A stretch of 32,000 nucleotides of DNA from Methylorubrum extorquens (GTDB lineage Bacteria > Pseudomonadota > Alphaproteobacteria > Rhizobiales > Beijerinckiaceae), in the NCBI GenBank assembly GCA_900234795.1, contig LT962688.1, positions 2,130,001 through 2,162,000 on the forward strand, given 5' to 3'. Positions 1 through 32,000 of this stretch are shown piece by piece (positions within the stretch are counted from its first letter, which is position 1; every line of letters begins with the position of its first letter). The notes below the pieces were generated by a model. That model searched no databases. It worked only from the letters and a program-made list of their open reading frames with translations, and had not been told where the DNA came from. A program made the translations under genes and the position numbers.

Positions 1-2142
<2,142 letters not shown>

Positions 2143-2273
2143 TCACCGGCTTGCAACGGACGTGCCGGCCAAGAGCCTGTCCAACTGTCCGTCACGGCGG
2201 GGCACGGACATCCCTAACGCCCGCTGCTCACGGAATCGAGAGCGGTACGCTACGGTCCGGTCTGCCGGGCGGA

Positions 2274-2293
2274 CATACGCAAAACAGCGTATG
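2274..2293. promoter_or_regulatory. Perfect inverted repeat CATACGC-N6-GCGTATG in the divergent kinase/urtA intergenic region; candidate operator.
   Basis: Read directly: catacgc (2274-2280), aaaaca, gcgtatg (2287-2293). It lies about 100 nt upstream of the urtA ATG. Confidence 0.3.
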
Positions 2294-2389
2294 GGTGCGC
2301 CGCATCATCAAGCCTAGCCTTCCCCTCGTTCGAGCACGGCCGCCGACCGGCAGAGCCGTGCCGAGACGAGATACAGGGGTTGAGGCACG

Positions 2390-3643
2390 ATGGCGGACGA
2401 CAAGAAGGGCCTGGACTCGGCCCTGCGGCGCAAGCTTCTCATGGGTCTCGCGGGGCTTCCCGCGCTGGCGATGATGCCGCGGATGGCGTTCGCCGCCGCA
2501 CCGACCTCGGCCGTCAACACGACCGGGCTCGCGGTGACCGACACGGAAGTCACGGTCGGCATCCTGCACTCGGCGACCGGCACCATGGCGATCTCCGAGA
2601 CCGGCTCGATCCAGGCCGAGAAGCTCGCGATCGCCCAGATCAACGAGATGGGCGGCGTGCTCGGCCGCAAGATCAAGGTGATCCAGGAGGACGGCGCCTC
2701 CGACTGGCCGACCTTCGCCGAGAAGGCCAAGAAGCTCCTCGTCAACGACCATTGCGCCGCGGTGATGGGCTGTTGGACCTCCGCCTCGCGCAAAGCCGCG
2801 CTGCCGGTCTTCGAGCAATATAACGGTCTGCTCTACTACCCGACCTTCTACGAGGGCCTGGAGCAGTCCAAGAACGTGATCTACACCGGCCAGGAGGCGA
2901 CGCAGCAGATCCTCGCCTCGCTCGACTGGGTCGCCAAGGAGAAGGGCGCCAAGTCGTTCTTCATGGTCGGCTCGGATTACATCTGGCCGCGCACCTCGAA
3001 CAAGATCGCCCGCAAGCATATCGAGAACGTGCTCAAGGGCACGGTCGCCGGCGAGGAATACTTCCCCCTCGGCCACACGCAGTTCAACTCGGTCATCAAC
3101 AAGATCAAGCTCAAGAAGCCGGACGTGATCTTCGCCGACGTGGTCGGCGGCTCGAACGTCGCCTTCTACAAGCAGCTCAAGGCGGCCGGTATCGACCTCA
3201 ACAAGCAGACCCTGCTGACGATCTCGGTCACCGAGGACGAGATCGACGGCATCGGCGGCGACAATATCGCCGGCGCCTATTCCTGCATGAAGTACTTCCA
3301 ATCACTGAAGAACCCGAACAACGAGAAGTTCGTCGCCGCCTTCAAGAAGATGTGGGGCGACAAGACCGTCATCGGCGACGTGACCCAGGCCGCCTATCTC
3401 GGCCCGTTCCTGTGGAAGATGGCGGTGGAGAAGGCCGGCTCCTTCGATGTCGACAAGGTCGCCGCGGCGTCCGCCGACATCGAGTTCAAGGAGGCGCCGG
3501 AAGGCTACGTGAAGGTCCACCCGAACCATCACCTCTGGTCGAAGACCCGCGTCGCCAAGGCCCTGCCGAGCGGCCAGTTCGAGGTGGTCTACGAGAGCCC
3601 CGAGCTGATCGAGCCGAACCCCTTCCCGAAGGGCTACCAGTAG
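2390..3643 (+). CDS. urtA: Urea/short-chain amide ABC transporter periplasmic binding protein (UrtA/FmdD family, PBP type I) with a Tat-type signal peptide.
   Basis: 417 aa ORF. The N-terminus LRRKLLMGLAGLPALAMMPRMAFAAA has a twin-arginine plus AxA site. VGILHSATGTMAISETGS..GCWTSASRKAALPVFE..LLYYPTFYEG matches my memory of UrtA/FmdD/AmiC-like binding proteins. It is the first gene of a urtBCDE-like set. Confidence 0.88.
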   Translation: MADDKKGLDSALRRKLLMGLAGLPALAMMPRMAFAAAPTSAVNTTGLAVTDTEVTVGILHSATGTMAISETGSIQAEKLAIAQINEMGGVLGRKIKVIQEDGASDWPTFAEKAKKLLVNDHCAAVMGCWTSASRKAALPVFEQYNGLLYYPTFYEGLEQSKNVIYTGQEATQQILASLDWVAKEKGAKSFFMVGSDYIWPRTSNKIARKHIENVLKGTVAGEEYFPLGHTQFNSVINKIKLKKPDVIFADVVGGSNVAFYKQLKAAGIDLNKQTLLTISVTEDEIDGIGGDNIAGAYSCMKYFQSLKNPNNEKFVAAFKKMWGDKTVIGDVTQAAYLGPFLWKMAVEKAGSFDVDKVAAASADIEFKEAPEGYVKVHPNHHLWSKTRVAKALPSGQFEVVYESPELIEPNPFPKGYQ

Positions 3644-3657
3644 TCGCGGACACTCCG

Positions 3658-3681
3658 GTCCCCTCCCTCGCGGGAGGGGAC
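3658..3681 (+). promoter_or_regulatory. Perfect 10-bp stem/4-nt loop hairpin just after the binding-protein gene; intercistronic attenuator or mRNA-stabilising element.
   Basis: gtcccctccc tcgc gggaggggac, 15 nt after the urtA stop. No T-tract follows. The next gene starts at 3753. Confidence 0.55.
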
Positions 3682-3752
3682 ACCCGCGATATGACGGGCG
3701 TGGCCCGACACTTGCTGCGCTCTCCCAGAAAATTCCGCCGGAGTCACAAGCC

Positions 3753-4679
3753 ATGTTCGGCGACTATTCGCTCGCAGACCTCAGCTCGATCTTCGTGATG
3801 CAGGGCTTTGCAGGTCTGATCCTGTTTTCCGTCTACGTGCTGATGGCGTTGGGTCTGGCGATCATCTTCGGCCAGATGGGCGTCATCAACATGGCCCACG
3901 GCGAGTTCATGATCCTGGGTGCCTACGTCACCTATCTCTGCTCAACTTTCTTCCAGACCTACCTGCCCTCGCTGTTCGGCGCGTATTTCTTCGTCGCCAT
4001 GGCATTGGCCTTCCTGGCCTCGGGAGCGATGGGGATGCTGGTGGAATGGGCGCTGATCCGCCACCTCTACAAGCGCCCGCTCGACACCTTGCTCGCGACC
4101 TGGGGCCTCTCGCTGATCCTGCAGCAGGCCTACCGCACGATCTTCGGCCCGCGCGAGGTCGGTGTCGAACTGCCCTCGTGGATGATGGGCTCGATCCCCG
4201 TCACCGATTCCATCGAGGTGCAGATCAACGGCCTGTTCGTGATCGCGGTCACCGCCGTCATCACCGTGGGCGTCGCGGTGCTGATGTACCGCTCGCGCTT
4301 CGGTGCGCAGATCCGCGCGGTGATGAGCAACCGCCCGATGGCGGGTGCCGTCGGCATCGATACCGAGAAGGTCGATCGCACCACCTTCGGCCTCGGCTGC
4401 GGCATCGCCGGCATTGCCGGCTCGGCCTTCACGATGATCGGCTCCACCGGGCCGACCTCGGGCCAGCTCTACATCGTCGACACCTTCCTGATCGTGGTCT
4501 TCGGCGGCGCGGCGAGCCTGCTCGGCACCATCGCCTCGGCCTTCTCGATTTCGCAGACCCAATCCACCCTCGAATTCTTCCTCTCCGGCTCGATGGCCAA
4601 GGTGCTCACCCTGCTCGCGGTGGTGGGAATCCTGATGCTGCGGCCGCAGGGCCTGTTCACCCTCAAGGTCCGTCGCTGA
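3753..4679 (+). CDS. urtB: Urea/amide ABC transporter permease (UrtB-like, LivH family).
   Basis: 308 aa, multi-TM, LivH-like (..INMAHGEFMILGAY..). GGAG lies 9 nt upstream of the ATG. Position in the operon supports the call. Confidence 0.88.
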   Translation: MFGDYSLADLSSIFVMQGFAGLILFSVYVLMALGLAIIFGQMGVINMAHGEFMILGAYVTYLCSTFFQTYLPSLFGAYFFVAMALAFLASGAMGMLVEWALIRHLYKRPLDTLLATWGLSLILQQAYRTIFGPREVGVELPSWMMGSIPVTDSIEVQINGLFVIAVTAVITVGVAVLMYRSRFGAQIRAVMSNRPMAGAVGIDTEKVDRTTFGLGCGIAGIAGSAFTMIGSTGPTSGQLYIVDTFLIVVFGGAASLLGTIASAFSISQTQSTLEFFLSGSMAKVLTLLAVVGILMLRPQGLFTLKVRR

Positions 4680-4692
4680 GGAGCGCGCCCCG

Positions 4693-5870
4693 ATGACGAA
4701 CCAGAAGACAAGTCCCATGCAGTCCCTGTCGAAGGCGGTTACCGTCAACGACAACCCCTTCATGAAGCCGGTCGAGTGGGTCAGCCTCGCGCTGCTGGCC
4801 GGCGTGATCCTGGTGGTCCTGCCGCTCGTGCTCGACGGCTTCCGCCTCAACCTCGTCGGCAAGTATCTCACCTACGCCTTCGTCGCCCTCGGCCTCGTCA
4901 TCTGCTGGGGCTATGCCGGCATCCTCTCGCTCGGCCAGGGCGTGTTCTTCGGCCTCGGCGGCTACTGCATGGCGATGTACTTGAAGCTGGAGGCTTCGAG
5001 CGTCGAAAATACGAAAATCCAGTCAACGCCGGGCATTCCCGACTTCATGGACTGGAACCAGATCACGGAGCTTCCGTGGTTCTGGCACCCGTTCCAGAGT
5101 CTGCCGCTGACGCTGCTCCTCGTCGTCGCGGTGCCGGTGGCCTTCGCCTTCCTCATCTCGGTGGCGATGTTCAAGCGCCGCGTCGGCGGCACCTACTTCG
5201 CCATCATCACCCAGGCCATCGCCGCGATCCTGACGATCCTGATCGTTGGCCAGCAGGGCTACACCGGCGGCATCAACGGCATCACCGATCTGCGCACCCT
5301 CCACGGCTGGGACATCCGCCAGGATAGCGCGAAGTTCGTCCTCTACTTCGTCAATGGCGGCCTGCTGATCGGCTGCATCCTGATGGCGCAGTACGTGAAG
5401 AAGTCGAAGCTCGGCCGCATCCTCGTCGCCATGCGCGAAAAGGAGGACCGGGTCCGGTTCTCGGGCTACTCGGTGGCGGGCTTCAAGGTGTTCGCCTACT
5501 GCCTCGCGGCGGCCTTCGCGGCGATCGGCGGGGCGATGTTCACCCTCCAGGTCGGGTTCATGTCGCCCTCCTTCGTCGGCATCGTGCCCTCGGTCGAGAT
5601 GGTGATCTACACCGCGGTCGGCGGGCGCCTCTCGCTCTTCGGCGCAGTCTGGGGGACGCTGCTGGTCAACTGGGCCAAGACGAGCTTCTCCGAATCCTTC
5701 CCCGACCTCTGGCTGTTCGGCCTCGGCGGCCTGTTCATCGCCGTGGTGCTGATCTTCCCCAACGGTCTCGCCGGCATCTGGCGCGAGCACATCGAACCCC
5801 GCCTGTTCCGCAAGGCCAAAGGTCTGGCGCCCGTCGCCGGCCCCGCCCTGCCCCACGGCACCCCGGCCGA

Positions 5871-5874
<4 letters not shown>
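4693..5874 (+). CDS. urtC: Urea/amide ABC transporter permease (UrtC-like, LivM family).
   Basis: 393 aa, multi-TM, LivM-like (..GILSLGQGVFFGLGGY..). GAGGAG lies upstream of the ATG. It follows urtB after 13 nt. Confidence 0.88.
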
Positions 5875-6674
<800 letters not shown>

Positions 6675-6687
6675 GGGCGAACGGATC

Positions 6688-7434
6688 ATGCTCCAGACTT
6701 CCCCCTTCCCGCTCGTGCCGCCGGTCGTGCCCGGCACCCAAGCCATGCTGTCGATCTCCGACCTCCACTCGGCTTACGGCCAGAGCGAGGTGCTGCACGG
6801 CATCGACCTCGACGTCGCACCGGGCGAGATCGTCGCCGTGATGGGCCGTAACGGCATGGGCAAGTCGACGCTCATGAAGACGCTGATGGGTATCGTGCCG
6901 ACCAAGTCCGGCACGATCACCGTGGACGGCACCGACGTCACCAGCCTGAAGAGCCATGCCCGCGTGGCCAAGGGGCTGGCCTACGTGCCGCAGGGCCGGA
7001 TGATCTTCTCCACCATGACGGTGCAGGAGAACATCGAGACGGGCCTCACCGTCACCGGTTCGCGCAAGGTGCCGCAGGATCTCTACACGATGTTCCCGGT
7101 GCTGCTGGAGATGAAGGGCCGGCGCGGCGGCAACCTGTCGGGCGGCCAGCAGCAGCAGCTCGCCATCGCCCGGGCGCTCGCCAGCAAGCCGAAGGTTCTG
7201 CTTCTCGACGAGCCGACCGAGGGTATTCAACCCTCGATTATTCGCGAAATGGGGCGTACGCTGAAGAAGATTCGCGACGAGCGCGGTCTGTCGATCGTCG
7301 TCTCGGAGCAAGTGCTGAGCTTTGCCATGGACGTGGCCGACCGGGTTCTCGTGATCGAGAACGGCTCGATCGTCCACGAGAGTCTGCGTGCCGACATCGA
7401 CGAGGCGCAGGTCGCCCGCTTCCTCTCGGTCTGA
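6688..7434 (+). CDS. urtE: Urea/amide ABC transporter ATP-binding protein (UrtE-like, LivF family).
   Basis: Walker A GRNGMGKST, signature LSGGQQQQLAIARAL, Walker B LLLDEP. An alternative start at the ATG at 6745 (MLSISDL..) would give the usual ~230 aa length. Confidence 0.88.
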   Translation: MLQTSPFPLVPPVVPGTQAMLSISDLHSAYGQSEVLHGIDLDVAPGEIVAVMGRNGMGKSTLMKTLMGIVPTKSGTITVDGTDVTSLKSHARVAKGLAYVPQGRMIFSTMTVQENIETGLTVTGSRKVPQDLYTMFPVLLEMKGRRGGNLSGGQQQQLAIARALASKPKVLLLDEPTEGIQPSIIREMGRTLKKIRDERGLSIVVSEQVLSFAMDVADRVLVIENGSIVHESLRADIDEAQVARFLSV

Positions 7435-7445
7435 GGATCTTCGCG

Positions 7446-8462
7446 ATGGCCGATTACGAGATCTTCGAGCTCGGCGACATCGTCCTGCAGTCGAAGCAGA
7501 CGATCCGTGGGGCGCGGCTCGCCTACAAGACCTACGGCACGCTCAACGCCGCGAAGGACAACGTCATCGTCTATCCCTGCTGGTATTCCGGCACGCATCT
7601 GGAGAACGAGTGGCTGATCGGGCCGGGCAAGGCGCTCGATCCGGACCGGTACTTCATCATCGTGCCGAACATGTTCGGCAACGGATTGTCGTCCTCGCCG
7701 AGCAACACGCCGGTACCCTTCAACGGGCCGCGCTTTCCCAAGGTCACGGCCTACGACAACGTGGTGCAGCAGCACCGGCTGGTGACGGAGGTCTTCGGCA
7801 TCGAGCGGATCAAGCTCGTCACCGGCTGGTCGATGGGCGCGCTCCAGACCTTCCACTGGGGCGCGATCTTCCCGGACATGGTCGAGCGCATCCTGCCGTT
7901 CCAGGGCTCGGCCAAGTGCTCGCGGCACAACTTCGTCTTCCTGGAGGGCGTCAAGGCGGCACTCCAGGCTGACGCCGCCTTTGCCGATGGGTTCTACGCC
8001 GAACAGCCGCAGAAGGGCCTGCGCGCCGCCGCCCGGGTCTATGCCGGCTGGGGCTTCTCGCAGACCTTCTACCGGGTCGAGGCCGACCTGAAGCAGATGG
8101 GCTACGCCTCGCTCGAAGACTTCCTCGTCGGCTTCTGGGAAGGCTGGCTGCTCGAAAAGGATGCCAACAACCTGCTCGCCATGCTCTGGACTTGGCAGAA
8201 CGGCGACATCTCCGCCAACGACCTCTACGGCGGTGATCTCAAGAAGGCGCTCGGCGCGATCAAGGCCAAAGCCTTCGTGATGCCGGCCTCGACCGACCTG
8301 TATTTCCCACCCGAAGACAGCGCTATCGAGGTCGAGCACATGCCGAACGCGGAGCTGCGCACGGTCGAGACCTATTGGGGCCACTTCGCCGGCGGCCCCG
8401 GTACCTCGCCCGAAGACATCAAGGTGCTGGACGCGGCGCTGAAGGAGCTGCTCGCCAGCTGA
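7446..8462 (+). CDS. Alpha/beta-fold hydrolase/acyltransferase of the MetX (homoserine O-acetyltransferase)-like family.
   Basis: 338 aa. The nucleophile elbow GWSMG lies in VTGWSMGALQTFHW. The N-terminal ..ARLAYKTYGTLNAAKDNVIVYPCWYSGTH.. resembles MetX-type proteins. GAGGA lies 8 nt upstream of the ATG. Confidence 0.7.
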   Translation: MADYEIFELGDIVLQSKQTIRGARLAYKTYGTLNAAKDNVIVYPCWYSGTHLENEWLIGPGKALDPDRYFIIVPNMFGNGLSSSPSNTPVPFNGPRFPKVTAYDNVVQQHRLVTEVFGIERIKLVTGWSMGALQTFHWGAIFPDMVERILPFQGSAKCSRHNFVFLEGVKAALQADAAFADGFYAEQPQKGLRAAARVYAGWGFSQTFYRVEADLKQMGYASLEDFLVGFWEGWLLEKDANNLLAMLWTWQNGDISANDLYGGDLKKALGAIKAKAFVMPASTDLYFPPEDSAIEVEHMPNAELRTVETYWGHFAGGPGTSPEDIKVLDAALKELLAS

Positions 8463-8625
8463 ACCACCAGCGGGGCGCCCCGGCGACCCGCCCGAACCGA
8501 TCCGGTGCCGACCCGCGCCGGATGAACGAAGAACGACAACAACGATCCACGGGGGCGGCCGGACCAGCACCGGACACGCAACGGGGACGGCTGCCAAAAA
8601 TCCGGACAGTAAAGGAGTAAAGGAA

Positions 8626-9857
8626 ATGCCCGAGACCCTGATCAAGGTCGATCTCACGCAGTCGGCCTACGACAACGACATGGTGCACAACCGCTGGCAC
8701 CCGGACATCCCGATGGTCGCGACCGTGAAGCCCGGCGACGACTTCATCGTCGAGACCTATGACTGGACCGGCGGCTTCATCAAGAACAACGATTCCGCCG
8801 ACGACGTGCGCGACATCGATCTGTCGATCGTGCACTTCCTGTCCGGCCCGATCGGCGTCGAGGGTGCCGAGCCCGGCGACCTGCTCGTGGTCGATCTGCT
8901 CGATATCGGCGCCAAGCCCGAGAGCCAGTGGGGCTTCAACGGCTTCTTCTCGAAGAACAATGGCGGCGGCTTTCTCGACGAGCACTTCCCCCCAGGCCCA
9001 GAAGTCGATCTGGGATTTCGAGGGCATGTTCACCAAGTCGCGCCACGTGCCCGGCGTGCGCTTCCCCGGCCTGATCCATCCCGGCCTGATCGGCTGTCTG
9101 CCCGATCCGAAGATGCTGGAGACCTGGAACACCCGCGAGAAGGCGCTCTACGACACCAACCCGAGCCGGGTGCCGGCGCTGGCCACCCTCCCCTTCGGCC
9201 CGACCGCGCATATGGGCCGGTTGAAGGGTGACGCGAAGGACAACGCCGCAGCCACGGGCGCCCGCACGGTGCCGGGACGTGAGCATGGCGGCAATTGCGA
9301 CATCAAGGATCTGTCGCGCGGCTCGAAAATCTACTTCCCCCGTCTACGTTCCCGGCGCCGGCCTCTCGATGGGCGACCTGCATTTCAGCCAGGGCGACGG
9401 TGAGATCACCTTCTGCGGCGCCATCGAGATGGCGGGCTGGGTCCACCTCAAGGTCAGCCTGATCAAGGACGGCATGGCCAAGTACGGGATCAAGAACCCG
9501 ATCTTCAAGCCGTCGCCGATCACCCCGAAATACGACGATCACCTGATCTTCGAGGGTGTCTCGGTCGACGAGTATGGCAAGCAGCATTACCTCGACGTCA
9601 CGGTCGCCTACCGCCAAGCCTGCCTCAACGCGATCGAGTACCTGAAGAAGTTCGGCTACTCGGGCGCCCAGGCCTACTCGATCCTCGGCACCGCCCCGGT
9701 CCAGGGCCACATCTCCGGCGTCGTCGATATCCCGAACGCCTGCGCCACGCTCTGGATTCCGACCGGCATCTTCGACTTCGACATCAACCCGTCCGAGGCC
9801 GGGCCGACGAAGTTCCTCGACGGCTCGATCCAGATGCCGCTCTCGCCGGATCTCTGA
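8626..9857 (+). pseudogene. fmdA: Formamidase FmdA (acetamidase/formamidase family), interrupted by two +1 frame shifts as the sequence stands.
   Basis: Three consecutive frames each carry collinear FmdA sequence. Frame 1, 8626-~8991: MPETLIKVDL..HNRWHPDIPMVATVKPGDDF..GGGFLDEHFP. Frame 2, ~8993-~9340: QAQKSIWDFEGMFTKSRHVPGVRFPGLIHPGLIGCLP..GGNCDIKDLSRGSKIYFP. Frame 3, 9342-9857: VYVPGAGLSMGDLHFSQGDGEITFCGAIEMAGW..NACATLWIPTGIFDFD. Removing one C from each C-run (8988-8993 and 9337-9341) gives a 409-aa protein, as I recall for Methylophilus FmdA. A strong RBS (AAAGGAG..AAAGGAAATG) is present. Confidence 0.85.
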
Positions 9858-9864
9858 ATCTCTT

Positions 9865-9893
9865 GGTTTGCCGCCCTCTCCGGGCGGCAAACC
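9865..9893 (+). promoter_or_regulatory. Perfect 12-bp stem/5-nt loop hairpin between fmdA and fmdB.
   Basis: ggtttgccgccc tctcc gggcggcaaacc begins 8 nt after the fmdA stop. No T-tract follows. fmdB starts at 9922. Confidence 0.55.
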
Positions 9894-9921
9894 GCACACA
9901 CTTTGCCTGAGAGCGTTTGCG

Positions 9922-10239
9922 ATGCCGGTCTACGATTACGCCTGCGAGAGCTGTGGTCCGTTCACGGTGCTGCGCCCGATGGCGCAGTTCAAGGACCCGC
10001 ATGACTGCCCGGATTGCGGCGGGGAATGCCAGCGCGCCTTCCTCACCGCCCCGCGGATCTCTGGCATGGATGCCGGCCTCAAGGCCGCCCACGCCACCAA
10101 CGAGCGCAGCCGCCACGAGCCGCGGCGCTCCGGTGCCCACGGGGCCGGCTGCGGCTGCTGCTCGCCGAAGAAGACGTCCGCCGCACCCGCGGCGGCCAAG
10201 AGCTTCCCGAACGCGCGGCCCTGGATGATCAGCCACTGA
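9922..10239 (+). CDS. fmdB: FmdB-family zinc-ribbon putative regulatory protein.
   Basis: MPVYDYACESCGPFTVLRPMAQFKDPHDCPDCGGECQRAF is the canonical FmdB CxxC..CxxC ribbon. The track ORF begins at 9868, but the family N-terminus is MPVYDY (ATG 9922). The gene sits right after fmdA, as in the Methylophilus fmd cluster. Confidence 0.85.
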   Translation: MPVYDYACESCGPFTVLRPMAQFKDPHDCPDCGGECQRAFLTAPRISGMDAGLKAAHATNERSRHEPRRSGAHGAGCGCCSPKKTSAAPAAAKSFPNARPWMISH

Positions 10240-10405
10240 TCGAACGGCCGTCTCGGCGGCGGGCGCCCGGTGTGCCCGTCGCTCAACATCCGGAAGGATG
10301 GATCGAACCGAAGAACAGCTCCGCGAGGGAGCCGCCGGCCGCGACACGACAAGCGGGACGAACCCTGTGGGCAGGCCGGCGCAGAGGACGGGTTGGGGAC
10401 TGACG

Positions 10406-11866
10406 ATGCTTGAGCGAATGACACAGACACGGGCCAGACGCCGCCGCGGCGTGAGAATCGGAACGGCCGGAGCCCTGCTGGCGGCAAGCCTGACCACGGC
10501 GACCGGCGTCTCCGCGCAGCAACCCTCGCCGGTGGGTCAGTTCAACGATCAGACCCAGCCGCGCACCGATCCGCGCATCGCCGAGAAACCCAGCGATCCC
10601 GTCCGCGTCGGCCCGCTGGCGCCCTGGGCCACCCACATGGCCGAGCGCGGGCTCACCTTCGACATCAACATCTACAACTTCTACCAAGCCAATCCCTCGG
10701 CCGGCCTGCGCACCGGAGAGCAGTCGAACTCGACCTATTTCGTCCTCTCCATGACCGCCGACATGCAGCGCATCGCCAACATCAGTGGCGGCACCATCAA
10801 GTTCACGCAGACTTTCTTCGGCAACGTCCGCAACCTCAACATGGCCGCCGATATCGGCGACACCACGGTCGGCTACCAGCCGCCGTTCAACCCCAACAAC
10901 AACCGCCTGTCGCTGCTCACCTACCAGCAGAAGTTGCTCGACGACCGCCTCGTCATCGAAGTCGGCCGCACCCACCCCGATCGCTACTACGGCCTGCCGC
11001 CGTGCAACTCGATCAATTCCTGCTTCCAGGACCTGTTCTACATCAACGCCGGCTTCACCTCGCCGCTCTACGCGGTCTGGGGCGCGAACGCCGCCTACCA
11101 GCTCTCGCCCACGAGCTACGTCCAGGCCGGCGCCTTCTCGGTGAACCCCGGCACCAACGCATTGTCGGGCTACGATTTCGGCTACGAGCGGCTCTCGGGC
11201 GCGCTGGTGATGACCGAGATCGGCACCAAGACCGACTACACCATGACCGCCTATCCCGGCCGCGCTTCGCTCACCGGCTTCTTCAACACGGCCGATCACG
11301 ACGACAACTTCAAGACAGTGTTCGGCACCTCGAAGGGCCTGAACCCCGGCGCCCCGGTGCTGCAGAAGTCGGGCACGTCCGGCATCGTGCTCACCGGCAC
11401 GCAGACGGTCTGGCGCGCCGATGGTGGCCTCGTCGCCAACCCGCACCCGACGGCGATCTCGCTCTATACCGGCACGGGCTATTCGTTCGATCCGACGGTG
11501 CCGATCCGCTTCAACTCGTTCGTCGGCGTACGCCTCGACGCGCCCGACCAGAGCCGGCCCAACGACAGCTACGGGCTGAAGATGAACTGGCAGCGTTTGT
11601 CGGAGAACTACACGCAGTTCCTGTCTGACGCGAACTTCATCTCGGGCGGCTCGGGCGCCCCGTATTCGCGCGACAAGTTCGTGTTCGAGGCCAACGCGCA
11701 CTTCGACGTCGGCGCGGGCGTGATCATCGAGCCGGTGGTTCAGTACGTGGTCAACCCGAACACGTTCTGGAACCCCTTCACCGCGCGGCGCGCCAAGGAC
11801 GGCTTCTACGCCGGCGCAACGCTGGTCGTCCCGCTCGGCACCCTGCTCGGCCTCGCTCCGGGCTAG
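10406..11866 (+). CDS. Outer-membrane porin, OprB (carbohydrate-selective porin)-like; positional counterpart of the amide/urea porin FmdC.
   Basis: Signal peptide MLERMTQTRARRRRGVRIGTAGALLAASLTTATGVSA/QQ from the ATG at 10406 (track ORF starts at 10298). The composition is beta-barrel-like, with alternating aromatic/Gly/Asn-rich strands, and ..ERGLTFDINIYNFYQAN..GGTIKFTQTFFG is OprB-like. Family assignment is from memory, not a search. Confidence 0.7.
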   Translation: MLERMTQTRARRRRGVRIGTAGALLAASLTTATGVSAQQPSPVGQFNDQTQPRTDPRIAEKPSDPVRVGPLAPWATHMAERGLTFDINIYNFYQANPSAGLRTGEQSNSTYFVLSMTADMQRIANISGGTIKFTQTFFGNVRNLNMAADIGDTTVGYQPPFNPNNNRLSLLTYQQKLLDDRLVIEVGRTHPDRYYGLPPCNSINSCFQDLFYINAGFTSPLYAVWGANAAYQLSPTSYVQAGAFSVNPGTNALSGYDFGYERLSGALVMTEIGTKTDYTMTAYPGRASLTGFFNTADHDDNFKTVFGTSKGLNPGAPVLQKSGTSGIVLTGTQTVWRADGGLVANPHPTAISLYTGTGYSFDPTVPIRFNSFVGVRLDAPDQSRPNDSYGLKMNWQRLSENYTQFLSDANFISGGSGAPYSRDKFVFEANAHFDVGAGVIIEPVVQYVVNPNTFWNPFTARRAKDGFYAGATLVVPLGTLLGLAPG

Positions 11867-11941
11867 CCCTTTTTCCGAGCCAAGAAAGGGGGGCTCGCGC
11901 GACGGGCCCCTCCCCTCAAACCAACCGGAGGAAACACCGCC

Positions 11942-12994
11942 ATGATGCACGGTGATATCTCGTCGAGTCAGGACAGCGTCGGCGTCGCCGTCGTGAACTA
12001 CAAGATGCCCCGGCTGCACACCAAGGCCGAGGTGCTGGAAAACGCCAAGAAGATCGGCGACATGATCATCGGGATGAAGGCCGGTCTGCCGGGCCTCGAT
12101 CTCGTGATCTTCCCCGAATACTCGACCCACGGCATCATGTACGACGCGGGCGAGATGTACGAGACTGCCTCCTCCATCCCCGGTGCGGAGACTGACATCT
12201 TCGCCGACGCGTGCCGCAAGGCCAAGGTCTGGGGTGTGTTCTCACTCACCGGCGAGCGCCACGAGGAGCATCCGCGCAAAGCCCCCTACAACACGCTCAT
12301 CCTGATGAACGACCAGGGCGAGATCGTGCAGAAGTACCGCAAGATCATGCCCTGGACCCCGATCGAGGGCTGGTATCCCGGAGACCGCACCTACGTCTCG
12401 GATGGCCCGAAGGGCCTCAAGATCAGCCTGATCATCTGCGACGACGGCAACTATCCCGAGATCTGGCGCGACTGCGCGATGCGCGGCGCCGAACTCATCA
12501 TCCGCTGCCAGGGCTACATGTATCCGGCCAAGGAACAGCAGGTTCTGATCTCGAAGGCGATGGCATTCGCCAACAATACCTACGTCGCGGTGGCCAACGC
12601 CGCCGGCTTCGACGGCGTCTACAGCTATTTCGGTCACTCGGCGATCATCGGCTTCGACGGCCGGACGCTGGGCGAGTGCGGCGAGGAGGAGATGGGCATC
12701 CAGTACGCCGCACTCTCGAAGTTCCTGATCCGCGATTTCCGCGCCCACGGCCAGTCGGAGAACCACCTCTTCAAGCTGCTGCACCGCGGCTACACCGGCA
12801 TGATCAACTCGAAGGAGAACCGGCACGGGATGTCGGAATGCCCCTACGACTTCTACCGTCGCTGGATCGAGGACCCCGACGGCACCCGCGACGCGGTGCG
12901 CGCCATCACCCGCTCCAGCGTCGGCACCGAGGAATGCCCGATCGAGGGCATCCCCTTCGTCGGCAAGGGCGAGGGCCCGCCCGACCCGCGCTGA
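11942..12994 (+). CDS. amiE: Aliphatic amidase (acylamide amidohydrolase, nitrilase superfamily).
   Basis: [109 protein letters not shown] is near-collinear with Pseudomonas aeruginosa AmiE as I remember it, including the catalytic Cys in [15 protein letters not shown] lies 10 nt upstream of the start. Confidence 0.92.
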
Positions 12995-13033
12995 GCTCGG
13001 CTCGGGCCGAAACGCTACGTCATGCGGCCGAGC

Positions 13034-13060
13034 GCCCTCCACCCGGGCCGGATGGAGGGC
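13034..13060 (+). terminator. Putative terminator hairpin after amiE.
   Basis: gccctcca (13034-13041) pairs with tggagggc (13053-13060) around an 11-nt loop, followed by gttctccgtt (only moderately T-rich). It lies 40 nt after the amiE stop, at the end of the plus-strand gene array. Confidence 0.4.
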
Positions 13061-13085
13061 GTTCTCCGTTGTGCGCATGCGGGAA

Positions 13086-13192
13086 GTTTGTCGGTGATCT
13101 CCCGCCTAACTCGTTGACTTCAGTGACCGGAATTTTTGGCGAAGGAGCGTGGAAGGAGCGTGTTTGTCGGCGGGGAGTGCGATGTTTGTCGG
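13086..13192. repeat. Short direct repeats in a non-coding gap: GTTTGTCGG three times, and a tandem 11-mer GAAGGAGCGTG twice.
   Basis: gtttgtcgg at 13086-13094, 13162-13170 and 13184-13192. gaaggagcgtg at 13141-13151 and 13152-13162. Confidence 0.6.
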
Positions 13193-13542
13193 TTTGCGAA
13201 TGCCGGCCCGTCCCGTCGTGCCGGCTAGGAACGACGCCCACGCCAGTGGAGTAACCGGATGGGATGAGCCTGCCGTATGACTACAGGCGTCGGATCGGTG
13301 GCGGCTGGCACCTCGGCACAGCCATCGCGGTACCAAATGGCGATACCCTCATCGTCAACATTGAGCGCTGCCGCACGAGACATCTTCGCGCGCACGGCCT
13401 GCCTCGTCGTCATCACAATGGCTGACACGGAGCGTTTGCCGAAGATTGCCTTCGCACGATCCGGAGGCGCAGCAGCAACGCTGCTCGGAATCGCTTTGCC
13501 GGAAACAGAGCTTGCCCCGACCATCCTCGCCGCAGCTGCCCC

Positions 13543-14952
13543 TCACGGCTCTGTAAGCGGACGAAGATTATAGCCCGGCGGCTTCGTCCGTTCGATCGCC
13601 GCGGCCGTTCGTATGACGTCCGCCTCGCCGAGCGCGCGGCCCACGATCTGAAGCCCGACCGGCATTCCGTCCGAGGCAATTCCCGCGCAGACGGAGGCCG
13701 CGGGCTGGCCCGTGAGGTTGAAGGGGTAGGTGTAGAAGGCCCAGGAGACGAGACTGCGATCTTCCAGTCCCTCCGGGATGTTCCTGCCTGCTTCCAAGGA
13801 CGAGATCGGCAGTGTCGGTGACACGAGGACATCGTAGCCGGTGAAGAAGCTGACCATCCGGTCCCGCAGCGCGTACCGCGCGAAGACGGTCTCGTAGTAG
13901 GCGCGCATCTCCTGAGCGAGGGCGGCGTCGAGCACATCGGCGACGGCGGGGTCCAGGAGATCGCGGCGGCTTTCGAGAACGCCGCGCAGGCGGGTGCCGA
14001 TGCCGGCGTAGAACTCGGCTGTCCAGAGAGCGGCTGGATCGGACTCGAAGACGGTCTCGACCTCTTCCACGATCGCGCCCTGGTCGGCCAGCGTCATCGC
14101 CGCAGCACGGGCGATGGCGGCGACCTCCGGGTTGGGCCGCGCATAGCCGAGCGTCGCGCTCCAGGCGACCCGCAGGCCGGCGACGGAAGCCTTGACCGCG
14201 CCCAAAAGGTCCGGGACGGGCCCGGCCACCGCGAAGGGATCGCGCGGATCGTGGCCGGCGACCGCCATCGTCAGCAAGGCGGCGTCGGCGACGTCGCGAG
14301 CAAGCGCGCCGACATGGGCCAGCGTCGGTGTTGCCGAGGTCGGCCAGACCGGAACCCGCCCGAATTGCGCCTTGAGCCCGACGAGACCCGTCAGCGCTGC
14401 GGGAATGCGCAGGGAGCCGCCACCGTCGGTGCCGAGTGCGAAGGGCGTGATCCCGGCTGCCACCGAGGCGGCCGCGCCGGCGCTCGATCCGCCCGGTGTC
14501 TTCGCCAGATCCCAGGGATGGCGGGTGATGCCGGTGAGCGGCGAGTCGCCGACGGGCTTGGCTCCGAACTCGCTCGTGGTGGTCTTCCCGATGATGATGG
14601 CGCCGGCGGCACGCAGGCGCTCGACGGCGGGGGCATCGGCGGCGGCGACATTGCTCGCCATGGCCCGCGAGCCGGACGCGTAGGGCTGGCCGCCCACCGC
14701 GATCAGATCCTTCACCGAGACCGGCAGGCCGTGGAGCAGCCCGAGGGGCGAGCCGCACATCACAGCCTCCTCGGCCCGGCGCGCGGCGCTGCGGGCCTCC
14801 TCCGGCATCAGGTGGCAGAAGGCATTCAAGGAGGCTTGGCTCGCCTCGGCGCGCGCGAGGGCGTGCTCCGTCAGCTCGACCGGCGAAATCGCGCGCGCCG
14901 CGATCAGGCGGCGCAGCTCAAGCGCGGTCATGAAGTCGAAGTCGCTCGTCAT
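13543..14952 (-). CDS. Amidase-signature (AS) family amidase (GatA-like).
   Basis: MTSDFDFMTALELRRLIAARAISPVELTE..GLLHGLPVSVKDLI..GKTTTSEFG..PGGSSAGAAASVAAG..GTDGGGSLRIPAA shows the Lys/cis-Ser/Ser signature. The start is chosen at the ATG at 14952 (GGAG upstream); the track ORF extends to 15132 through an implausible Arg/Gly-rich leader. Confidence 0.88.
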   Translation of the reverse strand: MTSDFDFMTALELRRLIAARAISPVELTEHALARAEASQASLNAFCHLMPEEARSAARRAEEAVMCGSPLGLLHGLPVSVKDLIAVGGQPYASGSRAMASNVAAADAPAVERLRAAGAIIIGKTTTSEFGAKPVGDSPLTGITRHPWDLAKTPGGSSAGAAASVAAGITPFALGTDGGGSLRIPAALTGLVGLKAQFGRVPVWPTSATPTLAHVGALARDVADAALLTMAVAGHDPRDPFAVAGPVPDLLGAVKASVAGLRVAWSATLGYARPNPEVAAIARAAAMTLADQGAIVEEVETVFESDPAALWTAEFYAGIGTRLRGVLESRRDLLDPAVADVLDAALAQEMRAYYETVFARYALRDRMVSFFTGYDVLVSPTLPISSLEAGRNIPEGLEDRSLVSWAFYTYPFNLTGQPAASVCAGIASDGMPVGLQIVGRALGEADVIRTAAAIERTKPPGYNLRPLTEP

Positions 14953-15005
14953 CGCTCCACTCTCTGCAAGGGAGGCGCGGCGCCCGAGGGGGCGCCGCAA
15001 TGGCG

Positions 15006-15707
15006 TCAGTCGTTGACGAGGGCGAACGCGCGGACCGGCGAGCCGGAACCGCCCTTGAACTTCAGCGGCACGCCGAAGAACTGCACCTCGCCCTTGCCCA
15101 GAAGCTCCTCCAGGTTCACCAGCCATTCCCAATGGCTGATGCCCAGTTCACGGCAGAGGCGGTGCTGAGCGAAGATGTTGTCGCTCGGCTTATCGGTGGA
15201 GGGCCCCTCGACACCGTGCATCTTCGAGCCGCGCTCATGCAGCCACTGGGTGGCCTCCACGGTCAGCAGCGGGTTCTTCCACACCGAGTCGAGGCTCGGA
15301 TAGTTGCGCGCGTGGAAGCCGGTGCAGAGCAGGACGATGTGGCCGTCGACTTTGACGCCGCTCTTGGCTTGCGCCTCCTCCATGTCGGCGACCGTGATGT
15401 CGCCCAGGTCGGGGATGTGACGCAGGTCGAAGCAGACCGCCTTGCCCATGAACAGCTCCAGCGGCATCTCGTCGACGGGCTGGCCGTTCGGATCGACATG
15501 CCGGAAGGCGTCCACATGGGTGCCGACGTGGTCGAGCATCGCGATGAAGTTCGTCTGGAAGGTCATCGCATCGCCCGGCACGCCGAGATTGAGGCCGGCC
15601 GAACTCTCGTGACTGAGATGCGTGGTGATCACCGGCCGCTGGAAGAGCTTGTGGGCCGGCATGTTGTCCTCGATCAGGAGGCTCAAATCGACGACGCGCT
15701 GGGGCAT
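15006..15707 (-). CDS. Cyclase-family protein (kynurenine formamidase KynB-like metal-dependent amidohydrolase).
   Basis: 233 aa with HVGTHVDAFRH, the HxGTHxDxxxH motif of the putative-cyclase/arylformamidase family. AAAGGA RBS. Confidence 0.75.
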   Translation of the reverse strand: MPQRVVDLSLLIEDNMPAHKLFQRPVITTHLSHESSAGLNLGVPGDAMTFQTNFIAMLDHVGTHVDAFRHVDPNGQPVDEMPLELFMGKAVCFDLRHIPDLGDITVADMEEAQAKSGVKVDGHIVLLCTGFHARNYPSLDSVWKNPLLTVEATQWLHERGSKMHGVEGPSTDKPSDNIFAQHRLCRELGISHWEWLVNLEELLGKGEVQFFGVPLKFKGGSGSPVRAFALVND

Positions 15708-15738
15708 GGCGGGTCCTTTTCGGGCGTGATGGATCGTT

Positions 15739-15760
15739 CACGGCACCGTCCGGTGCCGTG
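15739..15760 (-). promoter_or_regulatory. Perfect 9-bp stem/4-nt loop hairpin between the livF-like and cyclase genes.
   Basis: cacggcacc gtcc ggtgccgtg in the 81-nt intercistronic gap (15708-15788). No U-tract on the transcribed strand. Confidence 0.5.
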
Positions 15761-15788
15761 CCGTTTCGGGTTCGGCGGGATGCCGCTC

Positions 15789-16526
15789 TCAGGCGGCTTT
15801 CTTCTTGCCGAGAAAGGTCTCCATGACCTCCGGGTCGCGGGCGATGAGCCCGCTCGGGCCGTCCCGCACCGTGCGCCCCTGCGCCACCACGTAGGCGTGG
15901 TCGGCGATGGCGAGCGCGTAGGATGCGAGCTGCTCGACGAGAAGAATGGTGAGGCCTTGGCCGTTGAGATCGCGCAAGACGCCAATGAGTTGCTCAACGA
16001 CGCGGGGCGCGAGGCCAAGCGAGAGTTCGTCGATCACGAGGAGGTCGGGTTCGGCCATCAGACCACGGGCGATGGCGAGCATCTGCTGCTCGCCGCCCGA
16101 CATGCTGCCGGCCGGCTGGCGCAGCCGCTCGCGCAAGCGCGGGAACAGCGCGAGCGCCCGCTCCAGCGTCCGTTTCGCCTGCGCGGTCTTGAGGCCGCCA
16201 TGGGTGTAGGCACCCAGTATCAGATTGTCCTCGACGGTTTGGTCGGGGAAGATCAGGCGTCCCTCGGGCACCATCGCGAGACCGCGGGCGACCTTGGCAT
16301 GGGCGGGCAGCCGGGTGACCTCCTCGCCCTTGAACAGGACGCGGCCGCCGCTCGGTCGTACGAGGCCGGTGATCCCGCGCATCAGCGAGGTCTTGCCGGC
16401 ACCGTTATTGCCGATCACGGCGACCAGCTGACCGCGTTGCACGGTCAGGTTCGCACCGCGGAGCGCGGTTGCCGCGCCGTAGCGGACTTCGAGGTTCTCG
16501 ACCGAGAGAAGCGGAGTATCGGTCAT
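15789..16526 (-). CDS. Branched-chain-amino-acid-type ABC transporter ATP-binding protein (LivF-like).
   Basis: MTDTPLLSVENLEVRYGAATALRGANLTVQRGQLVAVIGNNGAGKTSL..MSGGEQQMLAIARGL..LLVIDELSLGLAP (245 aa). This is the C-terminal part of track ORF 15789..17924, whose upstream part is out-of-frame shadow. Its ATG overlaps the stop of the preceding gene (TGATG). Confidence 0.88.
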   Translation of the reverse strand: MTDTPLLSVENLEVRYGAATALRGANLTVQRGQLVAVIGNNGAGKTSLMRGITGLVRPSGGRVLFKGEEVTRLPAHAKVARGLAMVPEGRLIFPDQTVEDNLILGAYTHGGLKTAQAKRTLERALALFPRLRERLRQPAGSMSGGEQQMLAIARGLMAEPDLLVIDELSLGLAPRVVEQLIGVLRDLNGQGLTILLVEQLASYALAIADHAYVVAQGRTVRDGPSGLIARDPEVMETFLGKKKAA

Positions 16527-18307
16527 CAGGCGGCCTCCTCGTTGAGGATGGCGGACGGGCCGCCGAAATAGGCCTCGATCACCCGCGGATCGGCTTGCAC
16601 CGTCTCCGGACGGTCGCTCGCGATGACCTGCCCGTAATCGAGCACCGTCACGGTATCGGCAACCGCCATGATCAGGTCGACGTGATGCTCGATGAGCAGC
16701 ACCGAGACACCGAGTCCCGCGATCTTCCGGATCATGGCCTCCAGTTCGTCGATCTCCTGCGTGGTGAGCCCGGCGGCGGGCTCGTCGAGAAGCAGAAGAC
16801 GCGGACGCGTGGCGAGGGCCCGGGCAATCTCCAGCCGGCGCTGATGGCCGAAGGGCAGGAAGCGGGCCTGCTCGTTGGCCACCGCGCTGAGCCCGACGAA
16901 ATCGAGCAGGCCGATTGCGGCGGCGCGGCAGGCGGCCTCCTCGCGGCGGAAGCGGGGCGTGCGCAGGATCGCCCCGGGCAGGCCGTAGCCGTGATGGGCG
17001 AAGCCGCCCACCATGACATTCTCCAGAACCGTCATCTGTCCGAACAGCTCGGTGTTCTGGAAGGTGCGGGCAAGACCGAGCCGCGCAATGCCGTGAACCT
17101 TGATGCCGGCGAGATCGGTCCCGTCGAGGTGCACGCCACCCTCGCTCGGGCGGTAGAACCCCGAGATCGTGTTCACGAAGGTCGACTTGCCGGCTCCGTT
17201 CGGGCCGATCAGAGCGTGGATCTCGCCCGGGGCGACCCGAACGCTCGCAGCGCTCAGCGCCGTGAGCCCGCCGAAGCGAACGGTGAGGCTGTGGGTCTCC
17301 AGGCCGGCAGGCTTGCGACCCGCGAGAAGCTCGGCGGCGGGCATGCCTTGACCCGGCTCGACCCCACGCGGGCCGGGGCGCAGACGGGCGTAGAGTTGGC
17401 CCAGCGTACCTAGGATGCCGCCGGGCAGGCCGAACATCACCGCCAGCAGCAGGGCGCCGTAGGCGAATTTCTGCCACTCGGCAAAGCGCTGCAGCACTTC
17501 CGGCAGATAGGTCAGGATGAAGGCGCCGACGACCGGCCCGAAGGTTGAGGCCGCTCCTCCCAGGATCACCATCAGCAGGAAGCGGACGGAATCCGAGAAG
17601 GTGAAAATGTCGGGCGAGATATAGGCGTTGAGGAAGGCGTAGAAGCTGCCCGCGATCCCTGCCGTCATGGCCGCGACCGCGAAGGCGAGCGTGCGGATCC
17701 CCGTCGCGCCGATGCCGAGGCTGCGCGCGGCCGTCTCGCTCTGGGCGACAGCCAGCATCGCGCGGCCGTAGCCCGAGTGCTTCAGGTTGTGCGTCGCCAG
17801 GGTCGCGAGAAAAAGGGTGATGGCGAGCACGGCGTAGAAGGCGTAGCCGGAGAGCGGATATCCGAAGAGGTTCGGGCCGGGGATGCCGCTGAGTCCCGTC
17901 GTGCCGCCGGTGAGGCTCTGCCACTCGATGGCAACGTTCTCGACAATGAGGCCGAAGGCGATCGTCACCACCGCGAGATAGACGCCCCGCACCCGCACGC
18001 TCGGATAGGCCAGCGCCGCGCCGAAAAGGCCGGCCACCACCGCCGCGCCGATGCTTGCGAGAACGAGGTCGAGGTTGAACCGGATCGCCAGGATCGCGCC
18101 GGTATAGGCGCCAAGCGCGAACAGTCCGGCTTGGCCGAGAGAGACGAGGCCGGTGAGTCCGACGAGGACATTCAGGCCGACCGCGATCACGCCGTAGATC
18201 AGGAACAGCATGAACAAGCGCAGTTCGTACTCGTTGCCGGAGGTGAGCGGCACGACAACGAGGATGGCTGCGAGCAGCGCGAAGCCGAGGGTGTAGAGGG
18301 CCTTCAT
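16526..18307 (-). CDS. Fused ABC transporter permease (LivM-like) and ATP-binding (LivG-like) protein.
   Basis: 593 aa. The N-terminal ~330 aa are multi-TM (..GLVSLGQAGLFALGAY..). The C-terminal part carries GPNGAGKSTF, FGHQRRLEIARAL and LLLLDEPAAGL. Confidence 0.88.
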   Translation of the reverse strand: MKALYTLGFALLAAILVVVPLTSGNEYELRLFMLFLIYGVIAVGLNVLVGLTGLVSLGQAGLFALGAYTGAILAIRFNLDLVLASIGAAVVAGLFGAALAYPSVRVRGVYLAVVTIAFGLIVENVAIEWQSLTGGTTGLSGIPGPNLFGYPLSGYAFYAVLAITLFLATLATHNLKHSGYGRAMLAVAQSETAARSLGIGATGIRTLAFAVAAMTAGIAGSFYAFLNAYISPDIFTFSDSVRFLLMVILGGAASTFGPVVGAFILTYLPEVLQRFAEWQKFAYGALLLAVMFGLPGGILGTLGQLYARLRPGPRGVEPGQGMPAAELLAGRKPAGLETHSLTVRFGGLTALSAASVRVAPGEIHALIGPNGAGKSTFVNTISGFYRPSEGGVHLDGTDLAGIKVHGIARLGLARTFQNTELFGQMTVLENVMVGGFAHHGYGLPGAILRTPRFRREEAACRAAAIGLLDFVGLSAVANEQARFLPFGHQRRLEIARALATRPRLLLLDEPAAGLTTQEIDELEAMIRKIAGLGVSVLLIEHHVDLIMAVADTVTVLDYGQVIASDRPETVQADPRVIEAYFGGPSAILNEEAA

Positions 18308-19179
18308 ACCTTGAAGATCTCCCGGCGGCCGAACAGACCCTGAGGGAAGGCGACGAGGACGAGGATCATCGCACTGAAGCCGACGATCTCCCGCGCCGCG
18401 GTCGAAACGTAGCCCTCGACGAACTTCTCCATGACCCCGAAGGCGAGGCCGGCCAGGACGACGCCGGGGCCACTGGTGATTCCGCCGATGATGGCGACCG
18501 CGAAGCCCTTGAGCCCGAGGAGGACGCCCATGCTGGCGGAAGCCTGGATCACGGGGGCGACGAGCACGCCTGCCCCTGCGCCGAACAGTGCCGCGAGTCC
18601 GAAGGAGAACATCACGATCCGGTCGACGTTGATGCCCATCAGGGCAGCCGCTTGGCGGTTATGGGCGACTGCCTGCATCGCTCTCCCGACGAGCGTATGC
18701 CGTTGCATCGCGTGGAGACCGGCCATCGCAAGCAGTGCGACGGCTGGGATGACGAGTTCCTGCGGATAGACGCCCGCTCCAAGGATCGAGATCGCTCCTG
18801 CAACGCCGGGCGAGGGAAGCGGGCGCGAGAAGCCGCCGAACTGCATCGTGGCAAGGGATTCAGCCATGATGCCGACTGCGATCGTGGTCAGCATCCAGCC
18901 GATCGAGGCGTTGGTGCCGATGAAAGGCCGCACCGCGAAACGCTCCAGCACAACGCCGAACAAGGCCCCGGCCAGGATTGCGAGGAGGCAGGCCAGCGGC
19001 AGCGGCAAGCCGGCATCGATGCCCATCACGGCGAGGACTGCGCCGATCATCAGCGTGTCGCCGTGGGCGAAGTTCACGGCCTTGGCGGCCGACCACATGA
19101 TGTGGAAGCCGAGTGCGACGAGGGCGTAGATGCCCCCGATTGCGAGGCCTGAGAGCGTATATTGCAGGGCGGTCGTCAT
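18304..19179 (-). CDS. ABC transporter permease (LivH-like).
   Basis: 291 aa multi-TM, ..AVNFAHGDTLMIGAV.. The stop overlaps the next start (ATGA). Confidence 0.88.
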   Translation of the reverse strand: MTTALQYTLSGLAIGGIYALVALGFHIMWSAAKAVNFAHGDTLMIGAVLAVMGIDAGLPLPLACLLAILAGALFGVVLERFAVRPFIGTNASIGWMLTTIAVGIMAESLATMQFGGFSRPLPSPGVAGAISILGAGVYPQELVIPAVALLAMAGLHAMQRHTLVGRAMQAVAHNRQAAALMGINVDRIVMFSFGLAALFGAGAGVLVAPVIQASASMGVLLGLKGFAVAIIGGITSGPGVVLAGLAFGVMEKFVEGYVSTAAREIVGFSAMILVLVAFPQGLFGRREIFKV

Positions 19180-19305
19180 GGCTGCCGCGAGAGTTCCCTG
19201 TGTGAAGCGGACAGGCGTTCAGCGGAGTTGGGGCGACCCGGCGATCGGGATCCGAACGAGCCGCCCCGGCCCCACCGTTCGAAGACGGAGGGGACGCTTC
19301 TGCCG

Positions 19306-20499
19306 TCAGTTCGTTCTGCCGTAGGGGGTCTGCGCAATCGGTAGGAGCTTGCCGTCGGACCAGACTGTCAGCTTGTATTCGCTTGGCAGAATTGCGTCCT
19401 GGCGTTCCGGGTCAGAGGAATCGAAGGCCGGATCGTATTTCGCGACCAAGCCCTCGTATCTGACTTGATAAAGCGCCTCGCGGACCTTCTTCCAATCGTA
19501 GGCACCGGCCTTCTCGATGGCCTGGGCCACGATGTGAACGGCGTCATAGGTGTTGGCGATGCCGGAGCCCATCTTGATCTGCGACGGATCCTTCAGGCCG
19601 TACTTCGTCTGGATCTTCTGCCAGAGCGCTTGGCCTTTATGGTCGAGGTCGCCCATGAAGCTGTAGGTCTGCACGACCTGGACGCCATTGGCGAGCGGGC
19701 CGGCAAGTTCGCCGAGATTGCCGGCGATGCCCCAGGCGCCGATGATGGTGGGCTTGTAGCCGACCTTGTCCATCGAGCGGACGAGCTGGTTGCCCTCGCG
19801 GTCGAGGGCCCAGAACAGGGCAACGTCGGCACCCGAATCCCGCGCGCGGATCGCCTGCGCGGTCATGTCCTGATCGTTCCAGTTGAAGGTCTCCGTGGCG
19901 ACCAGTTCCTTTCCGGCCTTTGCGATCGCCGCCTTCACATCCGGCACGGCACCGTTGCCCCACCCTGTATTCTCATAGAAGAATGCGATCTTTCCGGTCT
20001 TCGAGACCTTCGCGGCCTGCTCGACGAGGAAGCGGGCGACCCATTTGTCCTTGGCCGATACCCGGAACATGTAGTTCGGATTACGGCCATTCTCGATGGC
20101 CTGTGTGTTGGCCGCGAGCACGCCGACGAACGGGATGCCAATGGCATGGACCGGCTCAACCTGAGCCACCGAAACGGTGGAGTGGTAACCGCCGAGGATG
20201 ATGACACACTTATCGGCCAGCGCGACGCGCCGGGTGTTGTCGACGCCGCGCGGCGGCGTTCCGGCGTCGTCATACTGGACGAAGCGCAGAGGCTTGCCGA
20301 GGACACCGCCCTTGGCATTGATCTCCTCAAGGGCGATCTCGGCGCCCATTCTGATGGCTTGGCCGGTGAAGGCCGCCGGGCCGGTGATGGCAGCAGAGTT
20401 GCCGATGCAGGGCTCCTGCTGGGCAAGCGCCGAGCCAGGAATCGTGAAAGCCAGTGGCGCGACCAGAAATAGTCGGCAAAAATACTTTGGCGCAACCAT
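19306..20499 (-). CDS. Periplasmic substrate-binding protein, Leu/Ile/Val-binding (PBP type I) family; ligand unknown.
   Basis: Signal peptide MVAPKYFCRLFLVAPLAFTIPGSALA/QQ from the ATG at 20499 (GGAG 8 nt upstream); the track start at 20550 is a TTG. ..GNSAAITGPAAFTGQAIRMGAEIALEEINAKGGVLGKPLRFVQYDD.. is LivJ/K-like. Confidence 0.85.
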   Translation of the reverse strand: MVAPKYFCRLFLVAPLAFTIPGSALAQQEPCIGNSAAITGPAAFTGQAIRMGAEIALEEINAKGGVLGKPLRFVQYDDAGTPPRGVDNTRRVALADKCVIILGGYHSTVSVAQVEPVHAIGIPFVGVLAANTQAIENGRNPNYMFRVSAKDKWVARFLVEQAAKVSKTGKIAFFYENTGWGNGAVPDVKAAIAKAGKELVATETFNWNDQDMTAQAIRARDSGADVALFWALDREGNQLVRSMDKVGYKPTIIGAWGIAGNLGELAGPLANGVQVVQTYSFMGDLDHKGQALWQKIQTKYGLKDPSQIKMGSGIANTYDAVHIVAQAIEKAGAYDWKKVREALYQVRYEGLVAKYDPAFDSSDPERQDAILPSEYKLTVWSDGKLLPIAQTPYGRTN

Positions 20500-20624
20500 G
20501 CGTTGGGCTCCGATTCCCTGATGATGCTCGGGTTCAGCCGCGATGTTCAAGCGATGACCGTCAGGCTACGCAACGAATACATCAGGCATCAAAGACCAAT
20601 TTCCGATGTGAGCCATTGGAATTA

Positions 20625-20645
20625 CCTATGAGCTTCGTTCATAGG
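20625..20645. promoter_or_regulatory. Candidate LysR-type binding site (dyad CCTATGA-N7-TCATAGG containing T-N11-A) in the divergent promoter region.
   Basis: cctatga gcttcgt tcatagg. The inner TGAGCTTCGTTCA fits T-N11-A. It lies in the only AT-rich stretch (20551-20801), between the binding-protein gene and the LysR gene. Confidence 0.4.
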
Positions 20646-20801
20646 CGAGGCTTGGCGAGGCGCTTCCCAGCTAACTCCATGTTTTTGCATTAGAAATCTA
20701 TATTTGATGCACATAGTTTGCGCAGATTGCTCGGCGTTAGAGCAGTTTGACATGGGCGTGGAGTTCCGCGCCTTTTCACAAATTCCCCGGATAGGATTGC
20801 C

Positions 20802-21764
20802 ATGGATCTTCGTCAGCTTCGGTACTTCACGCAAATCGCGGAGAGCGGGAACGTCTCTCGGGCCGCTGAGGTGCTGCGGATCGCCCAGCCCTCGCTCAGC
20901 CAACAGATGCGCAACTTGGAGGACGAACTCGGTGTCGAACTGCTGTTCCGGCACGCCCGCGGGGTCACGCCCACGGAGCTCGGGCTGAAGTTCTACGAAC
21001 ACGCGCGGCGTATTCTGCAGGAGGTCGAGCGGGCCAAGGAGGTCATGCGCTCGCAGGCAACGAGCCCGAGCGGACGGATCTCGGTCGGATTGCCGACTTC
21101 AGCCTGCCGTGGTCTTTCTCTGCCACTCCACCGGGCCATGGCGGAGGCGCTTCCCAACATCAGTCTCCATATCGTCGAGGCGATGAGCGGTACGTTGGAC
21201 GAGTGGATCCAATCCGGGCGCTTGGACGTCGCGCTGCTCTACGACCACAAAGCGTTCGAACACGTGGCTTGGACCGAGATGATGGTCGAGGACCTGATGT
21301 TCATCGTTCCCACCTCTCATCCGCTGGCCGCGCGGCGCGAGATCGCGTTCGGCCAGGTCTTTCAGCAGGCGCTTCCAGTCGTGCTTCCCGGTCGCCCGAA
21401 CGTGCTGCGTGCCGTGATCGAGCAGCTCGCGGCACGCCACGACATCACACCGGCCGCAACGGATTGCGAGAGCCTGCCGGCGATCGCGGAGCTCGTGCGC
21501 GCTCAGGCCTTCGCGGCCATCATGCCGCATTTCGCCTTGGCTGCGGAGATCGAGCGCGGCGAGATGGTGGCCATTCCCATCGTCGATCCGACACCATCCT
21601 GGCGACTGTCCGTTGTGGTTTCTCAGCGAACGCTGAATACCCGTGGCAGCGAGGCCGTTGCTGAAGTACTGGCGGGCGTGATCGGAGATCTCGTCCAGCG
21701 CTCCGTCTGGCGCGCTCGCCTCAAGCCGACGGAGCGCCCTGCCCCTGTGCGCGCTCGTGCCTGA
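20802..21764 (+). CDS. LysR-family transcriptional regulator.
   Basis: MDLRQLRYFTQIAESGNVSRAAEVLRIAQPSLSQQMRNLEDELGVELLFRHARGVTPTELG is a typical LysR wHTH. 320 aa. Divergent from the ABC/amidase operon. Confidence 0.9.
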   Translation: MDLRQLRYFTQIAESGNVSRAAEVLRIAQPSLSQQMRNLEDELGVELLFRHARGVTPTELGLKFYEHARRILQEVERAKEVMRSQATSPSGRISVGLPTSACRGLSLPLHRAMAEALPNISLHIVEAMSGTLDEWIQSGRLDVALLYDHKAFEHVAWTEMMVEDLMFIVPTSHPLAARREIAFGQVFQQALPVVLPGRPNVLRAVIEQLAARHDITPAATDCESLPAIAELVRAQAFAAIMPHFALAAEIERGEMVAIPIVDPTPSWRLSVVVSQRTLNTRGSEAVAEVLAGVIGDLVQRSVWRARLKPTERPAPVRARA

Positions 21765-21984
21765 AATGCGGCCCAACCCTCTTCAGTGCGAGCTAAGGCG
21801 CACCTGTGCAGTGCTGTATGCCTCGGCCAACAGCTGCGCTCCGCAACGAGGCCGACGGGTGCGGCGAAATTCAGGGTTCTTTGTCGAGCCACAATCATCC
21901 CAATGTCTGCTGCACGACATTGAGCAGCCCTTCGTCATCAGGCGCACGCATGACCGCTTCGGTTGCGCAGCGGGATTTGGACGA

Positions 21985-22330
21985 TCACGCGACGAATGTC
22001 TGGGTCGAGAGCCGACCGTCGGTCGGGCTGTCCACCCCAAGGACGCCGCACGGCTGACCCTCGCCCTGAATCAGTAGGTTGATGGCCCGCCCGATCCCGT
22101 GCTCGCGGAGGACGTCCGGCGTGCGGATGCGGGTTTCGTCCTCAAGATGGTTGGAGATGACCGGCTCGCCGGTTTGGAACGCGGACCCGGTCGGGCTCTC
22201 CCTATCCGCCCCGGTCCGGGCGTGCCCGACGGCGCCGTGTTTCCAGCCGACCCCGGCCCGCACAATGAACTGTCCCTCGTCGGGGAGGTACGATGCAGAC
22301 AACGCCGCGTGACGCGGGTGGCATGCGCCG
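21985..22330 (-). pseudogene. Remnant of a GAF-domain sensor (HWE/HisKA_2 kinase-type) gene; only the C-terminal part of the GAF domain remains.
   Basis: The minus frame reads ..YLPDEGQFIVRAGVGWKHGAVGHARTGADRESPTGSAFQTGEPVISNHLEDETRIRTPDVLREHGIGRAINLLIQGEGQPCGVLGVDSP.., the GAF pattern I associate with rhizobial HWE kinases. I could not find a kinase H-box in any frame downstream (21765-21985). Upstream, the frame runs antisense into the receiver gene. The 5' limit is approximate. Confidence 0.45.
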
Positions 22331-22383
22331 CTCCGTCGCGAACCTGCGTGCAACCCGGTAAGCCGACCGGCGTTCTCCCCCTC

Positions 22384-22764
22384 ATGTCCCGCTCCCACGC
22401 TGTTTCCCCGTCTCTGGTCCTGCTTGTCGAGGACGAAAACCTCGTACGGTTGATGGCGAGCGACATGCTGGAGGACGCCGGGTTCACCGTCATCGAAGCA
22501 GCGTGCGCTGACGAGGCTTGGGAGATCCTGGAGAGCCGTAGCGACATCGGCGTGCTGTTCACCGATATCGAGATGCCGGGATCGATGAACGGCTTTGCGC
22601 TTGCTGCTCAGGTTGCCGAGCGTTGGCCGCACATCCGCTTGGTGATCACCTCGGGGCGGTGTCGCCCGGCATCGCGCGATGTGCCGGACCACGGCATGTT
22701 CGTGCCCAAGCCCTATCTGGCAGAGCAGCTGCTCAGTGCCTTTGACCGAGCCAAGCCGGTTTAG
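22384..22764 (+). CDS. Single-domain response regulator (CheY-like receiver).
   Basis: MSRSHAVSPSLVLLVEDENLVRLMASDMLEDAGFTVIEAACADEAWEIL..IGVLFTDIEMPGSMNGFALA..LVITSG..KPY (126 aa). The track ORF 22099..22764 has a non-coding-looking leader. Confidence 0.85.
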   Translation: MSRSHAVSPSLVLLVEDENLVRLMASDMLEDAGFTVIEAACADEAWEILESRSDIGVLFTDIEMPGSMNGFALAAQVAERWPHIRLVITSGRCRPASRDVPDHGMFVPKPYLAEQLLSAFDRAKPV

Positions 22765-22844
22765 CGGTTTCCGCTGATCGTTCAGAGCAGCGCCACATAA
22801 CGCTCCTCCCCGCCCTCTTACTCACGCAGACTTCGGCGCCAGCG

Positions 22845-24878
22845 TCAGCCTCGCTTGGGCCGGAACGGCACAATCTCCGCCTCTGGCCGGAGGCTCGTCA
22901 CAAGTGCGCGTGCGAGATCGACCTGTTCGAACGGCTTGCCGAGGCGCACGATGCCCGTGAGCCGATCCTCCGGCAACTCAGCATAGCCACTTGCCAGGAT
23001 CACCGGCAGATCCGCGCGTTCGGCCTTGAGAGCGTCAATCAGCTGCACGCCGGTCATGCCTGGCATCATCTGATCCGTGATTACCAGATCAATGCTCTCG
23101 GCGCGTCGTAGAACGCGGAGCGCTTGTTCACCCGAAGTTGCCTCGAGCACCTCATGGCCAAGGTCTTCCAACATGGCTCCGGTGTTCATCAGCACCAGCG
23201 GGTCGTCATCCACCACCAGCACCGTGAGGGCATGCAGGGACGGTAACTCCGGCGCCGGCGTATGGTCTTCTTTGCGAAGGAGATCGCCCTCGGTGGCAGG
23301 CAGCCAGAGTTCTGCGGTGGTACCGCTGCCCAGGTTGCTCTTGAGCACCAGACGGCCGCCGGACTGTTCGGCGAAGCCGTGGATCATGGAGAGGCCCAGC
23401 CCCGTGCCCTTACCGACGCCCTTGGTGGTGAAGAAGGGTTCTGTTGCCTTCGCCAGTGTCTCCGCGTCCATCCCCGTGCCCGTGTCCGTCACAGACAGGC
23501 AAACGTAGTGTCCTGGCGCCAAGCCCGCGATCTCGTCCGCGCCGACCCGCTCCTCCCGGGCGGCAATCGTGATCGTCCCACTTTCCGGCATCGCGTCGCG
23601 CGCGTTCACAGTCAGATTGAGCAACGCCAGCTCAAGCTGACTTGCGTCTGCAAAGGCCAGCGGCAGTTGCAGCGGGAACTGCGTGTTGACCAGGATGGTG
23701 GAGCTGATCGAGAGCTGCAGCAGTTCGGCCATGCCGCGCACGAGGTCCGGCACGTTGATGGGGCCGGTCTCCAGCTCCTGTCGGCGTGCGAAGGCAAGCA
23801 TGCGCTTGGTCAGTGCCGCTCCCCGTTCGGCAGCCTGGATCGAGTTCTCGATCAACTGCCGCAGCTTCGGGTCGTTCGGCAGCCGCTTGCGGGCGAGGCT
23901 CAGGTTCCCGAGCACGACCGCCAGTAGATTGTTGAAGTCGTGCGCCACGCCGCCGGTGAGCTGGCCGATTGCCTCCATCTTCTGGGACTGGATGAAGCGT
24001 GCGCGGGTCGCTTCCAGCTCCTGCTGAACGTTGCGCCGCTCGGTGATGTCCCGGGTGATCTTCGCGAACCCGACCAGTTCACCGTGATCGCCGCGGATTG
24101 CGTCGATGACGACGTGCGCCCAGAACCGTGTGCCGTCCTTGCGCACGCGCCATCCCTCCGCCTCGAAGCGCCCCTCGTCCGCAGCCGTCCGCAGGGCACG
24201 GGTCGGCAGATCGGTCGCCCGGTCCTCATCGGTGTAGAACCGGGAGAAGTGCTCCCCGATGATCTCTGCGTCGGTGTAGCCCTTGAAGCGTTGCGCGCCG
24301 CGGTTCCAGCTCGAAACCTTGCCCTGCGGGTCGAGCATGTAGATCGCGTAGTCCTGAACGCCCTGTACGAGCAGGCGGAAGCGCTGTTCGCTCTGCCGCA
24401 AAGCCTCCTGCGTTGCCTTCCGCTCGCTCAGGTCACGCGTGATTTTGGCGTAGCCGACAAGCTGGCCGTCCTCGCTTCGGATCGGGTCGATCAGCACGTG
24501 CGCCCACATCAAGGAACCGTCCTTGCGAACGCGCCAGCCCTCCTGTTCGAAGCGGCCCTCGGTGGCGGCAATATGCAGGGCACGGGTCGGCAGATCAGTC
24601 GCGCGGTCCTCAGGGGTGTAGAACCGGGAGAAGTGTTCCCCGATGATCTCGTCGGTTGTATAGCCTTTGAAGCGTTGGGCGCCCGGGTTCCAGCTCGCAA
24701 TATACCCTCGTGGGTCGAGCATATAGATTGCGTAATCGACGATCGCCTCAACGAGCAGACGGTAGCGGTCATCTCGATCTGCGGCCGCTTCGATGGCCTT
24801 GGTTGCCCTTACGTCTTGGTGGTGCAGGGCGCCGAGGCGCATTTGTTCATCTGACATGCGGCTGAACCTACCACGCAT
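22845..24878 (-). CDS. Hybrid sensor histidine kinase: PAS-PAS-HisKA-HATPase-receiver.
   Basis: Two PAS units (..DYAIYMLDP.G...SWN.GAQRFKGYT..EIIGEHFSRFYT.EDRATDLPTRAL..). H-box GGVAHDFNNLL (His at 23942-23940). N/G boxes NLTVNARDAM..DTGTGMD..GKGTGLGLSMI. C-terminal REC VLVVDDDPLVL..DLVITDQMMPGMTG. An alternative start is the ATG at 24857 (MSDEQM). Confidence 0.9.
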   Translation of the reverse strand: MRGRFSRMSDEQMRLGALHHQDVRATKAIEAAADRDDRYRLLVEAIVDYAIYMLDPRGYIASWNPGAQRFKGYTTDEIIGEHFSRFYTPEDRATDLPTRALHIAATEGRFEQEGWRVRKDGSLMWAHVLIDPIRSEDGQLVGYAKITRDLSERKATQEALRQSEQRFRLLVQGVQDYAIYMLDPQGKVSSWNRGAQRFKGYTDAEIIGEHFSRFYTDEDRATDLPTRALRTAADEGRFEAEGWRVRKDGTRFWAHVVIDAIRGDHGELVGFAKITRDITERRNVQQELEATRARFIQSQKMEAIGQLTGGVAHDFNNLLAVVLGNLSLARKRLPNDPKLRQLIENSIQAAERGAALTKRMLAFARRQELETGPINVPDLVRGMAELLQLSISSTILVNTQFPLQLPLAFADASQLELALLNLTVNARDAMPESGTITIAAREERVGADEIAGLAPGHYVCLSVTDTGTGMDAETLAKATEPFFTTKGVGKGTGLGLSMIHGFAEQSGGRLVLKSNLGSGTTAELWLPATEGDLLRKEDHTPAPELPSLHALTVLVVDDDPLVLMNTGAMLEDLGHEVLEATSGEQALRVLRRAESIDLVITDQMMPGMTGVQLIDALKAERADLPVILASGYAELPEDRLTGIVRLGKPFEQVDLARALVTSLRPEAEIVPFRPKRG

Positions 24879-25210
24879 CGTCGATGGTGTCGGCTCCTTT
24901 ACCCCTCGCTGCTAGGCATAGGCCGAATGCTATCACTGCGAGCCACACGACCGCTCTCCGCATACTCCAGCCGAGTGCCAGGTGCGGGCGACGCCGTGCA
25001 GCGCTGCCGGGATCAGCGCCAGCGTGTCGTTCGTCGGCTCCGGTGCCCGACATCACCGTCGCCGCATTCCCCGCCGTTGCAGCTACGCTCGGCAAATCGC
25101 GATGGGATCACGGGGGCGGGTGGGAACTCCCACCGTGCTGGCGGAGTCGCTGAGAACAAGTCGGGCTGAAACGGCGGTTCGCGCAAGCCCGTACGGCAGG
25201 GAGGCGAGAA

Positions 25211-25513
25211 ATGGAGCAGGATACCCCACCGCTTGATCGGACGGCTCGGACGATCGCTGAAAGTGTCTACTCCGCCTACATGCGCCACGCATCGGGCGAG
25301 TTGCACCCTCAAACGGAGCAGACACTCCTCACTCGTCTCGTGGAGGCAATTCGACCCGAAGTCCCGGGCGGCACGCCGCGCGACATCATCGATGCAGCCA
25401 ATGAGGCACTCGATGCGTGGGAGCTGCAGAGCGGCGGAGTTCGCGGTCCACGCGTCAGCGTTCTCGATCGTGCCGACGGCTCGGTGGGAATGGACACGGG
25501 CGGCACCTCATAA
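25211..25513 (+). CDS. Hypothetical protein (100 aa), no recognised domain.
   Basis: ORF with GGGAGG 7-12 nt upstream of the ATG and a coding-like acidic helical sequence. Its codon third positions are less GC-biased than in the left part of the window. Confidence 0.5.
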   Translation: MEQDTPPLDRTARTIAESVYSAYMRHASGELHPQTEQTLLTRLVEAIRPEVPGGTPRDIIDAANEALDAWELQSGGVRGPRVSVLDRADGSVGMDTGGTS

Positions 25514-25558
25514 GGGCACGCGCCATCAGCGAACACCGAAGGCCAGGAACTCGCCGAC

Positions 25559-25903
25559 ATGGAAGGCGCCAGCGCACAGACCGAGAAGATTGGCGAGCTG
25601 TCGCGGTTGGCGACCTTGGCTGCCGAGCGCATCCTAGAGACGCAAATCACCGACCACCGGCTACCTCGGGACCTCTTCACAGCTCTTGTGAGCGCTGCTC
25701 AGATCCTCGAAGAGCACAACGCACCTTTGCCGCCGCTGGTCGAGCAGGTGCTATATGAGGCCGGCAAGCGCTTCAGCGAAGCGGATGCTGCAGGTGAAGC
25801 AACAGACCGAGATCCCGAAGGCGACGGCGTTGTCGCCACCCTGACGCGTTTCCTCAGTGGCTTCCGACGCGGCGAGCGCGGCGTGCGTCCTGGGGAGCAG
25901 TGA
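25559..25903 (+). CDS. Hypothetical protein (114 aa), no recognised domain.
   Basis: Same strand, 45 nt after the previous ORF. Its stop overlaps the GTG of the next ORF (GTGA). Confidence 0.5.
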   Translation: MEGASAQTEKIGELSRLATLAAERILETQITDHRLPRDLFTALVSAAQILEEHNAPLPPLVEQVLYEAGKRFSEADAAGEATDRDPEGDGVVATLTRFLSGFRRGERGVRPGEQ

Positions 25904-26145
25904 CGATCGCAACCTGCAACCGCAAAAGGAACGAAGTCGATATGTCCGCGACCGAGCTGGACGATCTCAATGCCGCGCGTCTGGCGCTCGTGCGGCAGCG
26001 AAACGCAATTGCCAAGCGTATGGGTGCGATCGACTTGGCGCCGGTCTCGATGGCCGAAGACCTCACGCGCATCCTGCTGGCGATCGAAGCCGTCGATCGT
26101 GCGCTGGTCGATACGGGGCAGCCTTACATGTCGGCCGACGTTTGA
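25900..26145 (+). CDS. Hypothetical small protein (81 aa from GTG 25900, or 67 aa from ATG 25942).
   Basis: Predicted-helical sequence MSATELDDLNAARLALVRQRNAIAKRMGAI.. AAGGA lies 11 nt before the ATG at 25942. The GTG at 25900 overlaps the upstream stop. Confidence 0.45.
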   Translation: MTIATCNRKRNEVDMSATELDDLNAARLALVRQRNAIAKRMGAIDLAPVSMAEDLTRILLAIEAVDRALVDTGQPYMSADV

Positions 26146-26229
26146 TCGGTTGCCTGCCGCCGGCGCCATCTTCAGCGAGTAGAATAACGGTGGGCTCGGT
26201 GTGAGATTGCGCAAGACCGGAGCACCACA

Positions 26230-26676
26230 ATGAAAACGCTTCAGGCCTGCCTCGTAGCGCTCGCGGTGATCTTAGGTGGCGCTTCGGCAGCGTCTTCGAC
26301 TTTGGCTCCGGCTCAAACGGCCTCCTCGCCCGCAATCAACAATTGGGCTGATCTCCGAGCCGCACTGGCATCCTGCTGGACGGTGCCGGCAGACACGGAA
26401 GGTTCGCAGATCGCCTTCCGTTTCGGCCTGAACAAGACAGGGGGTATGCGGGGCCCACCGCTCGTCACGTCACGGCAGCTCAAGGGCGATCAGGAGGCGC
26501 GGAAACGGTTCGAGGATGCCGCCTTCGAGGCGCTGTCTCGGTGCTTTCCCATGAGGATCACCCCCGCATTCGGAGCCATCCTCGGCGAGAGCCCCATCAG
26601 GCTGAGACTCGTCAACACCCCACCGACGGCAGCGTACCAGATCAACAACAACATCACGATCTTCGCGCCACAATGA
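26230..26676 (+). CDS. Secreted protein with a TolA/TonB C-terminal-like fold signature (tentative).
   Basis: Signal peptide MKTLQACLVALAVILGGASAASS. The pattern W..LRAALASCWTVP..GSQIAFRFGLNKTGGMRGPPLV....AAFEALSRCFP resembles small TolA/TonB-C-like periplasmic proteins of Rhizobiales, recalled from memory. Confidence 0.5.
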   Translation: MKTLQACLVALAVILGGASAASSTLAPAQTASSPAINNWADLRAALASCWTVPADTEGSQIAFRFGLNKTGGMRGPPLVTSRQLKGDQEARKRFEDAAFEALSRCFPMRITPAFGAILGESPIRLRLVNTPPTAAYQINNNITIFAPQ

Positions 26677-26969
26677 AGCTGGTTCGGAGACCGGCACCGA
26701 TCGTCTGTAGCGACGTCGCCGCCGGCGTCATCTCCATCGAGGAGCGTTGATCGAAGACATGGCCGAGCATGACCGGTGGATCCGGGTGCGAGCAGGCTCA
26801 AGTACTGAGGCACTGCTGGTCGCCGCCATGGAAACTCCCATGCAAAATTACTGAGCCTCCGGCTGGGCCGGTCATGCGGCCATGCACGGGCCGGCGGCTC
26901 TCAGCCATCACTCAAGGTCCTGTAGGGCTGAGGTTTTGCAAAGCTCCAGCCGCGATTATGCGGTCAGAC

Positions 26970-27455
26970 TCAGAGCTGATCGGCTGCCGGCACGGGCTGC
27001 GAAGACCAGCGGAGAAGACGATCGAATGGCCTGGGCGGCACGGCGTCATCCGTAGACCGGGGCGGCTCGACATCTGCGATTTCGACGACATGCTCGCGTC
27101 CCGCGGCGTTGTCGCGAAACGGCATGCGGTCTCCTCTCCTGAGACCGAGCATCGCCACTCCGAGCGGGCTTGCGGCAGAGATTTCCTCTTCCGAGCCGAC
27201 CGCGCTGCTTGGATGCGCAAGACGACGCGCATGAACCGTCGGCTCATCGTCGAGCCGATAGCTCACTCGACAAGTGACGGCCACGACCCCTCCCAGCGGC
27301 GGGGGAGCAGCGAAAGTCACCGCACGGTCGAGTTCCGAGAGAAGAAAGTCAGCATCAGGATCGCCGCGCTGATACGCAGCAAGACCAAAAGCGACGAGAC
27401 GATCGAAGTCGTAGGTTGGAAGCGTAATCGGAGGAAGTTTCCGAACAGCGCCCAT
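26970..27455 (-). CDS. Rnk-like protein (nucleoside diphosphate kinase regulator / GreA-GreB C-terminal domain family) with a C-terminal extension.
   Basis: MGAVRKLPPITLPTYDFDRLVAFGLAAY..ADFLLSELDRAVTF..VVAVTCRVSYRLDDEPTVHARRLAHP..EEISAASPLGVAMLGLRRGDRMPF matches the Rnk layout (P.I.l...D..RL..ELdRA..v.m.S.V.f......tLV.P....iSv.sPlG.AllGl..Gd). The long + ORF 26769..27614 is antisense shadow. Confidence 0.65.
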   Translation of the reverse strand: MGAVRKLPPITLPTYDFDRLVAFGLAAYQRGDPDADFLLSELDRAVTFAAPPPLGGVVAVTCRVSYRLDDEPTVHARRLAHPSSAVGSEEEISAASPLGVAMLGLRRGDRMPFRDNAAGREHVVEIADVEPPRSTDDAVPPRPFDRLLRWSSQPVPAADQL

Positions 27456-28350
27456 TCTGACACCTCACAGCATGACCGCTCCGCACGGCCAAGCCGCGCA
27501 GAGTGGCTGACGGCGCAGCCCGTTCGGGACCTGCGCGTCGAAAAGGACGAAGTGCTGGAGATCATCCCTGGAGCAGGCCGCGCCTTGTCAGGCCGGCCAG
27601 GCGCCAGGGCTTAAGAGCCTGCTTGCAGGCTGCCCGCACGCCCTAGAAGGCGAATGCTTTGAAGACGGTTCAGCATAATCTAACGGAGCATAGGCTAAGC
27701 CATGGGGCTGTCAAGCAGGCCAAGAAAGACGGTTTTGCGGTGCTGGGTGCCATCGATTGCCTTTTCCCAGCGAATTGACAAGTGCATCAACTTCACTGAT
27801 GCTCTGAAGATCATGTGCTGTTCCATCACTCTCAACCGTGCCCTGTTTCGGGCAGGTAGCCTGATCGCAGGCGAGTAGCCCCAGGCCGGCGGCGCATCAG
27901 CGTACGCAGAGCTTGGGGATTGCGCGAGGGTTTTGCCGAGACGCTGTCGGCTACCGCGGCAAGAGCGCATGACAACCACCACACCAAATCGTTCGTCCGG
28001 CATGTGAAGCGAACGCGTCAGTCGCGTCGACGCACATGCGCGGATCTAACTGCCGGATAGGCAGCTCTCACGCAGTATCGGAGCGGGATCTATGGATGCC
28101 CCTGAGCGCGATCCGGAACCTCATCCTACGGGCGACGCAGGTGAGACGGCGAGGAAACGAGAACAGCCCATCTCCGTGCCCGACGTGGCACCGCCTTCAC
28201 GCACCGTGCTTCCGTTTTCGCGCAGAAATTATCCGTATTCGCCGGTCTCAGAAAAAAGCGAAAATGATCTCCTGCATCCTCCAGAAGTCGAGGATGATCC
28301 AGGCCCGAGTGCAGCGTAGTACGACAACGACCCAAATAGGATCGAAGAAG

Positions 28351-28764
28351 TTGACAAAAGTTTCCCTCGCTGCGGCGAAGCCGCGCATCAGGATGACAGC
28401 CGACGACCACGAACGCTTGTCGCGACTGGCGGCAAGCGCCATGGATCGCGCGCCGGAGGTCGCCGCATTTCTTTCGGACGAACTCGACCGGGTTCAGATC
28501 GTCCGGGGCGGGGCCGCTCAAGGAGCTTTCGCACGCATGGGCAGCCGGGTGGACTTCCGTGACAATTCGACGGGTCGGACGCAATCCGTGACGCTGGTCT
28601 ACCCTGGGGAGGCCCACATCGAGCAGGGCAAGGTTTCTATCCTGACCCCGATCGGCGCAGCCCTGATCGGCTTGAGCGAGGGTCAGTCCATCAATTGGGC
28701 CACTCGGACGGGCGAGACCCGACGCCTGACTGTGCTCGAGGTCCGCGAGGCCGCCTTCGCCTGA
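28351..28764 (+). CDS. Rnk-like protein (GreA/GreB C-terminal domain family), second paralog.
   Basis: ..KPRIRMTADDHERLSRLAASAMDRAPEVAAFLSDELDRVQIV..MGSRVDFRDNSTGRTQSVTLVYPGEAHIEQGKVSILTPIGAALIGLSEGQSINWATRTGETRRLTVLEV aligns with P. aeruginosa Rnk as I recall it. The start is uncertain: the TTG at 28351 gives ~137 aa (Rnk-like length), and in-frame ATGs lie at 28264, 28294 and 28393. The track ORF starts at 28036. Confidence 0.7.
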   Translation: MTKVSLAAAKPRIRMTADDHERLSRLAASAMDRAPEVAAFLSDELDRVQIVRGGAAQGAFARMGSRVDFRDNSTGRTQSVTLVYPGEAHIEQGKVSILTPIGAALIGLSEGQSINWATRTGETRRLTVLEVREAAFA

Positions 28765-28855
28765 AACGGCGCGCGGATCGGCTTTATCGACGAACGATCA
28801 TCCTGTTCGAGAGGCTGTTATGGACCTGTCGGCTGAGAGGCTCAGATGATCGGGC

Positions 28856-29320
28856 ATGAGCCTGATTCGAAGAGCCTATCCCTCCAATGTGTCCGATGAC
28901 CTCACGAGTCGCCGCCGTGGGCGGCGGTCTACCAGCAGGCGCAACGCTGGCTGTCGTCCGGTTTCTTCGAGCAACGGGCCGAGGACCTGCGTGACGTGCT
29001 GCGCCGGGCGGCCGGGCGCAAGGCCGAGCCATCAGCGGTCATCCACGACAGCCGGACGCTGCGTGCGACGCCCGAGAGCGGCGAGCGGGCCGGCGAAGAT
29101 GGGGCCAAGCGCAAGCAGAGTTCGAAGCTGCACATGGCGGTGGACAGGCTCGGTCATCTCCTGGCCCTGCATGTCATGCCGGCCAACGCGCCGATGACCG
29201 TGCCCGGGTCGATCATCTGGCCAAGGCCGTGCCGGCAGCCACCGACGACAGCGTCGAGATCGCCTTCGTCAATCAGGGCTATACCGGCCATAAGCCGGCC
29301 ACAGCCGCGCGAGTGGAGGG
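28856..29320 (+). mobile_element. Decayed IS5-family transposase gene (internal deletion, frame changes, 3' truncation).
   Basis: Three frames carry collinear IS5-like transposase pieces: MSLIRRAYPSNVSDD (28856-), then ..QRWLSSGFFEQRAEDLRDVLRRAAGRKAEPSAVIHDSRTLRATPESGERAGEDGAKRKQSSKLHMAVDRLGHLLALHVMPANA (from ~28927), then DDRARVDHLAKAVPAATDDSVEIAFVNQGYTGHKPA (from ~29190). The similarity ends about 29320, and the C-terminal third of the DDE domain is absent. I could not define terminal inverted repeats. Confidence 0.7.
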
Positions 29321-29404
29321 GGATCAATACCAGAGATTTTCCCCTCCACCGCCGCGCATAGAGGCCTTGAGTCCCAGCCAGATACGATCAGGCCGGATTC
29401 GCTA

Positions 29405-30472
29405 CTAGACGCGCTCAATTTCCAAATAGCCGATAACGCCCATCGCGTCCTCTGTGTAGGTCGTCTGTCGGACCTCGGCTGGCTCGAGGTCCTGCGCGAA
29501 GCCTTCGATTTCCTCACGGGAGCGGTACAACAGGTACCAGTCCATGAAGACTTCCATGTAAGCCTCCTCTGGGACGCCCCAGAGAAAGTTCGGAATGAGG
29601 AGCCGTCCGCCTTCGTTGAGGTGCTCGAAGAGAATGCGCGTCAGGCGCGCCGCGACCCTTGCATCGAGATAGTCGTAGAGCCCGGCAGCATAGATGAGGT
29701 CAAAGCGGCCTAGGTCCGCCTTTTCCGAGAGAATGTTTCGGACGGTGACCTGTCGCGTCTCGATCGCATCCGAGATCGAGCTGCGGTAACCATCGACAAC
29801 CGCAAGGCTGGAAGCGTCTTGATCGGTTGCGAGGAGACGCCCAACCCGTCCGTCCGTCAGGGCGATGCTGAGTTCCGCCTCGCGCAGATGGCCACTGGCG
29901 ACCGACAAGATCGAGGGTCGATCCCGGCGTGCCGCGGCCTCGTCGATCTTCCCGGCCAAGATGGACCGGCGGTGGCGCACCGCTTCGCATGCCGTCACAC
30001 CCACGGTGAACGTCATGACCGTGCGTCCGGCCTCCGTCGCGGCTTCCTGTGAGGGCCGCGCGGTTGGGTGGCGATAGACGAAGTCGAGAAGCCCAGCATC
30101 GCCGGGGTATCCACGGGGCTTCGTGAAGGAGTGGCGCGTGAAGGGGCACTCGTGAACGAGGCTGGCCAGCGTATGCGCGCGGGCCGCCGGCAGCACGGCT
30201 TCCCGCCATGTCCGGTCACTGAAGGTCTCCTTCAGCACCCTGAGCAGATCGATGACCGCGTCCGTCAGCCCCGTGTAATTTCCCGGAACCGCAAGTCCGA
30301 GGAGGCTGGTCAAGGCGCGGCTGACGTCATCCGCCACCACCGGATAGAGCGCCGCCGGCAGCTCCGTCGGGAGCCGACCGCCGTCGAGTCGTGATCGTTC
30401 GAACGCCCTGAGCGAAGCGAAATCGCGCAAGCGATCCGGGTCACGAGATAAAGAAAGTTGCCCACTCGACAT
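29405..30472 (-). CDS. Class I SAM-dependent methyltransferase, PhcB-like (3-hydroxy fatty acid methyl ester synthase-like) family (tentative).
   Basis: 355 aa. ..FTKPRGYPGDAGLLDFVY.. , ..ILSVASGHLREAE.. (degenerate motif I) and ..FDLIYAAGLYDYLD..LNEGGRLLIPNF resemble the PhcB-type methyltransferases I remember. No search was run. Confidence 0.55.
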   Translation of the reverse strand: MSSGQLSLSRDPDRLRDFASLRAFERSRLDGGRLPTELPAALYPVVADDVSRALTSLLGLAVPGNYTGLTDAVIDLLRVLKETFSDRTWREAVLPAARAHTLASLVHECPFTRHSFTKPRGYPGDAGLLDFVYRHPTARPSQEAATEAGRTVMTFTVGVTACEAVRHRRSILAGKIDEAAARRDRPSILSVASGHLREAELSIALTDGRVGRLLATDQDASSLAVVDGYRSSISDAIETRQVTVRNILSEKADLGRFDLIYAAGLYDYLDARVAARLTRILFEHLNEGGRLLIPNFLWGVPEEAYMEVFMDWYLLYRSREEIEGFAQDLEPAEVRQTTYTEDAMGVIGYLEIERV

Positions 30473-30518
30473 GCTCGACCGCCCTTAGCCCCGACGCCGG
30501 AGCGCATCCGGGTCTTAC

Positions 30519-30541
30519 GGTTAAGGTTAATGAATGGTTAA
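30519..30541. repeat. Three GGTTAA hexamers (two tandem, one 5 nt further) in the divergent methyltransferase/GGDEF promoter region.
   Basis: ggttaa at 30519-30524, 30525-30530 and 30536-30541, about 50 nt upstream of the methyltransferase ATG (30472). Confidence 0.5.
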
Positions 30542-30623
30542 GCTTTGTCCAGAGGCTTGTCGCGCTTGTTCAAGGGCTTCGTATATCCGTGCCTGTAGGC
30601 AGCGCGTCCGTATCTCGACGCGC

Positions 30624-30655
30624 TTTTTCGCTCTTATGTGAGCGTTTTTCGCTCT
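30624..30655. repeat. Direct repeat TTTTTCGCTCT twice with a 21-bp period in the same intergenic region.
   Basis: tttttcgctct at 30624-30634 and 30645-30655. The flanks are also similar (gcgc/gcg before, ta/ga after). Confidence 0.5.
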
Positions 30656-30864
30656 GATCCGGCGGAGTGCGGCCTGCTCAGCGCTGCCGGGGCCTGTGCC
30701 GTGCGCGCCGCACCGGCCGATCAGGGCGCGGCACAGCCAAAGATCCCGAATGATGACGCATCAAGGATTTGATACCCAGGCAGTGCGATCCACAGCGATG
30801 GAGCCCGCATTAAGGGTTTTGGGACACCGCGTTGGTATCGATGCTGGATGAGGCTCGGTCCACG

Positions 30865-32000
30865 ATGAACAGCGATACGCTCGATTTACTCGATCAGGAG
30901 CTCGGCAAGCGTTGGTTTCAACGCCGTTCGCCGATTCTGAATGCCGCTTTCAGGGCGCAATACGCACAGGCGATGCGCGAAGAGATGGGTCGCGCGTGTC
31001 AGTTGGTGGGCCTGCTCTACGTCGCGTTCGGCGTGATGGACGCGCTCCTCATCCGCGACATGCTCCCCTACCTCATCGCGCTGCGTCTCGTGCTCGGCGT
31101 GGGCTACGTCACTTCGATCATGCTGCAGGTCCGTCGCGGCGCCGATACGCAGACCCTCGAGCTTCAGTGCTCACTTGGCATCTATGTCGGCTTCGCAGCC
31201 TGGCTCTATCTTGCGACCCAGAGTTCCGATGAAACAGCGATCCTCTACTATGCCGGATACGGCTTGATCTTCATGCTGGTCGCGAACCTGTTTTTCAACC
31301 TCAGTTTCAGGTTCGCCCTGCTCTCGTCAGGCCTGATCACCGCGACATTTCTGTTTTGGGCTCTCCGTTCGAATGGGAATTCATCCTACATCATCTGCTT
31401 TAGTTCTTTATATGTACTGAGTTTTCTGCTCACGGCGTTCCTTAATCTCAAGTACAATCGAGAGCGGTACCGCGTGCATTTGAACGCGTGCCGGGCCGAG
31501 CTGCAGCAGCGTGAGGTGGTTCAACGCGGTGAGGAGCTGTTCCGACTGTCCACGACCGACGTTCTGACGGGCTTGGCCAACCGCCGCGCGATCGACAGCG
31601 TCCTGCAGGAACTCTGGCTCGCCAATGTCAACTCGGGGCAGGCGTTCGGCGTGATCCTGATCGATGTCGATTTCTTCAAGCTCTACAACGACCGCTACGG
31701 GCATCAACGGGGCGATAGCTGCCTCGCCGCTTTGGGGGAGGCGATGCGCGGCGCTGCCGATAAGAGGCGGTATGCCATCGGGCGCTTCGGAGGCGAGGAG
31801 TTCGCAGCGCTGTTTCAGGCGGATTCAGCCGAACAGGTTCTCGAATTCGCTGAGGAAGTTCGTCAAGCCGTCGAGGCGTTGCAGATCCCCCATGCAGCAC
31901 GGCGTGATCCGCTCTCCCATGTCACGGTGAGCATCGGAGCGGCGTTCTCTGCAGATGTCGCGGAGGATAAGCCGGAGCGTGCGATTTCCGCAGCTGACGA
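30865..32000 (+). CDS. Membrane-anchored diguanylate cyclase (GGDEF domain), partial; continues beyond the right window edge.
   Basis: My own translation (the frame is open to the window end, so it is absent from the track): MNSDTLDLLDQELGKRWFQRRSPILNAAFRAQY.., about 5-6 hydrophobic segments, then ..LSTTDVLTGLANRRAIDSVL..GVILIDVDFFKLYNDRYGHQRGDSCL..RFGGEEFAALF.. with the GGEEF active site. In-frame alternative starts are the ATG at 30841 and the TTG at 30832; the frame opens at 30814. Confidence 0.85.
   Translation, partial: MNSDTLDLLDQELGKRWFQRRSPILNAAFRAQYAQAMREEMGRACQLVGLLYVAFGVMDALLIRDMLPYLIALRLVLGVGYVTSIMLQVRRGADTQTLELQCSLGIYVGFAAWLYLATQSSDETAILYYAGYGLIFMLVANLFFNLSFRFALLSSGLITATFLFWALRSNGNSSYIICFSSLYVLSFLLTAFLNLKYNRERYRVHLNACRAELQQREVVQRGEELFRLSTTDVLTGLANRRAIDSVLQELWLANVNSGQAFGVILIDVDFFKLYNDRYGHQRGDSCLAALGEAMRGAADKRRYAIGRFGGEEFAALFQADSAEQVLEFAEEVRQAVEALQIPHAARRDPLSHVTVSIGAAFSADVAEDKPERAISAAD

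Follow-up and report, generated by a model that had tools for sequence, protein, structure and literature searches.

Is the formamidase gene of the Methylorubrum extorquens type strain broken, and if so, by what? The 32,000-nucleotide stretch of DNA analysed here (the window) is almost certainly part of the chromosome of strain TK 0001, LT962688, which is the complete genome of the type strain (TK 0001 = DSM 1337) and serves as a mapping reference. Within it, an FmdA-like translation runs in frame 1 from position 8626, crosses frame 2 (...SPQAQKSIWDF...IYFP) and continues in frame 3 to a stop codon at 9857, both frame switches being +1. An earlier account of the locus made from the letters of the DNA (the sequence-only reading) had described this collinearity across three frames, had traced the switches to a six-C run at 8988-8993 and a five-C run at 9337-9341, and had offered three explanations without settling on one: a sequencing or assembly artefact, very recent inactivation of fmdA, or slippage-prone sites that are read through. 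Its description is borne out. Both runs have these lengths in the deposited sequence, and the two switches are visible both in the translation and in a GC3 frame plot, where no other comparable mid-gene switch appears between positions 1 and 13000. The gene starts at an ATG (8626) preceded, as had also been pointed out, by a strong ribosome-binding site, here of the AAGGAG type. On the interpretation argued for below, its features are as follows.

8626-9857, + strand: fmdA (formamidase), deposited with two extra C that are very probably spurious; the true gene would be 1230 nt long and encode 409 aa.
8988-8993, + strand: six-C run whose true length is very probably five, giving the first spurious +1 shift; context ACTTCCCCC[C]AGG, sequence reads cacTTCCCCCCagg.
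9337-9341, + strand: five-C run whose true length is very probably four, giving the second spurious +1 shift; context ACTTCCCC[C]GTC, sequence reads tacTTCCCCCgtc.

Removal of one C at each site yields a gene of 1230 nt and a 409-aa FmdA, the expected length, as the sequence-only reading had proposed. This repaired protein scores 757 bits against the NCBIfam model NF045496 'formamidase' (profile positions 2-406 of 407), an FmdA equivalog with a curated cut-off of 500 bits, 605 bits against Pfam PF03069 (positions 1-373 of 373) and 778 bits over residues 1-408 against PDB entry 2wkn, 'formamidase'. It is thus a full-length member of the acetamidase/formamidase family, above the curated cut-off and alike from end to end. 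Formamide-hydrolysing activity is predicted from the equivalog-level match and the name of the 2wkn entry. There is no biological difference from the FmdA family; the deposited sequence alone departs from it, by two extra C. The 201-aa and 214-aa fragments that result from the split each have a single exact counterpart, SOR28936.1 and SOR28937.1 of M. extorquens, in a set of about 15 billion proteins, and are already stored in UniProt as separate proteins. A gene-index lookup for the 201-aa fragment, which bears on other assemblies alone, returned no gene on record in any other assembly.

The gene lies in a cluster of the typical fmd type, consisting of an ABC transporter, a hydrolase, fmdA, fmdB, a porin and amiE. 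The transporter genes are described here by the Pfam families of the genes called in syntenic loci.

2390-7434, + strand: binding-protein-dependent ABC transporter, upstream of fmdA.
2390-3643, + strand: periplasmic binding protein of the ABC transporter (Peripla_BP_6).
3753-4679 and 4693-5874, + strand: two ABC permeases (BPD_transp_2 twice).
5886-6674 and 6688-7434, + strand: two ABC ATPases (ABC_tran twice).
7446-8462, + strand: alpha/beta hydrolase, immediately 5' of fmdA (NF005757, 573 bits; PF00561).
9922-10239, + strand: fmdB-type zinc-ribbon protein (NF053663, 144 bits; TIGR02605 FmdB family).
10406-11866, + strand: OprB-family porin in the position of an FmdC-like porin (PF04966 OprB; a 486-aa product is called in relatives).
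11942-12994, + strand: amiE, intact aliphatic amidase (NF009802, 720 bits, full length).

The fmd cluster of Methylophilus methylotrophus brings fmdA together with an fmdB zinc-ribbon gene, an OprB-type porin and an ABC transporter, and the M. extorquens cluster resembles it in all of these components. By analogy with that cluster, and from its adjacency to fmdA, the transporter encoded at 2390-7434 may take amides or urea as its substrate. The intact amiE that had been placed about 2 kb downstream of fmdA is indeed there. The fmdB-type protein ends in ...RPWMISH and matches over its full length the recent NCBIfam model for an 'RPWMISH domain-containing protein', NF053663. An amidase gene, TK0001_v2_2341, is annotated at 2143543-2144952 of the TK 0001 genome (tables of PMC6595629), from which the window is located at 2,130,001-2,162,000 of that genome.

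fmdA in relatives and in public sequencing runs

We compared the repaired gene with its orthologues at two levels. A species scan with one genome per species gave 80 loci at 80-99% protein identity, and in all 80 fmdA is uninterrupted, with at most five C at the first site, where the protein reads HFP[QLSEHYA]AQ, and at most four C at the second, where it reads [YF]FPVYV. The scan gave no M. extorquens match, which suggests that the collection searched represents this species by LT962688 itself. In each of ten other M. extorquens genomes, which include AM1 (CP001510) and DM4 (FP103042), a 409-aa FmdA is called and the runs hold exactly five and four C. The alignment with close relatives that the sequence-only reading had proposed therefore finds 90 of 90 genomes intact, with the extra base in 0/80 species and 0/10 conspecific genomes, and the +1 shift sites are not conserved in the orthologues. 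Its statement that the gene carries no other lesion also stands: the repaired FmdA is 100% identical in amino acid sequence to that of nine of the ten conspecific genomes, AM1 and DM4 among them, and at the nucleotide level fmdA differs from CP021054.1 by a single synonymous change. The alignment with CP021054.1 extends over about 29 kb and contains no indels other than the two extra C and an 11-bp intergenic duplication. Since all relatives are intact and the repaired gene has no further lesion, the fmdA lesions are private to the LT962688 genome and the aligned sequences give no sign of decay. GCA_007989205.1 (BJVP01) was considered as an independent assembly of the type strain and rejected; at 98.2% identity to the window it represents a different strain.

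Sequence of apparently the same strain was found in Logan assemblies of public sequencing runs, retrieved by lineage-specific proteins. For the fmdA region this was the alpha/beta hydrolase at 7446-8462, whose exact protein occurs only in CP021054.1 and in 13 Logan contigs. Four of the 13 run assemblies reached by this handle (contigs L113-L116, from runs ERR2849807, ERR2849815, ERR2849801 and ERR3763904, spanning 3446-10582) were compared base by base, and nine more have the same gene content. The contigs carry window-only alleles and are therefore taken to come from the same strain: 10062 T is common to L113, L114 and L116 (L115 stops short of this position), and 13378 A together with the 11-bp duplication, found in no other strain, is common to L104, L105 and L107. 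Over 11837-26278 and 28701-32000 the window is matched at 100.000% identity by further contigs (ERR2831553, ERR2849811, ERR2849805, ERR2831467, ERR2849814, ERR3763904 and others). The porin (486 aa) was also used as a strain-specific handle and proved to be carried by CP021054.1 only; it finds no Logan contig, since every one of them is interrupted within this gene.

In the 24,879 nt covered by same-strain contigs, a comparison that also took in the sibling contigs L109, L111, L115 and L128-L133, there are three discrepancies with the window, located at 6707, 8988-8993 and 9337-9341. L113-L116 have C at 6707, where the window has T, five C at the first fmdA site and four C at the second. An uninterrupted fmdA frame, absent from the deposited window, is thus present in short-read contigs of the same strain, and gene calling gives an intact 409-aa FmdA for L113, L114 and L116; L115 is truncated by the end of the contig, beyond both sites. 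A single run, ERR3763904, provided both the intact-fmdA contig L116 and L129, which is 100% identical to the window elsewhere. The link between the runs at issue (ERR28498xx, ERR2831xxx and ERR3763904) and TK 0001 is drawn from sequence identity, the private alleles and the existence of Genoscope deposits, as opposed to run metadata, and some of the public runs may be RNA-seq or evolved derivatives and not the reference clone. The deposits PRJEB27428, PRJEB29054 and PRJEB29055, from the same laboratory, comprise genomic sequencing by MiSeq and RNA-seq by HiSeq for TK 0001 and strains derived from it (PMC6595629).

Same-strain short-read contigs that lack both extra C and encode an intact FmdA argue that the split gene is an error of sequencing or assembly, not biology. 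We put the probability that both +1 shifts are errors in the deposited TK 0001 consensus, and that the organism's fmdA is intact and encodes 409 aa, at about 95%. Five and four C on resequencing was the outcome that the sequence-only reading had named as making the gene intact, and this is what the short-read contigs, apparently of the same strain, contain. Among its three explanations the artefact is accordingly the one that stands; the shifts could not be confirmed in the organism itself, very recent inactivation is effectively excluded by the same contigs, and so is read-through at slippage-prone sites, which are absent both from these contigs and from the 90 relatives.

A sequence context shared by the discrepancies

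The third discrepancy lies outside fmdA, in the second ABC ATPase gene.

6707, + strand: probable third consensus error, T for the expected C; context ACTTCCCCCT[T/C]CCCG.

With T at 6707, codon 7 of the ATPase gene (6688-7434) reads TTC (Phe) and not TCC (Ser), and all 15 of the other loci spanning this position have C, the same-strain contigs L113-L116 among them. The 248-aa ATPase product had no exact match in the gene index, which is informative because its residue 7 is the one affected. The context at 6707 is the same as at both fmdA shifts (ACTTCCCCC, ACTTCCCC), which suggests that the T is probably a third consensus error.

All three discrepancies fall 4-10 nt past the start of an ACTTCCCC 8-mer. 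The 8-mer occurs four times in the window against 0.69 expected, and in the covered sequence its only three sites are the three discrepancy sites. The same covered sequence contains 133 G/C runs of at least four, of which 19 are at least five; the probability that three random run errors would land on exactly the three ACTTCCCC sites is about 2.6e-6, and the roughly 130 other covered G/C runs show no error against the same-strain contigs. This concentration points to a systematic, k-mer-specific consensus error and not to independent mutations, and the identical local context on which the sequence-only reading had laid weight does matter, the 8-mer being enriched and the third discrepancy sharing it. 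The effect of the context is not absolute, since the fourth ACTTCCCC site, at 3060, has no error relative to CP021054.1. At four other CTTCCCC sites, where the preceding base is C, G or T, the window and the same-strain contigs do not differ.

A uniform homopolymer error was considered and rejected: 16 of 16 other covered G/C runs of at least five agree with the same-strain contigs, and the 14 other such runs within 1-15887 agree with CP021054.1. From these comparisons, the error is context-specific, not a general homopolymer error.

The history of the assembly is consistent with this picture. The TK 0001 genome was built from MinION reads by Canu correction and smartdenovo assembly and was polished with 134x MiSeq data (PMC5824006), and a +1 change in a C-run is a type of lesion that fits a MinION-based assembly. 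Residual errors of early (2017) short-read-polished nanopore assemblies are alike, with single-base errors in the length of C-runs and a shifted boundary in a C/T tract, and the TK 0001 assembly shares with them its MinION basis, its contradiction by short-read contigs and its many 'fragment of' CDS. Similar errors also seem to occur elsewhere. Besides 6707, which lies in the ACTTCCCC context, 138 of the 3,447 rows in the TK0001_v2 gene and expression tables are 'fragment of' CDS (supplement of PMC6595629). These include yagS and modA, and the EF-Tu gene tufB is split in two abutting parts, at 3492452-3493114 and 3493114-3493644 (same tables, PMC6595629). Indirectly, the 138 rows suggest many false frameshifts across the whole TK 0001 assembly. 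In the supplements of PMC6595629, neither fmdA, formamidase nor the coordinates of the gene are listed, and PMC11665112 makes no mention of re-sequencing or frameshifts.

In two respects the TK 0001 errors differ from what such assemblies generally show. They are tied to ACTTCCCC (three of three covered sites, and none of the roughly 130 other G/C runs), and they survived 134x Illumina polishing, which would normally clear such indels; the latter counts against an artefact. In the sequence of events that we propose, a C5 run and a C4 run would each have become one C longer in the consensus and the C/T boundary at 6707 would have shifted, in dependence on an ACTTCCCC context just upstream, and polishing would then have left the errors in place. 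Candidates for the step that generated them are nanopore miscalling of the C/T-rich k-mer, possibly aggravated by base modification, or a failure of polishing. It is conceivable, though rather unlikely, that TK 0001 DNA carries a base modification at or overlapping ACTTCCCC or its complement GGGGAAGT which perturbs the nanopore signal; if so, the artefact would point to a methylation motif, or a specificity of restriction-modification, that is uncharacterised in the type strain of M. extorquens. Alternatively, the pattern may simply come from a blind spot in the 2017 pore model or in polishing.

Read as a consensus error, the split fmdA is not a real feature: the gene would be a standard fmdA in a standard fmd cluster, with no new biology in it, and nothing is unusual except the close association of the errors with ACTTCCCC. 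The type-strain reference would be corrected by one C less at each of the two sites and by T -> C at 6707. The assembly probably contains many similar false frameshifts, and split genes in a reference make intact genes look like pseudogenes, raise the number of CDS counted as strain-specific and put wrong proteins into databases. Re-polishing with attention to ACTTCCCC sites would probably mend many genes.

Biological alternatives

If fmdA had been inactivated very recently, the reference clone would carry two true C insertions together with the 6707 missense change, while the cultures behind the public runs would not. C-runs are natural indel hotspots, and after a first frameshift a second in the same gene would be neutral, but three independent mutations in one clone and in one 8-mer context would still be needed (P about 2.6e-6, as above), the assembly method is prone to homopolymer errors, and the genome annotation has many split genes, including EF-Tu. 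The absence of other single-base indels relative to CP021054.1 (about 29 kb) could also be given by purifying selection elsewhere, and the intact amiE downstream might compensate for the loss; fmdA itself, however, has no non-synonymous change. The lesions would moreover have to be missing from 13 run assemblies that carry the lineage-specific hydrolase, of which those checked do not otherwise differ from the window, and a lesion in genomic DNA is not seen in the assemblies of this lineage compared base by base (L113-L116). We consider recent inactivation very unlikely.

Reversible phase variation, in which slipped-strand mispairing at the fmdA C-runs would alter their length and the reference would have been caught in an OFF/OFF state, is more improbable still. 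In its favour, cultures of one strain do differ here in the length of homopolymers. Known contingency tracts are much longer than four to six C, though, and the 90 relatives and the same-strain run assemblies all have the ON lengths, with no variation seen. The third discrepancy, at 6707, is furthermore a substitution and not a change in length.

Programmed or tolerated +1 frameshifting at CCC-C, whereby a P-site tRNA-Pro would slip to the overlapping CCC and full-length FmdA would be made from the sequence as deposited, has a negligible probability: neither the 90 relatives nor the same-strain contigs have its sites, so that there is nothing to recode, and two serial shifts would multiply two low efficiencies. 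The resemblance that recommends it is to programmed +1 frameshifting of the prfB type and by tRNA-Pro at CCC-C, a known +1-prone sequence. Both fmdA sites read TTC CCC C, and +1 re-pairing of tRNA-Pro would restore the native peptide exactly (HFPQAQ, YFPVYV). Unlike programmed sites, those in fmdA are not conserved in relatives, and the likeness is one of sequence only. The 0-frame A-site codons at the two sites are CCA and CGT, neither of them a stop codon, and an Rfam scan of 8000-10500 found no RNA family or other known recoding or regulatory element.

Variation between strains around the cluster

The 11-bp tandem duplication occupies 13141-13162 (GAAGGAGCGTG twice), in the spacer between amiE and a convergent amidase gene. 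Neither CP021054.1 nor LMNP01 nor the other strains have it, and its presence in short-read contigs of the same strain (L104, L105 and L107) indicates that it is a real strain-specific allele.

The porin gene is a second site of variation. Over 15.9 kb the window and CP021054.1 differ by 13 mismatches, nine of which lie in this gene (10645-11575) and leave the 486-aa protein identical, and the allele in contig L104 (ERR2849813) is a different one, with 19 mismatches over 10985-11762. The same-strain contigs all end at 10577-10582 or at 11837. The mismatches and the contig breaks together suggest recombination along this tract, a further copy of the porin gene or a mixture of samples.

Larger differences separate other strains from the window. 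AM1 (CP001510.1) aligns to 1-11094 and 19623-22526 only, with about 1.2 kb of other sequence in place of 11094-19623; the 3' part of the porin gene is missing there, as are amiE, the amidase and cyclase genes and one ABC transporter, all of which are present in TK 0001 and CP021054.1. In the close relative LMNP01000001.1, an IS21-family element (IstB and an rve transposase) is inserted at the position equivalent to about 26205 of the window, where the window has GreA/Rnk-like genes.

Follow-up and report, generated by a model that had tools for sequence, protein, structure and literature searches.

The operon and its conservation

The window, the whole 32,000-nt stretch of Methylorubrum extorquens DNA that was analyzed, contains a block of six genes on the minus strand (13543-20499) and, divergent from it, a LysR gene (20802-21764). 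All seven genes are found where the initial annotation placed them, as are the tight packing and the overlaps that it described. The livH and livMG genes overlap at an ATGA (18304-18307), the stop of livMG and the start of livF have one base in common (16526) within a TGATG junction, and the remaining intergenic gaps in the block are 126, 81, and 53 nt. Scans detected neither minus-strand terminator-like sites nor σ70-like or σ54-like sites inside the block. The 81-nt spacer between livF and the cyclase gene contains a hairpin (Table 1), for which the terminator scan made no minus-strand call; judged from its sequence, it may act in the processing or stability of the mRNA. A Methylobacterium/Methylorubrum-group chromosome, CP021054.1, is 99.83% identical to the window, and the operon adjoins a urea/formamide/acetamide utilization island.

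Table 1. Genes and features of the locus (positions within the window)
Feature	Position	Strand	Remarks
Amidase-signature (Ser-cisSer-Lys) amidase, 469 aa	13543..14952	-	PF01425 333 bits
Cyclase-family (PF04199) metal hydrolase, 233 aa	15006..15707	-	PF04199 110 bits
GC-rich hairpin, 9-bp stem, 4-nt loop, no U-tract	15739..15760	-	read from sequence
LivF/UrtE-type ATPase, 245 aa	15789..16526	-	ABC_tran 103 bits
LivM-LivG fusion, 593 aa	16526..18307	-	BPD_transp_2 + ABC_tran + BCA_ABC_TP_C
LivH-type permease, 291 aa	18304..19179	-	BPD_transp_2 120 bits; 4-nt overlap with livMG
Periplasmic substrate-binding protein, HAAT (Liv/Urt/Ami) family, 397 aa	19306..20499	-	Peripla_BP_6 179 bits
Divergent control region, 302 nt	20500..20801	.	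holds perfect dyad
LysR-type regulator, 320 aa	20802..21764	+	HTH_1 77 bits, LysR_substrate 113 bits

The gene arrangement is conserved far beyond chance. Among 80 genomes, each from a different species, 44 contain the eight-part synteny of LysR, SBP, LivH, LivM, LivG, LivF, cyclase, and amidase. The same arrangement is also present in the gammaproteobacterium Halotalea and the betaproteobacterium Cupriavidus; the host range of the cluster is Hyphomicrobiales, rich in methylotrophs. Together, this synteny, the overlapping or closely spaced genes, and the lack of an internal terminator indicate that the six-gene block is one conserved unit, widely spread in bacteria, whose genes are probably co-transcribed. 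The system is rated as a previously uncharacterized variant assembled from known families. Consistent with the initial annotation, which knew of no characterized pathway of this composition, a literature search found no paper describing such an operon and no experiment or paper that ties the cyclase or the amidase to any substrate.

The best NCBIfam match of the LysR regulator is NAC, at 184.8 bits, which is below the cut-off of 309; the protein is NAC/CynR-like but an equivalog of neither. Its ortholog (52-92% identity) diverges from the cluster in 44 of the 80 loci and also adjoins cyclase-amidase pairs that have no Liv transporter. The control region contains the perfect dyad CCTATGA-N7-TCATAGG (20625-20645), which is of the T-N11-A type and represents a candidate LysR operator. 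An identical or related ATAGG/CCTAT dyad recurs at many orthologous loci, 160-225 nt upstream of where lysR begins, and loci without Liv genes have it too, between LysR and the cyclase. LysR control of the operon is likely. The NAC/CynR-like regulator and the neighboring urea/formamide/acetamide island were both counted in favor of a nitrogen-scavenging role.

The importer and the two hydrolases

The importer has the five functional parts, and the protein families, of Liv/HAAT systems such as E. coli LivJ/K-HMGF, the urea transporter UrtABCDE, and the amide transporter FmdDEF/AmiC. Unlike these, it carries LivM and LivG as one polypeptide, and its binding protein reaches no Liv or Urt cut-off. 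The fusion protein is composed of a LivM-type permease (residues ~1-310; 164 bits on LivM) and a LivG-type ATPase (residues ~336-583; 263 bits on LivG) with a Walker A motif, GPNGAGKS, at residue 368. All 44 syntenic loci have LivM and LivG in frame, and the RefSeq name of the fusion ortholog is 'branched-chain amino acid ABC transporter ATP-binding protein/permease'. The LivF-like ATPase scores 204 bits on UrtE and 198 bits on LivF, both below the respective cut-offs.

The binding protein has a signal peptide that ends at ALA|QQ. It scores 99.9 bits on the LivJ-type subfamily model (cut-off 477), and its closest solved structures reach only E 1e-26. When it is aligned to E. coli LivJ/LivK, S79 is the only pocket residue kept, and the others are changed (Y18→T, L77→Y, C78→H, T102→A, Y150→W, Y202→L, E226→W). 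Three of these, T102→A, Y202→L, and E226→W, replace the residues that bind the amino-acid backbone in LivJ/LivK. The pocket is rich in aromatic residues and appears to be of a non-amino-acid type.

In the cyclase, all six KynB-type metal ligands are kept (H60, H64, D66, H70, H182, and E194, by alignment with 4cz1 and motif search), and these are nearly invariant among 53 diverse homologs. With 85-92% identity across orders, the cyclase is also better conserved than any other protein of the block. Its AF2 model (pLDDT 97), when searched with Foldseek, has the fold of isatin hydrolase from Labrenzia aggregata and Ralstonia solanacearum (IH-A/IH-B; 5nna, 5nmp, 4m8d) with a TMq of 0.81-0.85 (0.81-0.83 for isatin hydrolase A) and an rmsd of 2.3-3.0 Å, and that of KynB (4co9, 4cz1, 4cog) with a TMq of 0.79-0.80. 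Isatin hydrolase, which depends on metal to hydrolyze a cyclic amide bond, has PF04199 and the HxGTHxDxxxH metal motif in common with the cyclase. However, identity is only 22-27%, the cyclase is ~25-30 residues shorter, and it retains an extra His/Glu pair that in KynB binds the second metal. Isatin hydrolases are not known to have this genomic context or a pairing with an amidase-signature (AS) amidase. The six binuclear-zinc ligands of KynB align with those of the cyclase, but here identity is 22-24%, and the gene lies without kynA/kynU in a transporter operon with an amidase. By its model, the cyclase resembles isatin hydrolase, which acts on a cyclic amide, no less than it resembles KynB. 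Its score of 58.5 bits on TIGR03035 (KynB; cut-off 223) rules it out as a KynB equivalog. There are no kynurenine-pathway genes near the operon in the window, and no ring-cleavage dioxygenase or kynurenine genes in ~100 loci. Thus, the initial designation 'KynB-like formamidase' is too specific.

The amidase contains the catalytic residues K81, S156, and S180 and the motifs VKD, GGSSAG, and GTDGGGSLR (motif search), and the active sites of both hydrolases are, as read from these residues, intact. Its nearest NCBIfam model is PRK06169 (489.6 bits; cut-off 506), and its PDB relatives are GatA, aryl acylamidase, NylA, and AtzE (E 1e-44 to 1e-53). An orthologous amidase directly follows the cyclase gene in ~71 of the 80 genome loci, and at three further loci an AS amidase paralog lies within 10 kb; as the initial annotation had proposed, the two hydrolases appear to act together. 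The pair is accompanied by a Liv-type ABC importer in 44 loci and elsewhere by PotD-type ABC, TRAP, MFS, or SBP_bac_8 ABC transporters, while some pairs stand without any transporter. Its adjacency is kept in at least six transporter/regulator contexts in three proteobacterial classes. The cyclase and AS amidase are the invariant core of the system and would be its functional core, with the transporter attached as an exchangeable front end.

Neighbors of the pair in other lineages

Catabolic genes of the kind that the initial annotation had suggested looking for by genome context are found with the pair, in one operon or cluster: a true creatininase, TRZ/ATZ and CodA-type deaminases, the permease CodB, the lactamase/hydantoinase HyuAB, and carbamoylase-like hydrolases. 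In Arboricoccus, one operon contains the cyclase, the amidase, and, 40 nt later, a PotD ABC importer, a TRZ/ATZ deaminase, and a creatininase (357 bits on TIGR04448, cut-off 235). This PotD ABC-TRZ/ATZ-creatininase module follows the full Liv-cyclase-amidase block in five Ancylobacter/Xanthobacteraceae genomes and occurs without Liv at four other loci, two of them in Ancylobacter species. On a Bradyrhizobium plasmid, the PotD ABC, TRZ/ATZ, Liv, cyclase, and amidase genes run in one direction beside LysR. Halotalea has codB-codA 47 nt after the amidase, with CodB and CodA both above their cut-offs, and an ortholog group of CodA-like amidohydrolases lies beside the cluster in 12 loci. HyuA-HyuB is immediately upstream of the cyclase in four loci (L048, L073, L077, L078). 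A carbamoylase-like CN-hydrolase ortholog adjoins the pair in ~13 loci; in Aquisalimonas it adjoins HyuB, an M20 carbamoylase, a PotD ABC importer, and a TRZ/ATZ deaminase. In Indioceanicola, the pair is found with a DctP-type TRAP transporter. PuuE-like deacetylases and M20 hydantoinase/carbamoylase-family amidases lie near some related loci, and extended clusters contain TRZ/ATZ, a CodA/AtzC-like enzyme, and two AS amidases, for one of which AtzE is the second-best family. Among the proteins of the linked operons, only creatininase and CodB/CodA are substrate-specific equivalogs.

By analogy, these co-operonic partners indicate catabolism of an N-heterocycle of the creatinine or hydantoin type and suggest a creatinine breakdown product as the substrate. 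No creatininase, deaminase, HyuAB, or sarcosine oxidase genes are present in the window or in any Methylobacterium locus, and thus for this organism the link to creatinine is by transfer only. Many of the neighborhoods are general 'C-N hydrolase islands', so adjacency may reflect co-regulation by nitrogen status rather than one pathway.

A possible pathway and its alternatives

We place a probability of about 0.42 on the overall reading, in which LysR controls a module that scavenges nitrogen from a small cyclic ureide or amide. The HAAT-type importer (binding protein, LivH, fused LivM-LivG, and LivF) would take up a small non-amino-acid nitrogen compound, and two cytoplasmic hydrolases, a binuclear-metal enzyme of the isatin-hydrolase/KynB fold and a Ser-cisSer-Lys amidase, would then cut two C-N bonds in turn, freeing ammonia. 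That this is a two-step hydrolytic nitrogen-scavenging operon for a non-amino-acid is quite probable; that the substrate is a cyclic ureide or amide or an N-heterocycle product has slightly better than even odds. The leading single candidate, tentative and on balance doubtful, is 1-methylhydantoin, the product of creatinine deamination, which would be converted to N-carbamoylsarcosine and then to sarcosine, CO2, and NH3.

The proposed chemistry, ring opening and then decarbamoylation, resembles the known creatinine route via N-methylhydantoin. That route employs creatinine deaminase, an ATP-dependent HyuAB-type N-methylhydantoinase (EC 3.5.2.14), and an isochorismatase-type N-carbamoylsarcosine amidase (EC 3.5.1.59). 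The window lacks the latter two families; the enzymes proposed here, assigned from context alone, would be unrelated to them, and both hydrolyses would be ATP-independent. No deaminase or creatininase adjoins the M. extorquens operon, where the hydantoin itself would be imported. We infer the order of the two hydrolytic steps and the ring-opening enzyme, and neither protein is favored as the first to act. An ATP-independent N-methylhydantoinase activity with no gene assigned has been reported (PMC4417704), and a further report has methylotrophic Aminobacter strains using creatinine, as a methylated amine, for growth (PMC9699525), which fits the methylotroph-rich host range of the cluster. Other observations argue against this reading. 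HyuAB together with the cyclase and AS amidase (L048, L078, L073/L077) is one enzyme too many for a two-step hydantoin route; the Indioceanicola partner is a TRAP transporter, a type that usually takes carboxylates, which 1-methylhydantoin is not; and the enzyme classes in the extended clusters (TRZ/ATZ, CodA-like, two AS amidases) are likewise those of the s-triazine/cyanuric acid pathway.

This last point leads to another N-heterocycle or ureide, such as an s-triazine product (ammelide, cyanuric acid, or biuret), allantoin, barbiturate, or a 5-substituted hydantoin, with the cyclase as a non-homologous ring-opening amidohydrolase and the amidase as an AtzE/AtzF/ureidomalonase-like ureide amidase. 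The logic is that of the Atz cyanuric-acid/biuret branch (AtzD, then the AS amidases AtzE and AtzF) and of barbiturase/ureidomalonase, every Atz-pathway enzyme class is present in the extended clusters of other genomes, and the PuuE-like and M20 neighbors and the AtzE structural relative agree with it. However, the locus has no AtzD/barbiturase-fold protein, scores on the allantoinase and PuuE models fall well short of the cut-offs, those on AtzE and allophanate hydrolase reach less than half of theirs, and the substrate-specific equivalogs of the linked operons are creatininase and CodB/CodA alone, making such a substrate unlikely.

The initial annotation instead envisaged deformylation and subsequent deamidation of an imported N-acyl or N-formyl amino-acid-like molecule. 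In this model, the KynB-like enzyme would remove the formyl group from an N-formyl/N-acyl amide (for example, an N-formyl amino-acid amide or an N-formylmaleamate-like compound), and deamidation by the AS amidase would follow. The conserved KynB ligands and the place of KynB among the closest solved relatives favor this idea, an anionic substrate would suit the TRAP partner, and a deformylase followed by an amidase is known logic in nicotinate and picolinate catabolism. Such a sequence is still chemically possible but not specifically supported: the TIGR03035 score, the absence of dioxygenase and kynurenine genes, the missing backbone contacts, and partners that include creatininase, amidine deaminases, CodBA, and HyuAB, but no formamide generators, render it quite improbable.

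There is also only a slim chance that the metal hydrolase is an imidase, which converts succinimide, maleimide, or glutarimide to a half-amide, and the AS amidase a 'half-amidase' that yields the dicarboxylate and NH3, a pair reportedly described biochemically for Blastobacter sp. A17p-4. This route requires exactly two successive hydrolyses and is consistent with the isatin hydrolase-like fold, the Hyphomicrobiales host range, and a C4-dicarboxylate-type TRAP partner, which would suit succinamate or maleamate; the ~49-kDa AS amidase is also said to match the half-amidase in size (Soong et al. 2000). Yet it offers no reason why CodB, creatininase, and deaminases of the TRZ/ATZ and CodA types should recur with the pair, and the Blastobacter imidase subunit, compared by reported size alone, is said to exceed 26 kDa.

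Least probable is the absence of any common pathway, with an ordinary amino-acid/amide importer and two independent general amidases in a nitrogen-regulated island: the unrelated amide and urea genes around the operon and the miscellaneous C-N hydrolases abundant at many related loci would fit, but the cyclase-amidase adjacency persists across contexts and classes, the binding-protein pocket is not LivJ-like, and loci with and without Liv genes have the same LysR ortholog and dyad alongside the pair.

Gene layout and predicted control of the operon

An ORF listing combined with profile searches of the window recovers the layout described in the initial annotation, six genes on the minus strand and one on the plus strand. 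The two overlaps that it had reported are also there: an ATGA at 18304-18307 and a single common base at 16526, which lies within a TGATG. The other intergenic gaps in the block are 126, 81, and 53 nt. A terminator scan revealed no minus-strand terminator-like site inside the block, no σ70 or σ54 consensus interrupts it, and neither a riboswitch nor any tRNA or further Rfam family is present in the window. A 9-bp GC hairpin, CACGGCACC-GGAC-GGTGCCGTG, sits in the 81-nt spacer that separates livF from the cyclase gene; it has no U-tract and could give the transporter and enzyme mRNA different levels. The window shares 99.83% identity with chromosome CP021054.1, which belongs to a Methylobacterium/Methylorubrum-group strain.

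Features of the window and of related loci (positions are those of the window, except where the L-number of a related locus in another genome is given)
Feature	Position	Strand	Description
AS amidase	13543-14952	-	469 aa; PF01425, 332.8 bits
Cyclase-family protein	15006-15707	-	233 aa; PF04199, 110.2 bits (gathering score 23.1)
GC hairpin	15739-15760	-	livF-cyclase spacer
LivF/UrtE-like ATPase	15789-16526	-	245 aa; ABC_tran
LivM-LivG fusion	16526-18307	-	593 aa; permease + ATPase + BCA_ABC_TP_C tail
LivH-like permease	18304-19179	-	291 aa; BPD_transp_2
Binding protein	19306-20499	-	397 aa; Peripla_BP_6, signal peptide
T-N11-A-type dyad	20625-20645		candidate LysR operator
LysR regulator	20802-21764	+	320 aa; HTH_1 + LysR_substrate
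ORFs beyond lysR	21985-24878; 22099-22764	-; +	GAF-domain ORF; response-regulator receiver ORF; 677-aa PAS-PAS histidine kinase with receiver domain
ORF in 70% G+C stretch	82-2217	+	711 aa; no Pfam match
Amide island	2390-12994	+	urea/formamide/acetamide genes
fmdA (formamidase)	8626-9857	+	two indels, three reading frames
OprB-porin region	10753-11425		
Counterpart of porin region, L002	~14272-14831		leaf isolate GCA_001423385.1
PotD-type ABC/TRZ-ATZ module, L089	16306-18622		
PotD-type ABC/TRZ-ATZ module, L098	10001-12296		
TRZ/ATZ deaminase gene, L104	8279-9762		two frames; probable pseudogene
CobW/COG0523 gene, L094	15776-16903		Paraburkholderia caribensis, megaplasmid
CobW/COG0523 gene, L095	15722-16909		Cupriavidus oxalaticus, megaplasmid
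TRAP-cyclase-amidase and mau region, L093	9049-14483		Indioceanicola profundi plasmid

The product of the divergent gene has the features by which a LysR-type regulator is recognized: the N-terminal HTH_1 and LysR_substrate domains, a divergent target operon, and a T-N11-A dyad. It is NAC/CynR-like but falls under both cut-offs (for NAC, 184.8 bits against 309). The dyad, a perfect CCTATGA-N7-TCATAGG, is located within the 302-nt control region, in which no σ54 site was found. Many orthologous loci, which belong to several families and may or may not carry Liv genes, have the same or a related ATAGG/CCTAT dyad about as far from lysR; among them are loci where LysR directly faces the cyclase-amidase pair. 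From these sequence features, we infer that the operon is under LysR control. Of the ORFs beyond lysR, the GAF-domain gene is not associated with the cluster in other genera.

Conservation and neighborhoods of the hydrolase pair

For the conservation scan, one genome was taken per species, giving 80 loci onto which each window protein was mapped by tblastn. The full order of LysR, binding protein, LivH, LivM, LivG, LivF, cyclase, and amidase is present in 44 of the 80, and in every one of these LivM and LivG are fused in frame; such fusions are an established annotation category. The hosts include Methylobacterium, Methylorubrum, Xanthobacter, Ancylobacter, Bradyrhizobium, Afipia, Methylopila, Aquabacter, and Terrihabitans, and the same block is found in the gammaproteobacterium Halotalea and on a megaplasmid of the betaproteobacterium Cupriavidus oxalaticus. 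The cyclase-amidase pair is kept without Liv genes in about 25 further loci. Once contig ends and gene decay are excluded, the orthologous amidase is absent in only six loci, half of which have a paralogous AS amidase no more than 10 kb away. The partners of the pair vary: a Liv-type, PotD-type, or SBP_bac_8 ABC transporter, a DctP-type TRAP transporter, MFS carriers, or no transporter at all. Thus, the two hydrolases form the functional core, and the importer can be exchanged. In loci outside Methylobacterium, mean identity to the window protein is 87.5% for the cyclase (85-92% across orders), in contrast to 79% for LivH, 78% and 77% for the LivM and LivG parts, 77% for the binding protein, 74.5% for LivF, 73% for the amidase, and 71% for LysR, which points to unusually strong constraint on the small metal enzyme. 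The feature is real and strongly conserved, with the enzyme pair as its core.

Genes linked to the pair in other lineages are more telling than those in the window. In Arboricoccus pini, LysR is followed by cyclase, amidase, and, after 40 nt, a PotD-type ABC transporter, a TRZ/ATZ-family amidohydrolase of 508 aa, and a creatininase that scores 357 bits with the TIGR04448 equivalog (cut-off 235). This PotD-ABC/TRZ-ATZ/creatininase module recurs behind the complete Liv-cyclase-amidase block in five Ancylobacter/Xanthobacteraceae genomes and behind the pair alone in four other loci, of which two are from Ancylobacter species. On plasmid p186_1 of Bradyrhizobium sp. 186 (L104), LysR precedes PotD-type ABC, TRZ/ATZ, Liv, cyclase, and amidase genes that all run in a single direction; here the TRZ/ATZ deaminase gene between the PotD-type and Liv-type genes is split between two frames, is absent from the gene table, and is probably a pseudogene. 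In Halotalea, codB and codA, both above their cut-offs, follow the amidase gene with gaps of 47 and 31 nt, and a distinct CodA-like ortholog group, often accompanied by a short PRK08310-type AS amidase, lies beside the cluster in 12 loci. Cytosine deaminase also acts as a creatinine deaminase in several bacteria (cf. PMC8864220).

Other linked genes belong to further classes of C-N hydrolase. Four loci encode HyuA-HyuB, an ATP-dependent lactamase/hydantoinase whose nearest model is caprolactamase at a score far below cut-off, immediately upstream of the cyclase. About 13 loci have a member of a carbamoylase-like CN-hydrolase ortholog group beside the pair; the member in Aquisalimonas adjoins HyuB, an M20 hydantoinase/carbamoylase-family amidase, a PuuE-like deacetylase, CobW, a PotD-type ABC transporter, and a TRZ/ATZ enzyme. 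A role for the cyclase as decarbamoylase, suggested by HyuAB-cyclase loci that seemed to have no amidase, was dropped: a paralogous AS amidase is encoded upstream in two of these loci (L073 and L077). In betaproteobacteria, the gene for a CobW/COG0523 GTPase metallochaperone is inserted between cyclase and amidase, which fits a metal-dependent enzyme. CobW genes are also found near the pair in three other loci (L064, L069, and L081).

The combination of a PotD-type ABC transporter with a TRZ/ATZ amidohydrolase of 500-510 aa, often with a true creatininase, is seen in Arboricoccus, Ancylobacter, Aurantimonas, Pseudomonas saudimassiliensis, and Aquisalimonas (loci L089, L096, L097, and L098), sometimes without the cyclase-amidase pair. 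This module is apparently undescribed and is a candidate unit for the uptake and deamination of creatinine or creatine. On the Indioceanicola profundi plasmid, a TRAP-cyclase-amidase set is separated by one transposase from a complete methylamine dehydrogenase (mau) cluster; this may be coincidence or a hint of a methylated-amine product.

The two hydrolases and the binding protein

The motif HVGTHVDAFRH of the cyclase-family protein provides H60, H64, D66, and H70, which together with H182 and E194 align to the binuclear-zinc ligands H50, H54, D56, H60, H161, and E173 of Bacillus anthracis KynB (4cz1). When 53 diverse homologs are aligned, all six ligands prove nearly invariant. The protein was initially called a KynB-like formamidase, a name that proves too specific: it is no KynB equivalog, scoring 58.5 bits with TIGR03035 against a cut-off of 223.05, and neither the tryptophan 2,3-dioxygenase nor the kynureninase family is present among the window ORFs or in annotated related loci. 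An AF2 model made with a deeper alignment, to which 50%-cluster representatives had been added, has a pLDDT of 97; an earlier alignment, in which all sequences were more than 80% identical, was discarded at a pLDDT of 50. The 34 best PDB matches to this model in Foldseek are all PF04199 structures (TMq 0.68-0.85). They include isatin hydrolase B (TMq 0.84-0.85, 22% identity), isatin hydrolase A (0.81-0.83, 26-27%), the Ruegeria cyclase-phosphotriesterase (0.80-0.81, 22-24%), and KynB (0.79-0.80, 22-24%). The likeness to isatin hydrolase is structural only, at 22-27% identity. From these matches, the precedent within PF04199 is as much "cyclic amide hydrolase" as "formamidase". A close sequence match, PDB 8F9X, is an organophosphate-degrading "cyclase-phosphotriesterase" and is uninformative on the substrate of the cyclase. 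Relatives at 61% and 50% identity lie on contigs too short for useful gene context.

The amidase contains the Ser-cisSer-Lys triad of the AS family, K81 (VKD), S156 (GGSSAG), and S180 (GTDGGGSLR), with the two serines in GGSS and GxDxGGSxR motifs. It narrowly misses PRK06169, an NCBIfam model with no assigned function (489.6 bits against 506), and falls well short of models for allophanate hydrolase (171.6-189.4 bits against 487-511) and AtzE (209.8-220 bits against 426-461). It is also far from the GatA and indoleacetamide hydrolase models. NylA, an AS enzyme, is among its PDB relatives.

All parts of a HAAT importer are encoded: the Peripla_BP_6 binding protein, two BPD_transp_2 permease domains, and two ATPases, one with a BCA_ABC_TP_C tail. 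The binding protein is below every Liv or Urt cut-off (99.9 bits against 477 for the LivJ-type subfamily model), and its nearest solved relatives match at only E 1e-26. It was aligned, together with five orthologs, with E. coli LivJ and LivK, in which we take S79, T102, Y202, and E226 to be the contacts for the α-amino and α-carboxylate groups of the ligand. Only S79 is kept; T102 is replaced by A, Y202 by L, and E226 by W, and the pocket has the further changes Y18 to T, L77 to Y, C78 to H, and Y150 to W, all in each of the five orthologs. As far as the sequence tells, the pocket is aromatic-rich and not of the LivJ amino-acid type. This argues against the amino-acid-like ligand first proposed and against a protein that binds only standard branched-chain amino acids.

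Candidate substrates and the surroundings of the operon

Every component of the operon comes from a known family, and none passes the cut-off for any family whose function has been assigned; function-specific models are reached only in other genomes. A full-text literature search found no paper on the gene pair, in keeping with the original remark that no characterized pathway has this composition. The operon is thus an uncharacterized catabolic operon built from known families, and we put the probability that it serves two-step hydrolytic scavenging of nitrogen from a non-amino-acid at about 0.8. It had been suggested that genome context be searched for co-occurring catabolic genes. Other genomes do provide them, as creatininase, deaminases, and HyuAB, but the window does not: it contains no HyuA/HyuB, isochorismatase-type N-carbamoylsarcosine amidase, creatinine deaminase, or creatininase family, and creatinine-linked genes are missing from all Methylobacterium loci.

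The simplest reading of the linked-gene sets is that they are variants of one pathway for an amino-substituted N-heterocycle, and a cyclic ureide, amide, or N-heterocycle product is somewhat favored as the substrate of the pair. Among the linked genes, no substrate-specific equivalogs other than creatininase and CodB/CodA occur, which makes creatinine the leading candidate. Creatine would be converted to creatinine by creatininase, and creatinine would be deaminated to 1-methylhydantoin. The cyclase-amidase pair would then carry out two hydrolyses without ATP, from 1-methylhydantoin to N-carbamoylsarcosine and on to sarcosine. For the ring-opening step, isatin hydrolase offers a precedent by analogy if the metal enzyme is responsible; if the amidase is, NylA and an AS-family γ-lactamase, which open cyclic amides, do so. 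In the window organism, with only the importer and the pair, the imported substrate would be the 1-methylhydantoin itself. This compound is excreted by other bacteria after creatinine deamination. An ATP-independent N-methylhydantoinase activity, reported in 1992, has no assigned gene (see PMC4417704). Growth of methylotrophic Aminobacter strains on creatinine as a "methylated amine" has also been reported (PMC9699525), and this matches the methylotroph-rich host list of the cluster.

Several observations weigh against so specific a scheme. The s-triazine/cyanuric acid pathway has enzyme classes that the extended clusters match just as well. The neighborhoods are also often general C-N-hydrolase islands. 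Loci with HyuAB, cyclase, and AS amidase hold one enzyme too many for a two-step hydantoin route, and the DctP-type TRAP partner normally implies a carboxylate substrate rather than 1-methylhydantoin. Thus, 1-methylhydantoin specifically is a tentative choice, and it is doubtful that the pair constitutes a previously unrecognized ATP-independent path that turns 1-methylhydantoin into sarcosine and is supplied by a HAAT-type importer dedicated to hydantoin. The linked genes indicate an N-heterocycle, creatinine, or hydantoin setting rather than the N-formyl or N-acyl amino-acid-like molecule first proposed as an example.

Confirmation of the ATP-independent 1-methylhydantoin route would raise the importance of the operon. 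It would supply the gene for the N-methylhydantoin amidohydrolase activity of 1992 and a third enzymatic solution for the recovery of creatinine nitrogen and carbon, widespread in soil and leaf methylotrophs. Plant- and soil-associated methylotrophs would then draw both nitrogen and a methyl group from a compound that animals excrete in abundance. Hydantoin/ureide hydrolysis would be a new catalytic function in the small cyclase/KynB/isatin-hydrolase family, the ligand range of HAAT binding proteins would be wider, and two creatinine-catabolism enzymes would have non-homologous, ATP-free substitutes; enzymes of this pathway bear on clinical creatinine assays and on the industrial hydantoinase-carbamoylase process. 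Whatever the substrate, this compact conserved module, with an "obvious" inducer, a putative regulator, and a promoter, is an easy target for deorphanization.

The amide island upstream encodes a UrtA-type binding protein (TIGR03407, 537 bits), two permeases, two ATPases, formamidase, an FmdB-like zinc-ribbon protein, an OprB-family porin, a MetX-like α/β hydrolase (PRK07581, 573 bits), and the aliphatic amidase AmiE (PRK13286, 720 bits), whose gene is convergent with the amidase gene of the operon. Such an island fits nitrogen scavenging and nothing more specific. Its fmdA gene is intact (409 aa) in CP021054.1; the split gene is either a strain pseudogene or an assembly error. In the leaf isolate, the porin region is rearranged or partly deleted relative to the window, with no porin gene called.
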